Below are positions 1 through 64,000 of a stretch of 64,000 nt of DNA, one piece after another. The translations under genes and the position numbers were made by a program. The notes beneath the pieces are model-generated. The model saw only the letters and a list, made by a program, of their open reading frames with translations. It was not told the DNA's origin and searched no databases. The DNA is from an uncultured Candidatus Saccharibacteria bacterium (lineage in GTDB: Bacteria; Patescibacteriota; Minisyncoccia; HO2-45-28). The stretch spans positions 764 to 64,763 of the forward strand of contig CAYPMM010000001.1 of assembly GCA_964412115.1 (NCBI GenBank). The letters are read 5' to 3'. How positions within the stretch are numbered: the first letter of the stretch is position 1; each line of letters opens with the position of its first letter.

Positions 1-95
1 ATTGTTGAATTTAGATATCCAAAACTATCGGAGCAGGGCCTAATCGTCCTGAATAAGCGCGTCGGGTCTATGTTTAATCAGTTAAAATCAAACCG

Positions 96-1610
96 ATGAA
101 GGCCTGCTTTCTGCTTCAGCGCAGATTCGCCTACGTCGGACACGCCATGGCCGTGGTCTTGCAAAACAGATACGGCGTTAAAGATTTTTGCGGATACGTG
201 TATTTGAGGGACAGTCTTAAATTTTTAAAGACGCAAAAAGAAATAAATTATTCGGAACTTCTTTTAGACGAGGACGCGCATAATCAGTATAAAAACGAGC
301 CGCTTGATATAAATTATATAAACTGGCTTGAAAAAGAATACGGCATTCCGAACCTCTGGCCTTATGTTGAAGTTGACCGCATAGTCAGACACGGCCAGTT
401 TTTAAGAGAGTACCCTTATGACCGTCCACGTTATTCCCACAACGACATGATGCGAATCCTGCAGGTCAAAGCCAAATCCATTATTAAGTTTCTTGAAAGA
501 CAGCGTCCGGATTTTATTTTGTTTTCAGTTATTGGCGACATCTCAACTCTCCTCATGTACCACATCGCCCGGAAGATGGGCATAAAAACATTATTTATTC
601 AAACCGCGCGCGTAGAAACAAGGTATTCGCTTACCGAAAACTATTGGGGGTTAAGCTACATTCAAGGCGCGTTTGCCTATTTGCAAAAAAACCCCGGGCC
701 TGAAACCGAGGAAACAAAAAGGGCCGAATTGTTTCTGGAGAATTTCAGAGCAAAGCCGCGTTCTCATGCCCCGACCGATTCGCCGAAACAAAGGCCGATC
801 GGCAGAAAAAAACAATTTAAGTTCCTGCTGCCCAAAAACATCATTCATTCGCTCGGCTGGAATTTCAAAATAATTTACGACTATATAAGAAACCGGCATA
901 AAGACGACTTTAACGCGGTAAAACCGTGGCATTATTTTATTGACCGGGTCAAAAGAAAATTAAGGGTTCTAAGAGGCTTTTACGACCTGTATGACGCTCC
1001 GAACTTAGAGGAAGAATTTGCTTTTTTCCCGATGCATCTTGAGCCCGAAATATCCATTTCTCTTTTTGCTCCTTTCTACACCGACCAGCTTTGGCTCATC
1101 AAACAAATAGCCCGTTCGCTGCCGATTGCGCACAAACTGTATGTTAAAGAGCATCCGGCCATGTTCGGATATAGAACGCGCGGTTTTTACAAAGAACTTA
1201 AGAAAATACCGAATGTTAAACTGATTAACCCGGCGCTGGAAAGTTTTCCAATAACAAACGGCGCCAAGCTCATAATCACCATAAACGGCACCGCCGGCTG
1301 GGAGGGAGTTTTACTTAAAAAACCGGTCATAACTTTCGGCAATGTGTTTTATAACGTTCTGCCAATGGTCAAAAAGTGTACGGCCATTGAAGACCTGCCG
1401 CGTATCGTCAGAGAACAGCTGGAAAATTTCAGCCACGACGAACCGGCGCTTATAAACTTGATAGCATCCATTTACAAAGAAAGCGCCGACTTAAATCTGG
1501 TCCAAATCTGGGATGTTGAGGGCGGAGCGGAAATGGAAAAGAAAAAAGAAGTGGTAACCAGATTCGTTGATTTTTTGGCGCAAAAACTCGGGCTTAGTTT
1601 GGCGCGTTAA
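96..1610 (+). CDS. capsule polysaccharide biosynthesis protein (KpsS/LpsZ-like)
   Basis: 504-aa ORF; motifs FFPMHLEPE...VKEHPAMFG...INGTAGWEG typical of Capsule_synth family. Confidence 0.5.
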   Translation: MKACFLLQRRFAYVGHAMAVVLQNRYGVKDFCGYVYLRDSLKFLKTQKEINYSELLLDEDAHNQYKNEPLDINYINWLEKEYGIPNLWPYVEVDRIVRHGQFLREYPYDRPRYSHNDMMRILQVKAKSIIKFLERQRPDFILFSVIGDISTLLMYHIARKMGIKTLFIQTARVETRYSLTENYWGLSYIQGAFAYLQKNPGPETEETKRAELFLENFRAKPRSHAPTDSPKQRPIGRKKQFKFLLPKNIIHSLGWNFKIIYDYIRNRHKDDFNAVKPWHYFIDRVKRKLRVLRGFYDLYDAPNLEEEFAFFPMHLEPEISISLFAPFYTDQLWLIKQIARSLPIAHKLYVKEHPAMFGYRTRGFYKELKKIPNVKLINPALESFPITNGAKLIITINGTAGWEGVLLKKPVITFGNVFYNVLPMVKKCTAIEDLPRIVREQLENFSHDEPALINLIASIYKESADLNLVQIWDVEGGAEMEKKKEVVTRFVDFLAQKLGLSLAR

Positions 1611-1629
1611 TATTTTTTTTTAAAATAAT

Positions 1630-2478
1630 ATGGCCATTAAACTTCCACAGGGGGCAATTTTTACGGCGATGCGCGAAAAACTTAAAAAACGCGTTAAGAG
1701 TCCGGCTCTAAGGGGGGGCGCAAAAAAGCTGGCCGGATTTGCGGCCCAAATTTTAGGCCGGGTAAAAAAAATGCAGTTTCCTGAAAAGTACGGATGGGAC
1801 TGGCGGTTTGAAATGCTTTTGGAAAAGTACGAACCCGAAACCACAGCACTGGTTAAAAAAATAGTAAAACCCGACATGGTTATAATGGATGTCGGAGCGC
1901 ATATAGGATATTACGCCAGAATTTTCTCAAGGCTCACTGGCAAAAGGGGCCAGGTGTACGCCTTTGAGCCGGACGCCGAAAATTTTAAACTGCTTGAAAA
2001 AAATACGGCCCGGATCGGAAATATTGCAATAACGGAAACGGCTCTCGGCGAAAAAGAGGGCCGGATGAGCCTTTATAGGTCCGCCAATACCGGGTGCCAC
2101 AGCTTAATTCAAAAAGATTTTCACACCGAATCAAACTTGGTTGGCGTTGAAACTCTGGATAATTTTAGGCGAAAAAATCATATTGATAAAATAGATTTAA
2201 TGAAAATAGACGTTGAGGGGGGCGAGCCGATGGTCCTGTCCGCGGGACATGAAACTCTGAAGGTCACCTCAATGATAATTATGGAGTTTACGCCCGAAAA
2301 CTTTTTAAAAAACAGCATTAGTCCGGCTTCTTTTTTTCAAAAACTTGAGGACTCTTACGGCTTTTCGGCATACGCCATAAAAAATGGCGGCGATATTGAA
2401 AAAACGGCAATTAACGACGGCGCGTTAAAAAATCTTACGGCTGGCAAAGAATCCATAAATATTTTTTTGAAGAAATGA
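1630..2478 (+). CDS. FkbM family methyltransferase
   Basis: MDVGAHIGYY...VYAFEPDAENF...KIDVEGGE motifs. Confidence 0.7.
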   Translation: MAIKLPQGAIFTAMREKLKKRVKSPALRGGAKKLAGFAAQILGRVKKMQFPEKYGWDWRFEMLLEKYEPETTALVKKIVKPDMVIMDVGAHIGYYARIFSRLTGKRGQVYAFEPDAENFKLLEKNTARIGNIAITETALGEKEGRMSLYRSANTGCHSLIQKDFHTESNLVGVETLDNFRRKNHIDKIDLMKIDVEGGEPMVLSAGHETLKVTSMIIMEFTPENFLKNSISPASFFQKLEDSYGFSAYAIKNGGDIEKTAINDGALKNLTAGKESINIFLKK

Positions 2479-3677
2479 AAGTTCTGTTTATAACCTCATA
2501 CGGTTTCAACGAGCGCATGAGAAATTTTGCCGAATACATAGCCGCGCGCGTTCTGGCCGAGCGAGGAAACGCGGTTTTCGCCGTAGCGCGCCCGGAAAAG
2601 GGTGAACCGTATTTTGAAGTCAAAGACGGCATAAAAATATACAAACCCGCTGGAGTTTTAAAAATAATTTGGCTGACGGCCAGGCTTATTTTTTATGAGC
2701 GCCCGGACAGAGTCCACATTTTCAACACCAGAAATAACCGCGCCGGAATCATTGCCGCCCTTCTTTGCTATTGGTCCGGCAGGCCGTTTATTTTTACCGA
2801 GTACGGGCTCCTGCATGATTATTATCTGGTGACGGACAGAGACGACCCGTATCCATATGAGGAAAAAATAAAATTTGACCGCCCGATTCTCGGCTTCAAA
2901 AAAGTTTTTCGGGACCTTAAATTAAAACAAAATATTAAAAATTATCTTTACCACTTTCCGCTATCCAAGGCCCGGGAAGTTGTTTTTGTTTCCAAACACA
3001 ATCTGTGGATTGCCGGAAAAATGGGCATTACCAACACAAAATATCTGCCGTACATCTATGATGACAAACGCTGGTCCTCCGAAAATGCAAACGCAGACTT
3101 AAACCTCGCGCGAAGGGCTGCGGAGAAAAAAAATAAAGGCCGAAGACTCATTTTATTTGTCGGGCAAATAAAATTAAGAAAGGGCTGGGATGTTGCGCTG
3201 GAAGCGATGGCCGAGATTAAAACCGATCTTAACGCCGAGCTTTTGTTTATCACCTCAAGTTCGCCCGGCGAAACCGAGATTGTTTTTAAACTAATTGACC
3301 GGCTGGGCATTAAAGATCGGGTAACTTTCTATGAACGGGTGGACGGAGAAACTCTTAAACGGCTTTATGAAATATCCGATGTGGTTATAGTGCCCTCGCG
3401 CTATGAAGGATTTGGCCTGGCGGTCCTTGAGGCCTGGGAAATGCGCAAACCTGTGGTGGCTTCAGACGTTATAGCCATAAATGAACATGTTTTAAACGGC
3501 GTAAACGGAATGCTTGTTCCGCCCAAAAATCCTCCGGCATTGGCCAAAGCGATTGAAGACGTTCTTAGCGACGGCATTTTGAGAGACAAAATTACCGCCG
3601 GAGGCGCCGCGTCTCTTGATTTATTGAAATCGCCTTCCGCGCGCGACCAGTGGCTTGAACTTTACTTGCGTAAATAA
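2475..3677 (+). CDS. glycosyltransferase family 4
   Basis: C-terminal VVIVPSRYEGFGLAVLEAWEMRKPVVASD (GT4 EX7E motif); 4-nt overlap with upstream gene. Confidence 0.7.
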   Translation: MKVLFITSYGFNERMRNFAEYIAARVLAERGNAVFAVARPEKGEPYFEVKDGIKIYKPAGVLKIIWLTARLIFYERPDRVHIFNTRNNRAGIIAALLCYWSGRPFIFTEYGLLHDYYLVTDRDDPYPYEEKIKFDRPILGFKKVFRDLKLKQNIKNYLYHFPLSKAREVVFVSKHNLWIAGKMGITNTKYLPYIYDDKRWSSENANADLNLARRAAEKKNKGRRLILFVGQIKLRKGWDVALEAMAEIKTDLNAELLFITSSSPGETEIVFKLIDRLGIKDRVTFYERVDGETLKRLYEISDVVIVPSRYEGFGLAVLEAWEMRKPVVASDVIAINEHVLNGVNGMLVPPKNPPALAKAIEDVLSDGILRDKITAGGAASLDLLKSPSARDQWLELYLRK

Positions 3678-3699
3678 AATTAGAATATAATATTGTTAT

Positions 3700-4962
3700 A
3701 TGAAATCAAAAAAACAAACCGGCCCGGTCAAAAAGTGCCAGATATGTTCTTATAAAAATCTGCCGAGTGTTTTAGCGCTTGGACATCAGCCTATAGTGCA
3801 GGCGTATCTTACAAAAAACCAGCTACGAGAGCCCGAAATTACCTATCCCTTAAATCTGTGCCGATGTCCGAAATGCGGTCTTTTGCAGATTGACTATATT
3901 ATCAGTCCGGAGATCGTATTCCCAAAAAATTATCCTTACCGCACCGGACTTACGGGCATGCTTGTTCGAAACTTTCGCGAGCTTGCCGCCGAGCTTGAGA
4001 AAAAACACTTCTTTAAAAAAAGTGATTTGGTCGTTGATATAGGGTCCAACGACGGAACTTTGCTTCAGGGTTTTAAAGATAGGGGCGCTAAAGTTCTTGG
4101 CGTTGAGCCGACTGACGCCGCGCGTGTTGCCGATAAAAACGGAATTGAAACTCTTCAGGAGTTTTTCACCGAAAAAACGGCGGAAAAAATATTGAAAAAA
4201 TACGGCAGGGCAAAAATTATAACCGCCGCGAATGTTTTTGCCCATATTCCCAACCCGCTTGAACTCACAAAAAACATAAAAAGAGTTTTAAGGCCGGATG
4301 GCGTTTTTGTTTCGGAGTCGCAATATTTGATGGATATTGTGGAGAAATTGGAGTTTGACACGATTTATCACGAACATCTGCGATTTTATTCCATGAAACC
4401 CCTGGCAAAACTTTTTTCTTCAGCCAAAATGAGTTTGACCGACGCCGAAAGAATAACCGCCGCCGGCGGGTCAATCAGGGTTTATGCCAGGCCCGGCCGC
4501 CATCCGATGAGCGAGCGCGCAAAAAAACTTATCGCGGCCGAAGAAAAAGCCGGTATTTATAACTCTTCGGCTTTAAATAAATTCGCCGAAAAAGTGATTG
4601 GCGCGAAAAACGACTTGGTATCTCTTCTTTTAAAATTGAAAAAGGAGGGCGCTGGCATTGCCGGTATCGGCAGTCCGGCAAGAGCCAACACGCTTTTGGG
4701 ATTTACAAAAATAAACCGGCATATTCTGGATTATGCCTGCGAAAAAAGCGGCTCGCCTAAAATAGGCCTTTTTACGCCCGGCACCCACATACCGGTCGTA
4801 GATGAAAAAGTATTATTTAAAAAACAGCCCGATTACGCTCTTGTGCTTTCTTGGCACATAGGCCCGGAGCTGATGAAGATATTCCGCAAAAACGGATATA
4901 AAGGAAAATTTATTATGCCCCTGCCGAAGCCGAAAATCTATTCCTTGGTCCCGATAAAATAA
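3700..4962 (+). CDS. NDP-sugar C-methyltransferase (Zn-ribbon + SAM MTase + C-methyltransferase C-terminal domain, TylCIII-like)
   Basis: N-terminal CxxC...CPKCGLLQ zinc ribbon, VVDIGSNDGTLL SAM motif, long C-terminal domain. Confidence 0.6.
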   Translation: MKSKKQTGPVKKCQICSYKNLPSVLALGHQPIVQAYLTKNQLREPEITYPLNLCRCPKCGLLQIDYIISPEIVFPKNYPYRTGLTGMLVRNFRELAAELEKKHFFKKSDLVVDIGSNDGTLLQGFKDRGAKVLGVEPTDAARVADKNGIETLQEFFTEKTAEKILKKYGRAKIITAANVFAHIPNPLELTKNIKRVLRPDGVFVSESQYLMDIVEKLEFDTIYHEHLRFYSMKPLAKLFSSAKMSLTDAERITAAGGSIRVYARPGRHPMSERAKKLIAAEEKAGIYNSSALNKFAEKVIGAKNDLVSLLLKLKKEGAGIAGIGSPARANTLLGFTKINRHILDYACEKSGSPKIGLFTPGTHIPVVDEKVLFKKQPDYALVLSWHIGPELMKIFRKNGYKGKFIMPLPKPKIYSLVPIK

Positions 4963-5732
4963 TAAGCATGGGCTATGTTTGAAGCAGTTTTATAACGCTT
5001 AAAAATAAAATCCAGCCAGTTTAGCGGTATAAACAAAACTATAAAAATCAGCCAAAAAATCTGATGCAAAAAAACGGAATTGAACGAAAAGAACATCGCC
5101 AGCCATTCGCGTAAAATATAGGTCATGGCGTTGGTCGGACCGACGGCGATACCCAGTTCTTTTTCGTGAAAATCTTTCAAAAGTTCCCTTAACCCTTCCG
5201 TGGTCCATCTGTAATAATCGCCGGGCGAAGAGTGATAGCCGATAATAAAGGGGGTTGAAATATAAATCATTCCGCCCGGCTTCAGCACCCTAAACATTTC
5301 AGCAACCGCGGTTTCGGGATCTTTTAAATGCTCAAGCATAAATTCAGCGACAACAGCATCGGCGGAGTTGTCGTAAAAAGGAAGATTGTGGACATCGGCG
5401 ACCACATCCACGCCTTCAAGCGGCAAGATATCAACATTAACCGCGTCTTCCCGTACGGTATGCACGCCCGAACCAAGATTTATGATAAAAGCGTCTTTGG
5501 ATAAATTCGCGACGGTTTTCTGGGCCGACTTTCCGACAAATGTCCCAAGGGTGTAATAAAGAAAAAGAAAAAACTTGGGATATTTTTTTAAAAAAAGTTT
5601 TAGTTTAAAAATAAGGTCATCCGGTCTTTCGGCGTTTTTTACCGCGGCATCGGAGTCTACGAAGAAAAATTTTCCGTCCACAAATCTATGTTCTGTATTA
5701 AAATATTTAACAAAATCTTTTTTCGGGCTCAT
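4938..5732 (-). CDS. class I SAM-dependent methyltransferase
   Basis: VNVDILPLEG...ADVHNLPFYDNSADAVVAEFMLEHL...VLKPGGMIYIS (Methyltransf_11-like). Confidence 0.65.
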   Translation of the reverse strand: MSPKKDFVKYFNTEHRFVDGKFFFVDSDAAVKNAERPDDLIFKLKLFLKKYPKFFLFLYYTLGTFVGKSAQKTVANLSKDAFIINLGSGVHTVREDAVNVDILPLEGVDVVADVHNLPFYDNSADAVVAEFMLEHLKDPETAVAEMFRVLKPGGMIYISTPFIIGYHSSPGDYYRWTTEGLRELLKDFHEKELGIAVGPTNAMTYILREWLAMFFSFNSVFLHQIFWLIFIVLFIPLNWLDFIFKRYKTASNIAHAYYFIGTKE

Positions 5733-5762
5733 TGATAATAAACTAACACAAATTCGCCAAAG

Positions 5763-5797
5763 AAAAAACCCTCTTTTTAAGAGGGTTTTTTGAGCCA
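5763..5797 (-). terminator. intrinsic terminator of tal (hairpin overlaps stop codon)
   Basis: minus-strand RNA CCCUCUUAAAAAGAGGG followed by UUUUUUCUUU. Confidence 0.6.
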
Positions 5798-6520
5798 GTT
5801 TTCAAAGTTGGCCAAAAACTCTTTAATAACTTCATTTGTTTTAAAGAGCGAAACCATCTCCGGAAAAAGTTTGGGCTGTACGGTAACGATATGAGCGCCC
5901 GAAAGTCCGGCCATTTTCACGTCATTAGCCGAACGTATGCTTCCGGCGATTATTTCAACATCGGGATAAGATGCGTCTAAAAGCGAGCGCGTCGCGTAAA
6001 CGACTTCCCATGGGTCAAAATCTTTTTGGGTAAATGACTTTTTTTCAATGCCGTCTTTCAACTCCTTTTCAAACTTTCCGCCAAAGCCCCCGTCTCGGAT
6101 CCGGCCTACAAACAAACTGACATATCGCGCCCCAGCCGCGGCTCCCATAATCGCCTGATTAACGGTCATGCAACAAGTGCAATTTACCGAAAAGCCCTTT
6201 TTCTTTAACATTTTAATTGCTTTTAGTTCGTCCCGGCCAATTTGAACCTTAATGCTCAATTGGTCATATCCAAATGTCTTCCTGAAATGTTCCGCCTGTT
6301 TAACAATTTCGTCCGGGTCGGTTGAAAATACTTCAACGCTAAGATGAATTCCGTTTTGATGTTTTTCAATTAGCTTGATTATCTTTTTAATGTGCTCTTC
6401 AAAGGCGGATTTGGGCTCTTTGGCCAAAAGCGACGGATTGGTGGTAATTCCCCGCGCAAAACCGCGCTTAAGAGTTTCTTCAATGTCTTCCAGATTGGCG
6501 GTGTCAACGAAAAGCTTCAT
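5777..6520 (-). CDS. tal: transaldolase / fructose-6-phosphate aldolase family
   Basis: MKLFVDTANLEDI...GITTNPSL signature; start taken at internal ATG (6518-6520) preceded by GGAGG RBS rather than the track start 6628. Confidence 0.75.
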   Translation of the reverse strand: MKLFVDTANLEDIEETLKRGFARGITTNPSLLAKEPKSAFEEHIKKIIKLIEKHQNGIHLSVEVFSTDPDEIVKQAEHFRKTFGYDQLSIKVQIGRDELKAIKMLKKKGFSVNCTCCMTVNQAIMGAAAGARYVSLFVGRIRDGGFGGKFEKELKDGIEKKSFTQKDFDPWEVVYATRSLLDASYPDVEIIAGSIRSANDVKMAGLSGAHIVTVQPKLFPEMVSLFKTNEVIKEFLANFENWLKKPS

Positions 6521-6524
6521 GGTC

Positions 6525-7067
6525 TTAGCCCTCCTCTTTTTCAAGGCGCGAGACAAGTTCAGCCGCTTCCAGCAAATCTCCGACACAAAAATCGCTTTTG
6601 ACACCGGTATTATAAAAAGCCCGAACAAGAATCGTCCGGCAACCGGCTGATCTTGCGGCGGCCATATCGTTTTCGGTATCCCCGACCATGAAAGAACGGC
6701 TTAAATCAATATGCCATCTTTTTTGCGCGTTAAATAGCATTCCGGGCTTTGGTTTTTTACAGCCGCAATCTTCATCCCGGCCATGCCGGCAGATAAAAAC
6801 ATCATCAAACCCGAGCCTTTCAATTTCATCCTGAATTCTCATCCATTCTGCTTCCGACAGATGGCCGTATTTAACGTCAGGCTGATTGGTGACCATAATT
6901 CTCATAAAACCGGCAAGCTTTAAAATGCATAGCGCGTCTCCCGCACCGTCAAAAATACGCAGCTCTTCAAAAGAAAACGGTGCTGTTGGCAGATTAAAAC
7001 CCGGTCTTTGCACCGGATGATTTACCACGCCGTCGCGGTCTATAAATACCGCCTTTCGGCTATTCAT
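6525..7067 (-). CDS. gmhB: D-glycero-D-manno-heptose 1,7-bisphosphate phosphatase (HAD-IIIA)
   Basis: AVFIDRDGVVN and CRHGRDEDCGCKKPKPGM Zn-motif. Confidence 0.75.
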   Translation of the reverse strand: MNSRKAVFIDRDGVVNHPVQRPGFNLPTAPFSFEELRIFDGAGDALCILKLAGFMRIMVTNQPDVKYGHLSEAEWMRIQDEIERLGFDDVFICRHGRDEDCGCKKPKPGMLFNAQKRWHIDLSRSFMVGDTENDMAAARSAGCRTILVRAFYNTGVKSDFCVGDLLEAAELVSRLEKEEG

Positions 7068-7723
7068 CTTCCGGCTCCGGTGCTATATGCCGCCTGAATC
7101 AATTCTTTCAGCCGAAAAGCTATAAGATGATGCAAAACAACATGAAACGATTCAACCAAAGCCGTTGAATCCGCCGGCACCACGACGCAGACATTGACCA
7201 AATCTTTCATCGGTCCGCCGTCAAATCCGGATAAACCGAGAGTAAGACCGCTGCGGTCTTTGATATACTGCAAACCTTTAAGCAGATTTTGCGACCATTT
7301 TCCGCCCTTATCGGCTCCGCTTCCGCCGTGAACGCTTATGCCGATTCCGATTCCGCCTTGAACGTAGTGGGTATCAAGCCAAGCCGTAAAAAGGTCTTCT
7401 TTAGGACGGTCATTTACAATAGCGCTAACAAGCGGAATATTATCCCAGGGCGTCAGGGCCTTAAGGCCTCGCCAGCCGGGCATATCGGCAATCGTTTTTG
7501 ACAGGTCGGCGGCAAAGTGAGTGGCGGTTGAAGCCGACCCGCCGTTGCCCATAATATAAATCGGCAAATCTTTTTCCCACGCGCCGAACAAAATACGGAT
7601 CATTTCGGCAATCTCGCCTTTTTGGGCAACCAGCTTTTCGGCAACATGTTTAACTTCTTGTAAATGCGATAAAACAAGCGATCTGTCTACGGCATCAAAA
7701 TCAAAAACCCGTTCCTGCGCCAT
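7064..7723 (-). CDS. gmhA: sedoheptulose-7-phosphate isomerase (SIS domain)
   Basis: IYIMGNGGSASTATHFAADL SIS motif; overlaps gmhB by 4 nt. Confidence 0.75.
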   Translation of the reverse strand: MAQERVFDFDAVDRSLVLSHLQEVKHVAEKLVAQKGEIAEMIRILFGAWEKDLPIYIMGNGGSASTATHFAADLSKTIADMPGWRGLKALTPWDNIPLVSAIVNDRPKEDLFTAWLDTHYVQGGIGIGISVHGGSGADKGGKWSQNLLKGLQYIKDRSGLTLGLSGFDGGPMKDLVNVCVVVPADSTALVESFHVVLHHLIAFRLKELIQAAYSTGAGR

Positions 7724-7821
7724 TTAAACACCTCTTTGATGTCAAGCCTATTCTGCCATTGAGTCTATCACGCCTTAAGCCGAAAAAAACTTGTAGAAAA
7801 ATTAAATTCGTGTCGTTATTA

Positions 7822-7856
7822 AATAAAAATACCCCGCAACCGCGGGGTTTTTATTT
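7822..7856 (-). terminator. intrinsic terminator after hddA
   Basis: CCCCGCGGUUGCGGGG hairpin then U-rich tract on minus strand. Confidence 0.55.
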
Positions 7857-8842
7857 TATAGAGTAATAATGTCGGTTCTGGCGCCAAGCGCATCCAAATT
7901 AAAACTCATTTCGCGCATATTGAATTTTTGCAAGGCATCGCGAACCGACCGCTTAACATGGTCAGACGGGCAATAAAACATAAAATATCCTCCGCCTCCT
8001 GCGCCCATAATCTTTCCGCCGAGAGCCCCGGCCTTACGCGCCGTTTCATAAATTTCGTCCAGCCAGTCGTTGGTCATGCCTTGAGCCATCTGTCTTTTCA
8101 AAATCCAGTGCTGGTGCATTAAATCTCCGAAGCAATCAAGGTTTGAACGCGTAAAGGCGCTCAAAATCGCTCGGCCTATTTCCTTGGTTTGATGCTTCAG
8201 CCGTAAAACTTTTTCTTCGTTTTGGCTGGATAAAATAGGTTCGCTGTCCCGACGAATGCCGGTATAGAAAAACAGAGTATTTTCAAAAAAAGCATTGACC
8301 GTTTCCGGAACAATTATCGGCTTAATCACTTCTACCGACCCGTCCGTATCAATTTCCAAAACAACAAATCCGCCCAGAGCGCAGACATACGGGTCCTGCT
8401 TGCCGTCGGGCAAACCCAGATTTTGCGTCAGAATAAACGACCGCCTTGCCGCCTCTAAATTGCTCATGGTTTGGCCTTGATAAGCCGTAAGCCCCTTCAG
8501 GAGGGCCACGGAGCAGGCTCCGGATGAACCAAGGCCGGTTCCGGCAGGCGAATCGGCGCTAAAAGATATTAAAACACGGCCGTTGACACCGGTCATTTTA
8601 AGCGCTTCTCGCCCAATGGTGTGTTTTATTTTACGCGGCGAGGACTCCGATTCATAACGCGTATAGTGCATGTGGATATAGTCGTCGGATGCCGGACGCT
8701 TAAAAAAAACATCCATATATATGTCAATAGAGGCGGCAAATATGAATCCGCCGTATTTTTGGTAATAAGACGGCATATCCGTAGAACCGCCGCCGAGAGG
8801 CAGACGAAAAGGGACCCGGCTGAAAACGACGGGCGAGGCCAT
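7856..8842 (-). CDS. hddA: D-glycero-alpha-D-manno-heptose 7-phosphate kinase (GHMP kinase)
   Basis: FRLPLGGGSTD and GLGSSGACSVALL GHMP motifs; strong AGGGAGA RBS. Confidence 0.7.
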   Translation of the reverse strand: MASPVVFSRVPFRLPLGGGSTDMPSYYQKYGGFIFAASIDIYMDVFFKRPASDDYIHMHYTRYESESSPRKIKHTIGREALKMTGVNGRVLISFSADSPAGTGLGSSGACSVALLKGLTAYQGQTMSNLEAARRSFILTQNLGLPDGKQDPYVCALGGFVVLEIDTDGSVEVIKPIIVPETVNAFFENTLFFYTGIRRDSEPILSSQNEEKVLRLKHQTKEIGRAILSAFTRSNLDCFGDLMHQHWILKRQMAQGMTNDWLDEIYETARKAGALGGKIMGAGGGGYFMFYCPSDHVKRSVRDALQKFNMREMSFNLDALGARTDIITL

Positions 8843-8896
8843 TTTATTCTCCCTAATTTTTAGAAGTTTATTTAAGAACTCTAAAAATACTCTAGT

Positions 8897-10018
8897 TTAT
8901 TTTTCCGGCGGCGTCCAGCCGTTCTGCACTTCTTTTAAAATATTTTTGGCCGCCGAAACGCAGGTTATAATTTTACCGCTCAAAACCGAAAAACACCCCC
9001 GGCCGTGGCTGACAACGTCGGTCGGACGGATATCGGCGGATTTGGCCGAAAGGTCAACCGGCAATATGACGAACATTGACTCAACATATTCGGCGCCGCG
9101 TATCGCCGGAATCCACTTTGCGCATCTGGCCCGCATTTCCGGCCAGCGAGATTTTAACATTCCCAGTTTTTTTTCCAATGATGTGGCGCTGTTTTTTTGC
9201 GAATGGATTTCATGCACCGACAAAGGAACGTCGCCGAAAGTAAAAATATTTTTTCGGGCCGTCGGAATTAAAGTCGTAAACGGCCCGTCGACGACGGTTA
9301 TGGCGTATTTTTGTTTAACATTCAATTTCACCGCGATTATTTCTTTCAACCGAAACTCCAGTTTCTTTTTGGGAAAACCCAGCCAGCCGCAAAATTCATT
9401 GTAGTTGGCGTATGTCGCGTTAATAACGCAATCAAAAGCGTATTCTTTTCTTTTCCCTCCGGATTCAACGGTCAGAACTTTTTGACCGTCTTTGGAAAAT
9501 CGCGCGCCGAGAACTTTATGGTTGGGTTTAAAATTAATCTTGCCGTTATTATTCAGCCTGTTTTTTATAAGGCGTTTTAATTTTTCGTAGTCATAAACCG
9601 CCTCTTTTGTTCGGACGCACGCGTCAACCGAATCGGGGTTTAAAAATTCGGCGGGCGGATACTCCTTTTTGTGCCAGATATTATTTTTTTTGCAGTTGAA
9701 CAAAAAATCTTTCGCTGAAATTTTGGAATCCGCTTTAGCCACGCCGTAGAAACTGGGAAAATCATAAACGATCGCGTTTTTATAAAAAGACGTAAAATCG
9801 CTTGTCGCGGCTTTTATTTCCTTTATCATTTCGGAGCTTCTGGGATAATGAAAACCGGCATGATGCCTATACTGATTTTTTCTGGAAGCTTCGGAAAGTA
9901 TGCCGGAGTGTCTCTCAAATAAAGTAACCGGGTACTTCTTTCCCAAAATAAGGGCGCAGGTCGTCCCGAAAATTCCCCCGCCGATAATAGCGATACGCGG
10001 CTTTTTAATTTCCTTCAT
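8897..10018 (-). CDS. FAD/NAD(P)-binding oxidoreductase
   Basis: N-terminal IAIIGGGIFGTTCAL Rossmann dinucleotide motif. Confidence 0.5.
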   Translation of the reverse strand: MKEIKKPRIAIIGGGIFGTTCALILGKKYPVTLFERHSGILSEASRKNQYRHHAGFHYPRSSEMIKEIKAATSDFTSFYKNAIVYDFPSFYGVAKADSKISAKDFLFNCKKNNIWHKKEYPPAEFLNPDSVDACVRTKEAVYDYEKLKRLIKNRLNNNGKINFKPNHKVLGARFSKDGQKVLTVESGGKRKEYAFDCVINATYANYNEFCGWLGFPKKKLEFRLKEIIAVKLNVKQKYAITVVDGPFTTLIPTARKNIFTFGDVPLSVHEIHSQKNSATSLEKKLGMLKSRWPEMRARCAKWIPAIRGAEYVESMFVILPVDLSAKSADIRPTDVVSHGRGCFSVLSGKIITCVSAAKNILKEVQNGWTPPEK

Positions 10019-10946
10019 TTAACTTGTTTTCTTTTATTTCGCGGATGCTGTAAGGCGGGCGATTTGTGGAAGCGTAATAAATGGGAAGCAGAATCTCCGC
10101 GAGCAATCCCATCATAAAAAGCAAAACTCCCAAAATGGCAAAAAGGGTTCCGACCACCGGCAGAGGCGTTGCCGTAAAATCTTCAATGCCAAAGAGCCGT
10201 AAAATAACAGCTGTCCCGAACGCGAGCATTGAAAGAAAAATGGAGACGGCTCCCCATCCGCCAAAAAATCTCAAAGGTCTTGAAAAATACCGAATAAAAA
10301 AAACAACGCTTAATAAATCAAATCCTGTTTTTATCATTCTGGGGATGTTGGTTTTAGACTCGCCGAATTCCCTGAATTGGTGCGAAACGACAACCTCGCA
10401 TATTTTAGCGCCTCTCTCTTTGGCGATGGCCGGAAGAGACGCTTGCGCGTCTCCCAAAAGCCGGAAATCTTTAATAAAATCGCTACGGTACGCTTTTAAA
10501 CCGCATCCAAAATCGTGAAGGGGAACATCGAGCGCCACCCGCGCGGCATAATTCGCGACGCGGGAAAAAAGAACGCGCGACCATCGGTCCTTTCTTTCCT
10601 TTCGCCAGCCGGACACCGCGCCGCATCCTTCTGATATCTTTTCAAGAAATTTAGGAATGTCGGCCGGGTCGTTTTGGAGGTCGGCGTCCAATAAAATAAT
10701 ACTATCCCCTTTTGCTTCTTGAATGCCAACATCCAAAGCGATCGTTTCTCCGCAATTTCTTCGAAGAAAAATCATTTTAAGAGGCCGGAGATTTTCCATT
10801 TCTTTACGCGTTTTGTCCGTTGACGCGTCATCAACAAAAATAATTTCATAGGGCTCCGCTTGTCCCCGCATTGCGTCAACAATCCGGCGATGAAGCTCGC
10901 GGATGGTTTTTTCTTCATTGAAAACCGGCACAACGATAGAAATCAT
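10005..10946 (-). CDS. GT2 polyprenol-phosphate glycosyltransferase (DPM1/GtrB/ArnC-like) with C-terminal TM helices
   Basis: MISIVVPVFNEE...DDASTD...LDADLQND motifs, two C-terminal TM segments. Confidence 0.7.
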   Translation of the reverse strand: MISIVVPVFNEEKTIRELHRRIVDAMRGQAEPYEIIFVDDASTDKTRKEMENLRPLKMIFLRRNCGETIALDVGIQEAKGDSIILLDADLQNDPADIPKFLEKISEGCGAVSGWRKERKDRWSRVLFSRVANYAARVALDVPLHDFGCGLKAYRSDFIKDFRLLGDAQASLPAIAKERGAKICEVVVSHQFREFGESKTNIPRMIKTGFDLLSVVFFIRYFSRPLRFFGGWGAVSIFLSMLAFGTAVILRLFGIEDFTATPLPVVGTLFAILGVLLFMMGLLAEILLPIYYASTNRPPYSIREIKENKLNEGN

Positions 10947-10957
10947 ATTATCTAATT

Positions 10958-10992
10958 AAACAAAAAAGCGAGGCTGTGTCAACCTCGCTTAA
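10958..10992 (-). terminator. intrinsic terminator after radical SAM gene
   Basis: AAGCGAGG-loop-CCUCGCUU hairpin followed by UUUUUUGUUU on minus strand. Confidence 0.55.
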
Positions 10993-10996
10993 CGGT

Positions 10997-12520
10997 TCAT
11001 TTTAATATATTTTCCGCTCTGGCGCGTATGCGTTCTTCAACATACTCTTTCGGATTCATTTCGCGCCACGCCCGGTCTCTTAACTCCACGATTCGTTCCG
11101 GCGGCACCGTCGTGTTATACATGACGGCGTTGACGAAATTCATGGAATCGGGATCAAAATCGCGGTCTAAATATCCCTCGGCGATCGCCATGTCATAAAG
11201 CTGACTGCCCGGAAAGGGAATGGGTATAAAAGGAGAGCAGTAAGCAGCCCCGGCGTCCACAAGCCTTTTTCCCAATTCAACGCTTTGAAGAATTTCTTCT
11301 TCCGTTTCGTCGGGAAAACCGATCATCATGTTGATGGGGCATTTAATCCCGAGACGGGTCGCGATGCGAACGAGCTCGACTACGTCCAAAGTGCTCAAAT
11401 TTAGTTTGGCGGTCGCGTACTTATCCAAAATGCGCTGTGAGCCGGATTCCACCGGAAAAGAAATCTCATCAAAACCGGCGTCTCGCAAAAGTTCCAGATA
11501 CTGGGCGTCAATTTCCAACTTGCCGTTTTTTCCCCGCCTTTGAAAATGAACGAGGTTCACGCCGTTGATTGCAGCTATTCGCAACCCCATGCCAAGCACA
11601 TTTTCAAATATGGTTTTTACGCGCGATTTATTCGCAAGCAGGCTGTCATCTTCAAAAAAAAGCTTATAAACCCCGAGGTCGCGCAGTCTCCTTACTTCCT
11701 CAAGCACTCTGGCAACCGACTTTATCCGATAGGCGCCGATATTTCCGCTTCCAAGCGGGTCTTCTTTTTCCTTGGAGATATGGCAATAGGCGCACCGAAA
11801 AGGGCATCCGCGAGAGGTCATAATAGGCGCGTACCTTACTTTGGGCGCAAACTCCACGCCGGATCTGGAAGAAACAATGCGGTCGTAATGCCTAAACGGC
11901 AGTTTTTCCCACGTGGGAAACGGCAGTTCGTCAAGATTCATGTGCGTATCGCACGGCGCAACCGGATTTGTAACGCGCCGCTTTTCCGCCTGATACGTGA
12001 TGCCCGAAACACGGCCGTAACCCAGCCCGGCAACCCACGCCTCAACAATCTTAACAAAAATTTTTTCTCCTTCGGTAAGGCAGATGATATCCACCGCTCC
12101 GCTCTCAAAAAAACGGCCCGGCAAATTTTTAGCGTTCGTTCCGCCGGACACAACCAAAATATCCGGATTAACGTCTTTTGCGGTTACGGCGACTTCCAGG
12201 GCCATTCTGGTTTGAGGAGTAAAGTTTGAATTGATGCCGATGATGTCGTATTTGCCGTCGGCAATGAATGTTCGAAGCCGTTCTTGAGACATCCCTATGC
12301 GCGTAAGCCCGTTCGGCTGGCGCACCGCGCGATAAAACGTGTCGTCCAAATTATCCGTCTCCGCTCCGACCGACGCGTCAAGAATATCGGCTTCGAATCC
12401 GGCCCGTTCAAGCGCGCCGGCAAGATATAAAAGACCAAGCGATCCGTCGGGTCTTGGCTGTTCAATTGACGCCAGTTGGTTTGGAGGATAAATAAGCAGA
12501 ATTTTCGGGTTTTTCCTCAC
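10997..12520 (-). CDS. B12-binding radical SAM protein (class B)
   Basis: N-terminal cobalamin-binding-like domain; CPFRCAYC radical SAM cluster motif. Confidence 0.75.
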   Translation of the reverse strand: MRKNPKILLIYPPNQLASIEQPRPDGSLGLLYLAGALERAGFEADILDASVGAETDNLDDTFYRAVRQPNGLTRIGMSQERLRTFIADGKYDIIGINSNFTPQTRMALEVAVTAKDVNPDILVVSGGTNAKNLPGRFFESGAVDIICLTEGEKIFVKIVEAWVAGLGYGRVSGITYQAEKRRVTNPVAPCDTHMNLDELPFPTWEKLPFRHYDRIVSSRSGVEFAPKVRYAPIMTSRGCPFRCAYCHISKEKEDPLGSGNIGAYRIKSVARVLEEVRRLRDLGVYKLFFEDDSLLANKSRVKTIFENVLGMGLRIAAINGVNLVHFQRRGKNGKLEIDAQYLELLRDAGFDEISFPVESGSQRILDKYATAKLNLSTLDVVELVRIATRLGIKCPINMMIGFPDETEEEILQSVELGKRLVDAGAAYCSPFIPIPFPGSQLYDMAIAEGYLDRDFDPDSMNFVNAVMYNTTVPPERIVELRDRAWREMNPKEYVEERIRARAENILK

Positions 12521-12568
12521 GCGCCTTCTCCATTCAATTTTTAACGTTCAAACGCTAAAAACAGCATA

Positions 12569-13243
12569 TCATTTTAAAAAGGGTCCGTCCATGTCTTCCG
12601 GATAACTGAAGGCGATATTTTTTGTTCCTTTTACCATAAAAACGGGGTGTTTTTTTACAAATTTATCCATCATGGACGTAAGATAGTACTCGCCATTTTT
12701 ATGTTTTACGGGTTTGTATTTAAAAATGTCGGTATTTACCGCCATCACTCCGGCAGCGACAAAATTGGACGAGAAGCGTTTGGGTTTTTCAATAACGCCG
12801 AGAATACGGCCTTCTTTAGAAATTTTAGGGATACCGGATTGGCTTGAATCCGTCATTTCGCGGCAAAGCCAGCTGAATTCGTGTTTTAAACATTTTCGCA
12901 TCTGATTTTTAGCCGGCATTTCATCTCCGTAAATAATCAAAAAACGTTCGCCTCGTTTTTTAAAAAAACTCTTAGCCAGCAAAACCGCGTAAGCCGTCCC
13001 ATTAAGTTTTTTTTGAACGACGTACTTTATTGTTTTTCCTTGATAAAAATTGCCGTATCGTTTTTTTATCTTTCCGCCCTTATAGCCGATAACAATTATA
13101 ATTTCATCCACCGATTTCGGCAAAACATCAAAGATATTATCCAGAAGTGTTTTTTTGCCTATTTTTAAAAGCGGCTTTGGCGTATCGTCGGTCAAATGGC
13201 GCATCCTTTTTCCGCGCCCCGCGGCCAAAATTACCGCTTTCAT
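12569..13243 (-). CDS. hddC: sugar-1-phosphate nucleotidyltransferase (heptose-1-P guanylyltransferase-like)
   Basis: MKAVILAAGRGKRMRHLTDDTPKPLL motif; context with gmhA/hddA/gmhB. Confidence 0.65.
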   Translation of the reverse strand: MKAVILAAGRGKRMRHLTDDTPKPLLKIGKKTLLDNIFDVLPKSVDEIIIVIGYKGGKIKKRYGNFYQGKTIKYVVQKKLNGTAYAVLLAKSFFKKRGERFLIIYGDEMPAKNQMRKCLKHEFSWLCREMTDSSQSGIPKISKEGRILGVIEKPKRFSSNFVAAGVMAVNTDIFKYKPVKHKNGEYYLTSMMDKFVKKHPVFMVKGTKNIAFSYPEDMDGPFLK

Positions 13244-14352
13244 TCCCTGCCTTCTTTATAAAATTCTATAATACTGCCGGCGATATATTTTATTTCCTCT
13301 TCTTCAAGCTCGGGAAAAATCGGCAGGGATAAAATTTCGTCAACCGCCGATTCCGCGGCAGGAAAATCGCCTTTCTTGTGGCCGAGGCCCTTATAAACCG
13401 GCTGAAGATGAATTGGAACCGGATAATGCACCAGGGTCGGGATCTTTTTTTCGCCTAAATACTCCATCAGAGCGTTTCTGTCGCGAACTCTTATGACATA
13501 CTGATGAAAAACCGGCTCGGCGTAATCGGCAACTGTCGGAATCGCTACTGAAGTTCCGCCAAGCAATTTATTATACAGTTCGGCGTTTTTTCTTCTTTTT
13601 TCGCCCCATTCTTCGAGGTGTTTCAATTTAACTCTCAATATGGCCGCTTGTATGGTGTCTAACCTGGAGTTAAATCCGATAATCTGGAATAAATCTTTTT
13701 GAGTTCTCCCGAAGTCCCTAAGAAATCTGACTTTGCCCGCCAACTCGTCGCTATTGGTAACAACAGCGCCTCCGTCTCCGTAAGCGCCCAAATTCTTGCT
13801 GGGGTAAAAACTGAACACGGCGATATCGCCAAGCCCCCCGACCCGCCTGCCTTTATGCCGCGCGCCGTGCGCTTGGCAGGCGTCTTCCAAAATTTTCAAG
13901 TTGTGTTTTTGAGCGATTGATTTAATTTCGTCCATATCCGCGGGCTGTCCGTAAAGATGAACCGGCAAAATAACTTTTGTGCGCGGGGTAATACTCGCCT
14001 CAATTTTTTTAGGGTCAATATTAAAAGTTTTCGGGTCAATGTCGGAAAAAACCGGCGTTGCGCCCAGCATTGATATGCTCGTAGACGTTGAAACGAAAGA
14101 ATGCGGAGTGGTTATGACCTCGTCTCCGGCCCCTACGCCCAGCGCATGCAAAGACAAAAAAAGAGCGTCCGTGCCGGAGGCGACTCCAACGCAATGTTTC
14201 GCCTCGCAAAAATCGGCGAAGTCTTTTTCAAAATTTTTCACCTCGTCTCCAAGAATAAATTCGTGTTTATCAAGCGCCCCTTTAACGGCGGCGTCAATTT
14301 CATCTTTATATTTGCGGTATTGGCGCCCTAAATCGACAAATTCAATCATCAA
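13240..14352 (-). CDS. DegT/DnrJ/EryC1/StrS sugar aminotransferase (PLP)
   Basis: Full-length family pattern, GDEVITTPHSFVST, SFYPSKNLGAYGDGG. Confidence 0.8.
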   Translation of the reverse strand: MMIEFVDLGRQYRKYKDEIDAAVKGALDKHEFILGDEVKNFEKDFADFCEAKHCVGVASGTDALFLSLHALGVGAGDEVITTPHSFVSTSTSISMLGATPVFSDIDPKTFNIDPKKIEASITPRTKVILPVHLYGQPADMDEIKSIAQKHNLKILEDACQAHGARHKGRRVGGLGDIAVFSFYPSKNLGAYGDGGAVVTNSDELAGKVRFLRDFGRTQKDLFQIIGFNSRLDTIQAAILRVKLKHLEEWGEKRRKNAELYNKLLGGTSVAIPTVADYAEPVFHQYVIRVRDRNALMEYLGEKKIPTLVHYPVPIHLQPVYKGLGHKKGDFPAAESAVDEILSLPIFPELEEEEIKYIAGSIIEFYKEGRE

Positions 14353-14391
14353 CGAAACATTACCATATAAAACCGAAAAATGTCCATACTT

Positions 14392-16131
14392 TTAAAATCC
14401 ATAAACCCTGATATCACCGCTCTCGTAAAGTACTGCCAGGTTTTTTACAAAGTCGGCTACCTGCGCGGGTACTTCTCCTTGAATTAAGACGTAGTCCAAT
14501 CTGTATCTCGATAATTCCGATTTAAAATCTTTTTTTAAAAAATCCCGATAGTTTTGCGGCAGTTCCGCAAGTCTTTTTTCCAATTTTTCATCGCTAAAAT
14601 CGGGAAAGTCTTTGACATTATAAATCCCTTTCCAGTTGGCGGCAAGGCGCGTTCGTGGTTCTTGTTTATTGCCGGCCATATAATCTTCAATATTTTGAGC
14701 CGTAACTCCTTTTAGGAACAGGAGCGTAAAATAATTATGCAAAATTCGCTCTTCCGGCATCAGCGAGAGCGCCGCGGTTGCTTCATATAAATTGCAGTGA
14801 GTAAAAGCCGGAATGGCGTAGTCAAAACTGCTCAATCCATCCCATTCGCTAACCGCAAGCACAACGCAGTCTTTTTCTTGCCGATTAAGCCAGTCAAACA
14901 GAGCGGAATAATTTTGCAGATCGGCATAGCGTGAAGAAAATTGCGCGTATGTTATTGCCTGCGTGTAAATACCGAACAGCACAGACGAAACCGCGGCGGC
15001 AAATACCAAGACCGCCCAAAAATACCTGCTTTTTTCGCGGATAACGTTGTGGGCCAAAACCATAAACGCGACTATGGCAATCGGTATGGTGTACTGTACA
15101 AAATGATACGGCCAGACGGTCCGGCCGGTAATGATTTGCTGGTTATAAGCCACGAGACCTCCGAGCATCATTGATAAACAAAACCAATACCAGTTTCGGT
15201 TAAAGCCTTCTTTAAATTTGTCCGCAAAAAACCAGGCGGTAATAAGATAAATCGCGATAACCGCCAGAAGAAGTTTATTAAACACGGGATAGTGGGTATA
15301 AAAAAGACCGCTTCGCAGAACCGAATCATAAAACCACGGACTAAGGCTCGCCCGCCAGGCGTTTACCCAATAAGGCAGCGAGAGCAGGGCTCCGGACAGA
15401 AGAACAGCCGACAGCCGTATCGCGGTCAAATATTCTTTTTTAAAAAAATAAAACAGAATTAAAACGCCGGTTATGGACGCCGCCAGTCCCCAGCTAAAAA
15501 AATAACTGCCGATCATCAAAGCTAGAAAAAGAGCCGCGCCCGCCGTGGCGGATCGATATCGTTTGGTGTTCTGCGTTATCGCCAAAACTAAAATCAAAAA
15601 GGAAAATAAAAAGATTGCGCCAAGAACCGGATTGACCGGACGAGACCAAATTAAAAAATCCCCGCCAATACTGCCGCGGCCGGATAAAAAATCAATAACC
15701 GAACGATAGTCCACCAAATCATATCCCAGCGTTACCAATAATGCTCCTGAAGCGGCGTTTATTTTTCCGCCCCAATCCTGCTTGACGGACAATTTCCAGA
15801 TTAAAAAATAAATCAGCAGAAAAAGCACGAACGGCAAATAAAACCGGCTGGCGAGTAAAATATTAACCGGCGAAACATCCAAAAGCATGGCGGGCAAGGC
15901 GTAAAAAAACTCGCCCGTCGGAGGAGTGACCGGCGGCTGATTTTTATATTCAAAAAAGAAAGGAGAGCCAAGAGACGGATGTCCGTCCACAATCTCCTGA
16001 ATCCTGGCCAAATACTCATCTTCGTTGGCGGTCTGCATTATCGGTATGCCGCCGTATTCGTCTCCCAACGACAGAATGAAAATAACGTTCGGCGCCGCGT
16101 AAAGAACTCCGACCAAAAACGCTATCGCCAA
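14392..16131 (-). CDS. large polytopic membrane protein (possible GT-C-like glycosyltransferase), function unknown
   Basis: 579 aa, >10 hydrophobic segments; no recognisable catalytic motif. Confidence 0.4.
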   Translation of the reverse strand: MAIAFLVGVLYAAPNVIFILSLGDEYGGIPIMQTANEDEYLARIQEIVDGHPSLGSPFFFEYKNQPPVTPPTGEFFYALPAMLLDVSPVNILLASRFYLPFVLFLLIYFLIWKLSVKQDWGGKINAASGALLVTLGYDLVDYRSVIDFLSGRGSIGGDFLIWSRPVNPVLGAIFLFSFLILVLAITQNTKRYRSATAGAALFLALMIGSYFFSWGLAASITGVLILFYFFKKEYLTAIRLSAVLLSGALLSLPYWVNAWRASLSPWFYDSVLRSGLFYTHYPVFNKLLLAVIAIYLITAWFFADKFKEGFNRNWYWFCLSMMLGGLVAYNQQIITGRTVWPYHFVQYTIPIAIVAFMVLAHNVIREKSRYFWAVLVFAAAVSSVLFGIYTQAITYAQFSSRYADLQNYSALFDWLNRQEKDCVVLAVSEWDGLSSFDYAIPAFTHCNLYEATAALSLMPEERILHNYFTLLFLKGVTAQNIEDYMAGNKQEPRTRLAANWKGIYNVKDFPDFSDEKLEKRLAELPQNYRDFLKKDFKSELSRYRLDYVLIQGEVPAQVADFVKNLAVLYESGDIRVYGF

Positions 16132-16217
16132 AGCCAGCCAGTGTTTTTTAAAAAAAATATTTGTAATGATGTTTTGCCAATTAATAAAATAACGGGTACT
16201 ATTTTAGGTATTATAGC

Positions 16218-17204
16218 ATGAAACCGACCGTACGGCTAAAAAAAATAAGATGGGGCATCATAGGTCTGGGGGCGCAGGCAAACAATATCGCGCGCTCAAT
16301 CATCGGTTCCAAAAACGGAGTCCTTTTCGCCGTAGCCGGTAAAAGTCCGCGGCGAGCAAAGCAGTTTGCGGAAAAATACGGCGCCGCCCATTCCGGCGCA
16401 ATCCGCGGTCTGCTCAATAATTCCCAAGTTGATGCCGTATTTATCGCCTCCCCCAGCTACGAACACGCCAAACATGTTTTATTGGCGTCTGCGGCAAAAA
16501 AACATATTCTTTGCGAAAAACCGCTTGCTCTCTCCGTTAAAGACGGGCGCCGAATCGCGTCTGCGGTTAAAAAAAACCGCGTGCGTCTCGCGGTCGGATT
16601 TCATTTGCGCCATCACCCGGACATTCAAAAGACAAAAGCCCTGATAAGTTCCGGAAAACTGGGGATAATTTCGCTGATCCAAGCGCAGTGGTGTGTCGGG
16701 CGTCCCGGCGCCGCAAAACTCCCCCCCTTGCCGGCACACATGAAATGGCGCGAAAATTTCAAAAAATCAGGCGGCGGGGCCGTTATCGCCCGCGGAACTC
16801 ACCTGTTTGACCTCATCTCGTATCTTACCGGAAAAGAGCCCATTTCGGTTTCGGCGCTAACCGACGGCGGAAAAAAATCAAAAATCGACACAACCGCGGT
16901 CGGAATTTTGGAATATAAAAAATTTTTTGCCACAATCATAACCAGCAGGATCATTCCGCGACTTGACGACTCAATCGGCATTTACGGGAACAAGGGCCAT
17001 ATTGAGCTTCGGGGTGTCATGGCGCCAAACGGTAAAAAAAATTTGTGGCAAATGGAAATTGAAGATTTCGGAGACGCGATTTTGCGAAAAAAAACAATGA
17101 AAAGCGCCTCTCTCAAGGACGGTCTTATGAACGTTGCGGTCACCGAAGCCTTTGTCAAGTCGGCCTACACGGGAAAAAAAACAAAAATAAAAACTATTTT
17201 TTAG
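16218..17204 (+). CDS. Gfo/Idh/MocA family oxidoreductase (WbpB-like)
   Basis: IRWGIIGLGAQANN...EKPLALS motifs. Confidence 0.75.
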   Translation: MKPTVRLKKIRWGIIGLGAQANNIARSIIGSKNGVLFAVAGKSPRRAKQFAEKYGAAHSGAIRGLLNNSQVDAVFIASPSYEHAKHVLLASAAKKHILCEKPLALSVKDGRRIASAVKKNRVRLAVGFHLRHHPDIQKTKALISSGKLGIISLIQAQWCVGRPGAAKLPPLPAHMKWRENFKKSGGGAVIARGTHLFDLISYLTGKEPISVSALTDGGKKSKIDTTAVGILEYKKFFATIITSRIIPRLDDSIGIYGNKGHIELRGVMAPNGKKNLWQMEIEDFGDAILRKKTMKSASLKDGLMNVAVTEAFVKSAYTGKKTKIKTIF

Positions 17205-18216
17205 GATTGGATGAATACCATTCGTAAGTCTTTTTAAGTCCCTCGTCCAAAGAAACTTCCGGTTTCCAGCCGGTCAAACTTTGAAGCTTGGAAATATCGG
17301 CCAGGCGTCTTTTTACGCTCCCCTCCGGCGCGGATTTGATGTCCAGTTCTTTCGGCCGCCAGCCCGCAACCTCGAACATTTTCTCAGCCAAATCTTTTAT
17401 CGTAATTTCTTGAGTATCGCCGATATGCACCGTTTCAATAGGCTGCAAATCCGTTTTTTTGGAATCCATGAGCATTCGCATCGCTCGCGCCGCGTCATCA
17501 ATGTGGCAAAAAGTGCGGGTGTCGTCGGCGCCATAAATCTGGAATGGTTCGGTTTTTCGGGCAATCCGCGCGGAAAATTCGGGAATAACATGATTATATC
17601 CGGCTCTCGGCCCGTAAAAATTATGGGGTCTTACGATTAGCGCCCGGAAATTATATTTTGACGCGTAATGAATCACAAAAAGTTCGCCGGCGAGTTTACT
17701 TGCCGCGTAAGACCAGCGGGGGTTATAGGGGTCGTCTACGACCAACGACACTTTTTCGGGTGTAGGAATTGGCAGCTTTCCAAACGCGTTCAAACCCCCG
17801 GCATAGGCCTCATTAGATGAGGTGAAACAAAATTTACCTTCGCTATTTTTATTTTTAAACCATTCAAGCATATAAACCAAAGACAGGGTATTAATTCGCA
17901 GCGTTTCGTGGGGCATATCATAAAAGTTTTTGGTGCCGTTAATTGCGGCCAAATGATAAACATGGCCATAGCCCGCGCCCAATTTTTCGAAAGACGCCGG
18001 ATTGGTTAAATCCAGTTCCAAAAAACGCACCCGGGAATCGTTTAAAAGTTTTTTAAAGTCGCTGTCGGCCCTTCCGCGCTGGAAGTTATCAACCAAAACT
18101 ATTTCGGCATCGTTGCCATATTCTTTTAAAAGATGTGTCGCCAAATGACAGCCGATAAAACCGGCCCCGCCGGTAATAAGAATTTTTTTGTTCTTTTGCG
18201 CCTCCGCACTTGACAT
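17194..18216 (-). CDS. NAD-dependent epimerase/dehydratase (extended SDR; 4,6-dehydratase-like)
   Basis: KILITGGAGFIGCHL, YAASKLAGE catalytic YxxxK. Confidence 0.75.
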   Translation of the reverse strand: MSSAEAQKNKKILITGGAGFIGCHLATHLLKEYGNDAEIVLVDNFQRGRADSDFKKLLNDSRVRFLELDLTNPASFEKLGAGYGHVYHLAAINGTKNFYDMPHETLRINTLSLVYMLEWFKNKNSEGKFCFTSSNEAYAGGLNAFGKLPIPTPEKVSLVVDDPYNPRWSYAASKLAGELFVIHYASKYNFRALIVRPHNFYGPRAGYNHVIPEFSARIARKTEPFQIYGADDTRTFCHIDDAARAMRMLMDSKKTDLQPIETVHIGDTQEITIKDLAEKMFEVAGWRPKELDIKSAPEGSVKRRLADISKLQSLTGWKPEVSLDEGLKKTYEWYSSNPKK

Positions 18217-18273
18217 AAAATTTATTTTTGATATATTTTTATAAGATTTTTGAAAAAATAGGGAGAAAAATCG

Positions 18274-18849
18274 GTGGTAAAATGGCCCAAGCCCGTCGGG
18301 GAACCTCGCGTTTTAATTAAGCCTCGCTTTAATAAAACCATGTTTAGCCAGCAATTTCAACACCCCGCGACCGGAGAAGAATATGAATTCGTGTTTTTTG
18401 GCTATACCAGACCCGAGTCTGCGGTAATTGTTTTCCCCATTACAAAAGACAACCGGGTTGTAGCCATACGCCAGTATAGGCACGGATCCCATTCGGTCAT
18501 AATTGAATTGCCTGGCGGACTGAAAAGAACCGAGGAGATGGTTGAAGACATGGCCCAAAAAGAACTTCTGGAGGAAACCGGATACCGCCCGGAGAGCATG
18601 ATTCACATGAAGCGCCACCCCGTTATTATCGCGCCCTGTAACTTTGCTATTTGTTTTGACGCCGTCTTGGCTCGAGGGTGTGAAAAAATTCAAGAACCAA
18701 GTCTGGAAGAAACGGAATACGCGGAAACGATATTAATTCCTCTGGCGAAGTGGCGGAGAATGGTTCTTAAAGGAGAAATTACGGACTTAAAGAGCATTGC
18801 GGTAACGCATTTCGCTCTTCCGTATCTCACCTCGCGATTAAGAAGTTAA
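18274..18849 (+). CDS. NUDIX hydrolase
   Basis: GGLKRTEEMVEDMAQKELLEETG Nudix box; GTG start with GGGAGA RBS. Confidence 0.6.
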   Translation: MVKWPKPVGEPRVLIKPRFNKTMFSQQFQHPATGEEYEFVFFGYTRPESAVIVFPITKDNRVVAIRQYRHGSHSVIIELPGGLKRTEEMVEDMAQKELLEETGYRPESMIHMKRHPVIIAPCNFAICFDAVLARGCEKIQEPSLEETEYAETILIPLAKWRRMVLKGEITDLKSIAVTHFALPYLTSRLRS

Positions 18850-18864
18850 ACAAGCAAACCAAGC

Positions 18865-18888
18865 CCTCTAAAAGAGGGTTTTTTTTAT
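18865..18888 (+). terminator. intrinsic terminator after NUDIX gene
   Basis: CCCTCTAAAAGAGGG hairpin followed by T8. Confidence 0.6.
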
Positions 18889-18909
18889 TAAAACAGTAGT
18901 CATTGCAAA

Positions 18910-20118
18910 TTAGTTATTTTTACGCTCCCAAAAGTTCCAAATATCCACTATTTTTTTATCCTTATATTTCCGCGTGTCAATCTCCTTGTATTGTTTGTGA
19001 GGGGCGGCAAGCACGATGATATCGGATTGTTTTAAAACTTTAGACAGCGGGTGAAAAGACGGATTTTTAATATGAAAGTCGTGGCATAAAACTTTTTTGC
19101 ATTTCGTTTCGGCGATTTTTTTAAGTTTAAAAGACAGGCTGTCCCGATGGTCGTCGCTATCCGCTTTAAAAGCCATGCCAAGTATGCCGATGGTCTTTGT
19201 TTTAATGTCCGGAAATTCTTGAGACAATTTATGCATAACGTGATTCGGCAAGCCCTCATTTACAAGCATGGCGGTATGGCCGAGGAAGAAATTATTATTA
19301 TTAAACGCGGCCAGCTGCATAGTGTCTTTTAAGAGGCACGGTCCGGCCGCAAATCCCGGCCGAGGCATATCTTTATTTCTCTCGTAGTCCTCCACCATGG
19401 CGTTGTGAATTTTTGAATAATCCAGCCCATGGTCGGAAGCCATCATAAAAAATTGATTGGCGATGGAAAAATGTATATATCTCCAGGCGTTGCAAAACAA
19501 TTTGGCCAATTCCGCCTCTATCGGCTTAACGGAGATTATTTTTCTTTTGGTCAGTTTTCCGAAAAGATCTTTGACCGCCCCGAGCGTCCCTGAATCGAAA
19601 GCGGATACGATCTGCGGTAAATTCTGAAGCTCGTGCAGGGCGTTTCCCTCTACGATTCTTTCCGGACAAAAAGCCACGCCGACTTTCTTTTTTCTTTCTT
19701 CAAAATACCGCTGGATTCTCTCGGACGTGTTGGGGTAGACGGTGCTGCGTAAAATTATAATTTGCCCGTCGCGAAAATAATCAAAATAATCGTCTAAAAC
19801 TTTAAAAATTCCCTTAATGTGGGGATTGAGATATTCATCAATAGGCGTGCCAACCACCAGAAAAATAAATTTGCTCTCCGATATCACGCCCGGGTTTTCG
19901 GAAACAAAAAGGGTTTTTTGGGATAGCGCCTTTTTCAAGCTCTTGTTTCCGTCTTTTTCTTTAAAAGGAAAATTTCCGGATTTGATTTTTTTAATACTTT
20001 CTTTGTTAATATCAAATAAAACGGTTTTTACTCCTTTGACGGCAAAAGCGACTCCCAATGGCAGACCGACATGTCCGGCTCCTCCAATAATGCAAAGTTC
20101 GCTGGTTTGTAATTTCAT
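18910..20118 (-). CDS. nucleotide-sugar 6-dehydrogenase (UDP-glucose/GDP-mannose dehydrogenase family, WbpA-like)
   Basis: CIIGGAGHVGLPLGV N-terminal NAD motif, family-typical central and C-terminal domains. Confidence 0.75.
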   Translation of the reverse strand: MKLQTSELCIIGGAGHVGLPLGVAFAVKGVKTVLFDINKESIKKIKSGNFPFKEKDGNKSLKKALSQKTLFVSENPGVISESKFIFLVVGTPIDEYLNPHIKGIFKVLDDYFDYFRDGQIIILRSTVYPNTSERIQRYFEERKKKVGVAFCPERIVEGNALHELQNLPQIVSAFDSGTLGAVKDLFGKLTKRKIISVKPIEAELAKLFCNAWRYIHFSIANQFFMMASDHGLDYSKIHNAMVEDYERNKDMPRPGFAAGPCLLKDTMQLAAFNNNNFFLGHTAMLVNEGLPNHVMHKLSQEFPDIKTKTIGILGMAFKADSDDHRDSLSFKLKKIAETKCKKVLCHDFHIKNPSFHPLSKVLKQSDIIVLAAPHKQYKEIDTRKYKDKKIVDIWNFWERKNN

Positions 20119-20183
20119 GTTATTATAGATTATATTTTATATCATAAAAATTTATTTGCAATAAGCGCTATTTTTAAATCCTG

Positions 20184-21686
20184 ATGGAACAGATAAGCAC
20201 CCTTAAGAAATCAATAGAAGGGGGCAAGTGGACATTCATCAATACCGTCTCTAAAAACGCCGTCAGCCTTCTTTCTTTTTTGATTCTCGCCCGGCTTCTA
20301 AGCCCGGAGGATTTCGGCATTCTGGCCGTTATTTTGGTTATTCCCAATTTTATGATTTTAATTTCCACCACCGGCCTGGAAACCGCTTTAATTCAAAAAA
20401 GGGAGGATCCGACGCCGTACCTAAATCCAATATGGACCATTGGAATAATAAAATCTTTTGCCATATTCTTTATTATCTTTTTTTTAGCTCCGCTGATAAC
20501 GGCTTTTTTTCAAATAGAACAGGCGGCAACGGCGGTGCGGCTAAGCGGTATTGTTGTTCTGCTGACCGGAACATCAAACGTTGCCCAGCTTTTTTTCTTC
20601 AAAAACATCGACTTCAAAAAAATCTTTATCAGGGACATTTCCGGAGCAATAGCTTATAGCGCGACTGCCGTAACATTGGCGATATACTATCGCTCTTTTT
20701 GGCCTCTTTTTATAGCAACCCTGGTCCAATATGCCGTTGGGAACGCGTCCACTTATTTTCTTCATGAATTTAGGCCGCGTTTAAGTCTGGAATTTAAAAA
20801 ATTGTTTCATCTTATCGGTTACAGCAAGTGGATATACGGACAAAATTTGGTAGACCGCCTGTCGCCGACGATTGAAAATTCTTTTATCGCCAAGATCATG
20901 GGCGCTTCAGACGTGGGACTTTTTACCAAAGCAAAAAGTTTAGTAAGCATTCCAACCGCGCCTTTTTACAACATTATTGACCGGGTCGCGTTCCCGTCAT
21001 ATGCCCGGGTGCAGGATTCATGCGAAAAAATAAAGAACGGGCTGCTTAAAAGTCTGGATATTTTATTTTTTATATCGGTCCCGATTGCGTTTATTTTCGT
21101 TATGGCCGGACGCGATATAATTTTAATATTTTTAGGAGAAAAATGGATTGGCATGGATCTGCCCTTAAGAATTGTAGCCGTGGCTTTTGCCGTTGGCGCT
21201 TTTTCTTCAAGCGCCTTGCCGATTTTTAACGCCGTCGGCAAGCCAAAAGTAAGATTCGGGATCATGCTTGTTAATTTAGGAACGCTGGTAATTTCTTTAT
21301 TGGCCCTCACTCCTCCTTATGGCGTTGCCGGGGCCGCCGCCGCGCTGCTTATTACCCATACGACAACCTCTTTTGCCTCTATTATTATGCTGAAAAAAAT
21401 TATTGGAGTTAAACTAAGCGAAATAATTAAACCCTCTTTAATACCCCTTACTGCTTCCGGCGCGATTTTAATAGTTGAGCGTCTTTGGTTGGCATCTTTC
21501 GGACCGGCAACCGGAGCGTTGTTTATTATTTTAATTTCGTTTCTCGGGATTATTTATTTGGGGCTAATCGTTTTTGCGGGAACAATGTTCAACCTGGGGC
21601 CTTACGCCACCATCAGACTCATTGTCTCAGAAGTCCTTTCGCCCTTTAAAAACAAAAATCTTGAAACCGAAAAAATTCCCGAGTAA
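20184..21686 (+). CDS. polysaccharide biosynthesis protein / oligosaccharide flippase (Wzx, MOP superfamily)
   Basis: 500 aa, ~12-14 TM helices, typical Wzx N-terminal pattern. Confidence 0.65.
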   Translation: MEQISTLKKSIEGGKWTFINTVSKNAVSLLSFLILARLLSPEDFGILAVILVIPNFMILISTTGLETALIQKREDPTPYLNPIWTIGIIKSFAIFFIIFFLAPLITAFFQIEQAATAVRLSGIVVLLTGTSNVAQLFFFKNIDFKKIFIRDISGAIAYSATAVTLAIYYRSFWPLFIATLVQYAVGNASTYFLHEFRPRLSLEFKKLFHLIGYSKWIYGQNLVDRLSPTIENSFIAKIMGASDVGLFTKAKSLVSIPTAPFYNIIDRVAFPSYARVQDSCEKIKNGLLKSLDILFFISVPIAFIFVMAGRDIILIFLGEKWIGMDLPLRIVAVAFAVGAFSSSALPIFNAVGKPKVRFGIMLVNLGTLVISLLALTPPYGVAGAAAALLITHTTTSFASIIMLKKIIGVKLSEIIKPSLIPLTASGAILIVERLWLASFGPATGALFIILISFLGIIYLGLIVFAGTMFNLGPYATIRLIVSEVLSPFKNKNLETEKIPE

Positions 21687-23384
21687 AGAAACCGGAATTA
21701 GGGCGAAAATGGCTATGTTGGCCCACAATTTTTCGTCAAATCCGGCCGGAGCGCCTATGGTGTTCACCATCAAGTGAAAAAGCAGGATATTTAAGCCGGA
21801 GGTAATGCCGGTAACCGTAAAAAATTTCGCGTACTCGGTTTTTCCGTTACCGCTGTCCGTAGCTCTAAAAGTCCAGAGCTTATTCCAAAAAAAAGCGTTG
21901 GTTGTCGTGACTACGAAAGAAACAACCAGAAAAAAATCGGCAATCCAGCCGCTGGCAACTCCGCTTAGCCAAGAAAGCAGGTTAAAAATTCCCGCGTACA
22001 TAAAAACATTAAGCCATCCGACAAGGCCGTACTTCGCGAGCTGGAAAATAACCGGATTTTTAACTCCTATTTTTCGCGCCAAAAAAATACCGGCAACGGC
22101 GCCCGCGGGCATCATAATCAGCCACAACACAAGAGCTGTGTTTAAAAAGCCGCGGTTTGCGTAAAAAACAGAATCAAACAGCGAAATATTTTTGATAGTA
22201 GGGAGGCTTAGGATGGCGGTGCCGATACCCACAAATAATGCCGGCCAAAAATCGGATTTTTCGCCAGCAAGCCGTTTTTGGGAAATAAAAGAAATTATAT
22301 TTTCGGCTCTTTTTGACCAAGTAAATCCCGCGGCTTTTTGTTTGGCCGACACTGCCTTAGACCGCATTTCATCATAATTTGCAAATGCGTATTTTATCTT
22401 ATCCGCCAAATCGCGGACATCGTCCGGCTTAAAAAATAAGGAATCACTATCGATTAATATTTCCCTGATGGACGGCAGGTCCGAGGCAATAATAGGCGTG
22501 CCCGAAGCCATATATTCAAAAAGTTTCATTGGTGAAGTAAAAGAGCGCGAAATCTCGTATTTGGCGGAATTAGGCAAAACAAGAACATCCGCCGCCTTCA
22601 GCCACAAGGGAATTTCGCGGTAAGGCTGATGTCCTTTGATTAGAATATTTTCGAAACTGGCAAAACTTTTTTTAAAATCGATAATATCTTCGTCCGCTCC
22701 GCCAATAAAAACGGTCAAAATATCTTTATCTAGGTTTTTTGCCGCTTCGGCTAAAATATTCGCCCCCTTCCAGTCGTAGAGATGGCCGGAGTATAAAATT
22801 ATTTTTTTATCCGGCGGCAAATTTAGTCTCCGGCGGCTTTCTTCTTTTGAAACAGAAATATTAAAAATATCAAAATCAACCGCGTCCGGCGCCGTTATTA
22901 TTTTCTCTTCTGATGCGCCGTGTTTAATATAAAAATCCTTAAGACCGCCGCTAATGGTTATAATGCCTTCGGCATTTTTTAACAGCCGTTTTACGGCGAG
23001 ATTTATTCTGCCTTGGTGTACTTCAAAAAAAATATTTTTCTTAAAAAAACTTAAAAAGAACAGGGGCAGCTCGTCTCGCCCGTAAATGATGTCCGTTTTT
23101 TTCAAAAGCAGATAGAGTACGGCAATTTTTGAAAAATTCAGCGACTCAAGCCAAAATCCAAAACGGCCGAATTTTACCAAATCCAAAACCGGCAGGCGTA
23201 TTATTTTAAAGTTTTTATTAACGCCGTAGTAGACAAACGGGTCGTCTTTAATCGGATTAAAACGCCTCGGCAAAATCAACTCAACGTCCGAATTCTTGGC
23301 AAACTGCCCGCACATTTTCATAATTTGCAGCCCGTGCGCCCGCTCAGTCGGAATCCTTGAATTGGCCACGTAAATAAATTTCAT
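21627..23384 (-). CDS. glycosyltransferase family 4 fused to C-terminal GtrA-like membrane domain
   Basis: N-terminal GT4-like domain, C-terminal 4 TM helices; convergent 60-nt overlap with flippase. Confidence 0.55.
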   Translation of the reverse strand: MKFIYVANSRIPTERAHGLQIMKMCGQFAKNSDVELILPRRFNPIKDDPFVYYGVNKNFKIIRLPVLDLVKFGRFGFWLESLNFSKIAVLYLLLKKTDIIYGRDELPLFFLSFFKKNIFFEVHQGRINLAVKRLLKNAEGIITISGGLKDFYIKHGASEEKIITAPDAVDFDIFNISVSKEESRRRLNLPPDKKIILYSGHLYDWKGANILAEAAKNLDKDILTVFIGGADEDIIDFKKSFASFENILIKGHQPYREIPLWLKAADVLVLPNSAKYEISRSFTSPMKLFEYMASGTPIIASDLPSIREILIDSDSLFFKPDDVRDLADKIKYAFANYDEMRSKAVSAKQKAAGFTWSKRAENIISFISQKRLAGEKSDFWPALFVGIGTAILSLPTIKNISLFDSVFYANRGFLNTALVLWLIMMPAGAVAGIFLARKIGVKNPVIFQLAKYGLVGWLNVFMYAGIFNLLSWLSGVASGWIADFFLVVSFVVTTTNAFFWNKLWTFRATDSGNGKTEYAKFFTVTGITSGLNILLFHLMVNTIGAPAGFDEKLWANIAIFALIPVSLLGNFFGFKIFVFKGRKDF

Positions 23385-23399
23385 GAATTTATGCGGTGT

Positions 23400-25238
23400 T
23401 TATATTATTTTTACGTTGTATCGTTTAGCCCATATCTGAAACGCAAGAATCGCCCAGAGAATGGTGAGATTGTATTCTTTTGAACTAAGATGCATTTTAA
23501 AAACTTCTTTTACCTCCGGCCAATTAAAAAGCGGAGCTGTTTCCAAATAATAGCCGCCCGACAATATTTCCTCGGCCCCCAAACGCACCTCATCCATTCT
23601 AAGCCATTTGGCTCCCGGAGAAAACCATCCGCGTTTGGGAAAAAAAAAAAAAAAATCCGGAATGCGCCCTTTGTAGGCGTTTTTTAAAATTATTTTAGTA
23701 TTAAACGGGCTTATTTTATATTTTAAAGGAATTCGGGCGGCGAACTCCATTAAGTCCTTATCCAAAAAAGGAACCCTGGCTTCGAGGCCCGAGGCCATAG
23801 ACATTTTGTCCGTAAGCATTAGGGCAAAATCAACCAGCCAGGTCTGCCGGTCAGCGCCCATTAAAAAGTCTTCAAATTTTGCGTCTTTGGTTATTTTGCC
23901 GAAATATTTTTTTTCAAAAAACGACTTCGATATGCCGCGGTTCAAATAATCGGAGGAGATGGTTTTTTTTAAAATATCATCTTTCTGAAACATGAAAAGC
24001 ATAAACCTTTCGATGCCCGCCGGCGTATTTAATTTTTTAAGCTTTGCGCTTAAGTTAAGAGGGGTCCTCAAAAGTTCCGGCAATTTCTGAATTAGGCTTG
24101 CGGCCAGACTTAAGCGGTATCTGTCGTATCCTCCAAAAAGCTCGTCTCCCCCGTCTCCGGCCAAAACCACATCAACTTTATTTTTGGCAAAACGCGACAA
24201 TTTAAGCATGGCGAGCGCCGTCGGATTGGATATCGGCTCATCCATCTGCCACGCCACCTCTTCAAAAAACCCCCGGACCTCCCCCGGTCCAAGAACGACT
24301 TCGTTGTGGCTGGTACCAAAAAAGTTCGCCGTTTTTTTGGCCAAATTAAAATCAAAATTAAACTTTTCTTTTTGTTCTTCGTTTTTCAAATCAAAGCCGA
24401 CCGAAAAAGTGTCAATTTTTCCCCGTTCTTTAGCCATATGAGAAAGAATGATTGAGGAGTCCATCCCGCCGGACAAATAAAGTCCCAAAGGACGGTCTGA
24501 AATGAGCTGGGATTTAACCGCTCCGTGTATTCGGCCTCTTAATTCCTCTTCAAGGTGGGTTTTGGAAATGTTTAAATGGCTGCCGGGTTCATGCGACCAG
24601 TATTTTTCTATTTTAAGTTCCCCGTTGTTATAAAATCCCCTGCTTGCCTGAGGAAATTTATAAATGCCCTCAAACATGGTTAACGGCTCCGGAACGTATA
24701 AAACCCGCAAGTAGTGATTAAAAGCGTCCTGATTCAGGCGTCGGGGCATGCCATGCTCTAAAATGGCTTTAATTTCGGAAGCGAATATGAACTTATTCCC
24801 ATTCAAGTAATAATAAAGCGGTTTTACGCCCGCGTGGTCGCGCGCCAAAAAGAGCCCGCGTTTTGCCCGGTCCCAAATTGCGAAGGCAAAAATGCCGTTA
24901 AACTTTTTGACGCAATCGGGGCCCCATTTTCTATACGCGGCCAAAATCAGCTCGGTGTCGCTTTCGCTTTTAAACGGGTAGAAATTTTTTAGTTCGTCTT
25001 TAAGGTCTTTGAAATTATAAATTTCTCCGTTAAAAACAACAACTTCGCGCTCGTCAAAACTTTTCATGGGCTGCGAAGCATTTTCCGAAAGGTCAATTAT
25101 TTTAAGCCGGTTGTGGGCCAGGGTTATCCCTTCTTCGGTGAAAATTCCATTGGCATCGGGCCCGCGATGCCGGGTTGCCAGATTCATGCGCGAGGCAAGC
25201 TCGCGGTCTAAAAAATTAAATCCGTTTATTGAGCACAT
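23400..25238 (-). CDS. asparagine synthase (glutamine-hydrolysing), AsnB/WbpS-like amidotransferase
   Basis: MCSINGF N-terminal Ntn Cys, SGGMDSS PP-loop motif; contains internal T16 tract coding FFFFF. Confidence 0.8.
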   Translation of the reverse strand: MCSINGFNFLDRELASRMNLATRHRGPDANGIFTEEGITLAHNRLKIIDLSENASQPMKSFDEREVVVFNGEIYNFKDLKDELKNFYPFKSESDTELILAAYRKWGPDCVKKFNGIFAFAIWDRAKRGLFLARDHAGVKPLYYYLNGNKFIFASEIKAILEHGMPRRLNQDAFNHYLRVLYVPEPLTMFEGIYKFPQASRGFYNNGELKIEKYWSHEPGSHLNISKTHLEEELRGRIHGAVKSQLISDRPLGLYLSGGMDSSIILSHMAKERGKIDTFSVGFDLKNEEQKEKFNFDFNLAKKTANFFGTSHNEVVLGPGEVRGFFEEVAWQMDEPISNPTALAMLKLSRFAKNKVDVVLAGDGGDELFGGYDRYRLSLAASLIQKLPELLRTPLNLSAKLKKLNTPAGIERFMLFMFQKDDILKKTISSDYLNRGISKSFFEKKYFGKITKDAKFEDFLMGADRQTWLVDFALMLTDKMSMASGLEARVPFLDKDLMEFAARIPLKYKISPFNTKIILKNAYKGRIPDFFFFFPKRGWFSPGAKWLRMDEVRLGAEEILSGGYYLETAPLFNWPEVKEVFKMHLSSKEYNLTILWAILAFQIWAKRYNVKII

Positions 25239-26601
25239 AAAACAAACGATCTTTTAAATACCAAAATCCCGGAGCCGCGAGTAAAAATACGAACGGGTCA
25301 AACGGGACCCGGTATCTGGTGGTCCAGGCCGGTATGGAAATAGCCAAAAAATATCCCAAAACCAATAAAATAAAAACGATCGATTTTCCGTCGGCTCTGA
25401 ATTTCTTCCAATTCCACAGCAAAAATCCGGCAAGAAAATAAATGGCCGCCCAAACAACTTTGTCAATTATCCATGTAAAAAGCAAAACTGGCGGCTTGTT
25501 TTTAATAATGGATAAAATGTCCGATCCGCCGTTAGCCAAAGAGTCAATAATAGTCAAAGGCGCCTTGGAACATTTATGTTCGCAGAGCCAATTTCCAAAT
25601 TCTATAAATCCGCCGTTAAAAAGATACCTCACTGAACCCAGAGAGACATATTTGAAAATGACCGGCGGGCTTATTTTGGAAAGAATCGGCAAATAAAGCT
25701 CCCGCAACTGCGGACTTACGCACCAGCCGTGAAAATCTTCCCTGACCTCCGAGGGCGCGCAAAATTTACTCAGCTCTCCAATGGCGTCGTGAAGCTCGAG
25801 ACCGTTCTGCCATCCGTATAACTGGCCGAGATGCATATAATAAGCGTTAATCAGGTCGGATGAAGTAAAATGCCAATCGTTAAAAATTATTCTGTTTCGC
25901 AAAAACCACGGAAATAAGATTATTAAAAATATCACCGCGAAAACGGCGGTATTTACGGCCAGTTTTCTGGGATTAAAACGCGTCAAAACGGAATACAAAA
26001 AAACAAAAAATAGAAAATAGAGCACCGCCGGCCTTACCAGCGCGTTTAAAGAAAAAAGAGCCATTGATGCCGCAAAAGACGAAACCGATTCTGATTTTAA
26101 ATGCAGTAAAAAATAATAGGCGCCGAAGATAAGCAGCAGTAAAAAAAGAGTTTCGGACATGAAGCTGTTGACTAATAAAAATGCTACCGGGTTGAAAATA
26201 AACGCCAGCGAGGCCGTGAGCGCGGCTTGTTTTGAGTTCCACAACAGGTCGGCAATGCGATATATGCCGATTGCGCTTACAAAAAACAAGAAGAACTGAA
26301 AGATATAAACCGCGGCGATTCCGCCGAAAACTTTGAGCATCGCTCCGGCAACAAAAGGATAGAGCGGCGTGCGAAAACGGTCCGGTATGAAAGGCGGCTC
26401 GGTCATGCGTGAAAAAACGCCGTGGTCGTATAAATTGACCGCGGAAGCGTAATATTCAAGCGAATCGGAAGTTAAAATATCGGCATTTATGTTTCCGCGG
26501 CTGTATTCGGTTAAAAAAAGAATACCCCAAAGCGCGAACCACAAGCAAAAGATGACCGCAAAATGCCGGTATTTAGTTAAAGCGCCGGGAATATCAACCA
26601 T
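25216..26601 (-). CDS. GT-C fold glycosyltransferase (GT39/GT83, ArnT/PMT-like)
   Basis: Multi-TM; SDSLEYY...RTPLYPF loop motif shared with two paralogs. Confidence 0.55.
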   Translation of the reverse strand: MVDIPGALTKYRHFAVIFCLWFALWGILFLTEYSRGNINADILTSDSLEYYASAVNLYDHGVFSRMTEPPFIPDRFRTPLYPFVAGAMLKVFGGIAAVYIFQFFLFFVSAIGIYRIADLLWNSKQAALTASLAFIFNPVAFLLVNSFMSETLFLLLLIFGAYYFLLHLKSESVSSFAASMALFSLNALVRPAVLYFLFFVFLYSVLTRFNPRKLAVNTAVFAVIFLIILFPWFLRNRIIFNDWHFTSSDLINAYYMHLGQLYGWQNGLELHDAIGELSKFCAPSEVREDFHGWCVSPQLRELYLPILSKISPPVIFKYVSLGSVRYLFNGGFIEFGNWLCEHKCSKAPLTIIDSLANGGSDILSIIKNKPPVLLFTWIIDKVVWAAIYFLAGFLLWNWKKFRADGKSIVFILLVLGYFLAISIPAWTTRYRVPFDPFVFLLAAPGFWYLKDRLFYVLNKRI

Positions 26602-27316
26602 GCCTTAAAAGTTTTTTTTCGAAAAAACAATAAAAAACGGTGAAAAGATAAATTGGAGCCAGTTTTTGAACATTAAAATTGGATTTGCCGGCTTTTCTGT
26701 TGGTCCAGCTATTCGGCACAACAGCGAAAGTATAGCCGCGATTGACCGCCTTAAGCGCCAGTTCCGCGCTAAAGTTAAAATGCCGGCTTAAATACGGCCC
26801 AGTCCCTTCAATTACCCCGCGTCTATAGAGTTTAAAGCCATTCGTAATGTCGTTATACTCAAATCCAAATAAAAACCGTATAAAATTATTGAATGTCCGA
26901 TTTAAAAAATATTTAAACGGCGGATAATCTATCGTCTTTCCGCCCTTTATAAAGCGCGAGCCGAACACGCAATCCACGCCCTCTTTTTCCATTGTCCTGA
27001 AGAAAAGAACCAAATCATCAGGCGAATCGGAAGCATCCGAAGTGTAAAAAACGGCGGCATCGCCCGAAAAGATTTCGAGTCCCCGGCGCAAAGCCAGTCC
27101 GAATCCCTTCGGCGGCCGCTTATGCTCAAGACGAAGAGTGGGGATAACAAGAACAAGTTTTTCCAATATCTCCCACGTCCGGTCGGAAGAATCGTCATAT
27201 ACGATAAGAATTTCGTGTTCTATATTCTCCTCGGAAAGTTTCCTATAAAGGGCGCGGACGGTTGATTCAATGCAGCCCTCTTCGTTGTAGGCCGGGATAA
27301 TAACGGATAGTTTCAT
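26594..27316 (-). CDS. glycosyltransferase family 2
   Basis: MKLSVIIPAYNEE...DDSSD...TSDASD. Confidence 0.7.
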   Translation of the reverse strand: MKLSVIIPAYNEEGCIESTVRALYRKLSEENIEHEILIVYDDSSDRTWEILEKLVLVIPTLRLEHKRPPKGFGLALRRGLEIFSGDAAVFYTSDASDSPDDLVLFFRTMEKEGVDCVFGSRFIKGGKTIDYPPFKYFLNRTFNNFIRFLFGFEYNDITNGFKLYRRGVIEGTGPYLSRHFNFSAELALKAVNRGYTFAVVPNSWTNRKAGKSNFNVQKLAPIYLFTVFYCFFEKKLLRHG

Positions 27317-27342
27317 TATCGCTTATTTTAAATCGGCTGGCG

Positions 27343-28659
27343 TTAATAATCAACGCCGGAAAAAAACTTTCGCGAAATGAAAATAACGCCGAGGCCAGCC
27401 AAAAAGAAAAGTGTCGGCAAAAGAATCAGATGATGGCGTCCTCCGGCCATGCCGAAATTTATAAAAGTGCTGAAAAAAATCGGCGCGCCGAGCAAACCGG
27501 CCGCGGCCCATTCCCTTTTCTTATGCAAAAAAACAAGTCCAAAAGCCGCTAAAGCCAGCATGATTATTATAAAAAACGCGTAGGCTCTGTATGAGATATC
27601 AACAAACAAAATCCACGCCCGCGACGCAACTGTTTCGGCGCCGAATAAAGTATTATGCGCGATGCTAAAAATATCTTTGTAGTCGTTTGGCGTCCAAAAA
27701 TGATACGCGCCTGTTAAATTTTGTTTTAAGGCCGAAACGGTGGAAATGTTCGCGCCCAAACCATCGGCCAATTTTTCCACGTCATAAAAACCATCCGAAG
27801 TAAAACTGCGAAACAGGCAGACCTCTCTGCCTTTTGAATCGCTGATGTAGCCATAGCACCCGGCCGTGATGTCGCTTGGCTCGCCCTGAAAACCCAAGGC
27901 ATAATTTACGGTCCCGCTTGAAGACAGCATGACTCGCCCAACAAGCCGGTAATTGCGCCATAACCACGGCAAAACGATAAAGCCGACCATGGCCGTAAAA
28001 CCAAAAAGCATAAAAATGTTTTTCTTAACGTTTCCGCGGTAAAACATAAAAAATAAGACAAAGCCGGGAATCAACAGCAATCCCGACGGACGCGTTAAAA
28101 CGGCCAAGCCGAACAGGACCGCCGCGCCCGCGGCGCGCCGCCAATTGACATTCTCCGCGGAAATAAGAGTAAACAGCGCGGATACCGCCAAAAATATAAA
28201 AAATGTTTCGGTCATTGTTTCCAGCGACCAAAACCAAATACGCGGGTCAATCAGCAAAACGGCGGAAAAAAGAGCGACGATAATCTTGTGCCGTCCCCCG
28301 TTATAACGGTCAAACATCTTCCAAAGCATCCGGAAGGACGCAAATAACATCAACTGCTGTAAAAATATCGCCAGATAGCCGGATTTGTCAAAAAGAAACG
28401 TAATGGCCAGAAAAATGGGGTACATTGGCGTTCTTAAAAGATCGGGGACGTAGGGCGGATTTTGCGCCATGCTGAAAGAATTTCCTTCCAAAATATTAAT
28501 GGCCAGATTCCTGTATTCCAAAGGGTCCTGGACCGGCGACGGAGAAACATGCTTGGCGTACAACACGGCGACCGTAATAATCCTGCCGAAAATAATCACG
28601 GCAACGAGCAGAATCAAAAAGGAATATAGGGCGGATTCATTATCCTTCAAAAAACGCAT
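27343..28659 (-). CDS. GT-C fold glycosyltransferase (GT39/GT83, ArnT/PMT-like) paralog
   Basis: DPLEYRNL...RTPMYPIFLA motif, multi-TM. Confidence 0.55.
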   Translation of the reverse strand: MRFLKDNESALYSFLILLVAVIIFGRIITVAVLYAKHVSPSPVQDPLEYRNLAINILEGNSFSMAQNPPYVPDLLRTPMYPIFLAITFLFDKSGYLAIFLQQLMLFASFRMLWKMFDRYNGGRHKIIVALFSAVLLIDPRIWFWSLETMTETFFIFLAVSALFTLISAENVNWRRAAGAAVLFGLAVLTRPSGLLLIPGFVLFFMFYRGNVKKNIFMLFGFTAMVGFIVLPWLWRNYRLVGRVMLSSSGTVNYALGFQGEPSDITAGCYGYISDSKGREVCLFRSFTSDGFYDVEKLADGLGANISTVSALKQNLTGAYHFWTPNDYKDIFSIAHNTLFGAETVASRAWILFVDISYRAYAFFIIIMLALAAFGLVFLHKKREWAAAGLLGAPIFFSTFINFGMAGGRHHLILLPTLFFLAGLGVIFISRKFFSGVDY

Positions 28660-28666
28660 AATATAA

Positions 28667-29857
28667 TTAACGCGAAATTTTATTAACGGCCTCTAATACG
28701 ACGGCATCCATTTTTTCTCTGGAAAACAGTTTTTTTGACAAAATGACCGAATTTTCGGAAAGTTTGCGCCGCAAACCCGCGTCGCGAAGCTCCAGCAATA
28801 AATCCGGAAATTCTTCGATACTATCGGCTATAAGCGCGTGTTCGCGATGCCGAAAAGGATATCCGGCAAGACCTCTTGAAGAAACAACGGCCGGAATTCC
28901 GCGGCAAAGCGGTTCAAATATCTTTTGCTGCATTCCGGCCCCAAAAAGAGACGGCACTACGGCAATATCCATATCGGCCAAAAAATCGTCAAATTCATTT
29001 TGGTCTTTGCGTCCGGAATAAATAACATCTTCTCCAAAAAATCTTTTTAAATCTTCGGGGATTTTGCCGCCGGAAATATAAAACTTAAATTGGCCGGGAT
29101 ATTTTTCGCGCACCGATGGCGCTATTTTTTTTAAAATGACTTCAAGTGCCGCCAAATTATGATGAACATTATAGGTGGAACCCATGAAAACCACTTTTAG
29201 CGTTTCCCTTTCGCGGATAAACGAATTTTTACCCAAGCAAACAGGCAGACCCCTCAAGGGCAGAACGGATAGGTTTTTTACGCCGAATTTTTTATAAATC
29301 TTTTCTTCTTTTGGAGTTATGGCGAAAACAAAATCGCTTTTTTGGCTTGCGATAAGCTCGCTTACTAATTTAGAAATAAACTTTACCAAATTAATAACAC
29401 TCCACCCGTCCTCCTGCAAAAAGTGCGATGGTTCAAAATTAATAGAACGGGTTATTATCGGCATGTTTCTTTTTTTTGCCAAACCGTAAAGCGGCCAGAG
29501 ATAAGTATAATCAAACCAAACCAAATCCGGACTCCACTCATCCAGAATAACTTCAACCGGTTTTTTTGCCGACTCGTGAGAATACTCATACGCAGCCCCA
29601 TCCCAATAAAAAGGATTTAAAATCTTTTTAATTCCGGACTTGTTCTCATATTCAAGAAGCTCGACTTTTATGCCGGAATCTCGGGAAAAACGCCCGATCT
29701 GTTCTTTGTCTTGAAAAGAAAAAACTTTTGCCGCCACCCGCACATCAAAACCAAGCCTTTTTAATTGCTTCATGCCTTCAAGGCGGTCTTTTTCATCGGC
29801 GCCGATGTCCGGCAATGGAAAGCGGGGCGTTACGATTAATATTTTTTTAGGCGGCAT
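28667..29857 (-). CDS. glycosyltransferase family 4
   Basis: C-terminal GT4 domain with EPLCRGIPAVVS motif. Confidence 0.6.
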   Translation of the reverse strand: MPPKKILIVTPRFPLPDIGADEKDRLEGMKQLKRLGFDVRVAAKVFSFQDKEQIGRFSRDSGIKVELLEYENKSGIKKILNPFYWDGAAYEYSHESAKKPVEVILDEWSPDLVWFDYTYLWPLYGLAKKRNMPIITRSINFEPSHFLQEDGWSVINLVKFISKLVSELIASQKSDFVFAITPKEEKIYKKFGVKNLSVLPLRGLPVCLGKNSFIRERETLKVVFMGSTYNVHHNLAALEVILKKIAPSVREKYPGQFKFYISGGKIPEDLKRFFGEDVIYSGRKDQNEFDDFLADMDIAVVPSLFGAGMQQKIFEPLCRGIPAVVSSRGLAGYPFRHREHALIADSIEEFPDLLLELRDAGLRRKLSENSVILSKKLFSREKMDAVVLEAVNKISR

Positions 29858-29865
29858 ATCGCGGT

Positions 29866-31200
29866 TTATCTGCCAAAAATCTGATTAAGCTTTAAAATAA
29901 CTTTTTCGTAATCCATGTACGCGCTGATGGCGGCGATAGATAAAACAACCGCTCCGGAGACGAGAAAATACCGGAAATATTCTTTTGGCGCAAAATAAAA
30001 GCGGCTTAAAGCAAGGCCTGAAAACATGGCCAAAAAGGGATAAACCGGAAAGCGATAGCGGGTCTCGTAGAGTATGGGCACGAGGGATAGGGCGGTCAAC
30101 AAAATAAAAAAGAAAAAATATCCCAGAAGCCGATTTTCTCTTTCTTTTTTAAACCAGACAAAAATTCCCGCAAAACCGGTCCAAAATAAAATTAGGGATC
30201 CCAAAACGGAGCTGGCGACGAAAACAAATTGTCCCCATCCTTGCTGATAAAACCAAAATCCCATGGGACGAGCAAAACTAAAATATTTAATCGTCCTTGA
30301 AGCTGTTAAATTTATGTATTGAAACGGGTGCGCTGAAACAAATTCTTTAAACTGTTCTACCGCGTAGTAGTTCGCGCCAATGGAGCCGTATTTTTTCTGA
30401 GCCTCGGCGAGCTCAGGGGTATTTCCCCCCTCGCCATCTCCGCCCTCATGGTTTCCAACCCAAAAGTTGTATCCAAAATTGGCCATCGTGGGGATAAATT
30501 CTCCATAAACCTTATAGTTTCTGGCGGTCCACGGAATCATCACCAAAAAAAGCATAAATAAAAATAAAACAAGTCTTGCGTAGTCTTTGCGGGAAACAAA
30601 GTAAAAAACAAACGGCAAAAGAAAAATGCCGACACTTGACCTGCCCAAAATTGCAAGGCCAAACGCAATGCCCATAATTGCGGTTTTAAAAAAAGTCGGC
30701 TTGGTAAAAAGCTCCGCAAAAATATAAACCGCTAAAACCGATAAAAATATAAACAGGGTCTCGGTCATAAGCATCGCCCCTATTTCAATAAGGTCGGGAT
30801 GAAATCCGAATACCGCGGCCGCTATCCATCCGATTCGTTTCCCCTCCTCGCCAAAAATTTTAACCGCAATCAGATATAAAAGCAGGGCCGTAATTGCCCT
30901 AAGCAATGCCTGAATAATCCAGACCGCGGCCAGGCTGTGGCCGAAAATTAAGTAAATTCCGGCCAAAAAATATTGATAAAGCGGGCCCTGAAAAGTAATT
31001 ATTTCATCTTCAGCCAGGGACGCTGAGCGATCAAACCTAAAGCCGTAGCCCTCAACTATATTTACCGCCGTCCGGTCGTAAACTCCGGCGTCTACCGCCG
31101 GACTTATTTGATAATAAAAGGCGTATCCGGCGCTAAAAACAAAAACAAGAAAAATAACAACAAGAACGGCGCGATTTTTTTTAACCAAATCTAAAAACAT
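29866..31200 (-). CDS. GT-C fold glycosyltransferase (GT39/GT83-like) paralog
   Basis: Multi-TM, conserved periplasmic loop ...FQGPLYQYF... Confidence 0.55.
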   Translation of the reverse strand: MFLDLVKKNRAVLVVIFLVFVFSAGYAFYYQISPAVDAGVYDRTAVNIVEGYGFRFDRSASLAEDEIITFQGPLYQYFLAGIYLIFGHSLAAVWIIQALLRAITALLLYLIAVKIFGEEGKRIGWIAAAVFGFHPDLIEIGAMLMTETLFIFLSVLAVYIFAELFTKPTFFKTAIMGIAFGLAILGRSSVGIFLLPFVFYFVSRKDYARLVLFLFMLFLVMIPWTARNYKVYGEFIPTMANFGYNFWVGNHEGGDGEGGNTPELAEAQKKYGSIGANYYAVEQFKEFVSAHPFQYINLTASRTIKYFSFARPMGFWFYQQGWGQFVFVASSVLGSLILFWTGFAGIFVWFKKERENRLLGYFFFFILLTALSLVPILYETRYRFPVYPFLAMFSGLALSRFYFAPKEYFRYFLVSGAVVLSIAAISAYMDYEKVILKLNQIFGR

Positions 31201-31212
31201 ATATCCATTATA

Positions 31213-32295
31213 TCAGTTTTTGAGTTTTTTGATTAAGTTCGGAATCAGGTTGCCCAAAGAGTGGTTTTTTGCAACAATCTCGCGAAGTTCTTCGTTCGGC
31301 CTTCGCTCTCCGGCCAATTCTTGTATTTTCTCCGCTAATTTTTCCGGCGTTTTTTCCGCCAAAAAATATCTTGAGGGCAAGATGTTTTGGAACGCCTCGT
31401 TTGAAGTAATGACCGAAAGCCCGCTCGCCATCGCTTCAAGGACGGCCTTGTCCACACTTCCGGTTTCGCTTAAGTTCACGAAGATGTCGCTTTCGGCATA
31501 AAAATCCTGAATTCGCGGATACGGAATCGGCCCGGGGAAACTAACATTGTTTCTTAGATTTTTTTGGTCAACGGCCGATCCTAGTTTCTCAAAATATTTT
31601 TTATCCGATACGGTCATCGGGCCTCCCGCAATTTTAATTTCGAAATCAATATTTTTGTTTTTTAAAATCTCCACGGCTTCAAGCAAAATTTCCAGATTTT
31701 TCACCGGCGCAATTCTCCCCGCCGTAATTATCGTTAGTTTTGGGTTTTGAGTTGTTGTTTTGAGCTTTTCGTTTTGAATTTTAAATTTATCTATGTCAAT
31801 TCCGTGCCCGACAATTTCAATTTTTTTTGAGGGCAGTCTAAAACTTTCACGAGATGCCGTAAAAATTTTATCGACGAGCTTTTCGGCAAGACGCAGTTTT
31901 AAATCTACGGATTTATGCGTGTACCACAAAGCAATTTTTTTGCCCAAAATTTTCCATTCAGCCCAGCCCAAAATGACGTACTCCGGATTCATGTGAACGA
32001 ATACGGCGTCATAATTCTTGCGCTCGCGCCAAATATATTTATAGAAATTAAAAATTACCCCCGTTTTTGCAAATAATCTTCCCCCGCCCGAGGCGGGCCA
32101 GCCTTGGGCTGGTTTTCCAAGCGACAAAATTTTTACGTTTTCTGGCAAACGATACTCCCCTTTCTCAAGGCAAATAACCGTAAGTTTTTCGGTATTTTTA
32201 GCTAATTCCTCCAGCCACCGGTGAAAGAACCCCAAAATCGGGTCGTTTCGATCAACTTTTTGAGTGATTATCAGGAGTTTTAGCATTTTTGCCAA
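31213..32295 (-). CDS. glycosyltransferase family 4
   Basis: GT4 C-terminal domain ...NLSETGSVDKAVLEAMASG. Confidence 0.65.
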   Translation of the reverse strand: MAKMLKLLIITQKVDRNDPILGFFHRWLEELAKNTEKLTVICLEKGEYRLPENVKILSLGKPAQGWPASGGGRLFAKTGVIFNFYKYIWRERKNYDAVFVHMNPEYVILGWAEWKILGKKIALWYTHKSVDLKLRLAEKLVDKIFTASRESFRLPSKKIEIVGHGIDIDKFKIQNEKLKTTTQNPKLTIITAGRIAPVKNLEILLEAVEILKNKNIDFEIKIAGGPMTVSDKKYFEKLGSAVDQKNLRNNVSFPGPIPYPRIQDFYAESDIFVNLSETGSVDKAVLEAMASGLSVITSNEAFQNILPSRYFLAEKTPEKLAEKIQELAGERRPNEELREIVAKNHSLGNLIPNLIKKLKN

Positions 32296-33407
32296 GATTC
32301 AACAATTTTTTGATAATATTCCTCTGCAGACGGTAACCCTCGGGTCTTTTTTACCGCTTCTTCAATCAAACCGCCCCGCAACTCGTCATTTTCCAAAATG
32401 CGTAAAATTGCGCCAATCAGTGCGTTTTTATCGCCTACGGACACAATAAGACCGTTTTTTCCGTCTTCAATAAGTTCTCCCGCAAGACCGACATCGGTCA
32501 TTATAACAGCCGCGCCATATTGCATGGCCTCAACCACGCTCACCCCCCAGCCCTCATATAAACTAGTTAAAAGAAAAACATCGGCGCCTTTGTAATATGA
32601 AGCAGTATTTTTCTGCCATCCTTCAAATCTTATATTAGCTGTTAATTGATAGTTTTTGGATTTTATCTCAAGAGCTTTTCGTTCGGGTCCGTCGCCAACT
32701 ATTATCAAACCGGTTTTGGGATGTTTTTTAACCACTTCAGCCATTGCGTCAAGTGCTAACCCGATGTTTTTTTCTGAGGTAAGGCGCGAGACCATTAAAA
32801 TCGTTTTACTAAATTCGGGGAAACGCTTTGGTTCAATATTTAAATCTGCCGATTCGGCTAAAATCGGCAAAACCACGACTTTGGGGCCGGGGGCTTGGGG
32901 CTGGGGGCTTGGAATAGACCGCCTGATGCGTTCCGACACGACACGGATACATGACGCCCGTGGAATCAAAAATTTTGCGAGCGTTGCCCTCATTTTATTA
33001 AATACCGAGTGTCTAATAAAAAACGGAATAAAAATATCGGCATGAATCTGCATCTGCCAAGGCGTGCCAAATCTTAAAGACAAAAGCCAGCAGATTTTGG
33101 CATGCTCGATATCCTGCGCGACCAGTAAATTATGTTTATTTTTCGCAATCAACCGCCATGCCAGAAAAAAACCTGAAAAAAATCTCCAAAAAATCCCGCC
33201 CTTGGCATACACAAAAAGATTCCCCTGATTATTCCCATGAATTTTCCCGGGAATTTTTCTTGCAAGCACAACAACATCAAGCCGTTCCAGGCGCTTCGCG
33301 TATTCTCCCACTCTTTTTGCTGCGGCTGAATCCTTGTCTAAAATATTCGGATCAGCCGAAAACATCAGTATTTTCATAACAATTCTTTCTGATAGCACTC
33401 TTTGCAT
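32280..33407 (-). CDS. glycosyltransferase family 4
   Basis: TSLYEGWGVSVVEAMQYGAAVIMTDVG (EX7E motif). Confidence 0.7.
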   Translation of the reverse strand: MQRVLSERIVMKILMFSADPNILDKDSAAAKRVGEYAKRLERLDVVVLARKIPGKIHGNNQGNLFVYAKGGIFWRFFSGFFLAWRLIAKNKHNLLVAQDIEHAKICWLLSLRFGTPWQMQIHADIFIPFFIRHSVFNKMRATLAKFLIPRASCIRVVSERIRRSIPSPQPQAPGPKVVVLPILAESADLNIEPKRFPEFSKTILMVSRLTSEKNIGLALDAMAEVVKKHPKTGLIIVGDGPERKALEIKSKNYQLTANIRFEGWQKNTASYYKGADVFLLTSLYEGWGVSVVEAMQYGAAVIMTDVGLAGELIEDGKNGLIVSVGDKNALIGAILRILENDELRGGLIEEAVKKTRGLPSAEEYYQKIVESWQKC

Positions 33408-35080
33408 AAAATATACGGGGTTTCGTTTTCCGGATGCGAGGTTTCAAAACCGGCGCTGCATTTGGAGCATTTGCGCTTAAAAATACGCAGGTTTTTGACC
33501 CAGATGGCGAATTTTTCGTTGATTCGGCAGAAAGGGCACTCGCGAGGCAACGGCAGATTCATCTCCCGCAAAAACTTAAGCTCCATCGGGATGATTTTAT
33601 ACCCTCGACCACACTTTTTACATTCAACGACTTCTTGTAAAACATTATCCGGTGCGTCTTTGATGTTATCGGGCAAGTCATTAGCCTTTTTGGTTGTCTG
33701 ATATTCTTTTTTGTCCTCATCCCGCCACCAATAACCCCGTTCTTCGGCCTCTTCTTTAGTCAAAGGAAAGAAGTTTTGGGCAACTGTTTCATTATAAGCA
33801 TAGGGCTGGATTTCTGTAGGGAAAAACTCGCCGTATCTATACACTCGGCCATTTTTGTCTACATAAGGCATATCATTCATGTGCTCAATAATTTCGGCGC
33901 GAAGTTTTTCAAACTCTTCTTTTTCGTAGCGTTTGTTCAAAATTACATAATCTCCTTTTTTCATAGAAACGCATCCGAAATGGTTTGACCCGCCGGCTGA
34001 AAGCTTGCAGTATTCAGCATTAAAAAGATTGATGCCCGCCTCTTGGCAAAATCTCATATTTGAGGAGTTTTCTCCAATAATAGCTCCCTCGTAAGAGAAT
34101 GTTAGATTTTGGCCCCAGTTAGTAATATCATAGCAATCTTTAATTGGGGGATCTGCTACCAAAAACATATATTTACAGTCCTCCGCGCCTACAGTCTCAA
34201 AACATTCTTTGCAATTTTTGGATTGAAAAACATAATTTCCGGAAGAATTAACAGAAAGAGTGTCATAATACGGCCTTGGCGAAAATTTTTTCCAATATTC
34301 TTCGGCCAATTTCTTGACCTCCTGATAAGTTCTATATGAACCCAAATCCCATTTGGAAATTTCTTTAAAATAACCTTCTTTTGAGTATTGTTTATTGAAA
34401 ATATGGTATTTTTTGTTTCGCAAGTTGGCCGACGCAAAACAATTTTGGGAATTATGCACATCACGGCAGAAAAAACATTCAAACGACTCCGTCATATCAA
34501 AATGAGAGCCAACACACTTATTACATTTAAAAGAATGTGTACAGTCATAAAGAAGTTCATTTGTATGAATAAAAGAGGAATCAAAACAGGATTTGCTATG
34601 CAATAAAACCAAACCATAGGCAGAATCCTCACAAAAAGAGCCGTGAAATATCAAATAACAATTTTTAAGATAATCGTTATGATTGGTATAGGGAGATGTT
34701 GCCATTGACTCTTTGCCGATTGAAAGTCCGAGAAGCGGGACCTCTCGCCACATTTCTTTTAACTGCTCAAAAAAAGGACGCGAAAAATCGTAGTCGCGTC
34801 CGTATTCGTGGGGGTCCCAGTTATCAGACCACCAGCAAGTTGGGCAGTAGGCCTTAACAGGCGCTTCCGGCGCATACATAGAAATTGAGTCCTTTCCGCA
34901 TAAATCACACTTCCTTTTATAAAGATTCACCAAATTCTGAAAAGAAAGACGTCTCTGGAAACGGCATTTGGGGCACCACGTCGGCGCGGGAACTTTTATT
35001 TTTTCGTAAAACTCAAAATCCTCCGGCTCAATTGTGAACTCGTTTCTACAATTCTGACAATTTTTAATTTCTTTTTGCAT
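33374..35080 (-). CDS. Cys-rich zinc-ribbon protein, paralog 1 of 3 (unknown family)
   Basis: 568 aa; N-terminal CQNC...CPKC...CDLC...CPTC and C-terminal CKKC...CPFC...CSKC...CKEC ribbons; central region rich in Cys/Asn/aromatics; paralogs at 46043-47749 and 48277-49959. Confidence 0.6.
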   Translation of the reverse strand: MQKEIKNCQNCRNEFTIEPEDFEFYEKIKVPAPTWCPKCRFQRRLSFQNLVNLYKRKCDLCGKDSISMYAPEAPVKAYCPTCWWSDNWDPHEYGRDYDFSRPFFEQLKEMWREVPLLGLSIGKESMATSPYTNHNDYLKNCYLIFHGSFCEDSAYGLVLLHSKSCFDSSFIHTNELLYDCTHSFKCNKCVGSHFDMTESFECFFCRDVHNSQNCFASANLRNKKYHIFNKQYSKEGYFKEISKWDLGSYRTYQEVKKLAEEYWKKFSPRPYYDTLSVNSSGNYVFQSKNCKECFETVGAEDCKYMFLVADPPIKDCYDITNWGQNLTFSYEGAIIGENSSNMRFCQEAGINLFNAEYCKLSAGGSNHFGCVSMKKGDYVILNKRYEKEEFEKLRAEIIEHMNDMPYVDKNGRVYRYGEFFPTEIQPYAYNETVAQNFFPLTKEEAEERGYWWRDEDKKEYQTTKKANDLPDNIKDAPDNVLQEVVECKKCGRGYKIIPMELKFLREMNLPLPRECPFCRINEKFAIWVKNLRIFKRKCSKCSAGFETSHPENETPYILCKECYQKELL

Positions 35081-35119
35081 ATTAATCTATTCTCAAATTC
35101 TCAAGAATATTAGAATAGT

Positions 35120-35692
35120 TTATATTTTATCTATCCTTTCTCCACGGCCAAGTAAAAGCGCCGGATAGCCGCTATGATTTATTTCTAAGGTTCCGCACCC
35201 TAAATTCTTAAGAAACGACACCATTTCTTCCATTATTTTTTTGTGGTCGTCATGATACCTTTTGCCATAATACTCAATTTCAACGAAATCACCGAGATCT
35301 TTTACCGAATCAACCGATATTTCATAATCTTTGTATTTCCATATTTTCCGTTTTTTGTCCACAACAACTACCGGCTTAAAATCAAGTTTTTCTAAAATTT
35401 TCCGCATTGTTTCAATGTTCTCTATTTTTGTTTCGTGCTCATCCGCGTAAAGCCCTCTGCCCTCTTTGTCAAAATGCCACTTTTTGTAATTTATTGAGTA
35501 TTTTCCATTTGAGTCGCGAATCCTTAACCATTCTTGAATGAGTCTTGGCTCCAAAAAGTCGCGATGCTCCGGTGTAAAATATTCGTCAATTTGATGGTTC
35601 TCCGATTCAAAATCGGCCTCTTTTTCCAAAAAATCCAAAAGGGGCTCAGTGTGTTCAACTTTTGCCTGCAATTCAATTTCAGTTTCTTTCAT
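35120..35692 (-). CDS. CYTH domain protein (class IV adenylyl cyclase / triphosphate tunnel metalloenzyme-like)
   Basis: N-terminal EIELQAKV (ExExK) motif, ~190 aa. Confidence 0.5.
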   Translation of the reverse strand: MKETEIELQAKVEHTEPLLDFLEKEADFESENHQIDEYFTPEHRDFLEPRLIQEWLRIRDSNGKYSINYKKWHFDKEGRGLYADEHETKIENIETMRKILEKLDFKPVVVVDKKRKIWKYKDYEISVDSVKDLGDFVEIEYYGKRYHDDHKKIMEEMVSFLKNLGCGTLEINHSGYPALLLGRGERIDKI

Positions 35693-35714
35693 GTTTTTTT
35701 ATATTTTATCTATT

Positions 35715-36821
35715 CTACCATTCGCGCGAATTAGAGATATGTTTTAAGACCTTTAATGTTTCCTCTATCATATTCTGGCCGGTAAATTTTGAAACGTCGC
35801 GACGGGCAGTTTCGGCTAAGTTTTTGGCAAGTACCAAATTGTCCAGAAGTTCTAAAATCGCGGGAACCCAGGCGTTTTTTTCATTATAACCCGCGATAAG
35901 CGAATTTTCTCGGTCTTTTAGAATTTCCTTGTTTCCGCCGGCCGACGTACTTATAATAGGCGCACCGACCGCCATCGCCTCCAGAATTTGGTGCGAAAAT
36001 CCTTCATAACCGGTGTTGAGCAAAAATATGTCGGCTGCCTTCAAATACTTCAGGACTTCTTCATGAGGCCGAGAATTGATAATAAACAAACTTGCGTCAG
36101 GATATTTTCTTTTAACTTCGGGCATTATCTCGTCCAGCATTTCAAATCCTTTCCACGGCACAGAGCGCCCGACGCTTACCAAAATTTTTCCGTTCAAACC
36201 CAGTTCTTTTCTTAGTTCCTCTTTGCCTTTGGAAATTTCCGGAATGCTAACCGAGTTATAAATAAACTTTATTTTTTCGGGTCTAACACCCCATTTTTCA
36301 ATCACGAATTTTAGATATTGACTGGGAACAATTATGGCCCCGGCCGACCTCGCCACAAATCTTTCAACCCGGCGCAAAAATTCAACTCTAAAACCGTACT
36401 TCTTATCTAAAAATTCATCCAGCAGCTCCTTAACGCCGAAGCGGTTAACTCCCTGCTCCCAGGCGTAGTCGCCCACCACCTTTAAAACGAACGGCTTTCG
36501 TAAAATTAAAGACGCGACACATGGAGCCAGCCCAAAAACAGGATCCTGCGCGTAAATCAAATCCGCGCCAAACGCTCGCTTAAAAATTTTAAGAAAATAA
36601 AATAAATAACGAAAAATTTTAGGCGCCTCGGGACTGATAAAACCGTAAGATAAAACATCCACTTCAACTCCGCGTTTAGGCAATTCGTCCGAAAGTAGTT
36701 TCGAGTATGTCGCCGGACCCCCGATGTCAGGCGGAAAAAGAGGTGTTGCAATTAAAATCCTCATTTGAAATTTATTAACCGATAAAAAATTCCGCCCATA
36801 GTGACCGCGATTTTGTCCCAA
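35715..36821 (-). CDS. glycosyltransferase family 4
   Basis: NTGYEGFSHQILEAMAVGAPIISTSAGG. Confidence 0.7.
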   Translation of the reverse strand: MGQNRGHYGRNFLSVNKFQMRILIATPLFPPDIGGPATYSKLLSDELPKRGVEVDVLSYGFISPEAPKIFRYLFYFLKIFKRAFGADLIYAQDPVFGLAPCVASLILRKPFVLKVVGDYAWEQGVNRFGVKELLDEFLDKKYGFRVEFLRRVERFVARSAGAIIVPSQYLKFVIEKWGVRPEKIKFIYNSVSIPEISKGKEELRKELGLNGKILVSVGRSVPWKGFEMLDEIMPEVKRKYPDASLFIINSRPHEEVLKYLKAADIFLLNTGYEGFSHQILEAMAVGAPIISTSAGGNKEILKDRENSLIAGYNEKNAWVPAILELLDNLVLAKNLAETARRDVSKFTGQNMIEETLKVLKHISNSREW

Positions 36822-37939
36822 GAATAATTTTCATAAACAAGTTTTTTGGCATTTTGGCCTATTTTTTTTCTAAAATCCGGGTCGTGTAAAAACCTTTTTA
36901 TCTTTATCGCCAAATCTTGCGGGTCGTCAACTTCCGAGAGGAGCCCTGTTTCGTTGTGACGCAAAAAATCGGGAATACCGCCTACGTTTGTGCCAACTAT
37001 AGGCAGTCCGGCGCCCATTGCCTCCAAAAAGGCCGATCCCAGGCCTTCGGAGCGCGATGGACGCGCGAAAACATGGGCTATGGCGTAATATTTTGAAAGC
37101 GCGCCGTGGGACATATTGCCCATAAAATGGATGCGTTTTTCAAGTTTAAGAAGCCTTGCCAGCTCTTTTAATTTTTTTTCTTCTGGGCCGGCGCCGGCGA
37201 TGAAAAGATGCGCGTCTGGAATTTCGGCGACAGACTTAATTAAAACATCAACCGCGTTTTTGCGGACCAAACGAGACGCGGTAATCACTACTTTTTGCTT
37301 GTCGGTTATGCCGTGCCTGATTTTTAACTCGCGCAACTCTTCAGAGGTAATATCTTTATTAAAAATATTTAAGTCGGCTCCGTTTGGAACAACAACTATT
37401 TTTTCGGCAGACGCGCCCATGCGCGCGGAGAAATCGCGAAGAAAACGGCTGATAACCTGAATCTTATCGGCCAGGCGAACCGCCATCATCCACGAAAGAC
37501 CGGTTAATCCAAGATTAGAAAACTTCAAATGATTTTCAGAATCCCCCTCCTGCAAGGTGAGCAGAATGGGAACGCCCTTATTCAGGCCTAAAATTTTTAA
37601 TATAAACGGCGCCCCGCTGGTATATGTCGCCATCATGCTCCAAAAAAGAGCGATTTTATTTTTTTTTATCAATTTACGCGCAAAGTACGCTCCGGCAAAA
37701 GGAGAAAGCAGTTTGTCCAAGAAAGGAATGATTCCGAAACCAAATCGAAAAACATCAACAGCGCCTAGACGTTCGTGTTTGGGCAATGAATGTTTTAATC
37801 TGGCTGTAAACAAAACAAAATTAAAGTCTTGCCCCAGACGGTCTGTAATTTCTTTAATCGCCAGCTCCGCTCCGCCGACCATCGGCAGGTAGGCCGTTGA
37901 AAAAATAAGAACGGTTGGCTTAGGTTGAAATTCGTCCAT
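36761..37939 (-). CDS. glycosyltransferase family 4
   Basis: ARPSRSEGLGSAFLEAMGAGLPIVGTNVGG. Confidence 0.7.
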   Translation of the reverse strand: MDEFQPKPTVLIFSTAYLPMVGGAELAIKEITDRLGQDFNFVLFTARLKHSLPKHERLGAVDVFRFGFGIIPFLDKLLSPFAGAYFARKLIKKNKIALFWSMMATYTSGAPFILKILGLNKGVPILLTLQEGDSENHLKFSNLGLTGLSWMMAVRLADKIQVISRFLRDFSARMGASAEKIVVVPNGADLNIFNKDITSEELRELKIRHGITDKQKVVITASRLVRKNAVDVLIKSVAEIPDAHLFIAGAGPEEKKLKELARLLKLEKRIHFMGNMSHGALSKYYAIAHVFARPSRSEGLGSAFLEAMGAGLPIVGTNVGGIPDFLRHNETGLLSEVDDPQDLAIKIKRFLHDPDFRKKIGQNAKKLVYENYSWDKIAVTMGGIFYRLINFK

Positions 37940-37963
37940 TTTCAGCTTATTATGTAATAAAAT

Positions 37964-39136
37964 TTGTTTATGGTCAATCGCAAAAAAATTCTATATTTAA
38001 TCACCAAATCCAACTGGGGCGGGGCGGGAAAGTATGTTTATGAGCTGGCGATTTGGGCAAAAGAGCGCGGTTTTGATGTCGCGGTTGCGGCCGGAGGACA
38101 AGGTGCGCTTGCGCAAAAATTACAGGAAAAAAACATCCGATATTTTGACGTTGCGGGACTCCAAAAAGATGTGGCTTTTTTAAAGCCGTTTATTTCGGGA
38201 TTTGTTTTATTAAAAATCCTATTTAAATTCGGGCCGGATATTGCGCATGCAAATAGTCCTCAAGCGGCGGGCATAGGCGGAGTTGCTGTTTTGATTTATC
38301 GCCTATTTACTTGGAAACGCCGTGTCCAAGCGGTTTACACGATTCACGGCTGGTCGTTTCATGAAGCGCGTCCGGGGCGGCAAAATTTTTTGATACGGCT
38401 TTTTTCAAAAATAACTTGTCTTTTTTATCAAAAAATAATCTGCGTTTCGGAATATGACTGCCGGTCTGCTTTAAAATTCAAAATCGCGCCCTCGCGCAAA
38501 CTCACGATCATACATAACGGCATTGACCCGCAAGATTTAAATTTTTTGTCCCGCGAAGAAGCGCGTGTTTTTTTGGGATCGAATCCCAAAACGCCGCGGA
38601 GATTCGATCCCGACGAGCTAATAATCGGCACAATAGGAGAATTCACTAAAAACAAGGGACAAAAATATTTAATAGAGGCGCTCGGTTTACTTGAAAACAG
38701 GGGTGGGAAATTTAAGAGTTTAATAATTGGCTGGGGAGAGGAGGGTGAAAAGTTAAAAGAACAAAGTTCAAAATTAAAATTAGAAAATGTTGTTTTTATT
38801 GAAAATCTTTCGCCGGCAGCGCCGCATCTTAAAGCTTTTGATATTTTCGTTTTGCCGTCAATTAAAGAGGGTTTGCCTTATACTTTGTTGGAAGCAGGGC
38901 TTGCCGAACTTCCGGTAGTTGCGACGAGTGTCGGCGGAAATCCCGAAATAATAGAACACGAAAAAAACGGCTTGCTTGTAGGGCCGGCTGATTCTGAAAA
39001 ACTAGCCAAAAATATCGCGCGTTTAATTCAAGACGAGGCGCTAAGAAAAAACCTTGGCCGAAACTTGCGTCAAAAAATAGTTAAAGATTTTTCTAAAGAA
39101 AAAATGCTAGAGCGAACTTTTGCGCTTTACAAATAA
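37964..39136 (+). CDS. glycosyltransferase family 4
   Basis: LPSIKEGLPYTLLEAGLAELPVVATSVGG. Confidence 0.7.
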   Translation: MFMVNRKKILYLITKSNWGGAGKYVYELAIWAKERGFDVAVAAGGQGALAQKLQEKNIRYFDVAGLQKDVAFLKPFISGFVLLKILFKFGPDIAHANSPQAAGIGGVAVLIYRLFTWKRRVQAVYTIHGWSFHEARPGRQNFLIRLFSKITCLFYQKIICVSEYDCRSALKFKIAPSRKLTIIHNGIDPQDLNFLSREEARVFLGSNPKTPRRFDPDELIIGTIGEFTKNKGQKYLIEALGLLENRGGKFKSLIIGWGEEGEKLKEQSSKLKLENVVFIENLSPAAPHLKAFDIFVLPSIKEGLPYTLLEAGLAELPVVATSVGGNPEIIEHEKNGLLVGPADSEKLAKNIARLIQDEALRKNLGRNLRQKIVKDFSKEKMLERTFALYK

Positions 39137-40417
39137 GTAGCCGATGGCCGACAAAACACCCAGAACCAGCGCCGACAAAAACCAAAATGTTGATGAGCCC
39201 GTAAACGATGACGCGCCCACGGCGGCGGTTTGAGTGTTGTTTGCCGAAAACTCGATTTCATCAACCGCGGCTTGAGCCTCTGACGGACCTTCCTGGGGTT
39301 TAACCTCAGGGCGCGCAAAACTCACCCTTGCCGTAAACCTTCCGTTTCCGGGACTTTCGACACCAATTTTTGTCACGCCGTCAGCGTCGTGGAAACTTTC
39401 GTCCGGCCTTAATGCTCCAGAATACGCCAGCTCGCCAGCAACGTCGCCTCTGGGATATAAAAGATAAGAAGATCCGGACGAAAAAAATTCAATTCCAGAA
39501 ATTTCCTCCGGAATAATCAAATATGTCTCTGCATCTATTAAGGTGTTTTTCGGAAAATAAAACGCTTCGTTTCCGTTGGAAAGCGCCCAGTACGAAATGT
39601 CAATTTTAAAATCCGTGGTATTTGCGATCTCAACCCATCCGCCCTTACCCGGTTTTACTTCGGAAATTTTTACTCCGTTTGAAATAACATTTACGGCTAC
39701 GGAAGCGCTCACCGAAATGCCGGAAATAGCCGAGTTGAAATAAACAATATACTTGCCCGGATAATTATACGAGTGGCTCGCAAGCCTTCCTCGAGCCGTC
39801 GTTCCGTCGCCGAATGTCCACAAAAAATCAGCGCTTTCAATCGGTTTGTTTTCCAAACCAAAAAGAACCCCTTCAAAATTTATTTGCGCGCCTGTTATGG
39901 CGACTCTGTCTCCTCCGATTATTTTCGCGCTAAATTCGTTTTTTGAAATACTTGCCGCTGGCGCGACTGGCCCTAAATCTTCCGACGAAGACTGGCTCTG
40001 GCCTTCTTGCTGACTTTCCTCTTCTTGCTCGCCAACAACAATTTGTTGCGCAACCTGCCAAGATTGCCCCGACTCTCTTCCAACCGCCCTTACGGTCAAA
40101 GTATAAATGCCGGCAGTTGAATCACGATAATAAAAAGTGCGATTGGCCGTATTTTTACTCATTACCGTGCTTGCCGGATTTCCTGATGAATTCAAAAATT
40201 CACCGGTTGACGAAGTTGAAGAAAATTCCAAGTCAATTGTTTCGGTTGTGTTTGTTTTCTCTCCGCTTGCGTTCTGAGACTGGATTGTTAAAGACCCCGA
40301 AATCTCATTCGGCAAAATAGTCTGCTGTTCGGTCGTGAAAACAAATTTGGCAGTAGGGTCTGCGGCAAAAATAATTGCCGGTAAAATAAAAGCTAAAATA
40401 AAAACCACGAGCTTCAT
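39107..40417 (-). CDS. secreted/cell-surface protein with PKD-like and lamin-tail (LTD) domains and C-terminal TM anchor
   Basis: Signal peptide MKLVVFILAFILPAIIFA; FTFGDGTTARG...HSYNYPGKY (PKD); WVEIANTTDFKIDISYWAL (LTD); C-terminal hydrophobic helix + KRKSSL. Confidence 0.55.
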   Translation of the reverse strand: MKLVVFILAFILPAIIFAADPTAKFVFTTEQQTILPNEISGSLTIQSQNASGEKTNTTETIDLEFSSTSSTGEFLNSSGNPASTVMSKNTANRTFYYRDSTAGIYTLTVRAVGRESGQSWQVAQQIVVGEQEEESQQEGQSQSSSEDLGPVAPAASISKNEFSAKIIGGDRVAITGAQINFEGVLFGLENKPIESADFLWTFGDGTTARGRLASHSYNYPGKYIVYFNSAISGISVSASVAVNVISNGVKISEVKPGKGGWVEIANTTDFKIDISYWALSNGNEAFYFPKNTLIDAETYLIIPEEISGIEFFSSGSSYLLYPRGDVAGELAYSGALRPDESFHDADGVTKIGVESPGNGRFTARVSFARPEVKPQEGPSEAQAAVDEIEFSANNTQTAAVGASSFTGSSTFWFLSALVLGVLSAIGYLFVKRKSSL

Positions 40418-40457
40418 ATAAAATTAGAGTAAAACAGACGTTGTAAATTTAAAAGAC

Positions 40458-40485
40458 TTGTAGTTTTGGCTGAATCATGTATAAT
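40458..40485 (+). promoter_or_regulatory. sigma70-like promoter for small plus-strand gene
   Basis: TTGTAG-16nt-TATAAT, followed by AAGGAG RBS and ATG at 40520. Confidence 0.5.
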
Positions 40486-40519
40486 ATATCCAGTTTGTTC
40501 CGCCAAAAAAGGAGAAGGA

Positions 40520-40780
40520 ATGGGCCTCAGGAGAATCTCAAAAGAAGTTGCAAACCGACATCCCAGCAAGACCGCCGATGAAGTTTTTGTAGGAAACCAT
40601 AGTTTTGAAGATTTTAAGCGCTTGCGATGGGCCACGAAAAGAGTGTCAGCCGATATCCCTTACGAAGCAAACGGCCATCCAAGCGACCGCCACGTCTCTC
40701 CAGTGTACGTAAAGAGCTGGGAGATTAAAGAAGACCCGCTCCTTACCCCCGAAGAGAAAAGAGCGTATCTCAACTCCTGA
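40520..40780 (+). CDS. hypothetical small protein (86 aa)
   Basis: ATG at 40520 7 nt after AAGGAG; only plus-strand gene inside a 14-kb minus-strand block. Confidence 0.4.
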   Translation: MGLRRISKEVANRHPSKTADEVFVGNHSFEDFKRLRWATKRVSADIPYEANGHPSDRHVSPVYVKSWEIKEDPLLTPEEKRAYLNS

Positions 40781-40790
40781 AAACGTCTTC

Positions 40791-42803
40791 CTAGAATTTT
40801 AAGCTCTCGCCCGGTTTTAAAATCTTGCCCTTGCCCGCCTCAATGCTTTTGCTTTGGGCGGGTTTTTTTTCTTCATCTTTTGCCGGTAATTTTTCGTCCG
40901 TTTTCATTGTTTCTTTAAGAGCTTCGCGAAGCTCGTCTAACTGCGATTTTTTATCTTTTTTCATTTCCTGCCACGCCTTGGCTTTTAACTCGTCAAGCGA
41001 CAAGGTTTTTTCGGGCGCCTGCCTTCTCACTACCGGCTCACCTCCTTGCAGAGGAGCCGGACGCGGAACAAATTGCCGCGCTGGCGCCTGACGCGTAGGA
41101 CGTTCGGCGCGCTCAGGCGGACGGGCTGGAAATTCGGAACGAGGCCTGTTTGCGGCGGCAACATTTGTGCTTGCGGGTCTATCTGCGTTTGCGGGTCTGC
41201 CTGCGCCTGAAGGCGCGCTTGGGCGAGGGGTTCTGGAAGTGTTTGAAGAAAACTCAATACCCAAAAGTTCAAGGCCTCCGCCAAACTCTTCCCTATGGCC
41301 TTCGGTTGAGGGAAGCGGTCTCAACGGACGCAGTTCACCGGCCTCAATTTTTTTCAAACAATCAGAGCAGTAAACCGGCCTTCGGCCGTCCGGCTTGAAC
41401 GGCAGAGAGGCCGTTTTCTGGCAAATCCAGCAGGGTGTTTCAAATTTTTCTCCTTTTGAAAATGCCGTAGCCGAACCTACCGCTACTTCTATTTCCGACT
41501 CTTGGGCCCCAGGCAAAGAACTGGCCCATTTTTTAATGTCGGCCTCGACATCCAGCGCGGGCCTGGCATATTGTTTACGCGAAACCTCGATTATTTCTTC
41601 CGGCGGCGCCATTTCGGCGGTAATCGCGAGCGGAGGCAGGGTTGCCGCCGAAAAAGGCCGGCTGGCCACGCCATTTACCATCAGCTTCAGATAAATCGCG
41701 TAATTAGGAAGATCCACCAAATCCTGGATTTCAAATTCGGGCGTTACCTCTTTTTCCAAAAACTCGGCATCAGTTGCCCCCACCCGAAAAAAAATCATGG
41801 TACCCACGTTTCCAAAAACCGCATCGCGAACCCTGGTGGAAGTTTCGGTCACAAGCTGTCCCACATACTGGTGGGCAAGAACCAAATTAAGGCGGTATTT
41901 TCTGGCTTCGGAAAGAATGGAAGCAAAAGCTTCGGTGGTAAAATTCTGAAACTCGTCAACATAAAGATAAAAATCCTTGCGCTCCTCCTCCGGAATCCTT
42001 ACCCGCTCCATGGCCGCCAGCTGAACTTTGGTAATGAGCATCGCGCCCAAAAGCGCGGAATTATCTTCGCCTATTCTTCCTTTAGAAATGTTAGCCAGAA
42101 GTATTTTTCCCTGATTCATCAACTCAAAAACTTCAAAGCTTGATTTCGGCTGTCCGACAATGTTGCGGATGAGCGAGGTGGAAAGAAACTGCCCGACTTT
42201 GTTTTGAATCGGCACAATCGCCTCATTCCTGAATCTCGGTTCCCACACTTCGTATTCATTGAGCCAAAAAGCGCGCACAACCGGGTCGGTGACGTTGGCG
42301 ACAATTTTTTGACGATAGTCCCTGTCGGTTAAAATTCTTTGGATGCCGAGAAGCGTGGTGCCCGGAGTTTCAACCAAAGCCAAAATGCAATTTTGCAAAA
42401 TGTATTCCATTCTAGCCGACCATACATTCGCCCAGATTTTGGTGAAAATTCCAATTAAACCTTGCGCCACAAGGTGCTTGTATTTTTTGTCGGGAACTTC
42501 CAAAACATTAAAACCGAGCGGATAATCGGTATCAGCCGGATTGAAGTAGATAACATCTTTGGCCCGTTCTTTCGGAATTTTGGTCAAAAGGTCTTCAACG
42601 GTCTCGCCGTGCGGGTCAACGAAACAAAGCCCGCGCCCGGAGTTGATGTCTTGGATGGCCAAATTTTTAATAAGCACCGATTTTCCGGTGCCGGTTTTTC
42701 CGACAACATACATATGCTGGCGGCGATCGGGAACAGAGATGCCAAAAATTTTATTTTCGCCCCTGAAATTGGTCTTTGCGAAATACGCGGTATCACGAGC
42801 CAT
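40791..42803 (-). CDS. VirD4/TraG/TraD-like coupling ATPase (type IV secretion DNA-binding domain protein) with C-terminal zinc ribbon and disordered P/R/A- and K/E-rich tail
   Basis: Walker A VVGKTGTGKS, Walker B LYVDEFQ; CWICQ...CSDC ribbon; paralog at 43986-45476. Confidence 0.6.
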   Translation of the reverse strand: MARDTAYFAKTNFRGENKIFGISVPDRRQHMYVVGKTGTGKSVLIKNLAIQDINSGRGLCFVDPHGETVEDLLTKIPKERAKDVIYFNPADTDYPLGFNVLEVPDKKYKHLVAQGLIGIFTKIWANVWSARMEYILQNCILALVETPGTTLLGIQRILTDRDYRQKIVANVTDPVVRAFWLNEYEVWEPRFRNEAIVPIQNKVGQFLSTSLIRNIVGQPKSSFEVFELMNQGKILLANISKGRIGEDNSALLGAMLITKVQLAAMERVRIPEEERKDFYLYVDEFQNFTTEAFASILSEARKYRLNLVLAHQYVGQLVTETSTRVRDAVFGNVGTMIFFRVGATDAEFLEKEVTPEFEIQDLVDLPNYAIYLKLMVNGVASRPFSAATLPPLAITAEMAPPEEIIEVSRKQYARPALDVEADIKKWASSLPGAQESEIEVAVGSATAFSKGEKFETPCWICQKTASLPFKPDGRRPVYCSDCLKKIEAGELRPLRPLPSTEGHREEFGGGLELLGIEFSSNTSRTPRPSAPSGAGRPANADRPASTNVAAANRPRSEFPARPPERAERPTRQAPARQFVPRPAPLQGGEPVVRRQAPEKTLSLDELKAKAWQEMKKDKKSQLDELREALKETMKTDEKLPAKDEEKKPAQSKSIEAGKGKILKPGESLKF

Positions 42804-43050
42804 ACTTTAATTATCTCAAATTTATGTCAATTAATAAAATGTTAGACCCCCTTCCGTAGAAGGGGGTCTTGATACGTGGAGCGGCCAGCCGCCTTGGCGA
42901 AACCAACTTGGTTTTTCCCCAAGGGTTTTCGAAAATTCTCGACCGGCCGCCCCGAAACAAAAAGAACAAATGATTGCGGGGGCTATCGCTTGACCTGGCA
43001 TAGCCTCGCCCCTTTTCAATGTCGGTTACGATCCAGGTCCCGACTTATGC
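42804..43050 (-). ncRNA. candidate structured GC-rich 5' leader / cis-regulatory RNA upstream of VirD4-like gene
   Basis: ORF-free, GC-rich vs ~40% flanks; long-range helix GCGGCCGG/CUGGCCGC enclosing three hairpins; terminator-like hairpin GACCCCCUUCUACGGAAGGGGGUC + U-rich 35 nt before start codon. Confidence 0.35.
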
Positions 43051-43053
43051 TTG

Positions 43054-43081
43054 TATTGTAGCAAATACACAGGATTTGTCA
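43054..43081 (-). promoter_or_regulatory. near-consensus sigma70 promoter driving the structured leader
   Basis: minus strand TTGACA-16nt-TACAAT. Confidence 0.55.
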
Positions 43082-43202
43082 AGTCCTTGTAATGGTTCAA
43101 TAGCTTGTAACCACCCAAAAAGCCAAAAAATGGCTTAAAATAAGGAGTTTTGGGTTAATTAAAATTACTAAAATTAAAACAAAATTAAAGTTAAGACAAC
43201 AA

Positions 43203-43238
43203 GATAACAAAACATTGCGATAGCAACGTTTTGTTATC
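43203..43238. repeat. palindromic element A (GATAACAAAAC-N14-GTTTTGTTATC, core GCGATAGC); possible bidirectional terminator/operator
   Basis: 11-bp perfect inverted arms, A-tract before and T-tract after; near copy at 43869-43904. Confidence 0.5.
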
Positions 43239-43284
43239 TTTTGTGTTTTTAGCCCTGTCCACTATTTTTGGCTCTATTCACTTT

Positions 43285-43854
43285 TTAAAAAAGTTCAAAC
43301 TTCTCTTTAAGTTCGGCCTCATTGGTAATATATTTTGCCTTTATATAGCGAACGTATCTCGAAACTTCGAAAAATTCAGCCACAAAGTCAATTTCGTCTT
43401 CACATTCGTAAGGAGAAACAAAAACGCTTCTTTGAAACTCCAGCAAACCCAATTCTTTGACTTTTTTACGAAATGCCTCGCGCGCCGGTTTATTTTTTTC
43501 GGGGATATCATAAATCACAATATGCCAATCGCCTTTCCATGCTTTCGGTTTTTTAACTTTCATACTTTCAAATTCATATTGTAAAACTCTCTTTTTTCCA
43601 TCTTCTGTAAGAACAATCGTGGTCGTGTCGTCATCGTTATCCCTGAAATCCACTAACCTGTCTTCATAAAATTCGCGGATTTTGGACCAAAGATAACTTT
43701 TATTAATTTCTTTCCAGTCATGCGCACAGGCTCTTAAAATTTTAAAATATCCGTTTGGCGAAGGCGAAAAGCCGAGCATAATGCCGGTTGTCAGACGAAG
43801 CAAAATTCTTTGTTTTAAAAACGCTGTTTTGTTCATAAACCAATCATAAATCAA
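43285..43854 (-). CDS. hypothetical protein with Cas2-like (PaaX-C-like) ferredoxin-fold segment
   Basis: WHIVIYDIPEKNKPAREAFRKKVKELGLLEFQRSVFVSPYE resembles Cas2 beta1-alpha1-beta2 (YDI...K.L...G.R.Q.SVF); TTG or downstream ATG start uncertain. Confidence 0.4.
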   Translation of the reverse strand: MIYDWFMNKTAFLKQRILLRLTTGIMLGFSPSPNGYFKILRACAHDWKEINKSYLWSKIREFYEDRLVDFRDNDDDTTTIVLTEDGKKRVLQYEFESMKVKKPKAWKGDWHIVIYDIPEKNKPAREAFRKKVKELGLLEFQRSVFVSPYECEDEIDFVAEFFEVSRYVRYIKAKYITNEAELKEKFELF

Positions 43855-43868
43855 TCATGGTGTAAAAA

Positions 43869-43904
43869 GATAACAAAATCAAGCGATAGCATAATCTTGT
43901 TATC
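43869..43904. repeat. palindromic element B (GATAACAA-N20-TTGTTATC, core GCGATAGC) immediately upstream of Cas2-like gene
   Basis: same orientation and core as element A. Confidence 0.5.
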
Positions 43905-43926
43905 ATTTTTAAAATATATGTTTTAG

Positions 43927-43970
43927 GTGTGTTCTAAATGTGTTTTAAATATTTTAAGTGTGTTTTAAAA
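43927..43970. repeat. three imperfect direct repeats GTGTGTTYTAAA (iteron-like)
   Basis: copies at 43927, 43939, 43958 between element B and upstream gene stop. Confidence 0.4.
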
Positions 43971-43985
43971 CAAAATATCATGTTT

Positions 43986-45476
43986 TTACACAATAGGCTC
44001 GGGGGGCGAGTCGGAAGGCTCGGCGGCCAGCTCCTTGTTCGCGTCCTCCTCAACACTCGGTGTTGGGATCCCGGAAACACCGAGTGTTTTCCTGGGCGCA
44101 GGAGAAAGTCCCAAAAGCTCGTTTTCTACTTCGATTATTTTTTTCTTTACCTCGTCAACAGGGGCGGCAAAATTTTTACGGCTGAACTCAATTATTTCGT
44201 CCTTAAACGATGCGTGCGCCGGCGGCAGAACTTTCAAAGTTTCGGCAGAAAACGGGTCGGCGGTATCTCCGTCAATCGTCATTTTTATATAAAATTGCTG
44301 CATCCCGAGATTAACCATATCTTTAGCCTTAAACACCGGCGTCATTTCGTTTTCAAGTTTGGCGGCATCATCCCCGCCCACTCTAAATACAACAATCGTC
44401 CCGACATTTCCCAAAACCGATTCTCTGACATGGGGAATCAATTGGCCCATAAACTGGTGGGCCACGGTAAGATTGATGCCGTATTTTCGCGCCTCCGAAA
44501 AAATATTTACGAAAGTGGTCGTAACCAGATTATGAAACTCGTCGACGTAAAGATAAAAGTCCTTTCTTGACTCTTCGGGCATCGCCGCCCTGGCCATTCC
44601 GGCCTGTTTTATTTTGGTGATGAACATGGAGCCGAAAAAACTGGAGTTCTCCTCGCCCATTTTGCCCTTCGAAAGGTTTATCAAAATAATTTTTTTCTCG
44701 TTCATTATATTCTCAAGGTCAATCTTGTTTTCCTGCTGTCCAAAAATATAGCGCAAGTACGGATTGGCCAAAAATTGCCCCAATTTATTTACAAGCGGAA
44801 TTATGGCGTCGGTATCAAACTTTTCAGACCAGTCGGCAAACTCAATCGCCCAGAACCGCTTGACCATTTCGTCTTCAATATATTCAATAACTTTTTGGCG
44901 GTATTTACGGTCGGTAAGCATTGAAATCATCCCGCGCATTGTCGCCATCGGAAAATCAAGAAGGGCGAGCACGGTGAAGCGAAACACATGCTCAAGGCGA
45001 GGCGTCCAGTTCGCGCCGAATTGCTTTTCCATTACCTCAATTAACCCCTGCGCCACCTGATGTTTAAGGTCGGGATTTACGTTTTGCAGAGGATTGAAAG
45101 AAATCGGCCATTCGGTGTCCGACGGGTCAACAATTATTGTATCTTTGACGCGTTCCTCCGGGATGAAGTTCAAAACCTCTTCAATTACGTCTCCGTGCGG
45201 GTCCATCAGGCAAATCCCGTGGCCGAATTGAATGTCCTGGCGAAGCATAAGTTCCAGAAGTTTTGATTTGCCCACGCCGGATTTCCCGACGATATACATA
45301 TGCCGCCTGCGATCGCGGCGTTTTATGCCGAAAATAAATTTTTTTTCTTCAAGCCCGGCGACATAGTTAGTACGCCCGAAAAAAACGACTTCTTTCGGGT
45401 CAAATTGCTTATATATCGGGAGTTCCGGAGGAGGCGGCGCGTATTTTATTATTTGTATCTTTCCTTCTCGCGCCAT
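43986..45476 (-). CDS. VirD4/TraG/TraD-like coupling ATPase paralog (short form)
   Basis: Walker A IVGKSGVGKS, Walker B LYVDEFHN; same family pattern as 40791-42803. Confidence 0.6.
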   Translation of the reverse strand: MAREGKIQIIKYAPPPPELPIYKQFDPKEVVFFGRTNYVAGLEEKKFIFGIKRRDRRRHMYIVGKSGVGKSKLLELMLRQDIQFGHGICLMDPHGDVIEEVLNFIPEERVKDTIIVDPSDTEWPISFNPLQNVNPDLKHQVAQGLIEVMEKQFGANWTPRLEHVFRFTVLALLDFPMATMRGMISMLTDRKYRQKVIEYIEDEMVKRFWAIEFADWSEKFDTDAIIPLVNKLGQFLANPYLRYIFGQQENKIDLENIMNEKKIILINLSKGKMGEENSSFFGSMFITKIKQAGMARAAMPEESRKDFYLYVDEFHNLVTTTFVNIFSEARKYGINLTVAHQFMGQLIPHVRESVLGNVGTIVVFRVGGDDAAKLENEMTPVFKAKDMVNLGMQQFYIKMTIDGDTADPFSAETLKVLPPAHASFKDEIIEFSRKNFAAPVDEVKKKIIEVENELLGLSPAPRKTLGVSGIPTPSVEEDANKELAAEPSDSPPEPIV

Positions 45477-45477
45477 A

Positions 45478-46014
45478 TTAAATCGCGGATAATTCCTCTA
45501 AAGCTTTTCTATAGGCGCCGAGGCTTTTCATTGTTTCCTCGTGGCTCGGGCGGAAATTCGGCTCATGCGCTATGCTGTTTCTTAGTTTGTGCGCTTCCCA
45601 GATATCGTTTAAGACGGGTAACTCTCCTGGAGCAAGAGACCTAAGCCGTTCGGCCAGATTTTTACCCAAAAAACCGAGCCGGCCCATCGTTTCTTCAAGA
45701 AGAATGTCGGCCTCAATGATAGCCATGGCGTAACCCTGCGGGCCGGAAGTTTTGATTTTATTTACAATCGAGTCCCAGCGGCGTCTTGTTCTTAGTTTTA
45801 CCTCTTCTTCAAAATTAGCCTGTTTTTGAGGCGCTTGGTAAGCCCTGCGTCCTTCAAGAACGTATAATTTTTTCCTTAAGGGAAATGTTTTTATAAAGAC
45901 CCATGCCGAGAGCGCGAGAAGCGTCGGACCCAAAAAAATCAGGATAATTCTGATTCCGGAGTAAAGCCTTACCCAAAAACCCGCGTCAAACAAAAACCAA
46001 TCCGGAAAGTTCAT
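45478..46014 (-). CDS. membrane-anchored protein with HEPN-like Rx4H motif (DUF4145-like)
   Basis: Start set at internal ATG 46012-46014 to avoid overlap with upstream gene; one TM helix; C-terminal ...HKLRNSIAHEP. Confidence 0.35.
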   Translation of the reverse strand: MNFPDWFLFDAGFWVRLYSGIRIILIFLGPTLLALSAWVFIKTFPLRKKLYVLEGRRAYQAPQKQANFEEEVKLRTRRRWDSIVNKIKTSGPQGYAMAIIEADILLEETMGRLGFLGKNLAERLRSLAPGELPVLNDIWEAHKLRNSIAHEPNFRPSHEETMKSLGAYRKALEELSAI

Positions 46015-46042
46015 ATATTTATGATAATCAATAACACCGGTT

Positions 46043-47749
46043 TTATCCAACCTCGCGATTATAACATTCCTCGCAGTATAAAATATCCGGCTTTTCGGGC
46101 GAAAACGGGCTTGTAACTTCTTTTTCGCATTTAGCGCATTTACGGTTATAAAATTTAGGCGGATTGGTTTGGGCGAGCCGGTCCAAATGACGGCATTCCT
46201 GGCACTTTCGGGGTAATGGAAAATTCCACTTACGCAAAAGCGCGAGCTCTCCTGAAACAATTCTGAATCCCTTACCGCAAGCAGCACATCCGATAATTTC
46301 TTTGAGAATGTCGTCAGAAACGTCTTTAATGTCGTCCGGCAAGTCTTCGGATTTTTTTGTTATTTTATATTTTTGCGGTTCGTCGTCTTTCCACCGCCAG
46401 CCGGAGGCCAAAACTTCGTTTTTGGTTTTCGGAAAATAATACATCGCCCACGATTCGTTGTAATCAAAAAAACTCAAATTATACGGCAAAAACTCGCCGT
46501 ATTTCCAAACCTTTCCTTTTGAGTCCGTATAAGGATTTTTGTTCATGTCTTCAATAATCCGCGCGCGCAATTTCAAGTAATCCTCTTTTGAATACTGCTT
46601 ATTTAAAATACAATAAGATTTTTTAAAAAGGCCGACGCATCCGAAAATGTGCTGGCAAAAACCGGTCATCATTGAATAATCAATATCCAAGGTGCCCGAC
46701 AAAACACAGCCGAAACTAAATCTGACCGAATCCGCGCCTTCGCCCACGGTTATACATTCATAAATCCGCTGAGCATTGTTGCCCCATTCGGTATAGTCAT
46801 AGCAATCTTTTGTGGGACCCATTGAAATGAATTGTGCGAATCGGCAGTCCTCCGCCCCGGAAACTATATAGCTGTCTTTTACATTTTTAGACCAATAAAT
46901 ATAATCGCCCGAAGAATTTACGGCGTTTTGGCTGTGCATAAATTTTTTGGGGTAACGAAGCCAAAATTCTTTGGTTTTTTGTTTCAGTTTCTCAATTTCG
47001 CCGTATGAAGAAAGTTTGAATTTTGATAGTTCTTTTTGATAATCTTCTTTTGAATATGATTCGTTAAAAATATGATATTTCTTGCGCCTTAGACCGACAC
47101 AGCCGAAACAATCCGAGCATCCGGCCAAATCGCGAGAAAAATAAACATTAAAACAGTCTTCGCAGTCATCAGAAAAATGAACATTTGAATTTCTGGATGA
47201 ATTTATGTTTTCATAACAAAGCTGAATTTCTTCGGCAGAATAACAATCCATGGAATCTTTTGAATAATTTATAGTGTTGGAGTAGTAGCAATTTTCGTCA
47301 AAGTCGGCATCAAAAATCATATAGCAATTTTTTAGGTTTCCGGCGTGATTTACATATTCGCTGTTCACAAGCGTTGAGTGGTTGTTAAAAAGACCCGGGT
47401 AAGGTACTTTAAGCGATAATTCTTTTAATTGTTCAAAAAAACTGCGATTCGGGTCATAGTCCTGCCCGAATTCCATTCCGTCCCACTTGTCCGACCACCA
47501 GCACTTGGTGCAATAAACCTTAAACGGCTTGTCGGGAGAAATGTTGGAGAGTATGTCCTTGGCGCATAAACCGCATTTTCTTTTGTAAAGTTTCCGCGCG
47601 TTTCTGAACATCATTCTCCTTTGCATCCTGCACTCCGGGCAAAAAGTCGGCGCGGGGACTTTTATGCGCGCGTAAAATTCAAAATCCGCGGGTTCAATCG
47701 TGAACTCGGCTTTGCAATTCTGACAGGTTTTTGTTTCGGATTTATTCAT
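46043..47749 (-). CDS. Cys-rich zinc-ribbon protein, paralog 2 of 3
   Basis: 568 aa; N-terminus ~70% identical to paralogs; ATGA start/stop overlap with upstream RelE-like toxin gene. Confidence 0.6.
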   Translation of the reverse strand: MNKSETKTCQNCKAEFTIEPADFEFYARIKVPAPTFCPECRMQRRMMFRNARKLYKRKCGLCAKDILSNISPDKPFKVYCTKCWWSDKWDGMEFGQDYDPNRSFFEQLKELSLKVPYPGLFNNHSTLVNSEYVNHAGNLKNCYMIFDADFDENCYYSNTINYSKDSMDCYSAEEIQLCYENINSSRNSNVHFSDDCEDCFNVYFSRDLAGCSDCFGCVGLRRKKYHIFNESYSKEDYQKELSKFKLSSYGEIEKLKQKTKEFWLRYPKKFMHSQNAVNSSGDYIYWSKNVKDSYIVSGAEDCRFAQFISMGPTKDCYDYTEWGNNAQRIYECITVGEGADSVRFSFGCVLSGTLDIDYSMMTGFCQHIFGCVGLFKKSYCILNKQYSKEDYLKLRARIIEDMNKNPYTDSKGKVWKYGEFLPYNLSFFDYNESWAMYYFPKTKNEVLASGWRWKDDEPQKYKITKKSEDLPDDIKDVSDDILKEIIGCAACGKGFRIVSGELALLRKWNFPLPRKCQECRHLDRLAQTNPPKFYNRKCAKCEKEVTSPFSPEKPDILYCEECYNREVG

Positions 47750-48042
47750 TTTTGTTTTCGCAATAATCGCTTATAGATATTATCGCGCGCGTCAGCAATA
47801 AGCAATTTAATGGTGTGATTGGCAACAAATTTAAAGCCGACTCGATAATCACGGGTGATACGAAAAGAAAGCACGCCATGAAGCGGAGCCCCAAGACGTT
47901 TGGTATGCAATCTAGAATCAAAAGGATTTTTTCGAAGAATTTCTATAAGAGCCCCTAATTTATCTTGAACCTTACTTGGCAGATTATAGACATCTTTTTT
48001 GAAATCCGCCTCATAAATTATCTCATTTGACGGAACGGACAT
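47746..48042 (-). CDS. type II toxin, RelE/ParE family
   Basis: ...LHGVLSFRITRDYRVGFKFVANHTIKLLIADARDNIYK; start at internal ATG overlapping antitoxin by 20 nt (track start 48069). Confidence 0.6.
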   Translation of the reverse strand: MSVPSNEIIYEADFKKDVYNLPSKVQDKLGALIEILRKNPFDSRLHTKRLGAPLHGVLSFRITRDYRVGFKFVANHTIKLLIADARDNIYKRLLRKQK

Positions 48043-48247
48043 GGCGCAAAAATGCTTCCTTTGTGGCAAAGTGATACATTGTGCCTCGAGAAGACATTCG
48101 TTTGAGCATTTTTTTTACGAAAGCGGGTTTGTATTCACCTTCGGGGTCGCGATATCCCGCGAGAAGCAGATTTTTAACAACCTCCATATCCTTTCGGAGA
48201 ACAGAAACATCTTTATTAAGTTTTTTTACCAGAGTTTGGGTGGTCAT
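48023..48247 (-). CDS. putative antitoxin (74 aa) of RelE/ParE pair
   Basis: small ORF immediately upstream, overlapping the toxin. Confidence 0.4.
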   Translation of the reverse strand: MTTQTLVKKLNKDVSVLRKDMEVVKNLLLAGYRDPEGEYKPAFVKKMLKRMSSRGTMYHFATKEAFLRHVRSVK

Positions 48248-48276
48248 ATAACTTTATAATAACAAAAATACAAATT

Positions 48277-49959
48277 TTACGCAATTTCTTGTTTATAACA
48301 TTCCTCGCAGTAAATATACGGAAACTCGTCGGCGGCGTAAACTGAATCCACAGCTTTGTTGCACTTTTCGCACGCGCGAGAATAGAACTTTAAATGGTCA
48401 GCGATGAACCGAAGGCGTTGTTTATGCCGCTCAAAGGGGGCGAGCCGTGGAATTGGGATGTTAAAACGGCGGTAAAACGCAAGCTCTATCGGTATAATCC
48501 TATACCCATTCCCCGACGCTTTACATTTCAAAACTTTTTCTAAGATGTCGTCCTTAACATCACTAATGTCATCCGGAATGACGTAATCAGAAAAGACAGG
48601 CGACTCGGCTTTATATCTACTCCAAGCCAAGCCGGTCTTTTCGGCGTCATCCTCGTTGAGAGGGAAATACTCATAAGCAACTGTTTCGTTGTACGCAAAT
48701 GGAGATAACTCAAACGGCAAAAATTCTCCGTACCGATATTGCCGACCCGCCTTATCCACATACGGCATGTCATTCATGTGTTTGCGAATTTTCGTCGTAA
48801 GATTTTCGTATTCTTCTTTTGTGTATCGTTTGTTTAAAATACAATAGTCCTGTTTTTTCAAATTCATTGAGCCGAAACAATTATGACTTGCGGAAATGAA
48901 ATAGGAATATTCAATATTCGTACATCCCTCAAGTACTCCAATCGAAAACCTAACGTTGGCAATCTGATGTACTCCCCCCATCAATTCATATAAGAGTTCG
49001 CCACCCCACACGGATGTTGTGTCATAAGCGTCTTTAACCTGAAGAGTAAACAAAATATACTTTGAATCCTCAGTCTTTTCGGTAAGCCAACAAAAACTGC
49101 AACGTTTTGATTCATTGATGAAGTTGCCTTTTGAATTAACAGAACGTTCTATAAAAACGGCTCTCTGCGGCCGTGACTTCCAAAAGTCAAGGACCCGTTT
49201 TTTTACTTCTTCCAACCGAGAATACGACCCGTTTAGGTTCTCCCTTAGAAAACGCTCAAATTCATCTTTTGAAACCGGTTTGTTGAATATATGGTATTGT
49301 TTGTTCCGCAAACCGCTACAACCAAAAACATTAGAACAATTTCTGCAGTCAAAACAGAAGTATGAGTCGTGACAATCATAACAAAGCTTTGAATAAAAAA
49401 CCTTGTAGCAATTTTCGGAAAGCGTCGCTTCATATCCAAACTCCCCTTGTTGAAACCAGTATGTGTCAAAAGTGTCTTTGGTTTTAAGCGCATATTGGTT
49501 ATATGCGCCGTCCTCATTATCATGGCCACCAAAATTAAGATAGCAATTTTTTTCGTCTGTTTCGTAGTTGCACCATGGGCTATTCACCATATTTACCTGA
49601 AACAAAGCGAGGTGAGGAATATCGCGCTGTAGTTCTTGAAATTGAAGCAGGAACGATTTTGAAAAATCATAATTTCTGCCATATTGCATCGGATCCCACT
49701 TGTCCGAATAAAAACAGGTTGGGCAATATACCTTAAACGGCTTATCCGGCGAATACATTGTGATAACGCTTTTATGACAAAGATCACATGACCGTTTATA
49801 GAGCGTGCGTTCATTTCGCCACGCAAGCCGTCTTTGCAGTCTGCACTCCGGGCAAAAAGTCGGCGCGGGGACTTTTATGCGCGCGTAAAATTCAAAATCC
49901 TCGGGTTCGATTGCGAACTCTTGTTTGCAATTCTGACAAATTTTAATCTCTTTTTGCAT
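48277..49959 (-). CDS. Cys-rich zinc-ribbon protein, paralog 3 of 3
   Basis: 560 aa; 60-nt stretch (49841-49900) identical to 47628-47687. Confidence 0.6.
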   Translation of the reverse strand: MQKEIKICQNCKQEFAIEPEDFEFYARIKVPAPTFCPECRLQRRLAWRNERTLYKRSCDLCHKSVITMYSPDKPFKVYCPTCFYSDKWDPMQYGRNYDFSKSFLLQFQELQRDIPHLALFQVNMVNSPWCNYETDEKNCYLNFGGHDNEDGAYNQYALKTKDTFDTYWFQQGEFGYEATLSENCYKVFYSKLCYDCHDSYFCFDCRNCSNVFGCSGLRNKQYHIFNKPVSKDEFERFLRENLNGSYSRLEEVKKRVLDFWKSRPQRAVFIERSVNSKGNFINESKRCSFCWLTEKTEDSKYILFTLQVKDAYDTTSVWGGELLYELMGGVHQIANVRFSIGVLEGCTNIEYSYFISASHNCFGSMNLKKQDYCILNKRYTKEEYENLTTKIRKHMNDMPYVDKAGRQYRYGEFLPFELSPFAYNETVAYEYFPLNEDDAEKTGLAWSRYKAESPVFSDYVIPDDISDVKDDILEKVLKCKASGNGYRIIPIELAFYRRFNIPIPRLAPFERHKQRLRFIADHLKFYSRACEKCNKAVDSVYAADEFPYIYCEECYKQEIA

Positions 49960-49975
49960 GTTCTCTTATTCGCAC

Positions 49976-50033
49976 GCCTGCCTGTCGGTAGGCAGGAATT
50001 AGGGATATATTAAAACGTGTTGATATATCAACA
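49976..50033. promoter_or_regulatory. hairpin CCTGCC-N8-GGCAGG and 16-bp perfect palindrome TGTTGATATATCAACA upstream of paralog 3
   Basis: palindrome overlaps a possible TTGATA-16-TATATC promoter on minus strand. Confidence 0.4.
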
Positions 50034-50049
50034 TATTTTGTTTTAAGAA

Positions 50050-51393
50050 TTATTTCTTTTCTTTCGGCTCCGCGTCCGGTATTTTCAGACCGGGGACTTC
50101 CGATTCCTCGCCGAAAATGGGAAGGCCCGCTGGCGGGCCCATGCGTTTGGCCTCCATCCTTTTGATAAAGGGCGCTGTCAGCACAAGAAAAGACGGCGGA
50201 TGAAAAAGGGTGGCAATGCCTTCGGAGGTAATAATCGCCGGTTTTGACTTTTTGTCAAAATAGAAAAATTGCGATTCTATGATACTGCCAATTTTCGTCT
50301 CCGGCGGCATGGCTCTTTTTATGAAATTAATAAGGATTCTTTGTTTTCTGGCCTCCTCGCGTTTTTTGTAGAAAAAGTGCGGAAACTTCAGCCAATTAAC
50401 CATGGTTCTGGTCGGAATTACCGGAATAAACCAATTTTGAGTCGGAATGGAATACTGGGCGAAGGCCCCCCTTACTCCGCGGTAAGGAGTCTGGCGGTTA
50501 AAAATGGCGCGGGGAGCCAAATAAATGTAGCGTATTATTGTTTCAAAAGGCGCGTTGGAGGCGTTTTTGCCGACCGCTTTCATCACTTCTTCTTCCCCCG
50601 GAGAACGGAAAAGAGTAAGCGCCTCCATGCTTGCGGCGCCCTGAATCCTTTTTGAAGCCGATTTTTCTTTCAACTCCGCGGTGAGCGCGTTGTTTATTTT
50701 CTGCCATTCGACCGGATCGGCCGGCCTTATTAAAATCTGGAGCCACAGATGCTCTTCTTTTTTCAGTTTCGCCAAAACCTCAACCAAAACCGACATCGGG
50801 TCAAGAGATTTTTCTTCTTCAATCGCTTCAAAAAACGGATATGTTTTAAAAGGATAGGCGTTGTTTCGGCCGAGAGACAATTCGAGTCCGAAAAGATCCA
50901 AACCCATTTTGTAAAGGTCGGTTGTCTTGGCCGGCAGGCGTTTTACGTAGTCATCAACCTCAATCATTTCTATTTCTTTGTAGTTGCCGTAAAAAGCGGC
51001 CTCCACTATGTTTTTGTATTTGGCCGGCGTCTTGACGTAAAAATGCGTTTCGCCGTTAAGCTGGGCAATCTCCAAAGACCACCATTCAGTCACCTCCCCC
51101 TCCCAATATTTTTCAATAAAATTTTCGGGACTATTCCGGAGGCTGTAAAGCTTATTTAAAATCTGTTCCATGGCTTTGGGCGATTTGCGTATTTCGCGCG
51201 GTATTCTTATCTCCAGAAGCGACCAGCGCATTTTGTCTTTGTAAATCATCATCCGGTAATACATCCAAATGTTCTTCAATAAAACCGCCGAAAACACAAA
51301 AAGCCAAAGCCACCAAAGCCTGGCTACAATCGTAAAGCCGGGTATTAACGCCGTCTTATATAAGATTTGAAGGGTTTCCCTTACTTCCGGCAT
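50050..51393 (-). CDS. hypothetical protein (447 aa, N-terminal TM helix)
   Basis: long ORF with typical codon usage, no recognisable motif. Confidence 0.5.
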   Translation of the reverse strand: MPEVRETLQILYKTALIPGFTIVARLWWLWLFVFSAVLLKNIWMYYRMMIYKDKMRWSLLEIRIPREIRKSPKAMEQILNKLYSLRNSPENFIEKYWEGEVTEWWSLEIAQLNGETHFYVKTPAKYKNIVEAAFYGNYKEIEMIEVDDYVKRLPAKTTDLYKMGLDLFGLELSLGRNNAYPFKTYPFFEAIEEEKSLDPMSVLVEVLAKLKKEEHLWLQILIRPADPVEWQKINNALTAELKEKSASKRIQGAASMEALTLFRSPGEEEVMKAVGKNASNAPFETIIRYIYLAPRAIFNRQTPYRGVRGAFAQYSIPTQNWFIPVIPTRTMVNWLKFPHFFYKKREEARKQRILINFIKRAMPPETKIGSIIESQFFYFDKKSKPAIITSEGIATLFHPPSFLVLTAPFIKRMEAKRMGPPAGLPIFGEESEVPGLKIPDAEPKEKK

Positions 51394-51401
51394 TACTTAC
51401 A

Positions 51402-52427
51402 TTATGCCAGATGAAAGCGCCCGTCGGAAAGCTTTTTAAAGTGAGTTCTGTTTTGAAGGTTTATGGCGATGGTGTTGTCTTTTACGTGGCGCTCCTGCTT
51501 GACAAATTTAATAAGCTCGTCTTTGGACATCGGGCCGCGTTTCTCAAGCACCGCTTTGACTATGTCTTTGACCGTCCCCGCCTGATAGCCCCAGCTGGAC
51601 AAGGCGTAAAGACCACGTCCGACAAGAACAAAGCGCTCGTCTTTAATAAGCTCGTTGTGAACCGTCTGCACGTGGGCGTGTTTTGAAGCCAGTTTCTCAA
51701 TGGATGAAGCCACTTCGCGAAAGTGCAGAGGAGAGCCGTGTTTTTTTAAAACAAGGTAGGCAAAATCGCGCATACCAGAAGGTCTGACTAAAGACGAGGA
51801 AGCAAGGCCCCACTCGCCAAAATTATTGGAAGTAATATTCTTTGAAATGCCGAGCCGCGCGAAAACGGCCTCCTTGCCGAGCGTATGGCCAAATTCGGAT
51901 TCAACGTGGGAACGAAATCTTTTTTCCATTTCGTCTTTAATTAAAGGTTCGTCTCCCAAATTGGCGCAAAAATTAGCTATTGATTTATGGGCGTCTTTTG
52001 ACGCTTTAAAATCGCTTGTCCAGCGGTGGTAAAAATCGGTATCGGCTCCGAGACGCTCAAACGGCCCGCCAAGAGACAAAAAGAAATAAACGTAGTTTTT
52101 TCCGTCTTCATCTGATGCAAAATGCGCCAGCGCCTCGTTTTCACGCCAGACACCGCCCCTTAATTCAAACTCTTTGGCAAGCTCTCCGAAAATCTGATCA
52201 GACGCTCCGAAACCCGGGCTTTGGCGCATTTTATTTATAGCCGCGGCTTCAATCTGGCGCACCCGCTCGCGGGTAATCTTATAGGTCTGGCCTATTGATT
52301 CCAAAGTCTGCCTTTTAGAGCGGGCTCCGATGCCAAACCGGCGCTCAACAACGTCGCGCGCTCGGCCTGAAATTTCTTTTAAAAGCGTTTTGGCTAAATC
52401 TTCAAAATTATTTGCGGTCTTGACCAT
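51402..52427 (-). CDS. sigma-70 region 4 domain protein with two C-terminal HARE-HTH-like winged helices
   Basis: LESIGQTYKITRERVRQIEAAAINKMR (region 4.2); RFVLVGRGLYALSSWG and KKLSDGRFHLA HARE-HTH-like. Confidence 0.5.
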   Translation of the reverse strand: MVKTANNFEDLAKTLLKEISGRARDVVERRFGIGARSKRQTLESIGQTYKITRERVRQIEAAAINKMRQSPGFGASDQIFGELAKEFELRGGVWRENEALAHFASDEDGKNYVYFFLSLGGPFERLGADTDFYHRWTSDFKASKDAHKSIANFCANLGDEPLIKDEMEKRFRSHVESEFGHTLGKEAVFARLGISKNITSNNFGEWGLASSSLVRPSGMRDFAYLVLKKHGSPLHFREVASSIEKLASKHAHVQTVHNELIKDERFVLVGRGLYALSSWGYQAGTVKDIVKAVLEKRGPMSKDELIKFVKQERHVKDNTIAINLQNRTHFKKLSDGRFHLA

Positions 52428-52510
52428 ATAATTTAACTTGAGCCTAGCTTACATTAAATAAAAAATATGTCAACTAGGTCAAATCAATGATAAAACATTA
52501 TAAAACAAAA

Positions 52511-52565
52511 CGCAAAAAAAGGCAAATGAAATGAAAAGGCCCCGCGCTCTCTACGAGCGGGGGCC
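52511..52565 (-). terminator. intrinsic terminator ending the GC-rich island (110 nt upstream of sigma-r4 gene)
   Basis: minus RNA GGCCCCCGCUC-GUAGA-GAGCGCGGGGCC followed by UUUUCAUUUCAUUUGCCUUUUUUU. Confidence 0.5.
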
Positions 52566-52862
52566 GGTACTGCGGGGTGGATCAGGCGTAGATGGTAATT
52601 TCGCGCAAGTGACCCGCGCGATTCGGATCGCTGGAGATAACGATTCGTCTCGTCTCCCAGCCGATCTGATTCTTGGGCCGACGGCTCGGGTGCAGGAGTT
52701 CTTTCTCGCCCCTACTGCCACGACGATGCTCGGCCATCTCTTGCGCCCTGTCGGCATAGTCCACCGTGGTGCCTTTGAACCCATCCCTTCCGTGCCCGTT
52801 TTCACTCACTGCCTCTCTCCTTCCGTTCTGGTTGATGGGCGGAAAAACTAACTTATTTTCAA
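52566..52862 (-). ncRNA. candidate ~330-nt GC-rich structured RNA (unclassified; independent ncRNA or long regulatory leader)
   Basis: GC far above window mean, only R/G-rich spurious ORFs, flanked by consensus promoter and terminator on the minus strand; no match recognised to RNase P CR-I, tmRNA or 6S. Confidence 0.35.
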
Positions 52863-52870
52863 ACACCTAC

Positions 52871-52899
52871 ATTATATATCAAAATGTAGTGTTTGTCAA
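52871..52899 (-). promoter_or_regulatory. consensus sigma70 promoter with embedded inverted repeat CTACAT...ATGTAG
   Basis: minus strand TTGACA-17nt-TATAAT. Confidence 0.55.
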
Positions 52900-53879
52900 G
52901 CACGCCAAAGTATACTCGGCTTTTCCTTGAAACGCCTTAAGCCATATTTCGCCCTCTGCCAAAACGGGCCGAATATGAGATAAACCGCCCCGCTCTTGAT
53001 AAGTCCTGTTGTCCCGCCAACAAGTTCAACGCGCAAAAACGGCAAAAGAACCGAATCAATCTCTTTCCTGCCGTGAAGCATATGGATCTCCGGCTTGCCG
53101 TACTCTTTAAGTTTGCAAAGCCCGATAACTTTCTTAACCATCGTATGGCTGGCGCAAACGGTCTGAACTCCGCGGCCTAAACACATATCCATTATTTCAA
53201 TGAATTGCTTCTCGGTTTCTTCGGAGGTCAGCTCGGCGTCTTTTTTGTAAGTCCCCCGGCAGACCCCTATTTTTACATCGCCGGCCGAAATGCCGTGCCG
53301 CGGATCGGAGAGCAGTATTGAGTCATCATCCGTAATCCAGCCCATGAACTTCGCGGCTCGGGCTCTTCCCTGCCTCGTATAGGCGCGAACGCGTATGGCA
53401 AGGCCCCGATATCCGCGATTCAAAACGATTTCTTCAATCGCGGGATCAACCCATTCAAGTGTTTCCGTTTTTTCCTCGTCAAGCCAGAGCCATCTTTTGC
53501 GTTTTGATTTTGAAACTCGCCCTAAAAGCGCCTCAAGCGCGTCCAAAAATTTTCTCTGTTTACAGCAAACGCAATCGTCCGCGTTTACAAAAGAAGTCGG
53601 TTTAACCGAAATGTCCCCGTTGATACCTTCTTCATCCATTTTTTCCAGAAGTTTCAGATATATTTCAAGCGGATTTTCTCCCGCTCCTTTTATGTCTTCT
53701 AAAGCGTAATTTATCAGGACTTTCAAACCAAGAGAATTATAATATTTCGCTTCTTCAACTGCGTCCTCAATATAGCTTCCGCAGGTAAACTTCTCCAATA
53801 GGTAAAAAAGCCGTAAAAATATGGCGAGGGCGAGCATCACTGCCAGCCCCGCTCCAACGTAGAGCAGAAGCTCCGGCAT
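52896..53879 (-). CDS. hypothetical membrane-anchored protein
   Basis: 327 aa, N-terminal TM helix; downstream of secF. Confidence 0.45.
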   Translation of the reverse strand: MPELLLYVGAGLAVMLALAIFLRLFYLLEKFTCGSYIEDAVEEAKYYNSLGLKVLINYALEDIKGAGENPLEIYLKLLEKMDEEGINGDISVKPTSFVNADDCVCCKQRKFLDALEALLGRVSKSKRKRWLWLDEEKTETLEWVDPAIEEIVLNRGYRGLAIRVRAYTRQGRARAAKFMGWITDDDSILLSDPRHGISAGDVKIGVCRGTYKKDAELTSEETEKQFIEIMDMCLGRGVQTVCASHTMVKKVIGLCKLKEYGKPEIHMLHGRKEIDSVLLPFLRVELVGGTTGLIKSGAVYLIFGPFWQRAKYGLRRFKEKPSILWRA

Positions 53880-53950
53880 TGCCCGCCCCTTTATAAAAAA
53901 TCTCTACCTTAATAAAAGTCCTCCAACAGAAGTTTGTCAACCGGCGCGTT

Positions 53951-54850
53951 TTATTTCCTCCCCCATTTTTGCCACGAAACCAAAAGGGGGCTGGCAAGAC
54001 AGATTGAAGAATATGTTCCGGCGATAACGCCGATAAGCAGGGTTAAAGCGAAATAGCGGGTAGTGTCGGCGCCGAACCAAAAAAGAGACGCCAGCACCAA
54101 AAATATGGCAAATGACGTCGCGAGCGACCGTCCGTAAGTCTCATTAAGACTTTTGCCGACTATGGATTCAAAATTACCCGCGCCATCGGCCTTGCGCAGA
54201 TTCTCGCGGATTCGGTCAAAAACAACTATGGTATCGTGCACCGAAAATCCGAGAATAGTTAAAAGCGCGGTCACAAAAAGCGCATCCACTTCCGCCCCAT
54301 AAAATCGGCCGAGATAGGCGAAAAGCCCAGCCGGAATTAAAATGTCATGCATTAAAGCAACGATGGCCACAACGCCGTATTTCCAAGAAGACACCGGCTT
54401 TGACACATGGCGGAATGCCCAGCTGACGAAAGCCAAAATCAAAACTATTACCAGCGCTATGGATACAAACGCGTTTCGGCGAAGTTCGCGCCCTATGGTC
54501 GGCCCTATTGAATCAAATCTTTTCTCAATCAAAACTTTTTCCGGCTCGTCGTTGCCGGCCAAAGCTTTAATCAAATCCTGGCGGCCTTCGGCCGCAAGCT
54601 CGCCGACCCTTACGATAAAACCGTTGTCCCCCGTTGGTTGTATACGGTAAGAAGACAGATTCAGGGCGGAGAGTTTTTGGTCGGCAAGCGCGATATCGGG
54701 GCGCTCGCCCAGAAATTCCACCTCCAAAATTGAACCGCCGGAAAAGTCAACGCCCAAACTAAATCCGTAAAACAAAATCCCGAAAATACTTGCCGCCAAA
54801 ACCGCCGCCGAAAACGCATATAAAATTTTTCTTAGCCGTATTATTATCAT
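53951..54850 (-). CDS. secF: protein translocase subunit SecF
   Basis: LGVDFSGGSILEVEF motif, 6 TM. Confidence 0.8.
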   Translation of the reverse strand: MIIIRLRKILYAFSAAVLAASIFGILFYGFSLGVDFSGGSILEVEFLGERPDIALADQKLSALNLSSYRIQPTGDNGFIVRVGELAAEGRQDLIKALAGNDEPEKVLIEKRFDSIGPTIGRELRRNAFVSIALVIVLILAFVSWAFRHVSKPVSSWKYGVVAIVALMHDILIPAGLFAYLGRFYGAEVDALFVTALLTILGFSVHDTIVVFDRIRENLRKADGAGNFESIVGKSLNETYGRSLATSFAIFLVLASLFWFGADTTRYFALTLLIGVIAGTYSSICLASPLLVSWQKWGRK

Positions 54851-56172
54851 ATTTTTCTTTTGGCGCCGTAAAGAATAAACGAGAACATATTATTTCTTAG
54901 TCCTGAGGCCAAAACAAACACTTTCGTAACCACAAGAGCCGAAAAAATGCTCGCGAGCACGCCTACGCCCAAAGTCAGGGCAAATCCGCGAATAATGCTT
55001 GTGCCGAACCAGTAAAGTATGGTGGAGGTAATCAGGGTTGAAATGTTTGAATCGCGAATTGAGGGCCACGCGCGCTTAAAACCGGTCTCAAGAGCGTTTT
55101 CAAGCTCTGCTCCCCATCTCACTTCTTCGCGCATGCGCTCAAATATCAAAATATTGGCGTCAACCGCCATTCCGACGGACAAAAGAAATCCGGCGATGCC
55201 CGCGGCAGTCAGTGTTACCGGCAAAATTTTAAAAACGCTTAAAACCAAAATCACGTAAAAAGCGAGGCCAAAAACGGCGATAAGCCCCGGAAGGCGATAG
55301 CGTAAAATTAAAAACAAAGCGACGGCCAAAATGCCGTAGAGTCCCGCAAATATTCCTTTAACCAGCGATTCTTCGCCCAAAGACGCGCCTACGCTTTGCT
55401 GAGCTATGAGTTTGACCGGCACGGGTAAAGCGCCTGAATTTAGCCGGCGGACAAGGGTTCTGGCTTCATCCGGCGTAAATTGGCCGGTAATCTGGGCACT
55501 GCCGGATGTAATTTCCGATTGCACCACGGGCGCGCTTATCGGCAAACCGTCAAGATAAATCGCAACTTGTCTGCCGATATTACTTTTGGTAATTTCGCCG
55601 AAAATTTTCGCTCCCTCGTCGTTGAATTCCAAGAGCACGGCGGGTTCGTTGGTCGTCAAATCAAAATCCAGAATTGCCTTTTTAAGAAATCGTCCGGTCA
55701 ATTCGGACTTGATGAAATAAGGGTCTTCCAAGATAATTTCGCCGGCCTCCTGTTTTTTTAAAATCGCGTCCCGCTCCGTTTCCGGACGTTCGGTTTTGAA
55801 TTCCAGATACGGCGTCTGGCCTATCATCAAAATGGCCTGGTTGGTGTCAAAAACACCGGCAAGCTCAACTATCAGACGGTTTTCGCCCCCAGATTTTTGG
55901 ACCTGCACCACGGGTTCGGTCACGCCAAAGGCATTGACCCTTCGCTCAATGACATCACGAAGCCCCTCCATTGACTCGCTTATTTCAAATGAGTCAATTG
56001 CCGAAACGTCAGCTTCGTAAACCAAATGCGCCCCTCCCTGCAAATCAAGCCCGAGGCGATATCCGATATTGCCCAAAAACCAGTCGGGCTTTACGAAATT
56101 CGCGCCGGCAAAATAAGCGAGAAAAACGCCCGCCAAAAGCAAAGATATGGCCATAAGCCGTATTTTTAACAT
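54847..56172 (-). CDS. secD: protein translocase subunit SecD
   Basis: LGLDLQGGAHLVYEAD motif, C-terminal TM bundle; 4-nt overlap with secF. Confidence 0.8.
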   Translation of the reverse strand: MLKIRLMAISLLLAGVFLAYFAGANFVKPDWFLGNIGYRLGLDLQGGAHLVYEADVSAIDSFEISESMEGLRDVIERRVNAFGVTEPVVQVQKSGGENRLIVELAGVFDTNQAILMIGQTPYLEFKTERPETERDAILKKQEAGEIILEDPYFIKSELTGRFLKKAILDFDLTTNEPAVLLEFNDEGAKIFGEITKSNIGRQVAIYLDGLPISAPVVQSEITSGSAQITGQFTPDEARTLVRRLNSGALPVPVKLIAQQSVGASLGEESLVKGIFAGLYGILAVALFLILRYRLPGLIAVFGLAFYVILVLSVFKILPVTLTAAGIAGFLLSVGMAVDANILIFERMREEVRWGAELENALETGFKRAWPSIRDSNISTLITSTILYWFGTSIIRGFALTLGVGVLASIFSALVVTKVFVLASGLRNNMFSFILYGAKRKI

Positions 56173-56211
56173 GGCTTGAATTATAAGCTTGAGAGTTTTT
56201 TAAATCAAATA

Positions 56212-56670
56212 CTAGTGAAGACGCTTCAAAAGCTCTTCCGGGTCGGAGACGATGTCGTGAATGAATTTCCGGCTGGAGGGTTCTTCGTAAAGGTCGTGGG
56301 GATAGGAGCCCATAAGGGTTTTATCTTCAAGGGCATAAATGGTTTTGCCGAGCACTGCCGCCGCAAAAAGCTCGCCATGGGTGTTCGCGCCGATATAGCC
56401 GTCTTTATTGAAAACAAAACAAACGTCGGCAACCATTACTTTTCTGAAAAGATGGTCGTATACTTTTCCCGCGACGGTTGCGCGATAAAGGCTGTTTTGC
56501 AAGCGGTCTTTTTCCTGCATTTTGGCAAATTGCGGGTCGTCTTCTTCAAAATTGGGCGTAAGCACATGAACGTGCTGGCCGTTTTTGGCGGCTTGGGCTT
56601 TTAGGCGGTTCACAAAATCTGCCAGCTCGTCTCTAAACCTTACGCTGGTGCAAAAAACAATGGATCTCAT
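56212..56670 (-). CDS. nucleoside 2-deoxyribosyltransferase-like protein
   Basis: MVADVCFVFNKDGYIGANTHGELFAAAVLGKTIYAL resembles PF05014 core. Confidence 0.4.
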   Translation of the reverse strand: MRSIVFCTSVRFRDELADFVNRLKAQAAKNGQHVHVLTPNFEEDDPQFAKMQEKDRLQNSLYRATVAGKVYDHLFRKVMVADVCFVFNKDGYIGANTHGELFAAAVLGKTIYALEDKTLMGSYPHDLYEEPSSRKFIHDIVSDPEELLKRLH

Positions 56671-56726
56671 TTTTTAACTTTAAACCCGCCGTCAGCGCCT
56701 GGCAAATTTGGGTGTGTATAAACCCT

Positions 56727-56760
56727 AAAAAAACGCCCCCGAAGCACTTCGGGGGTATCT
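56727..56760 (-). terminator. intrinsic terminator after NUDIX gene
   Basis: CCCCCGAAGUGCUUCGGGGG then CGUUUUUUU on minus strand. Confidence 0.65.
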
Positions 56761-56762
56761 TT

Positions 56763-57296
56763 TTAAATTATTCCGAGTTTCTTTAAGATATAATACCAAA
56801 TCGGCTCAAGGCCCGGTTCGGCTTTCCATTCCGGATCGGTGGCTTTTTCAGCCGGGTTTTTGCCGAAAATGGCGATTGTTAGCTCCCCGACCCCATCATA
56901 AGATACGCCGTATTTCTTCATAAAATATTCCGTCCGCGCGGCTATTTTTTGCAACTCGGCAGGCGAAAACCAACCAGCCCTTTTGGCATCGCTTCCGGCC
57001 TTAAGTTCTCCCGACCAACTTAGCGCTTCATAAACTTTCCACAAATGATGCGTCCCGCCTTCGCGTTTGCAGGGATTGTCTATGTCGCTCTCAAAAACAA
57101 GTTTGTTTTCTTCAACTTTCAGTCCCGCCTCTTCCTCCAGCTCCCTTGTCATCGCGTCATAAAAATTCTGGTCGCCATCCACGTGTCCCGCGGGCAGCGC
57201 GAATGCTTCGGGATAGTTCGCCCGTTCAATTACGACGATTTTTTCTCCGTCGCGGATTATTTGTCCGACCGAAGTGTTATCGCAAACCTTGGCCAT
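56763..57296 (-). CDS. NUDIX hydrolase
   Basis: GHVDGDQNFYDAMTRELEEEAGL Nudix box. Confidence 0.65.
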   Translation of the reverse strand: MAKVCDNTSVGQIIRDGEKIVVIERANYPEAFALPAGHVDGDQNFYDAMTRELEEEAGLKVEENKLVFESDIDNPCKREGGTHHLWKVYEALSWSGELKAGSDAKRAGWFSPAELQKIAARTEYFMKKYGVSYDGVGELTIAIFGKNPAEKATDPEWKAEPGLEPIWYYILKKLGII

Positions 57297-57298
57297 TT

Positions 57299-58357
57299 TT
57301 ATCCCCTATTTTTAGAACCTTTTTTATTTTTAGCCAATTTTTCTGATTTTCGCAAGCTCCCGCCCTTCTCCCCTAAAAATTTAAATAGTTCTTCCGGTCC
57401 CCTGAAAATCATGTTTGAGTAATAAGTCAGAAACGGGCTCATCGAAACGCCTTTGGGATAGACAAGCCACGCTTCTTTGCTCGTCTCATGCGCCTCGCGA
57501 AGCTCGTTGATGACGCCCGGGGAAGAAACTGCGCGCGGAAAATAAGCAATGACTCTATCCACCTGCTTGATAAGCCAGTATAAATCTCGGTTCACAATCT
57601 GATTCAAGACATCTTCGGTCATCATGGACGGCTTCCACTGTTCAACCAGCTCAATTTCGCGCGGGTCAAAAATTATAAAATGTTTTTCAAGCCGTTTTAT
57701 GAATTTATCCACTATCGCCTGGTCTTTTGGGCTTGAAAAATGCGTCAAAGGCATCGCCACGTAGATTTTTTCAACATTTGGTTCAAAAAGAAGGCGATAT
57801 AAAAGTTTTACGTTTGACTGCGAAGGAATTATGGAAAATTGCTTGCGGTTCATTTCGGCCCAGGACGCGGTCATTTCAACATCCACGTTTCTCCATAAAA
57901 GTATTTCGTTAAAAGAAAGATTTTCTTTTTTCCATTGCTTACGGATTTTGAGATGGTCGTGAATACTTATGACATCGTCCACGAAAGCCAAAAACAAGTC
58001 GGGATTCAGCTGGCTCACGTAATAATTGTCCCACGCGCGTAAAAATACGTTTTTCCAGTAAAAGAAAGCGTGTATGTTTATGAAAACGGCATCATAAGTT
58101 TTCATCACTTTCGGAAGCTCGCCCGCTATTCGCTCAAAAACGGCGGAGCGAACCGCTCCTATTACCGCGGGCGGAGCGTTTAAGACGTTTTCCGCGCTTA
58201 AATTAACTCCTATGTCTTTGGAGTGGTCCAGCATCATCTGCCCCACATGGTAGATTTTTATTTTTTTTCCGCTTGCTTTCGCTCGCTCTTCAAGTTTTTC
58301 CAAATATTCCTTTCTGCGGGAGCCCGAAATAGCCGTGGTTATAATTAACTTTGACAT
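57299..58357 (-). CDS. hypothetical protein
   Basis: 352-aa ORF, no confident motif. Confidence 0.45.
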   Translation of the reverse strand: MSKLIITTAISGSRRKEYLEKLEERAKASGKKIKIYHVGQMMLDHSKDIGVNLSAENVLNAPPAVIGAVRSAVFERIAGELPKVMKTYDAVFINIHAFFYWKNVFLRAWDNYYVSQLNPDLFLAFVDDVISIHDHLKIRKQWKKENLSFNEILLWRNVDVEMTASWAEMNRKQFSIIPSQSNVKLLYRLLFEPNVEKIYVAMPLTHFSSPKDQAIVDKFIKRLEKHFIIFDPREIELVEQWKPSMMTEDVLNQIVNRDLYWLIKQVDRVIAYFPRAVSSPGVINELREAHETSKEAWLVYPKGVSMSPFLTYYSNMIFRGPEELFKFLGEKGGSLRKSEKLAKNKKGSKNRG

Positions 58358-58399
58358 ATTTATATGGTAGCAAAAAATTAAAAAAGAGGCCAGTGGCCT

Positions 58400-59083
58400 C
58401 TATTTCTTTTTTCTAACAACAATCTGCCAGGGAAGCAAATCCAGTTCTACGGTTTCGGGACTTCGCTTAAGCGCGACTTCCTGATGCCCAACGACTTTGC
58501 CATCTTCGTCCACAAGCTCAATAACTTTCATACAAAACGGGGTATCATAAGCATCACCGCTTTTCAAAATCTGCGCGATCTCATAAGCCCTGTTTACTTT
58601 CCATTTATATTCGTCCTTGACGTCTTCAAAAACGCCGTCAATATCTATTCCCAGTATCTCTGTTCTTCGGGAAGCGCGCGTTAAAGCAGAAATGGTTGAG
58701 GCATAAAGCCAGTAACGAAATTCGTCCGTGTCTTTCCATTCTCCTCTTGCCACTTTAATCTGTGGAACACGCTGGATTAATCTGGTAATTGAATAATTCA
58801 ATTCTCCCTCATGCGCGCCCCAGTAGCCGTATTTCTGACTTACATCATAAATCGCCTCCGCCAAAGATCTTTCACGGCTTGAACCCGGAGTTTTCTTGCC
58901 GGAAAGCATGAGGTCTCTTAACAAAACTCCGATTTTATAAAAACTCTCGGCATAGGTTTTTGAGAGCGTTTTGTTGTCGGTAATTTTTTGCGCGAGGTCT
59001 TGAGCAAGCGCGTCAATAAATGGATCCAGAATGTCTCTGTCCTCTGCCGGCGGATTCGTTTTTTTGCTTGGCACGTACGGCAT
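58400..59083 (-). CDS. hypothetical protein
   Basis: 227-aa ORF. Confidence 0.45.
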   Translation of the reverse strand: MPYVPSKKTNPPAEDRDILDPFIDALAQDLAQKITDNKTLSKTYAESFYKIGVLLRDLMLSGKKTPGSSRERSLAEAIYDVSQKYGYWGAHEGELNYSITRLIQRVPQIKVARGEWKDTDEFRYWLYASTISALTRASRRTEILGIDIDGVFEDVKDEYKWKVNRAYEIAQILKSGDAYDTPFCMKVIELVDEDGKVVGHQEVALKRSPETVELDLLPWQIVVRKKK

Positions 59084-59141
59084 TTTGTTTCTCCTTTTTC
59101 AAATAAACTCCGAACACATCTTAACAAAAAACCCCTTGCGG

Positions 59142-59633
59142 TCAAGAGGTTTTTTTATCGTAAACAAAAAACGTGTGCCGGTGGGCGTTTTTCTCATCCG
59201 GTTCTCTGGTTTCCCGGCTTACTTCAATCCAAGAGTTTAAATCCATCGGCGGAAAAAATGAGTCCCCGTCAAAATCGGAATCCACGCGCGTCAAATAAAT
59301 TCTTGAAGCCTGCGGAAGAAACTGGCCGTAAACAGATTCTCCTCCGATTATCATGATTTCATCTTGGTCCGCGACCATCTGCAGGGCCTCTTCCGGCGAA
59401 TTAACTATAGCTACGCCTTCAGCGTTAAAGTCGGAGTTTCTTGTTAAAATTATGTTGATTCTGCCGGCAAGCGGCTTGCCTATTGACTCAAAAGTTTTTC
59501 GTCCCATTATAACCGGCTTGCCAATGGTCAGCTCTTTGAATTTTTTCATGTCTGACGGCAATTTCCACGGCAAAGAATTATTTTTGCCGATTACTCCGTT
59601 TTTTGAGACAGCCGCGATGATTGATATTCGCAT
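59142..59633 (-). CDS. folA: dihydrofolate reductase
   Basis: MRISIIAAVSKNGVIGKNNSLPWKLPSDMKKFKELT; start at internal ATG with GGAGG RBS (track start 59723). Confidence 0.75.
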   Translation of the reverse strand: MRISIIAAVSKNGVIGKNNSLPWKLPSDMKKFKELTIGKPVIMGRKTFESIGKPLAGRINIILTRNSDFNAEGVAIVNSPEEALQMVADQDEIMIIGGESVYGQFLPQASRIYLTRVDSDFDGDSFFPPMDLNSWIEVSRETREPDEKNAHRHTFFVYDKKTS

Positions 59634-59643
59634 AGTTTTCCTC

Positions 59644-60489
59644 CTACACCGCCATATCGGCTTTAATCGGGGGGTGATATTGGTAATTTTCCAACCGCAT
59701 ATCGTCCATCGTGAATTTATCAATATCTTTTATTTCTGGATTAAGCCATAGTTTTGGCAATGGATAAGGCGCGCGGGAACACTGCTCGCGAACTTGGTCA
59801 AAATGGTTGTGGTAAATATGGGCGTCGTTCAGCGTAAGTATTACTTCGTCGGGCTCCAAATCCGTCACTTGCGCCACCATATTCAGTAAAAGAGCGTATG
59901 AGGCAATATTAAAAGGAACGCCTAAAAACATATCGCACGACCTCTGGGTCATGGCCAGAGACAATTTACCGCGAGCCACAAAAAACTGAAAAAGCATGTG
60001 ACAGGGAGGCAAAGCCATCTGGTCAATCTCGGCCGGATTCCAGGCAGAAACAATTAGCCGGCGGTCATAAGGGTCGCGCTTGATGCGCTCTATAATGTTT
60101 TTTAACTGGTCAATCTCGCTTCCATCGGGAGACTTCCAGCTTCTCCACTGAACTCCATATACTCTGCCAAGATCGCCTTCAAAGCGCGCTTTCGGCTTCC
60201 AAAATGAGGCTTCGGCGTTTGCCGTCCATATCGTTGTTTTTTCGGGATGGCGGGTGCCGTGAAGGATTTCAGCAAGGCGTCTCTCATCGCTTGAACCCTC
60301 AATAAACCATAAAAGCTCGCTTGCCACACTCTTCCAGGCGAGCTTTTTCGTGGTCATTGCCGGAAATCCGTCAGACATTTTGAACCTTAACGGCAAAGCA
60401 AAAACAGCCCGCGTATCTATGCCGGTCCTATTCGGCTTGTCCACGCCGTTTTCCATAACATATTTAAGAGCGTCTAAATACGTTTTCAT
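59644..60489 (-). CDS. thyA: thymidylate synthase
   Basis: MKTYLDALKYVMENG...DRRLIVSAWNP...CHMLFQFFV. Confidence 0.85.
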   Translation of the reverse strand: MKTYLDALKYVMENGVDKPNRTGIDTRAVFALPLRFKMSDGFPAMTTKKLAWKSVASELLWFIEGSSDERRLAEILHGTRHPEKTTIWTANAEASFWKPKARFEGDLGRVYGVQWRSWKSPDGSEIDQLKNIIERIKRDPYDRRLIVSAWNPAEIDQMALPPCHMLFQFFVARGKLSLAMTQRSCDMFLGVPFNIASYALLLNMVAQVTDLEPDEVILTLNDAHIYHNHFDQVREQCSRAPYPLPKLWLNPEIKDIDKFTMDDMRLENYQYHPPIKADMAV

Positions 60490-60567
60490 ACTGTCCTCAT
60501 TTTAAGGTTTCCGACTTTATTTTACAAAAAAATTCCCCAATCGCTTGGGGATAAGTATTAAAAATAT

Positions 60568-61191
60568 TTATTCTTGTTTTGGCAATAGAGGCTCCGTGTG
60601 CATTTTTACATCCGTGTATATCTGGTCAATGCTTCGGGATGCGTCAAGCACGCGCCATTTATCTGGTTTTTCTTCGGCCTGCTCCAAAAACGACTTCCTG
60701 ACCCTGTGGTGAAAATCCATTCCCAGTTTTTCAAAGCGGGTCAGCGTCTCTCCCCGCATTTTTGCCCTGTCTTGCAAAATTTCGGGGTCGCAATCCATCA
60801 GCATCACCAAATCCGGTTCAATTCCGCCCCGAGCCTCGCCGGATTTGCGCTTTATTTCGGCAACATCATAACCCCTTCCCGCGCCTTGATAAGCAATCGT
60901 GGAATATTCGGTCCTGTCGCATATAACCACAGCGCCCCTTTCAAGAGCGGGACGAATAACTTTTCTGTAATGTATTTCGCGGTCTTGGCAAAAAAGGCCC
61001 AGTTCTTCTTCGGGCGTTATGTTTCCATGCAAAAGTTTCTGCCTTATTTCAAGACCTTCGGGCGTTCCTCCCGGCTCTTTCGTCCAGACGACATCAAGCC
61101 CGAGCGCCTTCAGTTCTTCAAAAAGCCGTTTAGACTGCGTTGTTTTTCCGCAAAAATCTCCGCCTTCAAAAACGATGAAAATCCCGCGCAT
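60568..61191 (-). CDS. tmk: thymidylate kinase
   Basis: GIFIVFEGGDFCGKTTQ P-loop. Confidence 0.8.
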   Translation of the reverse strand: MRGIFIVFEGGDFCGKTTQSKRLFEELKALGLDVVWTKEPGGTPEGLEIRQKLLHGNITPEEELGLFCQDREIHYRKVIRPALERGAVVICDRTEYSTIAYQGAGRGYDVAEIKRKSGEARGGIEPDLVMLMDCDPEILQDRAKMRGETLTRFEKLGMDFHHRVRKSFLEQAEEKPDKWRVLDASRSIDQIYTDVKMHTEPLLPKQE

Positions 61192-61322
61192 ATAACGCCT
61201 CCATTATAGCAAAGAAATCTGTCTTAAGTTTAACTTTTGAGTTTTTTTGTTAAATATTGACTATCTCAAATCTAAATGTTACCATACTTTTGGATTAAAT
61301 CGACTCTCCGAAGGAGGACAGA

Positions 61323-61874
61323 ATGACAAAGCTCATGTTTGAACTGGCGGACACGGATGAAGGTAAAGAAACCGCGCTTGCCGCCGTAAACATAATAAAG
61401 CCCGCGCTAAAAGATATTTTGTCCGAAAAGTTGAGAAACATGCGTATTGACAAAATGACCGCGAAAGAATACGAAGCAGTAAAGCTAACAAAAAAAAATT
61501 TTGTGTCTTCGTTTCTAAAGCTCTGCTGGTTGTGGGAAGGGTTATCCATAGCGCAAATTGCAGCCCTTTTAAAGGAAGACGAAGGTTATATGCAAGAACT
61601 TAGCAGGGTCGTTTACGAGCGGGCAAGAAAAAAAGTTTTATTTTTACGGACAATATCCTGTTTCACTTTAATCGGCATACCATTTGTAATATTTTTTTCA
61701 AAAAATCCGCAAATGGATAACGGCTGCAGAGAAAGCGAGGCCGCGCAGTATTATGCCTGCCGGAAAATCCTTAAACAAAAATACGGAGAAAATTACTTTC
61801 CTGCAGAAGAGCTTGAAATATTGATTAAAGAATGGCGGGATAATCCCGGAATTTCCAGGAGATATAATCCGTAG
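61323..61874 (+). CDS. hypothetical protein
   Basis: 183 aa; GGAGG RBS 7 nt upstream. Confidence 0.45.
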   Translation: MTKLMFELADTDEGKETALAAVNIIKPALKDILSEKLRNMRIDKMTAKEYEAVKLTKKNFVSSFLKLCWLWEGLSIAQIAALLKEDEGYMQELSRVVYERARKKVLFLRTISCFTLIGIPFVIFFSKNPQMDNGCRESEAAQYYACRKILKQKYGENYFPAEELEILIKEWRDNPGISRRYNP

Positions 61875-61908
61875 CGGCAAAAACGCAGGCCTTTCAGGCC
61901 GGCGTTTT

Positions 61909-62334
61909 TTAATCGCTTACTTCTATACCCATACTTCTTGCCGTTCCTTTAATTATCTTTTCAGCGCCTTCAACATCGTTAGCGTTTAAGTCCTCCATTT
62001 TTTGTTCGGCAATTTCCCGAACTTTGGCTCTAGAGACCTTGCCGACCTTGCCGGTCAAAGGGTTAGCCGCTCCTTTTTCAACACCGGCCGCTTTTCTAAG
62101 CAAGTCGGATGCCGGCGGAGTTTTTAATTTAAAATCAAAACTCCTGTCTTCGTAGACGGTTAAAACAACCGGAATAATACTATCGCCCTTGTCGCGGGTG
62201 GCTTCATTGAATTTGCTTACGAATTCGCCGATATTTATTCCTTGCGGGCCCAAAGCGGTGCCGACCGGAGGCGCGGGGGTGGCTTTGCCCGCGGGAATCT
62301 GAAGTTTTACCACTGCTTTAATTTTTTTCGCCAT
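61909..62334 (-). CDS. rplK: 50S ribosomal protein L11
   Basis: [34 protein letters not shown]. Confidence 0.9.
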
Positions 62335-62384
62335 TTTTGCTTAAATTTTAGAATGATTAATGAATAAAATTTAACTTGTTGAAA

Positions 62385-62930
62385 TTATAGTTTTTTTATC
62401 TGTAAAAAGTCCAGCTCCACCGGAGTTTCGCGCCCGAAAATTGAAACAAGCACTTTAACCTTGCCCCTGGCCTCATCCACCTCGGAAACCTTGCCTTCAT
62501 ACTCTTTAAACGGCCCGTCGTTTATCCTTACCGTATCGCCCGCCGAAATATCAATGATATATTTGGGCTCGTCGGTCTGCATTCTTTTAAAAAGCGTGTC
62601 CACCTCTTCTCTGGAAAGCGGGGTCGGCGTTATGCCCGAGCCGACAAAGCCGGTAACGCGCGGAGTGTTGCGGACAATATACCACGAATCGTCGGTCACG
62701 ATCATTTCAACCAAAACATAGCCCGGATATATTTTTTCTTCCTCAACCCTGCGTTTTCCGCCTTTTATTTTTATCTTTTTTTCTTTAGGAACCAGCACGT
62801 TAAAAATCTTATCCTCGTATCCCAAGGACTCGACGCGCTGTTTTAAGTTGCGGGCAACGGCGTCTTCGTAGCCTGAATAAGTATGCACCGCGTACCAATT
62901 TTTTCCCAATTCTCCAGTCTGTTTTGCCAT
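62385..62930 (-). CDS. nusG: transcription termination/antitermination factor NusG
   Basis: WYAVHTYSGYE NGN domain and C-terminal KOW. Confidence 0.85.
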   Translation of the reverse strand: MAKQTGELGKNWYAVHTYSGYEDAVARNLKQRVESLGYEDKIFNVLVPKEKKIKIKGGKRRVEEEKIYPGYVLVEMIVTDDSWYIVRNTPRVTGFVGSGITPTPLSREEVDTLFKRMQTDEPKYIIDISAGDTVRINDGPFKEYEGKVSEVDEARGKVKVLVSIFGRETPVELDFLQIKKL

Positions 62931-63016
62931 AATTTTTAAAAATTTTAAATTAAAATTTTTGTAAAATTATGAGCGTCCGCCGAAGCTTAAGCGAAGGCGG
63001 GGCGCCCACATTTTCT

Positions 63017-63208
63017 TTAAAGCACAAACCTTTCTAAAATATTAATAAAAATAAAATCCAAAAAACCGAGATAAGCCGCGACTCCGACCGATACCGCGAT
63101 GACCAGCAATGTAAAACGAACCGTTTCCTGCCTGGTCGGCCAGTTCACGTTTTTTACCTCAAGTTTTGTGAGTTTTAAGTAGTCGGCAAGTTTTTGAAAA
63201 AAGTCCAT
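63017..63208 (-). CDS. secE: preprotein translocase subunit SecE
   Basis: 63 aa, single C-terminal TM, conserved secE-nusG-rplK order. Confidence 0.75.
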   Translation of the reverse strand: MDFFQKLADYLKLTKLEVKNVNWPTRQETVRFTLLVIAVSVGVAAYLGFLDFIFINILERFVL

Positions 63209-63212
63209 ATTT

Positions 63213-63240
63213 TGAAAAACCCCCTCAAGGGGTTTATTTT
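63213..63240 (-). promoter_or_regulatory. terminator-like leader hairpin between promoter and secE start (possible attenuator)
   Basis: minus RNA AAACCCCUUGAGGGGGUUUUUC, 8 nt before secE ATG. Confidence 0.4.
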
Positions 63241-63243
63241 TCC

Positions 63244-63271
63244 ATTATAGCAGAGTTAAAATCTCCGTCAA
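63244..63271 (-). promoter_or_regulatory. sigma70 promoter of secE-nusG-rplK
   Basis: minus strand TTGACG-16nt-TATAAT; 14-bp palindrome ATGTGCGAGCACAT just upstream. Confidence 0.5.
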
Positions 63272-63550
63272 TAGGCCCTTAGGGTAATGTGCGAGCACAT
63301 ATGGCGGTTTTAAAAGCGAGGCAATGTTTGCTTTCGGAGAACTTTCGGAGGCGAAAATGCAGGGTTCCAAACTGCGAAAACCTCCAAACTAAGTTTTGGT
63401 TTAACTAAAACTTAGTTTGAAACCCCGTTTTCGCAGTTTGGGAATTTTCGCCGAGAACGTAGGCCGGCCCCGCTCGCTGGAGCGGGGAACGGCCGGTCGG
63501 AGAAAGCAATCTTGCCGAGCAAAAACCGCCAAATATGGTTGCTTAAAACA

Positions 63551-64000
63551 CTAGATGTCCAAATTCTGAACGTATTTTGCCTGCGACTGGATAAAAGCTT
63601 TTCGCGGCTCAACTACCGAACCCATCAAAGTGTCAAAAGTTTTGTTTGCCTCCTCGGCGTCTTCAACCGCCACTTTTTTCAAAGATCTTGTCTGTGGATC
63701 CATGGTTGTTTCCCAAAGCTGTTCGGGATTCATCTCGCCCAAACCTTTATATCTTTGGATGTTCGCGCCTTCAAGTCCTTTGCTTTTGAGCAATTTTTCT
63801 TTTTCCTCTTCGGAATAAACATAGTTCACTTCCCGACCCTTTTGAATTCTATACAAAGGCGGCTGGGCTATGTAAAGAAAGCCCTGTTCAATTGCCGGTT
63901 TAAAATAGCGGTAAAAAAGAGTCAGGAGCAGAGTTCTGATGTGCGCGCCGTCAACGTCGGCGTCGGTCATTAAAATTATTTTATGATAGCGAAGGCGGCT
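63551..64000 (-). CDS. gyrB: DNA gyrase subunit B, C-terminal part (gene continues beyond window)
   Basis: ...[19 protein letters not shown]...[14 protein letters not shown]; reading frame open to window edge. Confidence 0.8.

Follow-up and report, generated by a model that had tools for sequence, protein, structure and literature searches.

Why does a small gene pair with the look of a toxin-antitoxin (TA) module lie tightly packed between two members of a Cys-rich protein family, and does this placement mean that the pair and its neighbours share a function? In the window, that is, the whole stretch of 64,000 nucleotides analysed here, four minus-strand genes follow one another in the order Cys-rich paralog 3 (48277..49959; 560 aa, 27 Cys), a 74-aa gene (48023..48247), a 98-aa gene (47746..48042) and Cys-rich paralog 2 (46043..47749; 568 aa, 32 Cys), paralog 3 being the upstream flank of the pair and paralog 2 the downstream flank. 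A further family member, paralog 1 (33374..35080, minus strand; 568 aa), lies apart, with no TA pair adjoining. A sequence-only reading of this DNA had described the pair as a toxin and antitoxin wedged between paralogs 3 and 2 and joined to paralog 2 by an ATGA overlap, and all the ORFs and junctions that it named were found in place. The answer we favour, with slightly more confidence than doubt, is that the pair is a type II TA module from a sub-lineage that has settled at the junctions within tandem arrays of Cys-rich paralogs in Parcubacteria-type Patescibacteria, the downstream paralog probably being co-expressed with it.

The toxin and its candidate antitoxin

The product of the 98-aa gene was assessed through an AF2 model (pLDDT 93.5), which has the small beta-sheet packed against two N-terminal helices that defines the RelE-type microbial RNase fold. 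A Foldseek comparison of the model with the PDB returned 43 hits with E<=0.001, each of which is a RelE, YoeB, YafQ, HigB or ParE toxin (TM 0.70-0.82); the best were YafQ, RelE/RelK and YoeB, with a probability of 1.0, and RelE, YoeB and YafQ ranked above ParE2. At the sequence level, the protein matches PHROG 1213 ('RelE-like toxin') over its full length (E=1.8e-7), while its scores stay under the curated cut-offs of Pfam Gp49 (18.4 vs 23.9 bits), TIGR02116 YoeB (25.8 vs 51.8) and TIGR02385 RelE_StbE (17.3 vs 27.9). Among 30 homologues, 12 match PF05016, 10 HigB-like and 9 YoeB models at E<=0.01. Six residues (K48, R61, R64, R67, R86 and Y90) are invariant across the 30 sequences, and K48, R61 and R67 pair in the alignment with YoeB E46, R59 and R65, an equivalence at the level of sequence rather than of three-dimensional superposition. 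This subfamily has not conserved the His that distant relatives have before the C-terminal Arg. The gene is under purifying selection, with a median dN/dS of ~0.13. An alternative TTG start at 48069 was rejected because the proteins of all 30 homologues start where the ATG does (MS.P.NEIIY). Taken on their sequence and predicted fold, these features make a RelE/YoeB/YafQ-type enzyme, acting as a ribosome-dependent mRNA endonuclease, the most likely identity of the 98-aa protein.

The 74-aa gene has the position expected of a type II antitoxin gene, being a small, adjacent, co-oriented and co-inherited partner. Its ORF overlaps that of the toxin by 20 nt in the window, the identical overlap is found in relatives, and the partner is present upstream of the toxin, with this overlap, in all 100 intact loci, corresponding to 73 distinct pairs. 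A more distantly related form of it also precedes many toxins of a sister subfamily whose members are 85-87 aa long. Its median dN/dS is ~0.12, and both genes of the pair fall within ~0.12-0.2. The proposal of a RelE/ParE-type toxin with an overlapping small upstream partner is thus upheld by the fold match, the invariant residues and the co-occurrence in the 73 pairs.

What kind of antitoxin the 74-aa protein might be is suggested by its similarity to Pfam DUF2683 (PF10884), which it matches over profile positions 31-60 with 19.9 bits (E=8.9e-4). This lies below the gathering score of 27, and 15 of 24 relatives match the profile at E<=0.01, the best at 6.9e-7; we therefore call the protein DUF2683-like. 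The model is helical, with a long N-terminal helix (residues 3-30) followed by helices at 41-53 and 63-71. It has no recognisable DNA-binding fold, and fold and sequence searches of the PDB returned no relative, the best matches being at chance level. No inverted repeat resembling an operator was detected at the promoter (window positions 48200-48320). Together, the lack of such a fold and of such a repeat leave autoregulation by the antitoxin unsupported. In the literature searched, DUF2683 was mentioned only in passing, and no antitoxin role was documented for it.

Promoter and predicted expression of the pair

Sequence comparison indicates that the pair has its own sigma-70-type promoter, which takes its -35 box from the end of the upstream paralog. 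The predicted promoter (48256..48284, minus strand) consists of a -35 box TTGCGT (48284-48279), a 17-nt spacer, a TG at 48264-48263 and a -10 box TATTAT (48261-48256), the -35 box coinciding with the last codons and stop of paralog 3 (ATT GCG TAA). The pattern TTGnnn-N16-18-TAnnnT, ending 5-9 nt before the ATG, recurs in 59 of 64 distinct loci (shuffles: mean 0.8, maximum 4). A simple consensus scan for promoters and terminators gave counts not above those of shuffled sequences, and it missed the TA promoter because the -35 box matches the consensus at only 3 of 6 positions.

Since the antitoxin ATG lies 8 nt downstream of the predicted promoter, the mRNA would have little or no leader, with transcription starting at the ATG or within ~2 nt of it. 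An SD-like motif precedes the antitoxin gene in only 2 of the 64 distinct loci. Such a design would be the normal habit of this genome: an SD-like motif was found for only 12 of 55 window genes, and for many genes a -10 box directly precedes the ATG. We therefore rejected the notion that a leaderless start is peculiar to the TA pair, as most window genes have no SD sequence.

Translation of the toxin would be coupled to that of the antitoxin through their 20-nt overlap. At the other end of the pair, the toxin TGA (47748-47746) and the paralog 2 ATG (47749-47747) overlap as ATGA (47746..47749, minus strand). Co-transcription and coupled translation with paralog 2, as proposed from the sequence alone, appear plausible because the overlap leaves no room for a terminator and paralog 2 has no Shine-Dalgarno sequence; comparable overlaps are found in other loci (see below). 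The downstream paralog would then be carried on the same mRNA as the pair and translated by re-initiation at the overlapping ATG. The overlap is not unusual in itself, as 4 of the 41 same-strand junctions between large ORFs in the window have a 4-nt overlap. What goes beyond chance is not the lone 4-nt overlap but the recurrence of the whole paralog/TA arrangement in other genomes.

Linkage to the Cys-rich paralogs

The sequence-only reading had allowed that the pair might prove to be absent from all related loci carrying the paralogs. It is not absent: the two closest relatives (L011 and L012) keep the order paralog, antitoxin, toxin, ATGA, paralog. Among the 73 distinct pairs, which come from other metagenomes and were collected through the toxin, so that they give a biased view of neighbouring junctions, 42 directly adjoin a Cys-rich paralog or a remnant of its head or tail, 24 have no such neighbour on either side and 7 could not be assigned. 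The upstream spacer measures 27-29 nt in 14 loci, and downstream stop/start overlaps occur in 18 of 28 distinct loci (12 ATGA and six 1-nt overlaps of the type TAATG or TGATG). As a baseline, the sister subfamily of 85-87-aa toxins was found in 49 loci without an adjacent same-strand paralog. Roughly two thirds of the relatives of the pair show this tight arrangement, which therefore speaks for a colonising cassette rather than a one-off insertion. The GC content of the pair (~40-41%) is similar to that of the flanking paralogs, and thus there is no sign of a recent foreign origin.

The reading had further placed the paralogs in a conflict- or defence-type cassette rather than among housekeeping genes, and this part did not hold. 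The family comprises more than 6117 sequence clusters, with at least nine copies in one 0.73-Mb genome; most arrays sampled independently of the toxin have no TA pair, and these arrays adjoin genes for transketolase, GAPDH, the ATP synthase operon, DivIC and RF-1. The toxin, the antitoxin and paralogs 1-3 had no match to PADLOC-DB profiles at E<=0.1, the sole match being a chance-level BrxB hit (E=0.045) for a 447-aa neighbour. A viral origin was rejected because no member of the paralog family or of the toxin subfamily was found on IMG/VR viral contigs. The linkage to a TA module is hence no sign of a defence role for the paralogs. They form an uncharacterised family of ultra-small (Patescibacteria) bacteria, on which no literature was found. 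Paralogs 1, 2 and 3 share 42-45% identity, and paralog 3 most closely matches the paralog that precedes the TA pair in L011. Paralog 2, for which an exact-protein look-up returned no record, has N- and C-terminal treble-clef/zinc-ribbon modules around a central domain of ~400 aa. For these central residues, no relative was detected in Pfam, NCBIfam, PHROG, PADLOC or the PDB; the only similarity found in the PDB was a LIM-like one of the C-terminal zinc module (best E=0.005).

If the linkage does not point to defence, it could still reflect a three-gene functional unit, in which the TA promoter serves as a stress switch for the paralog, or the Cys-rich protein acts as a modulator, target or chaperone of the toxin, the linkage being selected for that function. 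Several observations agree with this: the constant upstream spacing and frequent stop/start overlaps, the missing SD sequence of paralog 2, the persistence of the linkage over deep clades in which the toxins are only ~55% identical, and the survival of the paralog-antitoxin-toxin-paralog block in L012 amid a rearranged surrounding gene order. We nevertheless consider it unlikely. The 24 free pairs amount to a whole paralog-free clade of the same TA subfamily, and paralogs without a TA pair are by far the more numerous. Several of the downstream 'paralogs' are mere fragments or frameshifted. The flanking paralogs are spread over several clades in a neighbour-joining tree and do not form one orthologous group (this tree, like that of the TA pairs, was built by neighbour joining and has no support values). 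Unrelated families occupy equivalent positions, as other junctions of paralog arrays hold HigB/HTH_3, PIN_3, NYN and Cas2-like genes. The non-orthologous flanks and the presence of other TA families at equivalent junctions argue for a passenger and against a dedicated partnership.

A single ancient insertion between two paralogs, followed by passive synteny and with the free copies as later escapes, would require neither mobility nor functional meaning. It could account for the neighbour-joining tree of the TA pairs, in which array-associated pairs group in clades and free pairs fall mostly in one, and for the synteny of the closest relatives with the window (sigma/HARE-HTH gene, 447-aa gene, paralog, antitoxin, toxin, paralog). 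This history strikes us as rather improbable, being at odds both with the non-orthology of the flanks and with signs of movement in individual loci. L096 and L013 have in common a paralog that is 97.5% identical at the nucleotide level, yet this paralog is preceded by the TA pair in L096 and followed by it in L013, the pairs themselves having just 77% identity. Because of this swap and of the non-orthologous flanks, conserved orthologous synteny was rejected as the whole explanation. In L142, three TA pairs stand in a row, with a fragment of a paralog head after each of two of them, and copies that otherwise appear free are flanked by head or tail remnants, for example a head-tail fusion in L014.

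The weakest alternative, that the 98-aa protein is a domesticated RelE-fold protein (for instance a ribosome- or RNA-associated factor) that does not arrest growth, with the 74-aa protein as its partner subunit, is very improbable in our judgement: the long retention of the pair under purifying selection in tiny genomes, the scores below curated family cut-offs and the unconserved His would fit it, but the full basic and Tyr residue set typical of RelE-type mRNases is invariant, the organisation is the classic one of antitoxin first, overlapping ORFs and own promoter, and one clade is patchy and context-hopping in the manner typical of mobile TA modules.

We return to the favoured reading of a TA module nested in paralog arrays. 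In the compared loci, a paralog tail forms one border of the cassette and a paralog head the other, and both segments belong to the best-conserved DNA of the family. Heads and tails have a mean nucleotide identity of 0.64-0.69, and their longest exact matches have a median length of 11 nt in heads and 8 nt in tails; spread driven by recombination is plausible between close relatives only. The cassette may move between junctions and genomes by recombination within the head and tail segments, or by duplication and deletion within the array. Once installed, the module would behave as an addictive, stabilising passenger rather than an obligatory partner of the Cys-rich proteins, since the stable toxin would be set free if the segment were lost. 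In a stronger form, which we put forward tentatively and hold to be doubtful, the TA lineage would have specialised to array junctions, with the paralog tail and head serving as portable homology arms for transposase-free spread, and the downstream paralog would have come under a TA-controlled, stress-responsive promoter.

If these proposals are true, junctions of paralog arrays would constitute a hot spot, so far overlooked, of TA and nuclease genes (RelE, HigBA, VapC/PIN, NYN and Cas2-like) in ultra-small genomes. In streamlined genomes, where mobile elements are few, nesting between tandem paralogs could be a new route by which TA modules persist and spread, the paralog ends being used in the promoter, in translational coupling and perhaps in recombination. 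The DUF2683-like candidate would represent a new antitoxin type partnering RelE-fold toxins and would give DUF2683 a testable function. The locus also offers an entry point to the large Cys-rich family, at least one copy of which the TA promoter would make conditionally expressed.

Comparison with known systems

For the paralogs, known relatives are confined to their ends: the models zf_Tbcl (PF13451), zf_Tbcl_2 (PF23477) and TIGR04272 match the N- and C-terminal CxxC...CxxC modules, zf_Tbcl_2 doing so in 19 of 22 family members, but they span only ~40 residues at each end of a paralog.

The pair itself is closest to RelBE, YefM-YoeB and DinJ-YafQ. It shares with them the toxin fold (beta-alpha-alpha-beta-beta-beta plus a C-terminal helix), the conserved Lys/Arg/Tyr constellation and the arrangement of an antitoxin gene placed first, overlapping ORFs and a predicted promoter of its own. 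It differs from them in its candidate antitoxin, which is not RelB, YefM/Phd or DinJ and has no RHH, Phd or HTH fold, and in its toxin, which has a longer C-terminal helix (KRLLRK..) and no His before the C-terminal Arg. Moreover, the present subfamily is found for the most part within paralog arrays.

Tripartite TA systems, such as HigBA with a SecB-like chaperone (TAC) and PaaR-PaaA-ParE, have a third gene co-transcribed with the toxin and antitoxin, as would be the case here for paralog 2. In our locus, however, the third gene lies downstream of the toxin and encodes a 568-aa Zn-ribbon protein; across the loci it is not one ortholog, is missing from a whole clade and is often present only as a fragment.

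A parallel to the arrangement as a whole may be the superintegrons of Vibrio, in which TA modules, including those of RelE/ParE and HigBA types, stabilise chromosomal integron arrays and can penalise deletions. There, as here, small TA modules in the same orientation are dispersed in long arrays of non-essential genes. The array described here differs in consisting of paralogs of one family, with no integrase seen in the loci examined, and in the borders of its cassette, which are a paralog tail and a paralog head, the predicted -35 box being supplied by the stop-codon region of the upstream gene.

The gene pair and its junctions

On the minus strand of the window, Cys-rich paralog 3 (560 aa, 48277-49959) is separated by a 29-nt spacer from an antitoxin candidate of 74 aa (48023-48247), which has 20 nt in common with a toxin ORF of 98 aa (ATG at 48042, end at 47746). 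The TGA of the toxin in turn overlaps the ATG of Cys-rich paralog 2 (568 aa, 46043-47749) in an ATGA arrangement. The ORF listing and minus-strand reading thus bore out every element of the gene order and overlap described in an earlier, sequence-only reading. A third paralog was found by tblastn at 33374-35080, the three window copies being 42-45% identical to one another with about 5% Cys each. A longer toxin start, TTG at 48069, was rejected because every toxin homologue begins at the ATG position. The 3' end of paralog 2 is overlapped by 245 nt by a 269-aa ORF (GTG start, 45478-46287, minus strand) with homologues in several related loci; given this overlap, its true start is probably further downstream.

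The window toxin gave weak matches, under curated cut-offs, to the Gp49, YoeB and RelE_StbE profiles, and a full-length match to the PHROG 'RelE-like toxin' (E=1.8e-7). Searching 5.8 billion proteins yielded 68 relatives, nearly all of 97-98 aa and from Patescibacteria; more distant relatives of 86-90 aa carried PF05016, PF15738 or PF05015. The AlphaFold model was confident (pLDDT 93.5), with YafQ, RelE/RelK and YoeB as top PDB matches (TM 0.70-0.82) and ParE2 ranked lower. K48, R61, R64, R67, R86 and Y90 were invariant in the homologue alignment, K48, R61 and R67 aligning with E46, R59 and R65 of YoeB.

For the 74-aa protein, 39 relatives of equal length were found; 15 of 24 relatives matched DUF2683 at E<=0.01, the window protein itself scoring under the gathering score. 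Its model consists of three helices, in which no DNA-binding fold was recognised and for which no PDB relatives were found. In all 100 loci that keep both genes intact, representing 73 distinct pairs, the 74-aa gene precedes the toxin, typically with a 20-nt overlap. Both genes are under purifying selection, with a median dN/dS of 0.12-0.13 (0.20 for the toxin and 0.18 for the antitoxin against the related locus L011). The profile match, invariant residues, predicted fold and conserved gene pairing uphold the earlier claim of a RelE-type pair, and assignment to a RelE-type toxin-antitoxin (TA) module is well supported by sequence and modelled structure.

Recurrence beside Cys-rich paralogs

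Conservation of the insertion between paralogs, a check suggested by the sequence-only reading, was assessed in single loci and then by scanning GTDB (one genome per species) and JGI metagenomes with the toxin alignment, which gave 160 loci. The first three contexts (L001, L004 and L006, toxins 64-67% identical to that of the window) had no paralog, but the closest relatives of the window pair did. L011 (toxin 77% identical) reads sigma/HARE-HTH gene, 447-aa gene, paralog, antitoxin, toxin, ATGA and paralog head, while L012 (73%) has a paralog, the pair, a 4-nt overlap and then three further paralogs; the surrounding gene order in L012 is rearranged, yet paralog, antitoxin, toxin and paralog have stayed together. 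Of the 73 distinct pairs, 42 directly adjoin a paralog on the same strand or a recognisable remnant of its head or tail, 24 are free, with nothing of the kind on either side, and the remaining 7 were not classifiable. The distance from paralog stop to antitoxin ATG was 27-29 nt in 14 distinct loci, and 28 distinct downstream junctions included 12 ATGA-type and six 1-nt overlaps. As a baseline, the sister subfamily of 85-87-aa toxins adjoined a same-strand paralog in none of 49 loci, and in only two did one occur within 5 kb, on the opposite strand. In a neighbour-joining tree of the pairs, drawn without support values, free pairs fell mostly into one clade and array-borne pairs into two deep clades.

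A recurrent Patescibacteria neighbourhood of sigma70_r4/HARE-HTH (341 aa), DUF8128-like (447 aa), Cys-rich paralog(s) and TrwB/DUF87-like ATPase (496 aa) genes was seen in the window (43986-52427), L011, L012 and L173, its order differing between genomes. L173 also encodes, near a paralog, a 633-aa TrwB/VirD4-like ATPase (9904-11805) fused to zf_Tbcl_2, a zinc finger also found C-terminally in the Cys-rich family, hinting that the family and such ATPases may be functionally linked. In L006 (7507-8903) and L009 (4805-6201), about 1.2 kb separates a free TA pair from a diversity-generating-retroelement-like bAvd and RVT_1 reverse transcriptase, with an RHH/PemK pair further off (~5.7 kb). Many loci are titled 'Saccharibacteria'; L014 (titled Nanoarchaeota), L060 and L069 (titled Gammaproteobacteria) carry Patescibacteria-type genes and are likely mis-binned MAGs or mislabelled records.

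The gene-free, GC-rich 468 nt at 52428-52895 (minus strand) are a candidate unannotated structured RNA: their folding energy was -169.6 against -134.7 +/- 6.9 kcal/mol for shuffles (z = -5.07), and they terminate in a GC hairpin and U-run. This stretch had no Rfam match even at E<=1 and contained no tRNA or tmRNA; no tRNA genes were found across the 64-kb window.

Predicted expression signals

When the 45 nt preceding the antitoxin ATG were aligned across 71 distinct loci, a sigma-70-type promoter emerged (TTGnnT, 17-nt spacer, TGnTAnnnT, ~6 nt, ATG). A match to TTGnnn-N16-18-TAnnnT with its end 5-9 nt from the ATG was present in 59 of 64 loci (shuffles: mean 0.8, maximum 4), and an SD-like motif in only 2 of 64. 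In the window, the predicted -35 box TTGCGT (48284-48279, minus) is built from the Ile-Ala-stop codons of paralog 3, and the predicted extended -10 box TG-T-TATTAT (48264-48256, minus) is followed by 8 nt and the antitoxin ATG. The TA mRNA is thus predicted to be leaderless or nearly so. The pair shares this design with much of the window, where SD-like motifs precede only 12 of 55 genes and many genes carry a TAnnnT -10 box 5-9 nt before their ATG, so that leaderless mRNAs appear normal for this organism. Since no SD sequence precedes paralog 2 and the junction leaves no space for a terminator before it, co-transcription with the toxin and termination-reinitiation coupling are the simplest reading, and the proposed coupled expression gains comparative support.

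Passenger or partner of the paralogs

The sequence-only reading had suggested that the paralogs are part of a conflict/defence-type cassette. This was not borne out, as the paralogs matched no PADLOC defence profile and no viral copies of the family were found. More than 6117 sequence clusters make up the family; practically all of them are Patescibacteria proteins of ~566 aa annotated as 'hypothetical', and the family seems confined to that group. The only parts that could be recognised are the treble-clef, zinc-ribbon or LIM-like modules at the ends, and no known relative of the central ~400 aa was found. When loci were retrieved by way of the paralog instead of the toxin, they included arrays of at least 7-9 divergent tandem copies without a TA pair (L176/L177, 1-16849; L178, 1-11546), in genomes of ~0.7 Mb. 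Other copies lie between transketolase halves, beside GAPDH or in the DivIC-RF-1 interval near the ATP synthase operon.

Several observations point to the TA pair being a passenger of these arrays. Its flanking paralogs are spread over several family clades and are non-orthologous. One paralog is common to L096 and L013 (97.5% nt identity); the pair precedes it in L096 and follows it in L013, the two pairs being only 77% identical. The junction upstream of this paralog in L013 holds a Gp49/HigB-like toxin and HTH_3 antitoxin (2409-3062) whose stop overlaps the paralog start, as with the RelE-type pair. Also located at paralog junctions are a PIN_3 protein and its 66-aa partner (L093/L094; L094 7021-7779), an NYN protein (L145 1777-2531) and a PaaX_M/Cas2-like protein (L012 9762-10502), and a UPF0150/HicB-like gene follows a paralog in L173 (6763-6978); such junctions may in general be favoured sites for small toxin- or nuclease-type genes. 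In L142, three consecutive TA pairs lie between two paralogs, two of them each followed by a ~200-nt paralog head fragment. Several apparently free or half-free pairs retain an upstream tail remnant (..CYQAEVA*) or a truncated downstream head, the upstream remnant in L014 being a head-tail fusion.

At DNA level the paralog ends rank among the best-conserved segments of the family, with mean nt identities of 0.69 in the head (codons 21-40) and 0.64 in the tail. Most of the interior is at 0.38-0.55, but codons 361-440 form another conserved block (~0.6) and some shorter stretches also come near 0.6. Exact matches in the heads are short (median 11 nt). Recombination may have spread the cassette, although with matches this short and end identities this modest the idea applies best to close relatives; Patescibacteria reportedly keep genes for competence and homologous recombination (PMC12455944).

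Most likely, the pair is a TA cassette that has specialised in the junctions of paralog arrays. It would be bounded on one side by a paralog tail that provides its -35 box and on the other by a paralog head overlapping the toxin stop. Such a cassette would act as an addictive stabiliser of the array, and its promoter would incidentally drive the downstream copy. No description of this array-nesting lifestyle was found in the searchable literature. The toxin itself adds a new member to a known superfamily and is paired with an uncharacterised type of antitoxin.
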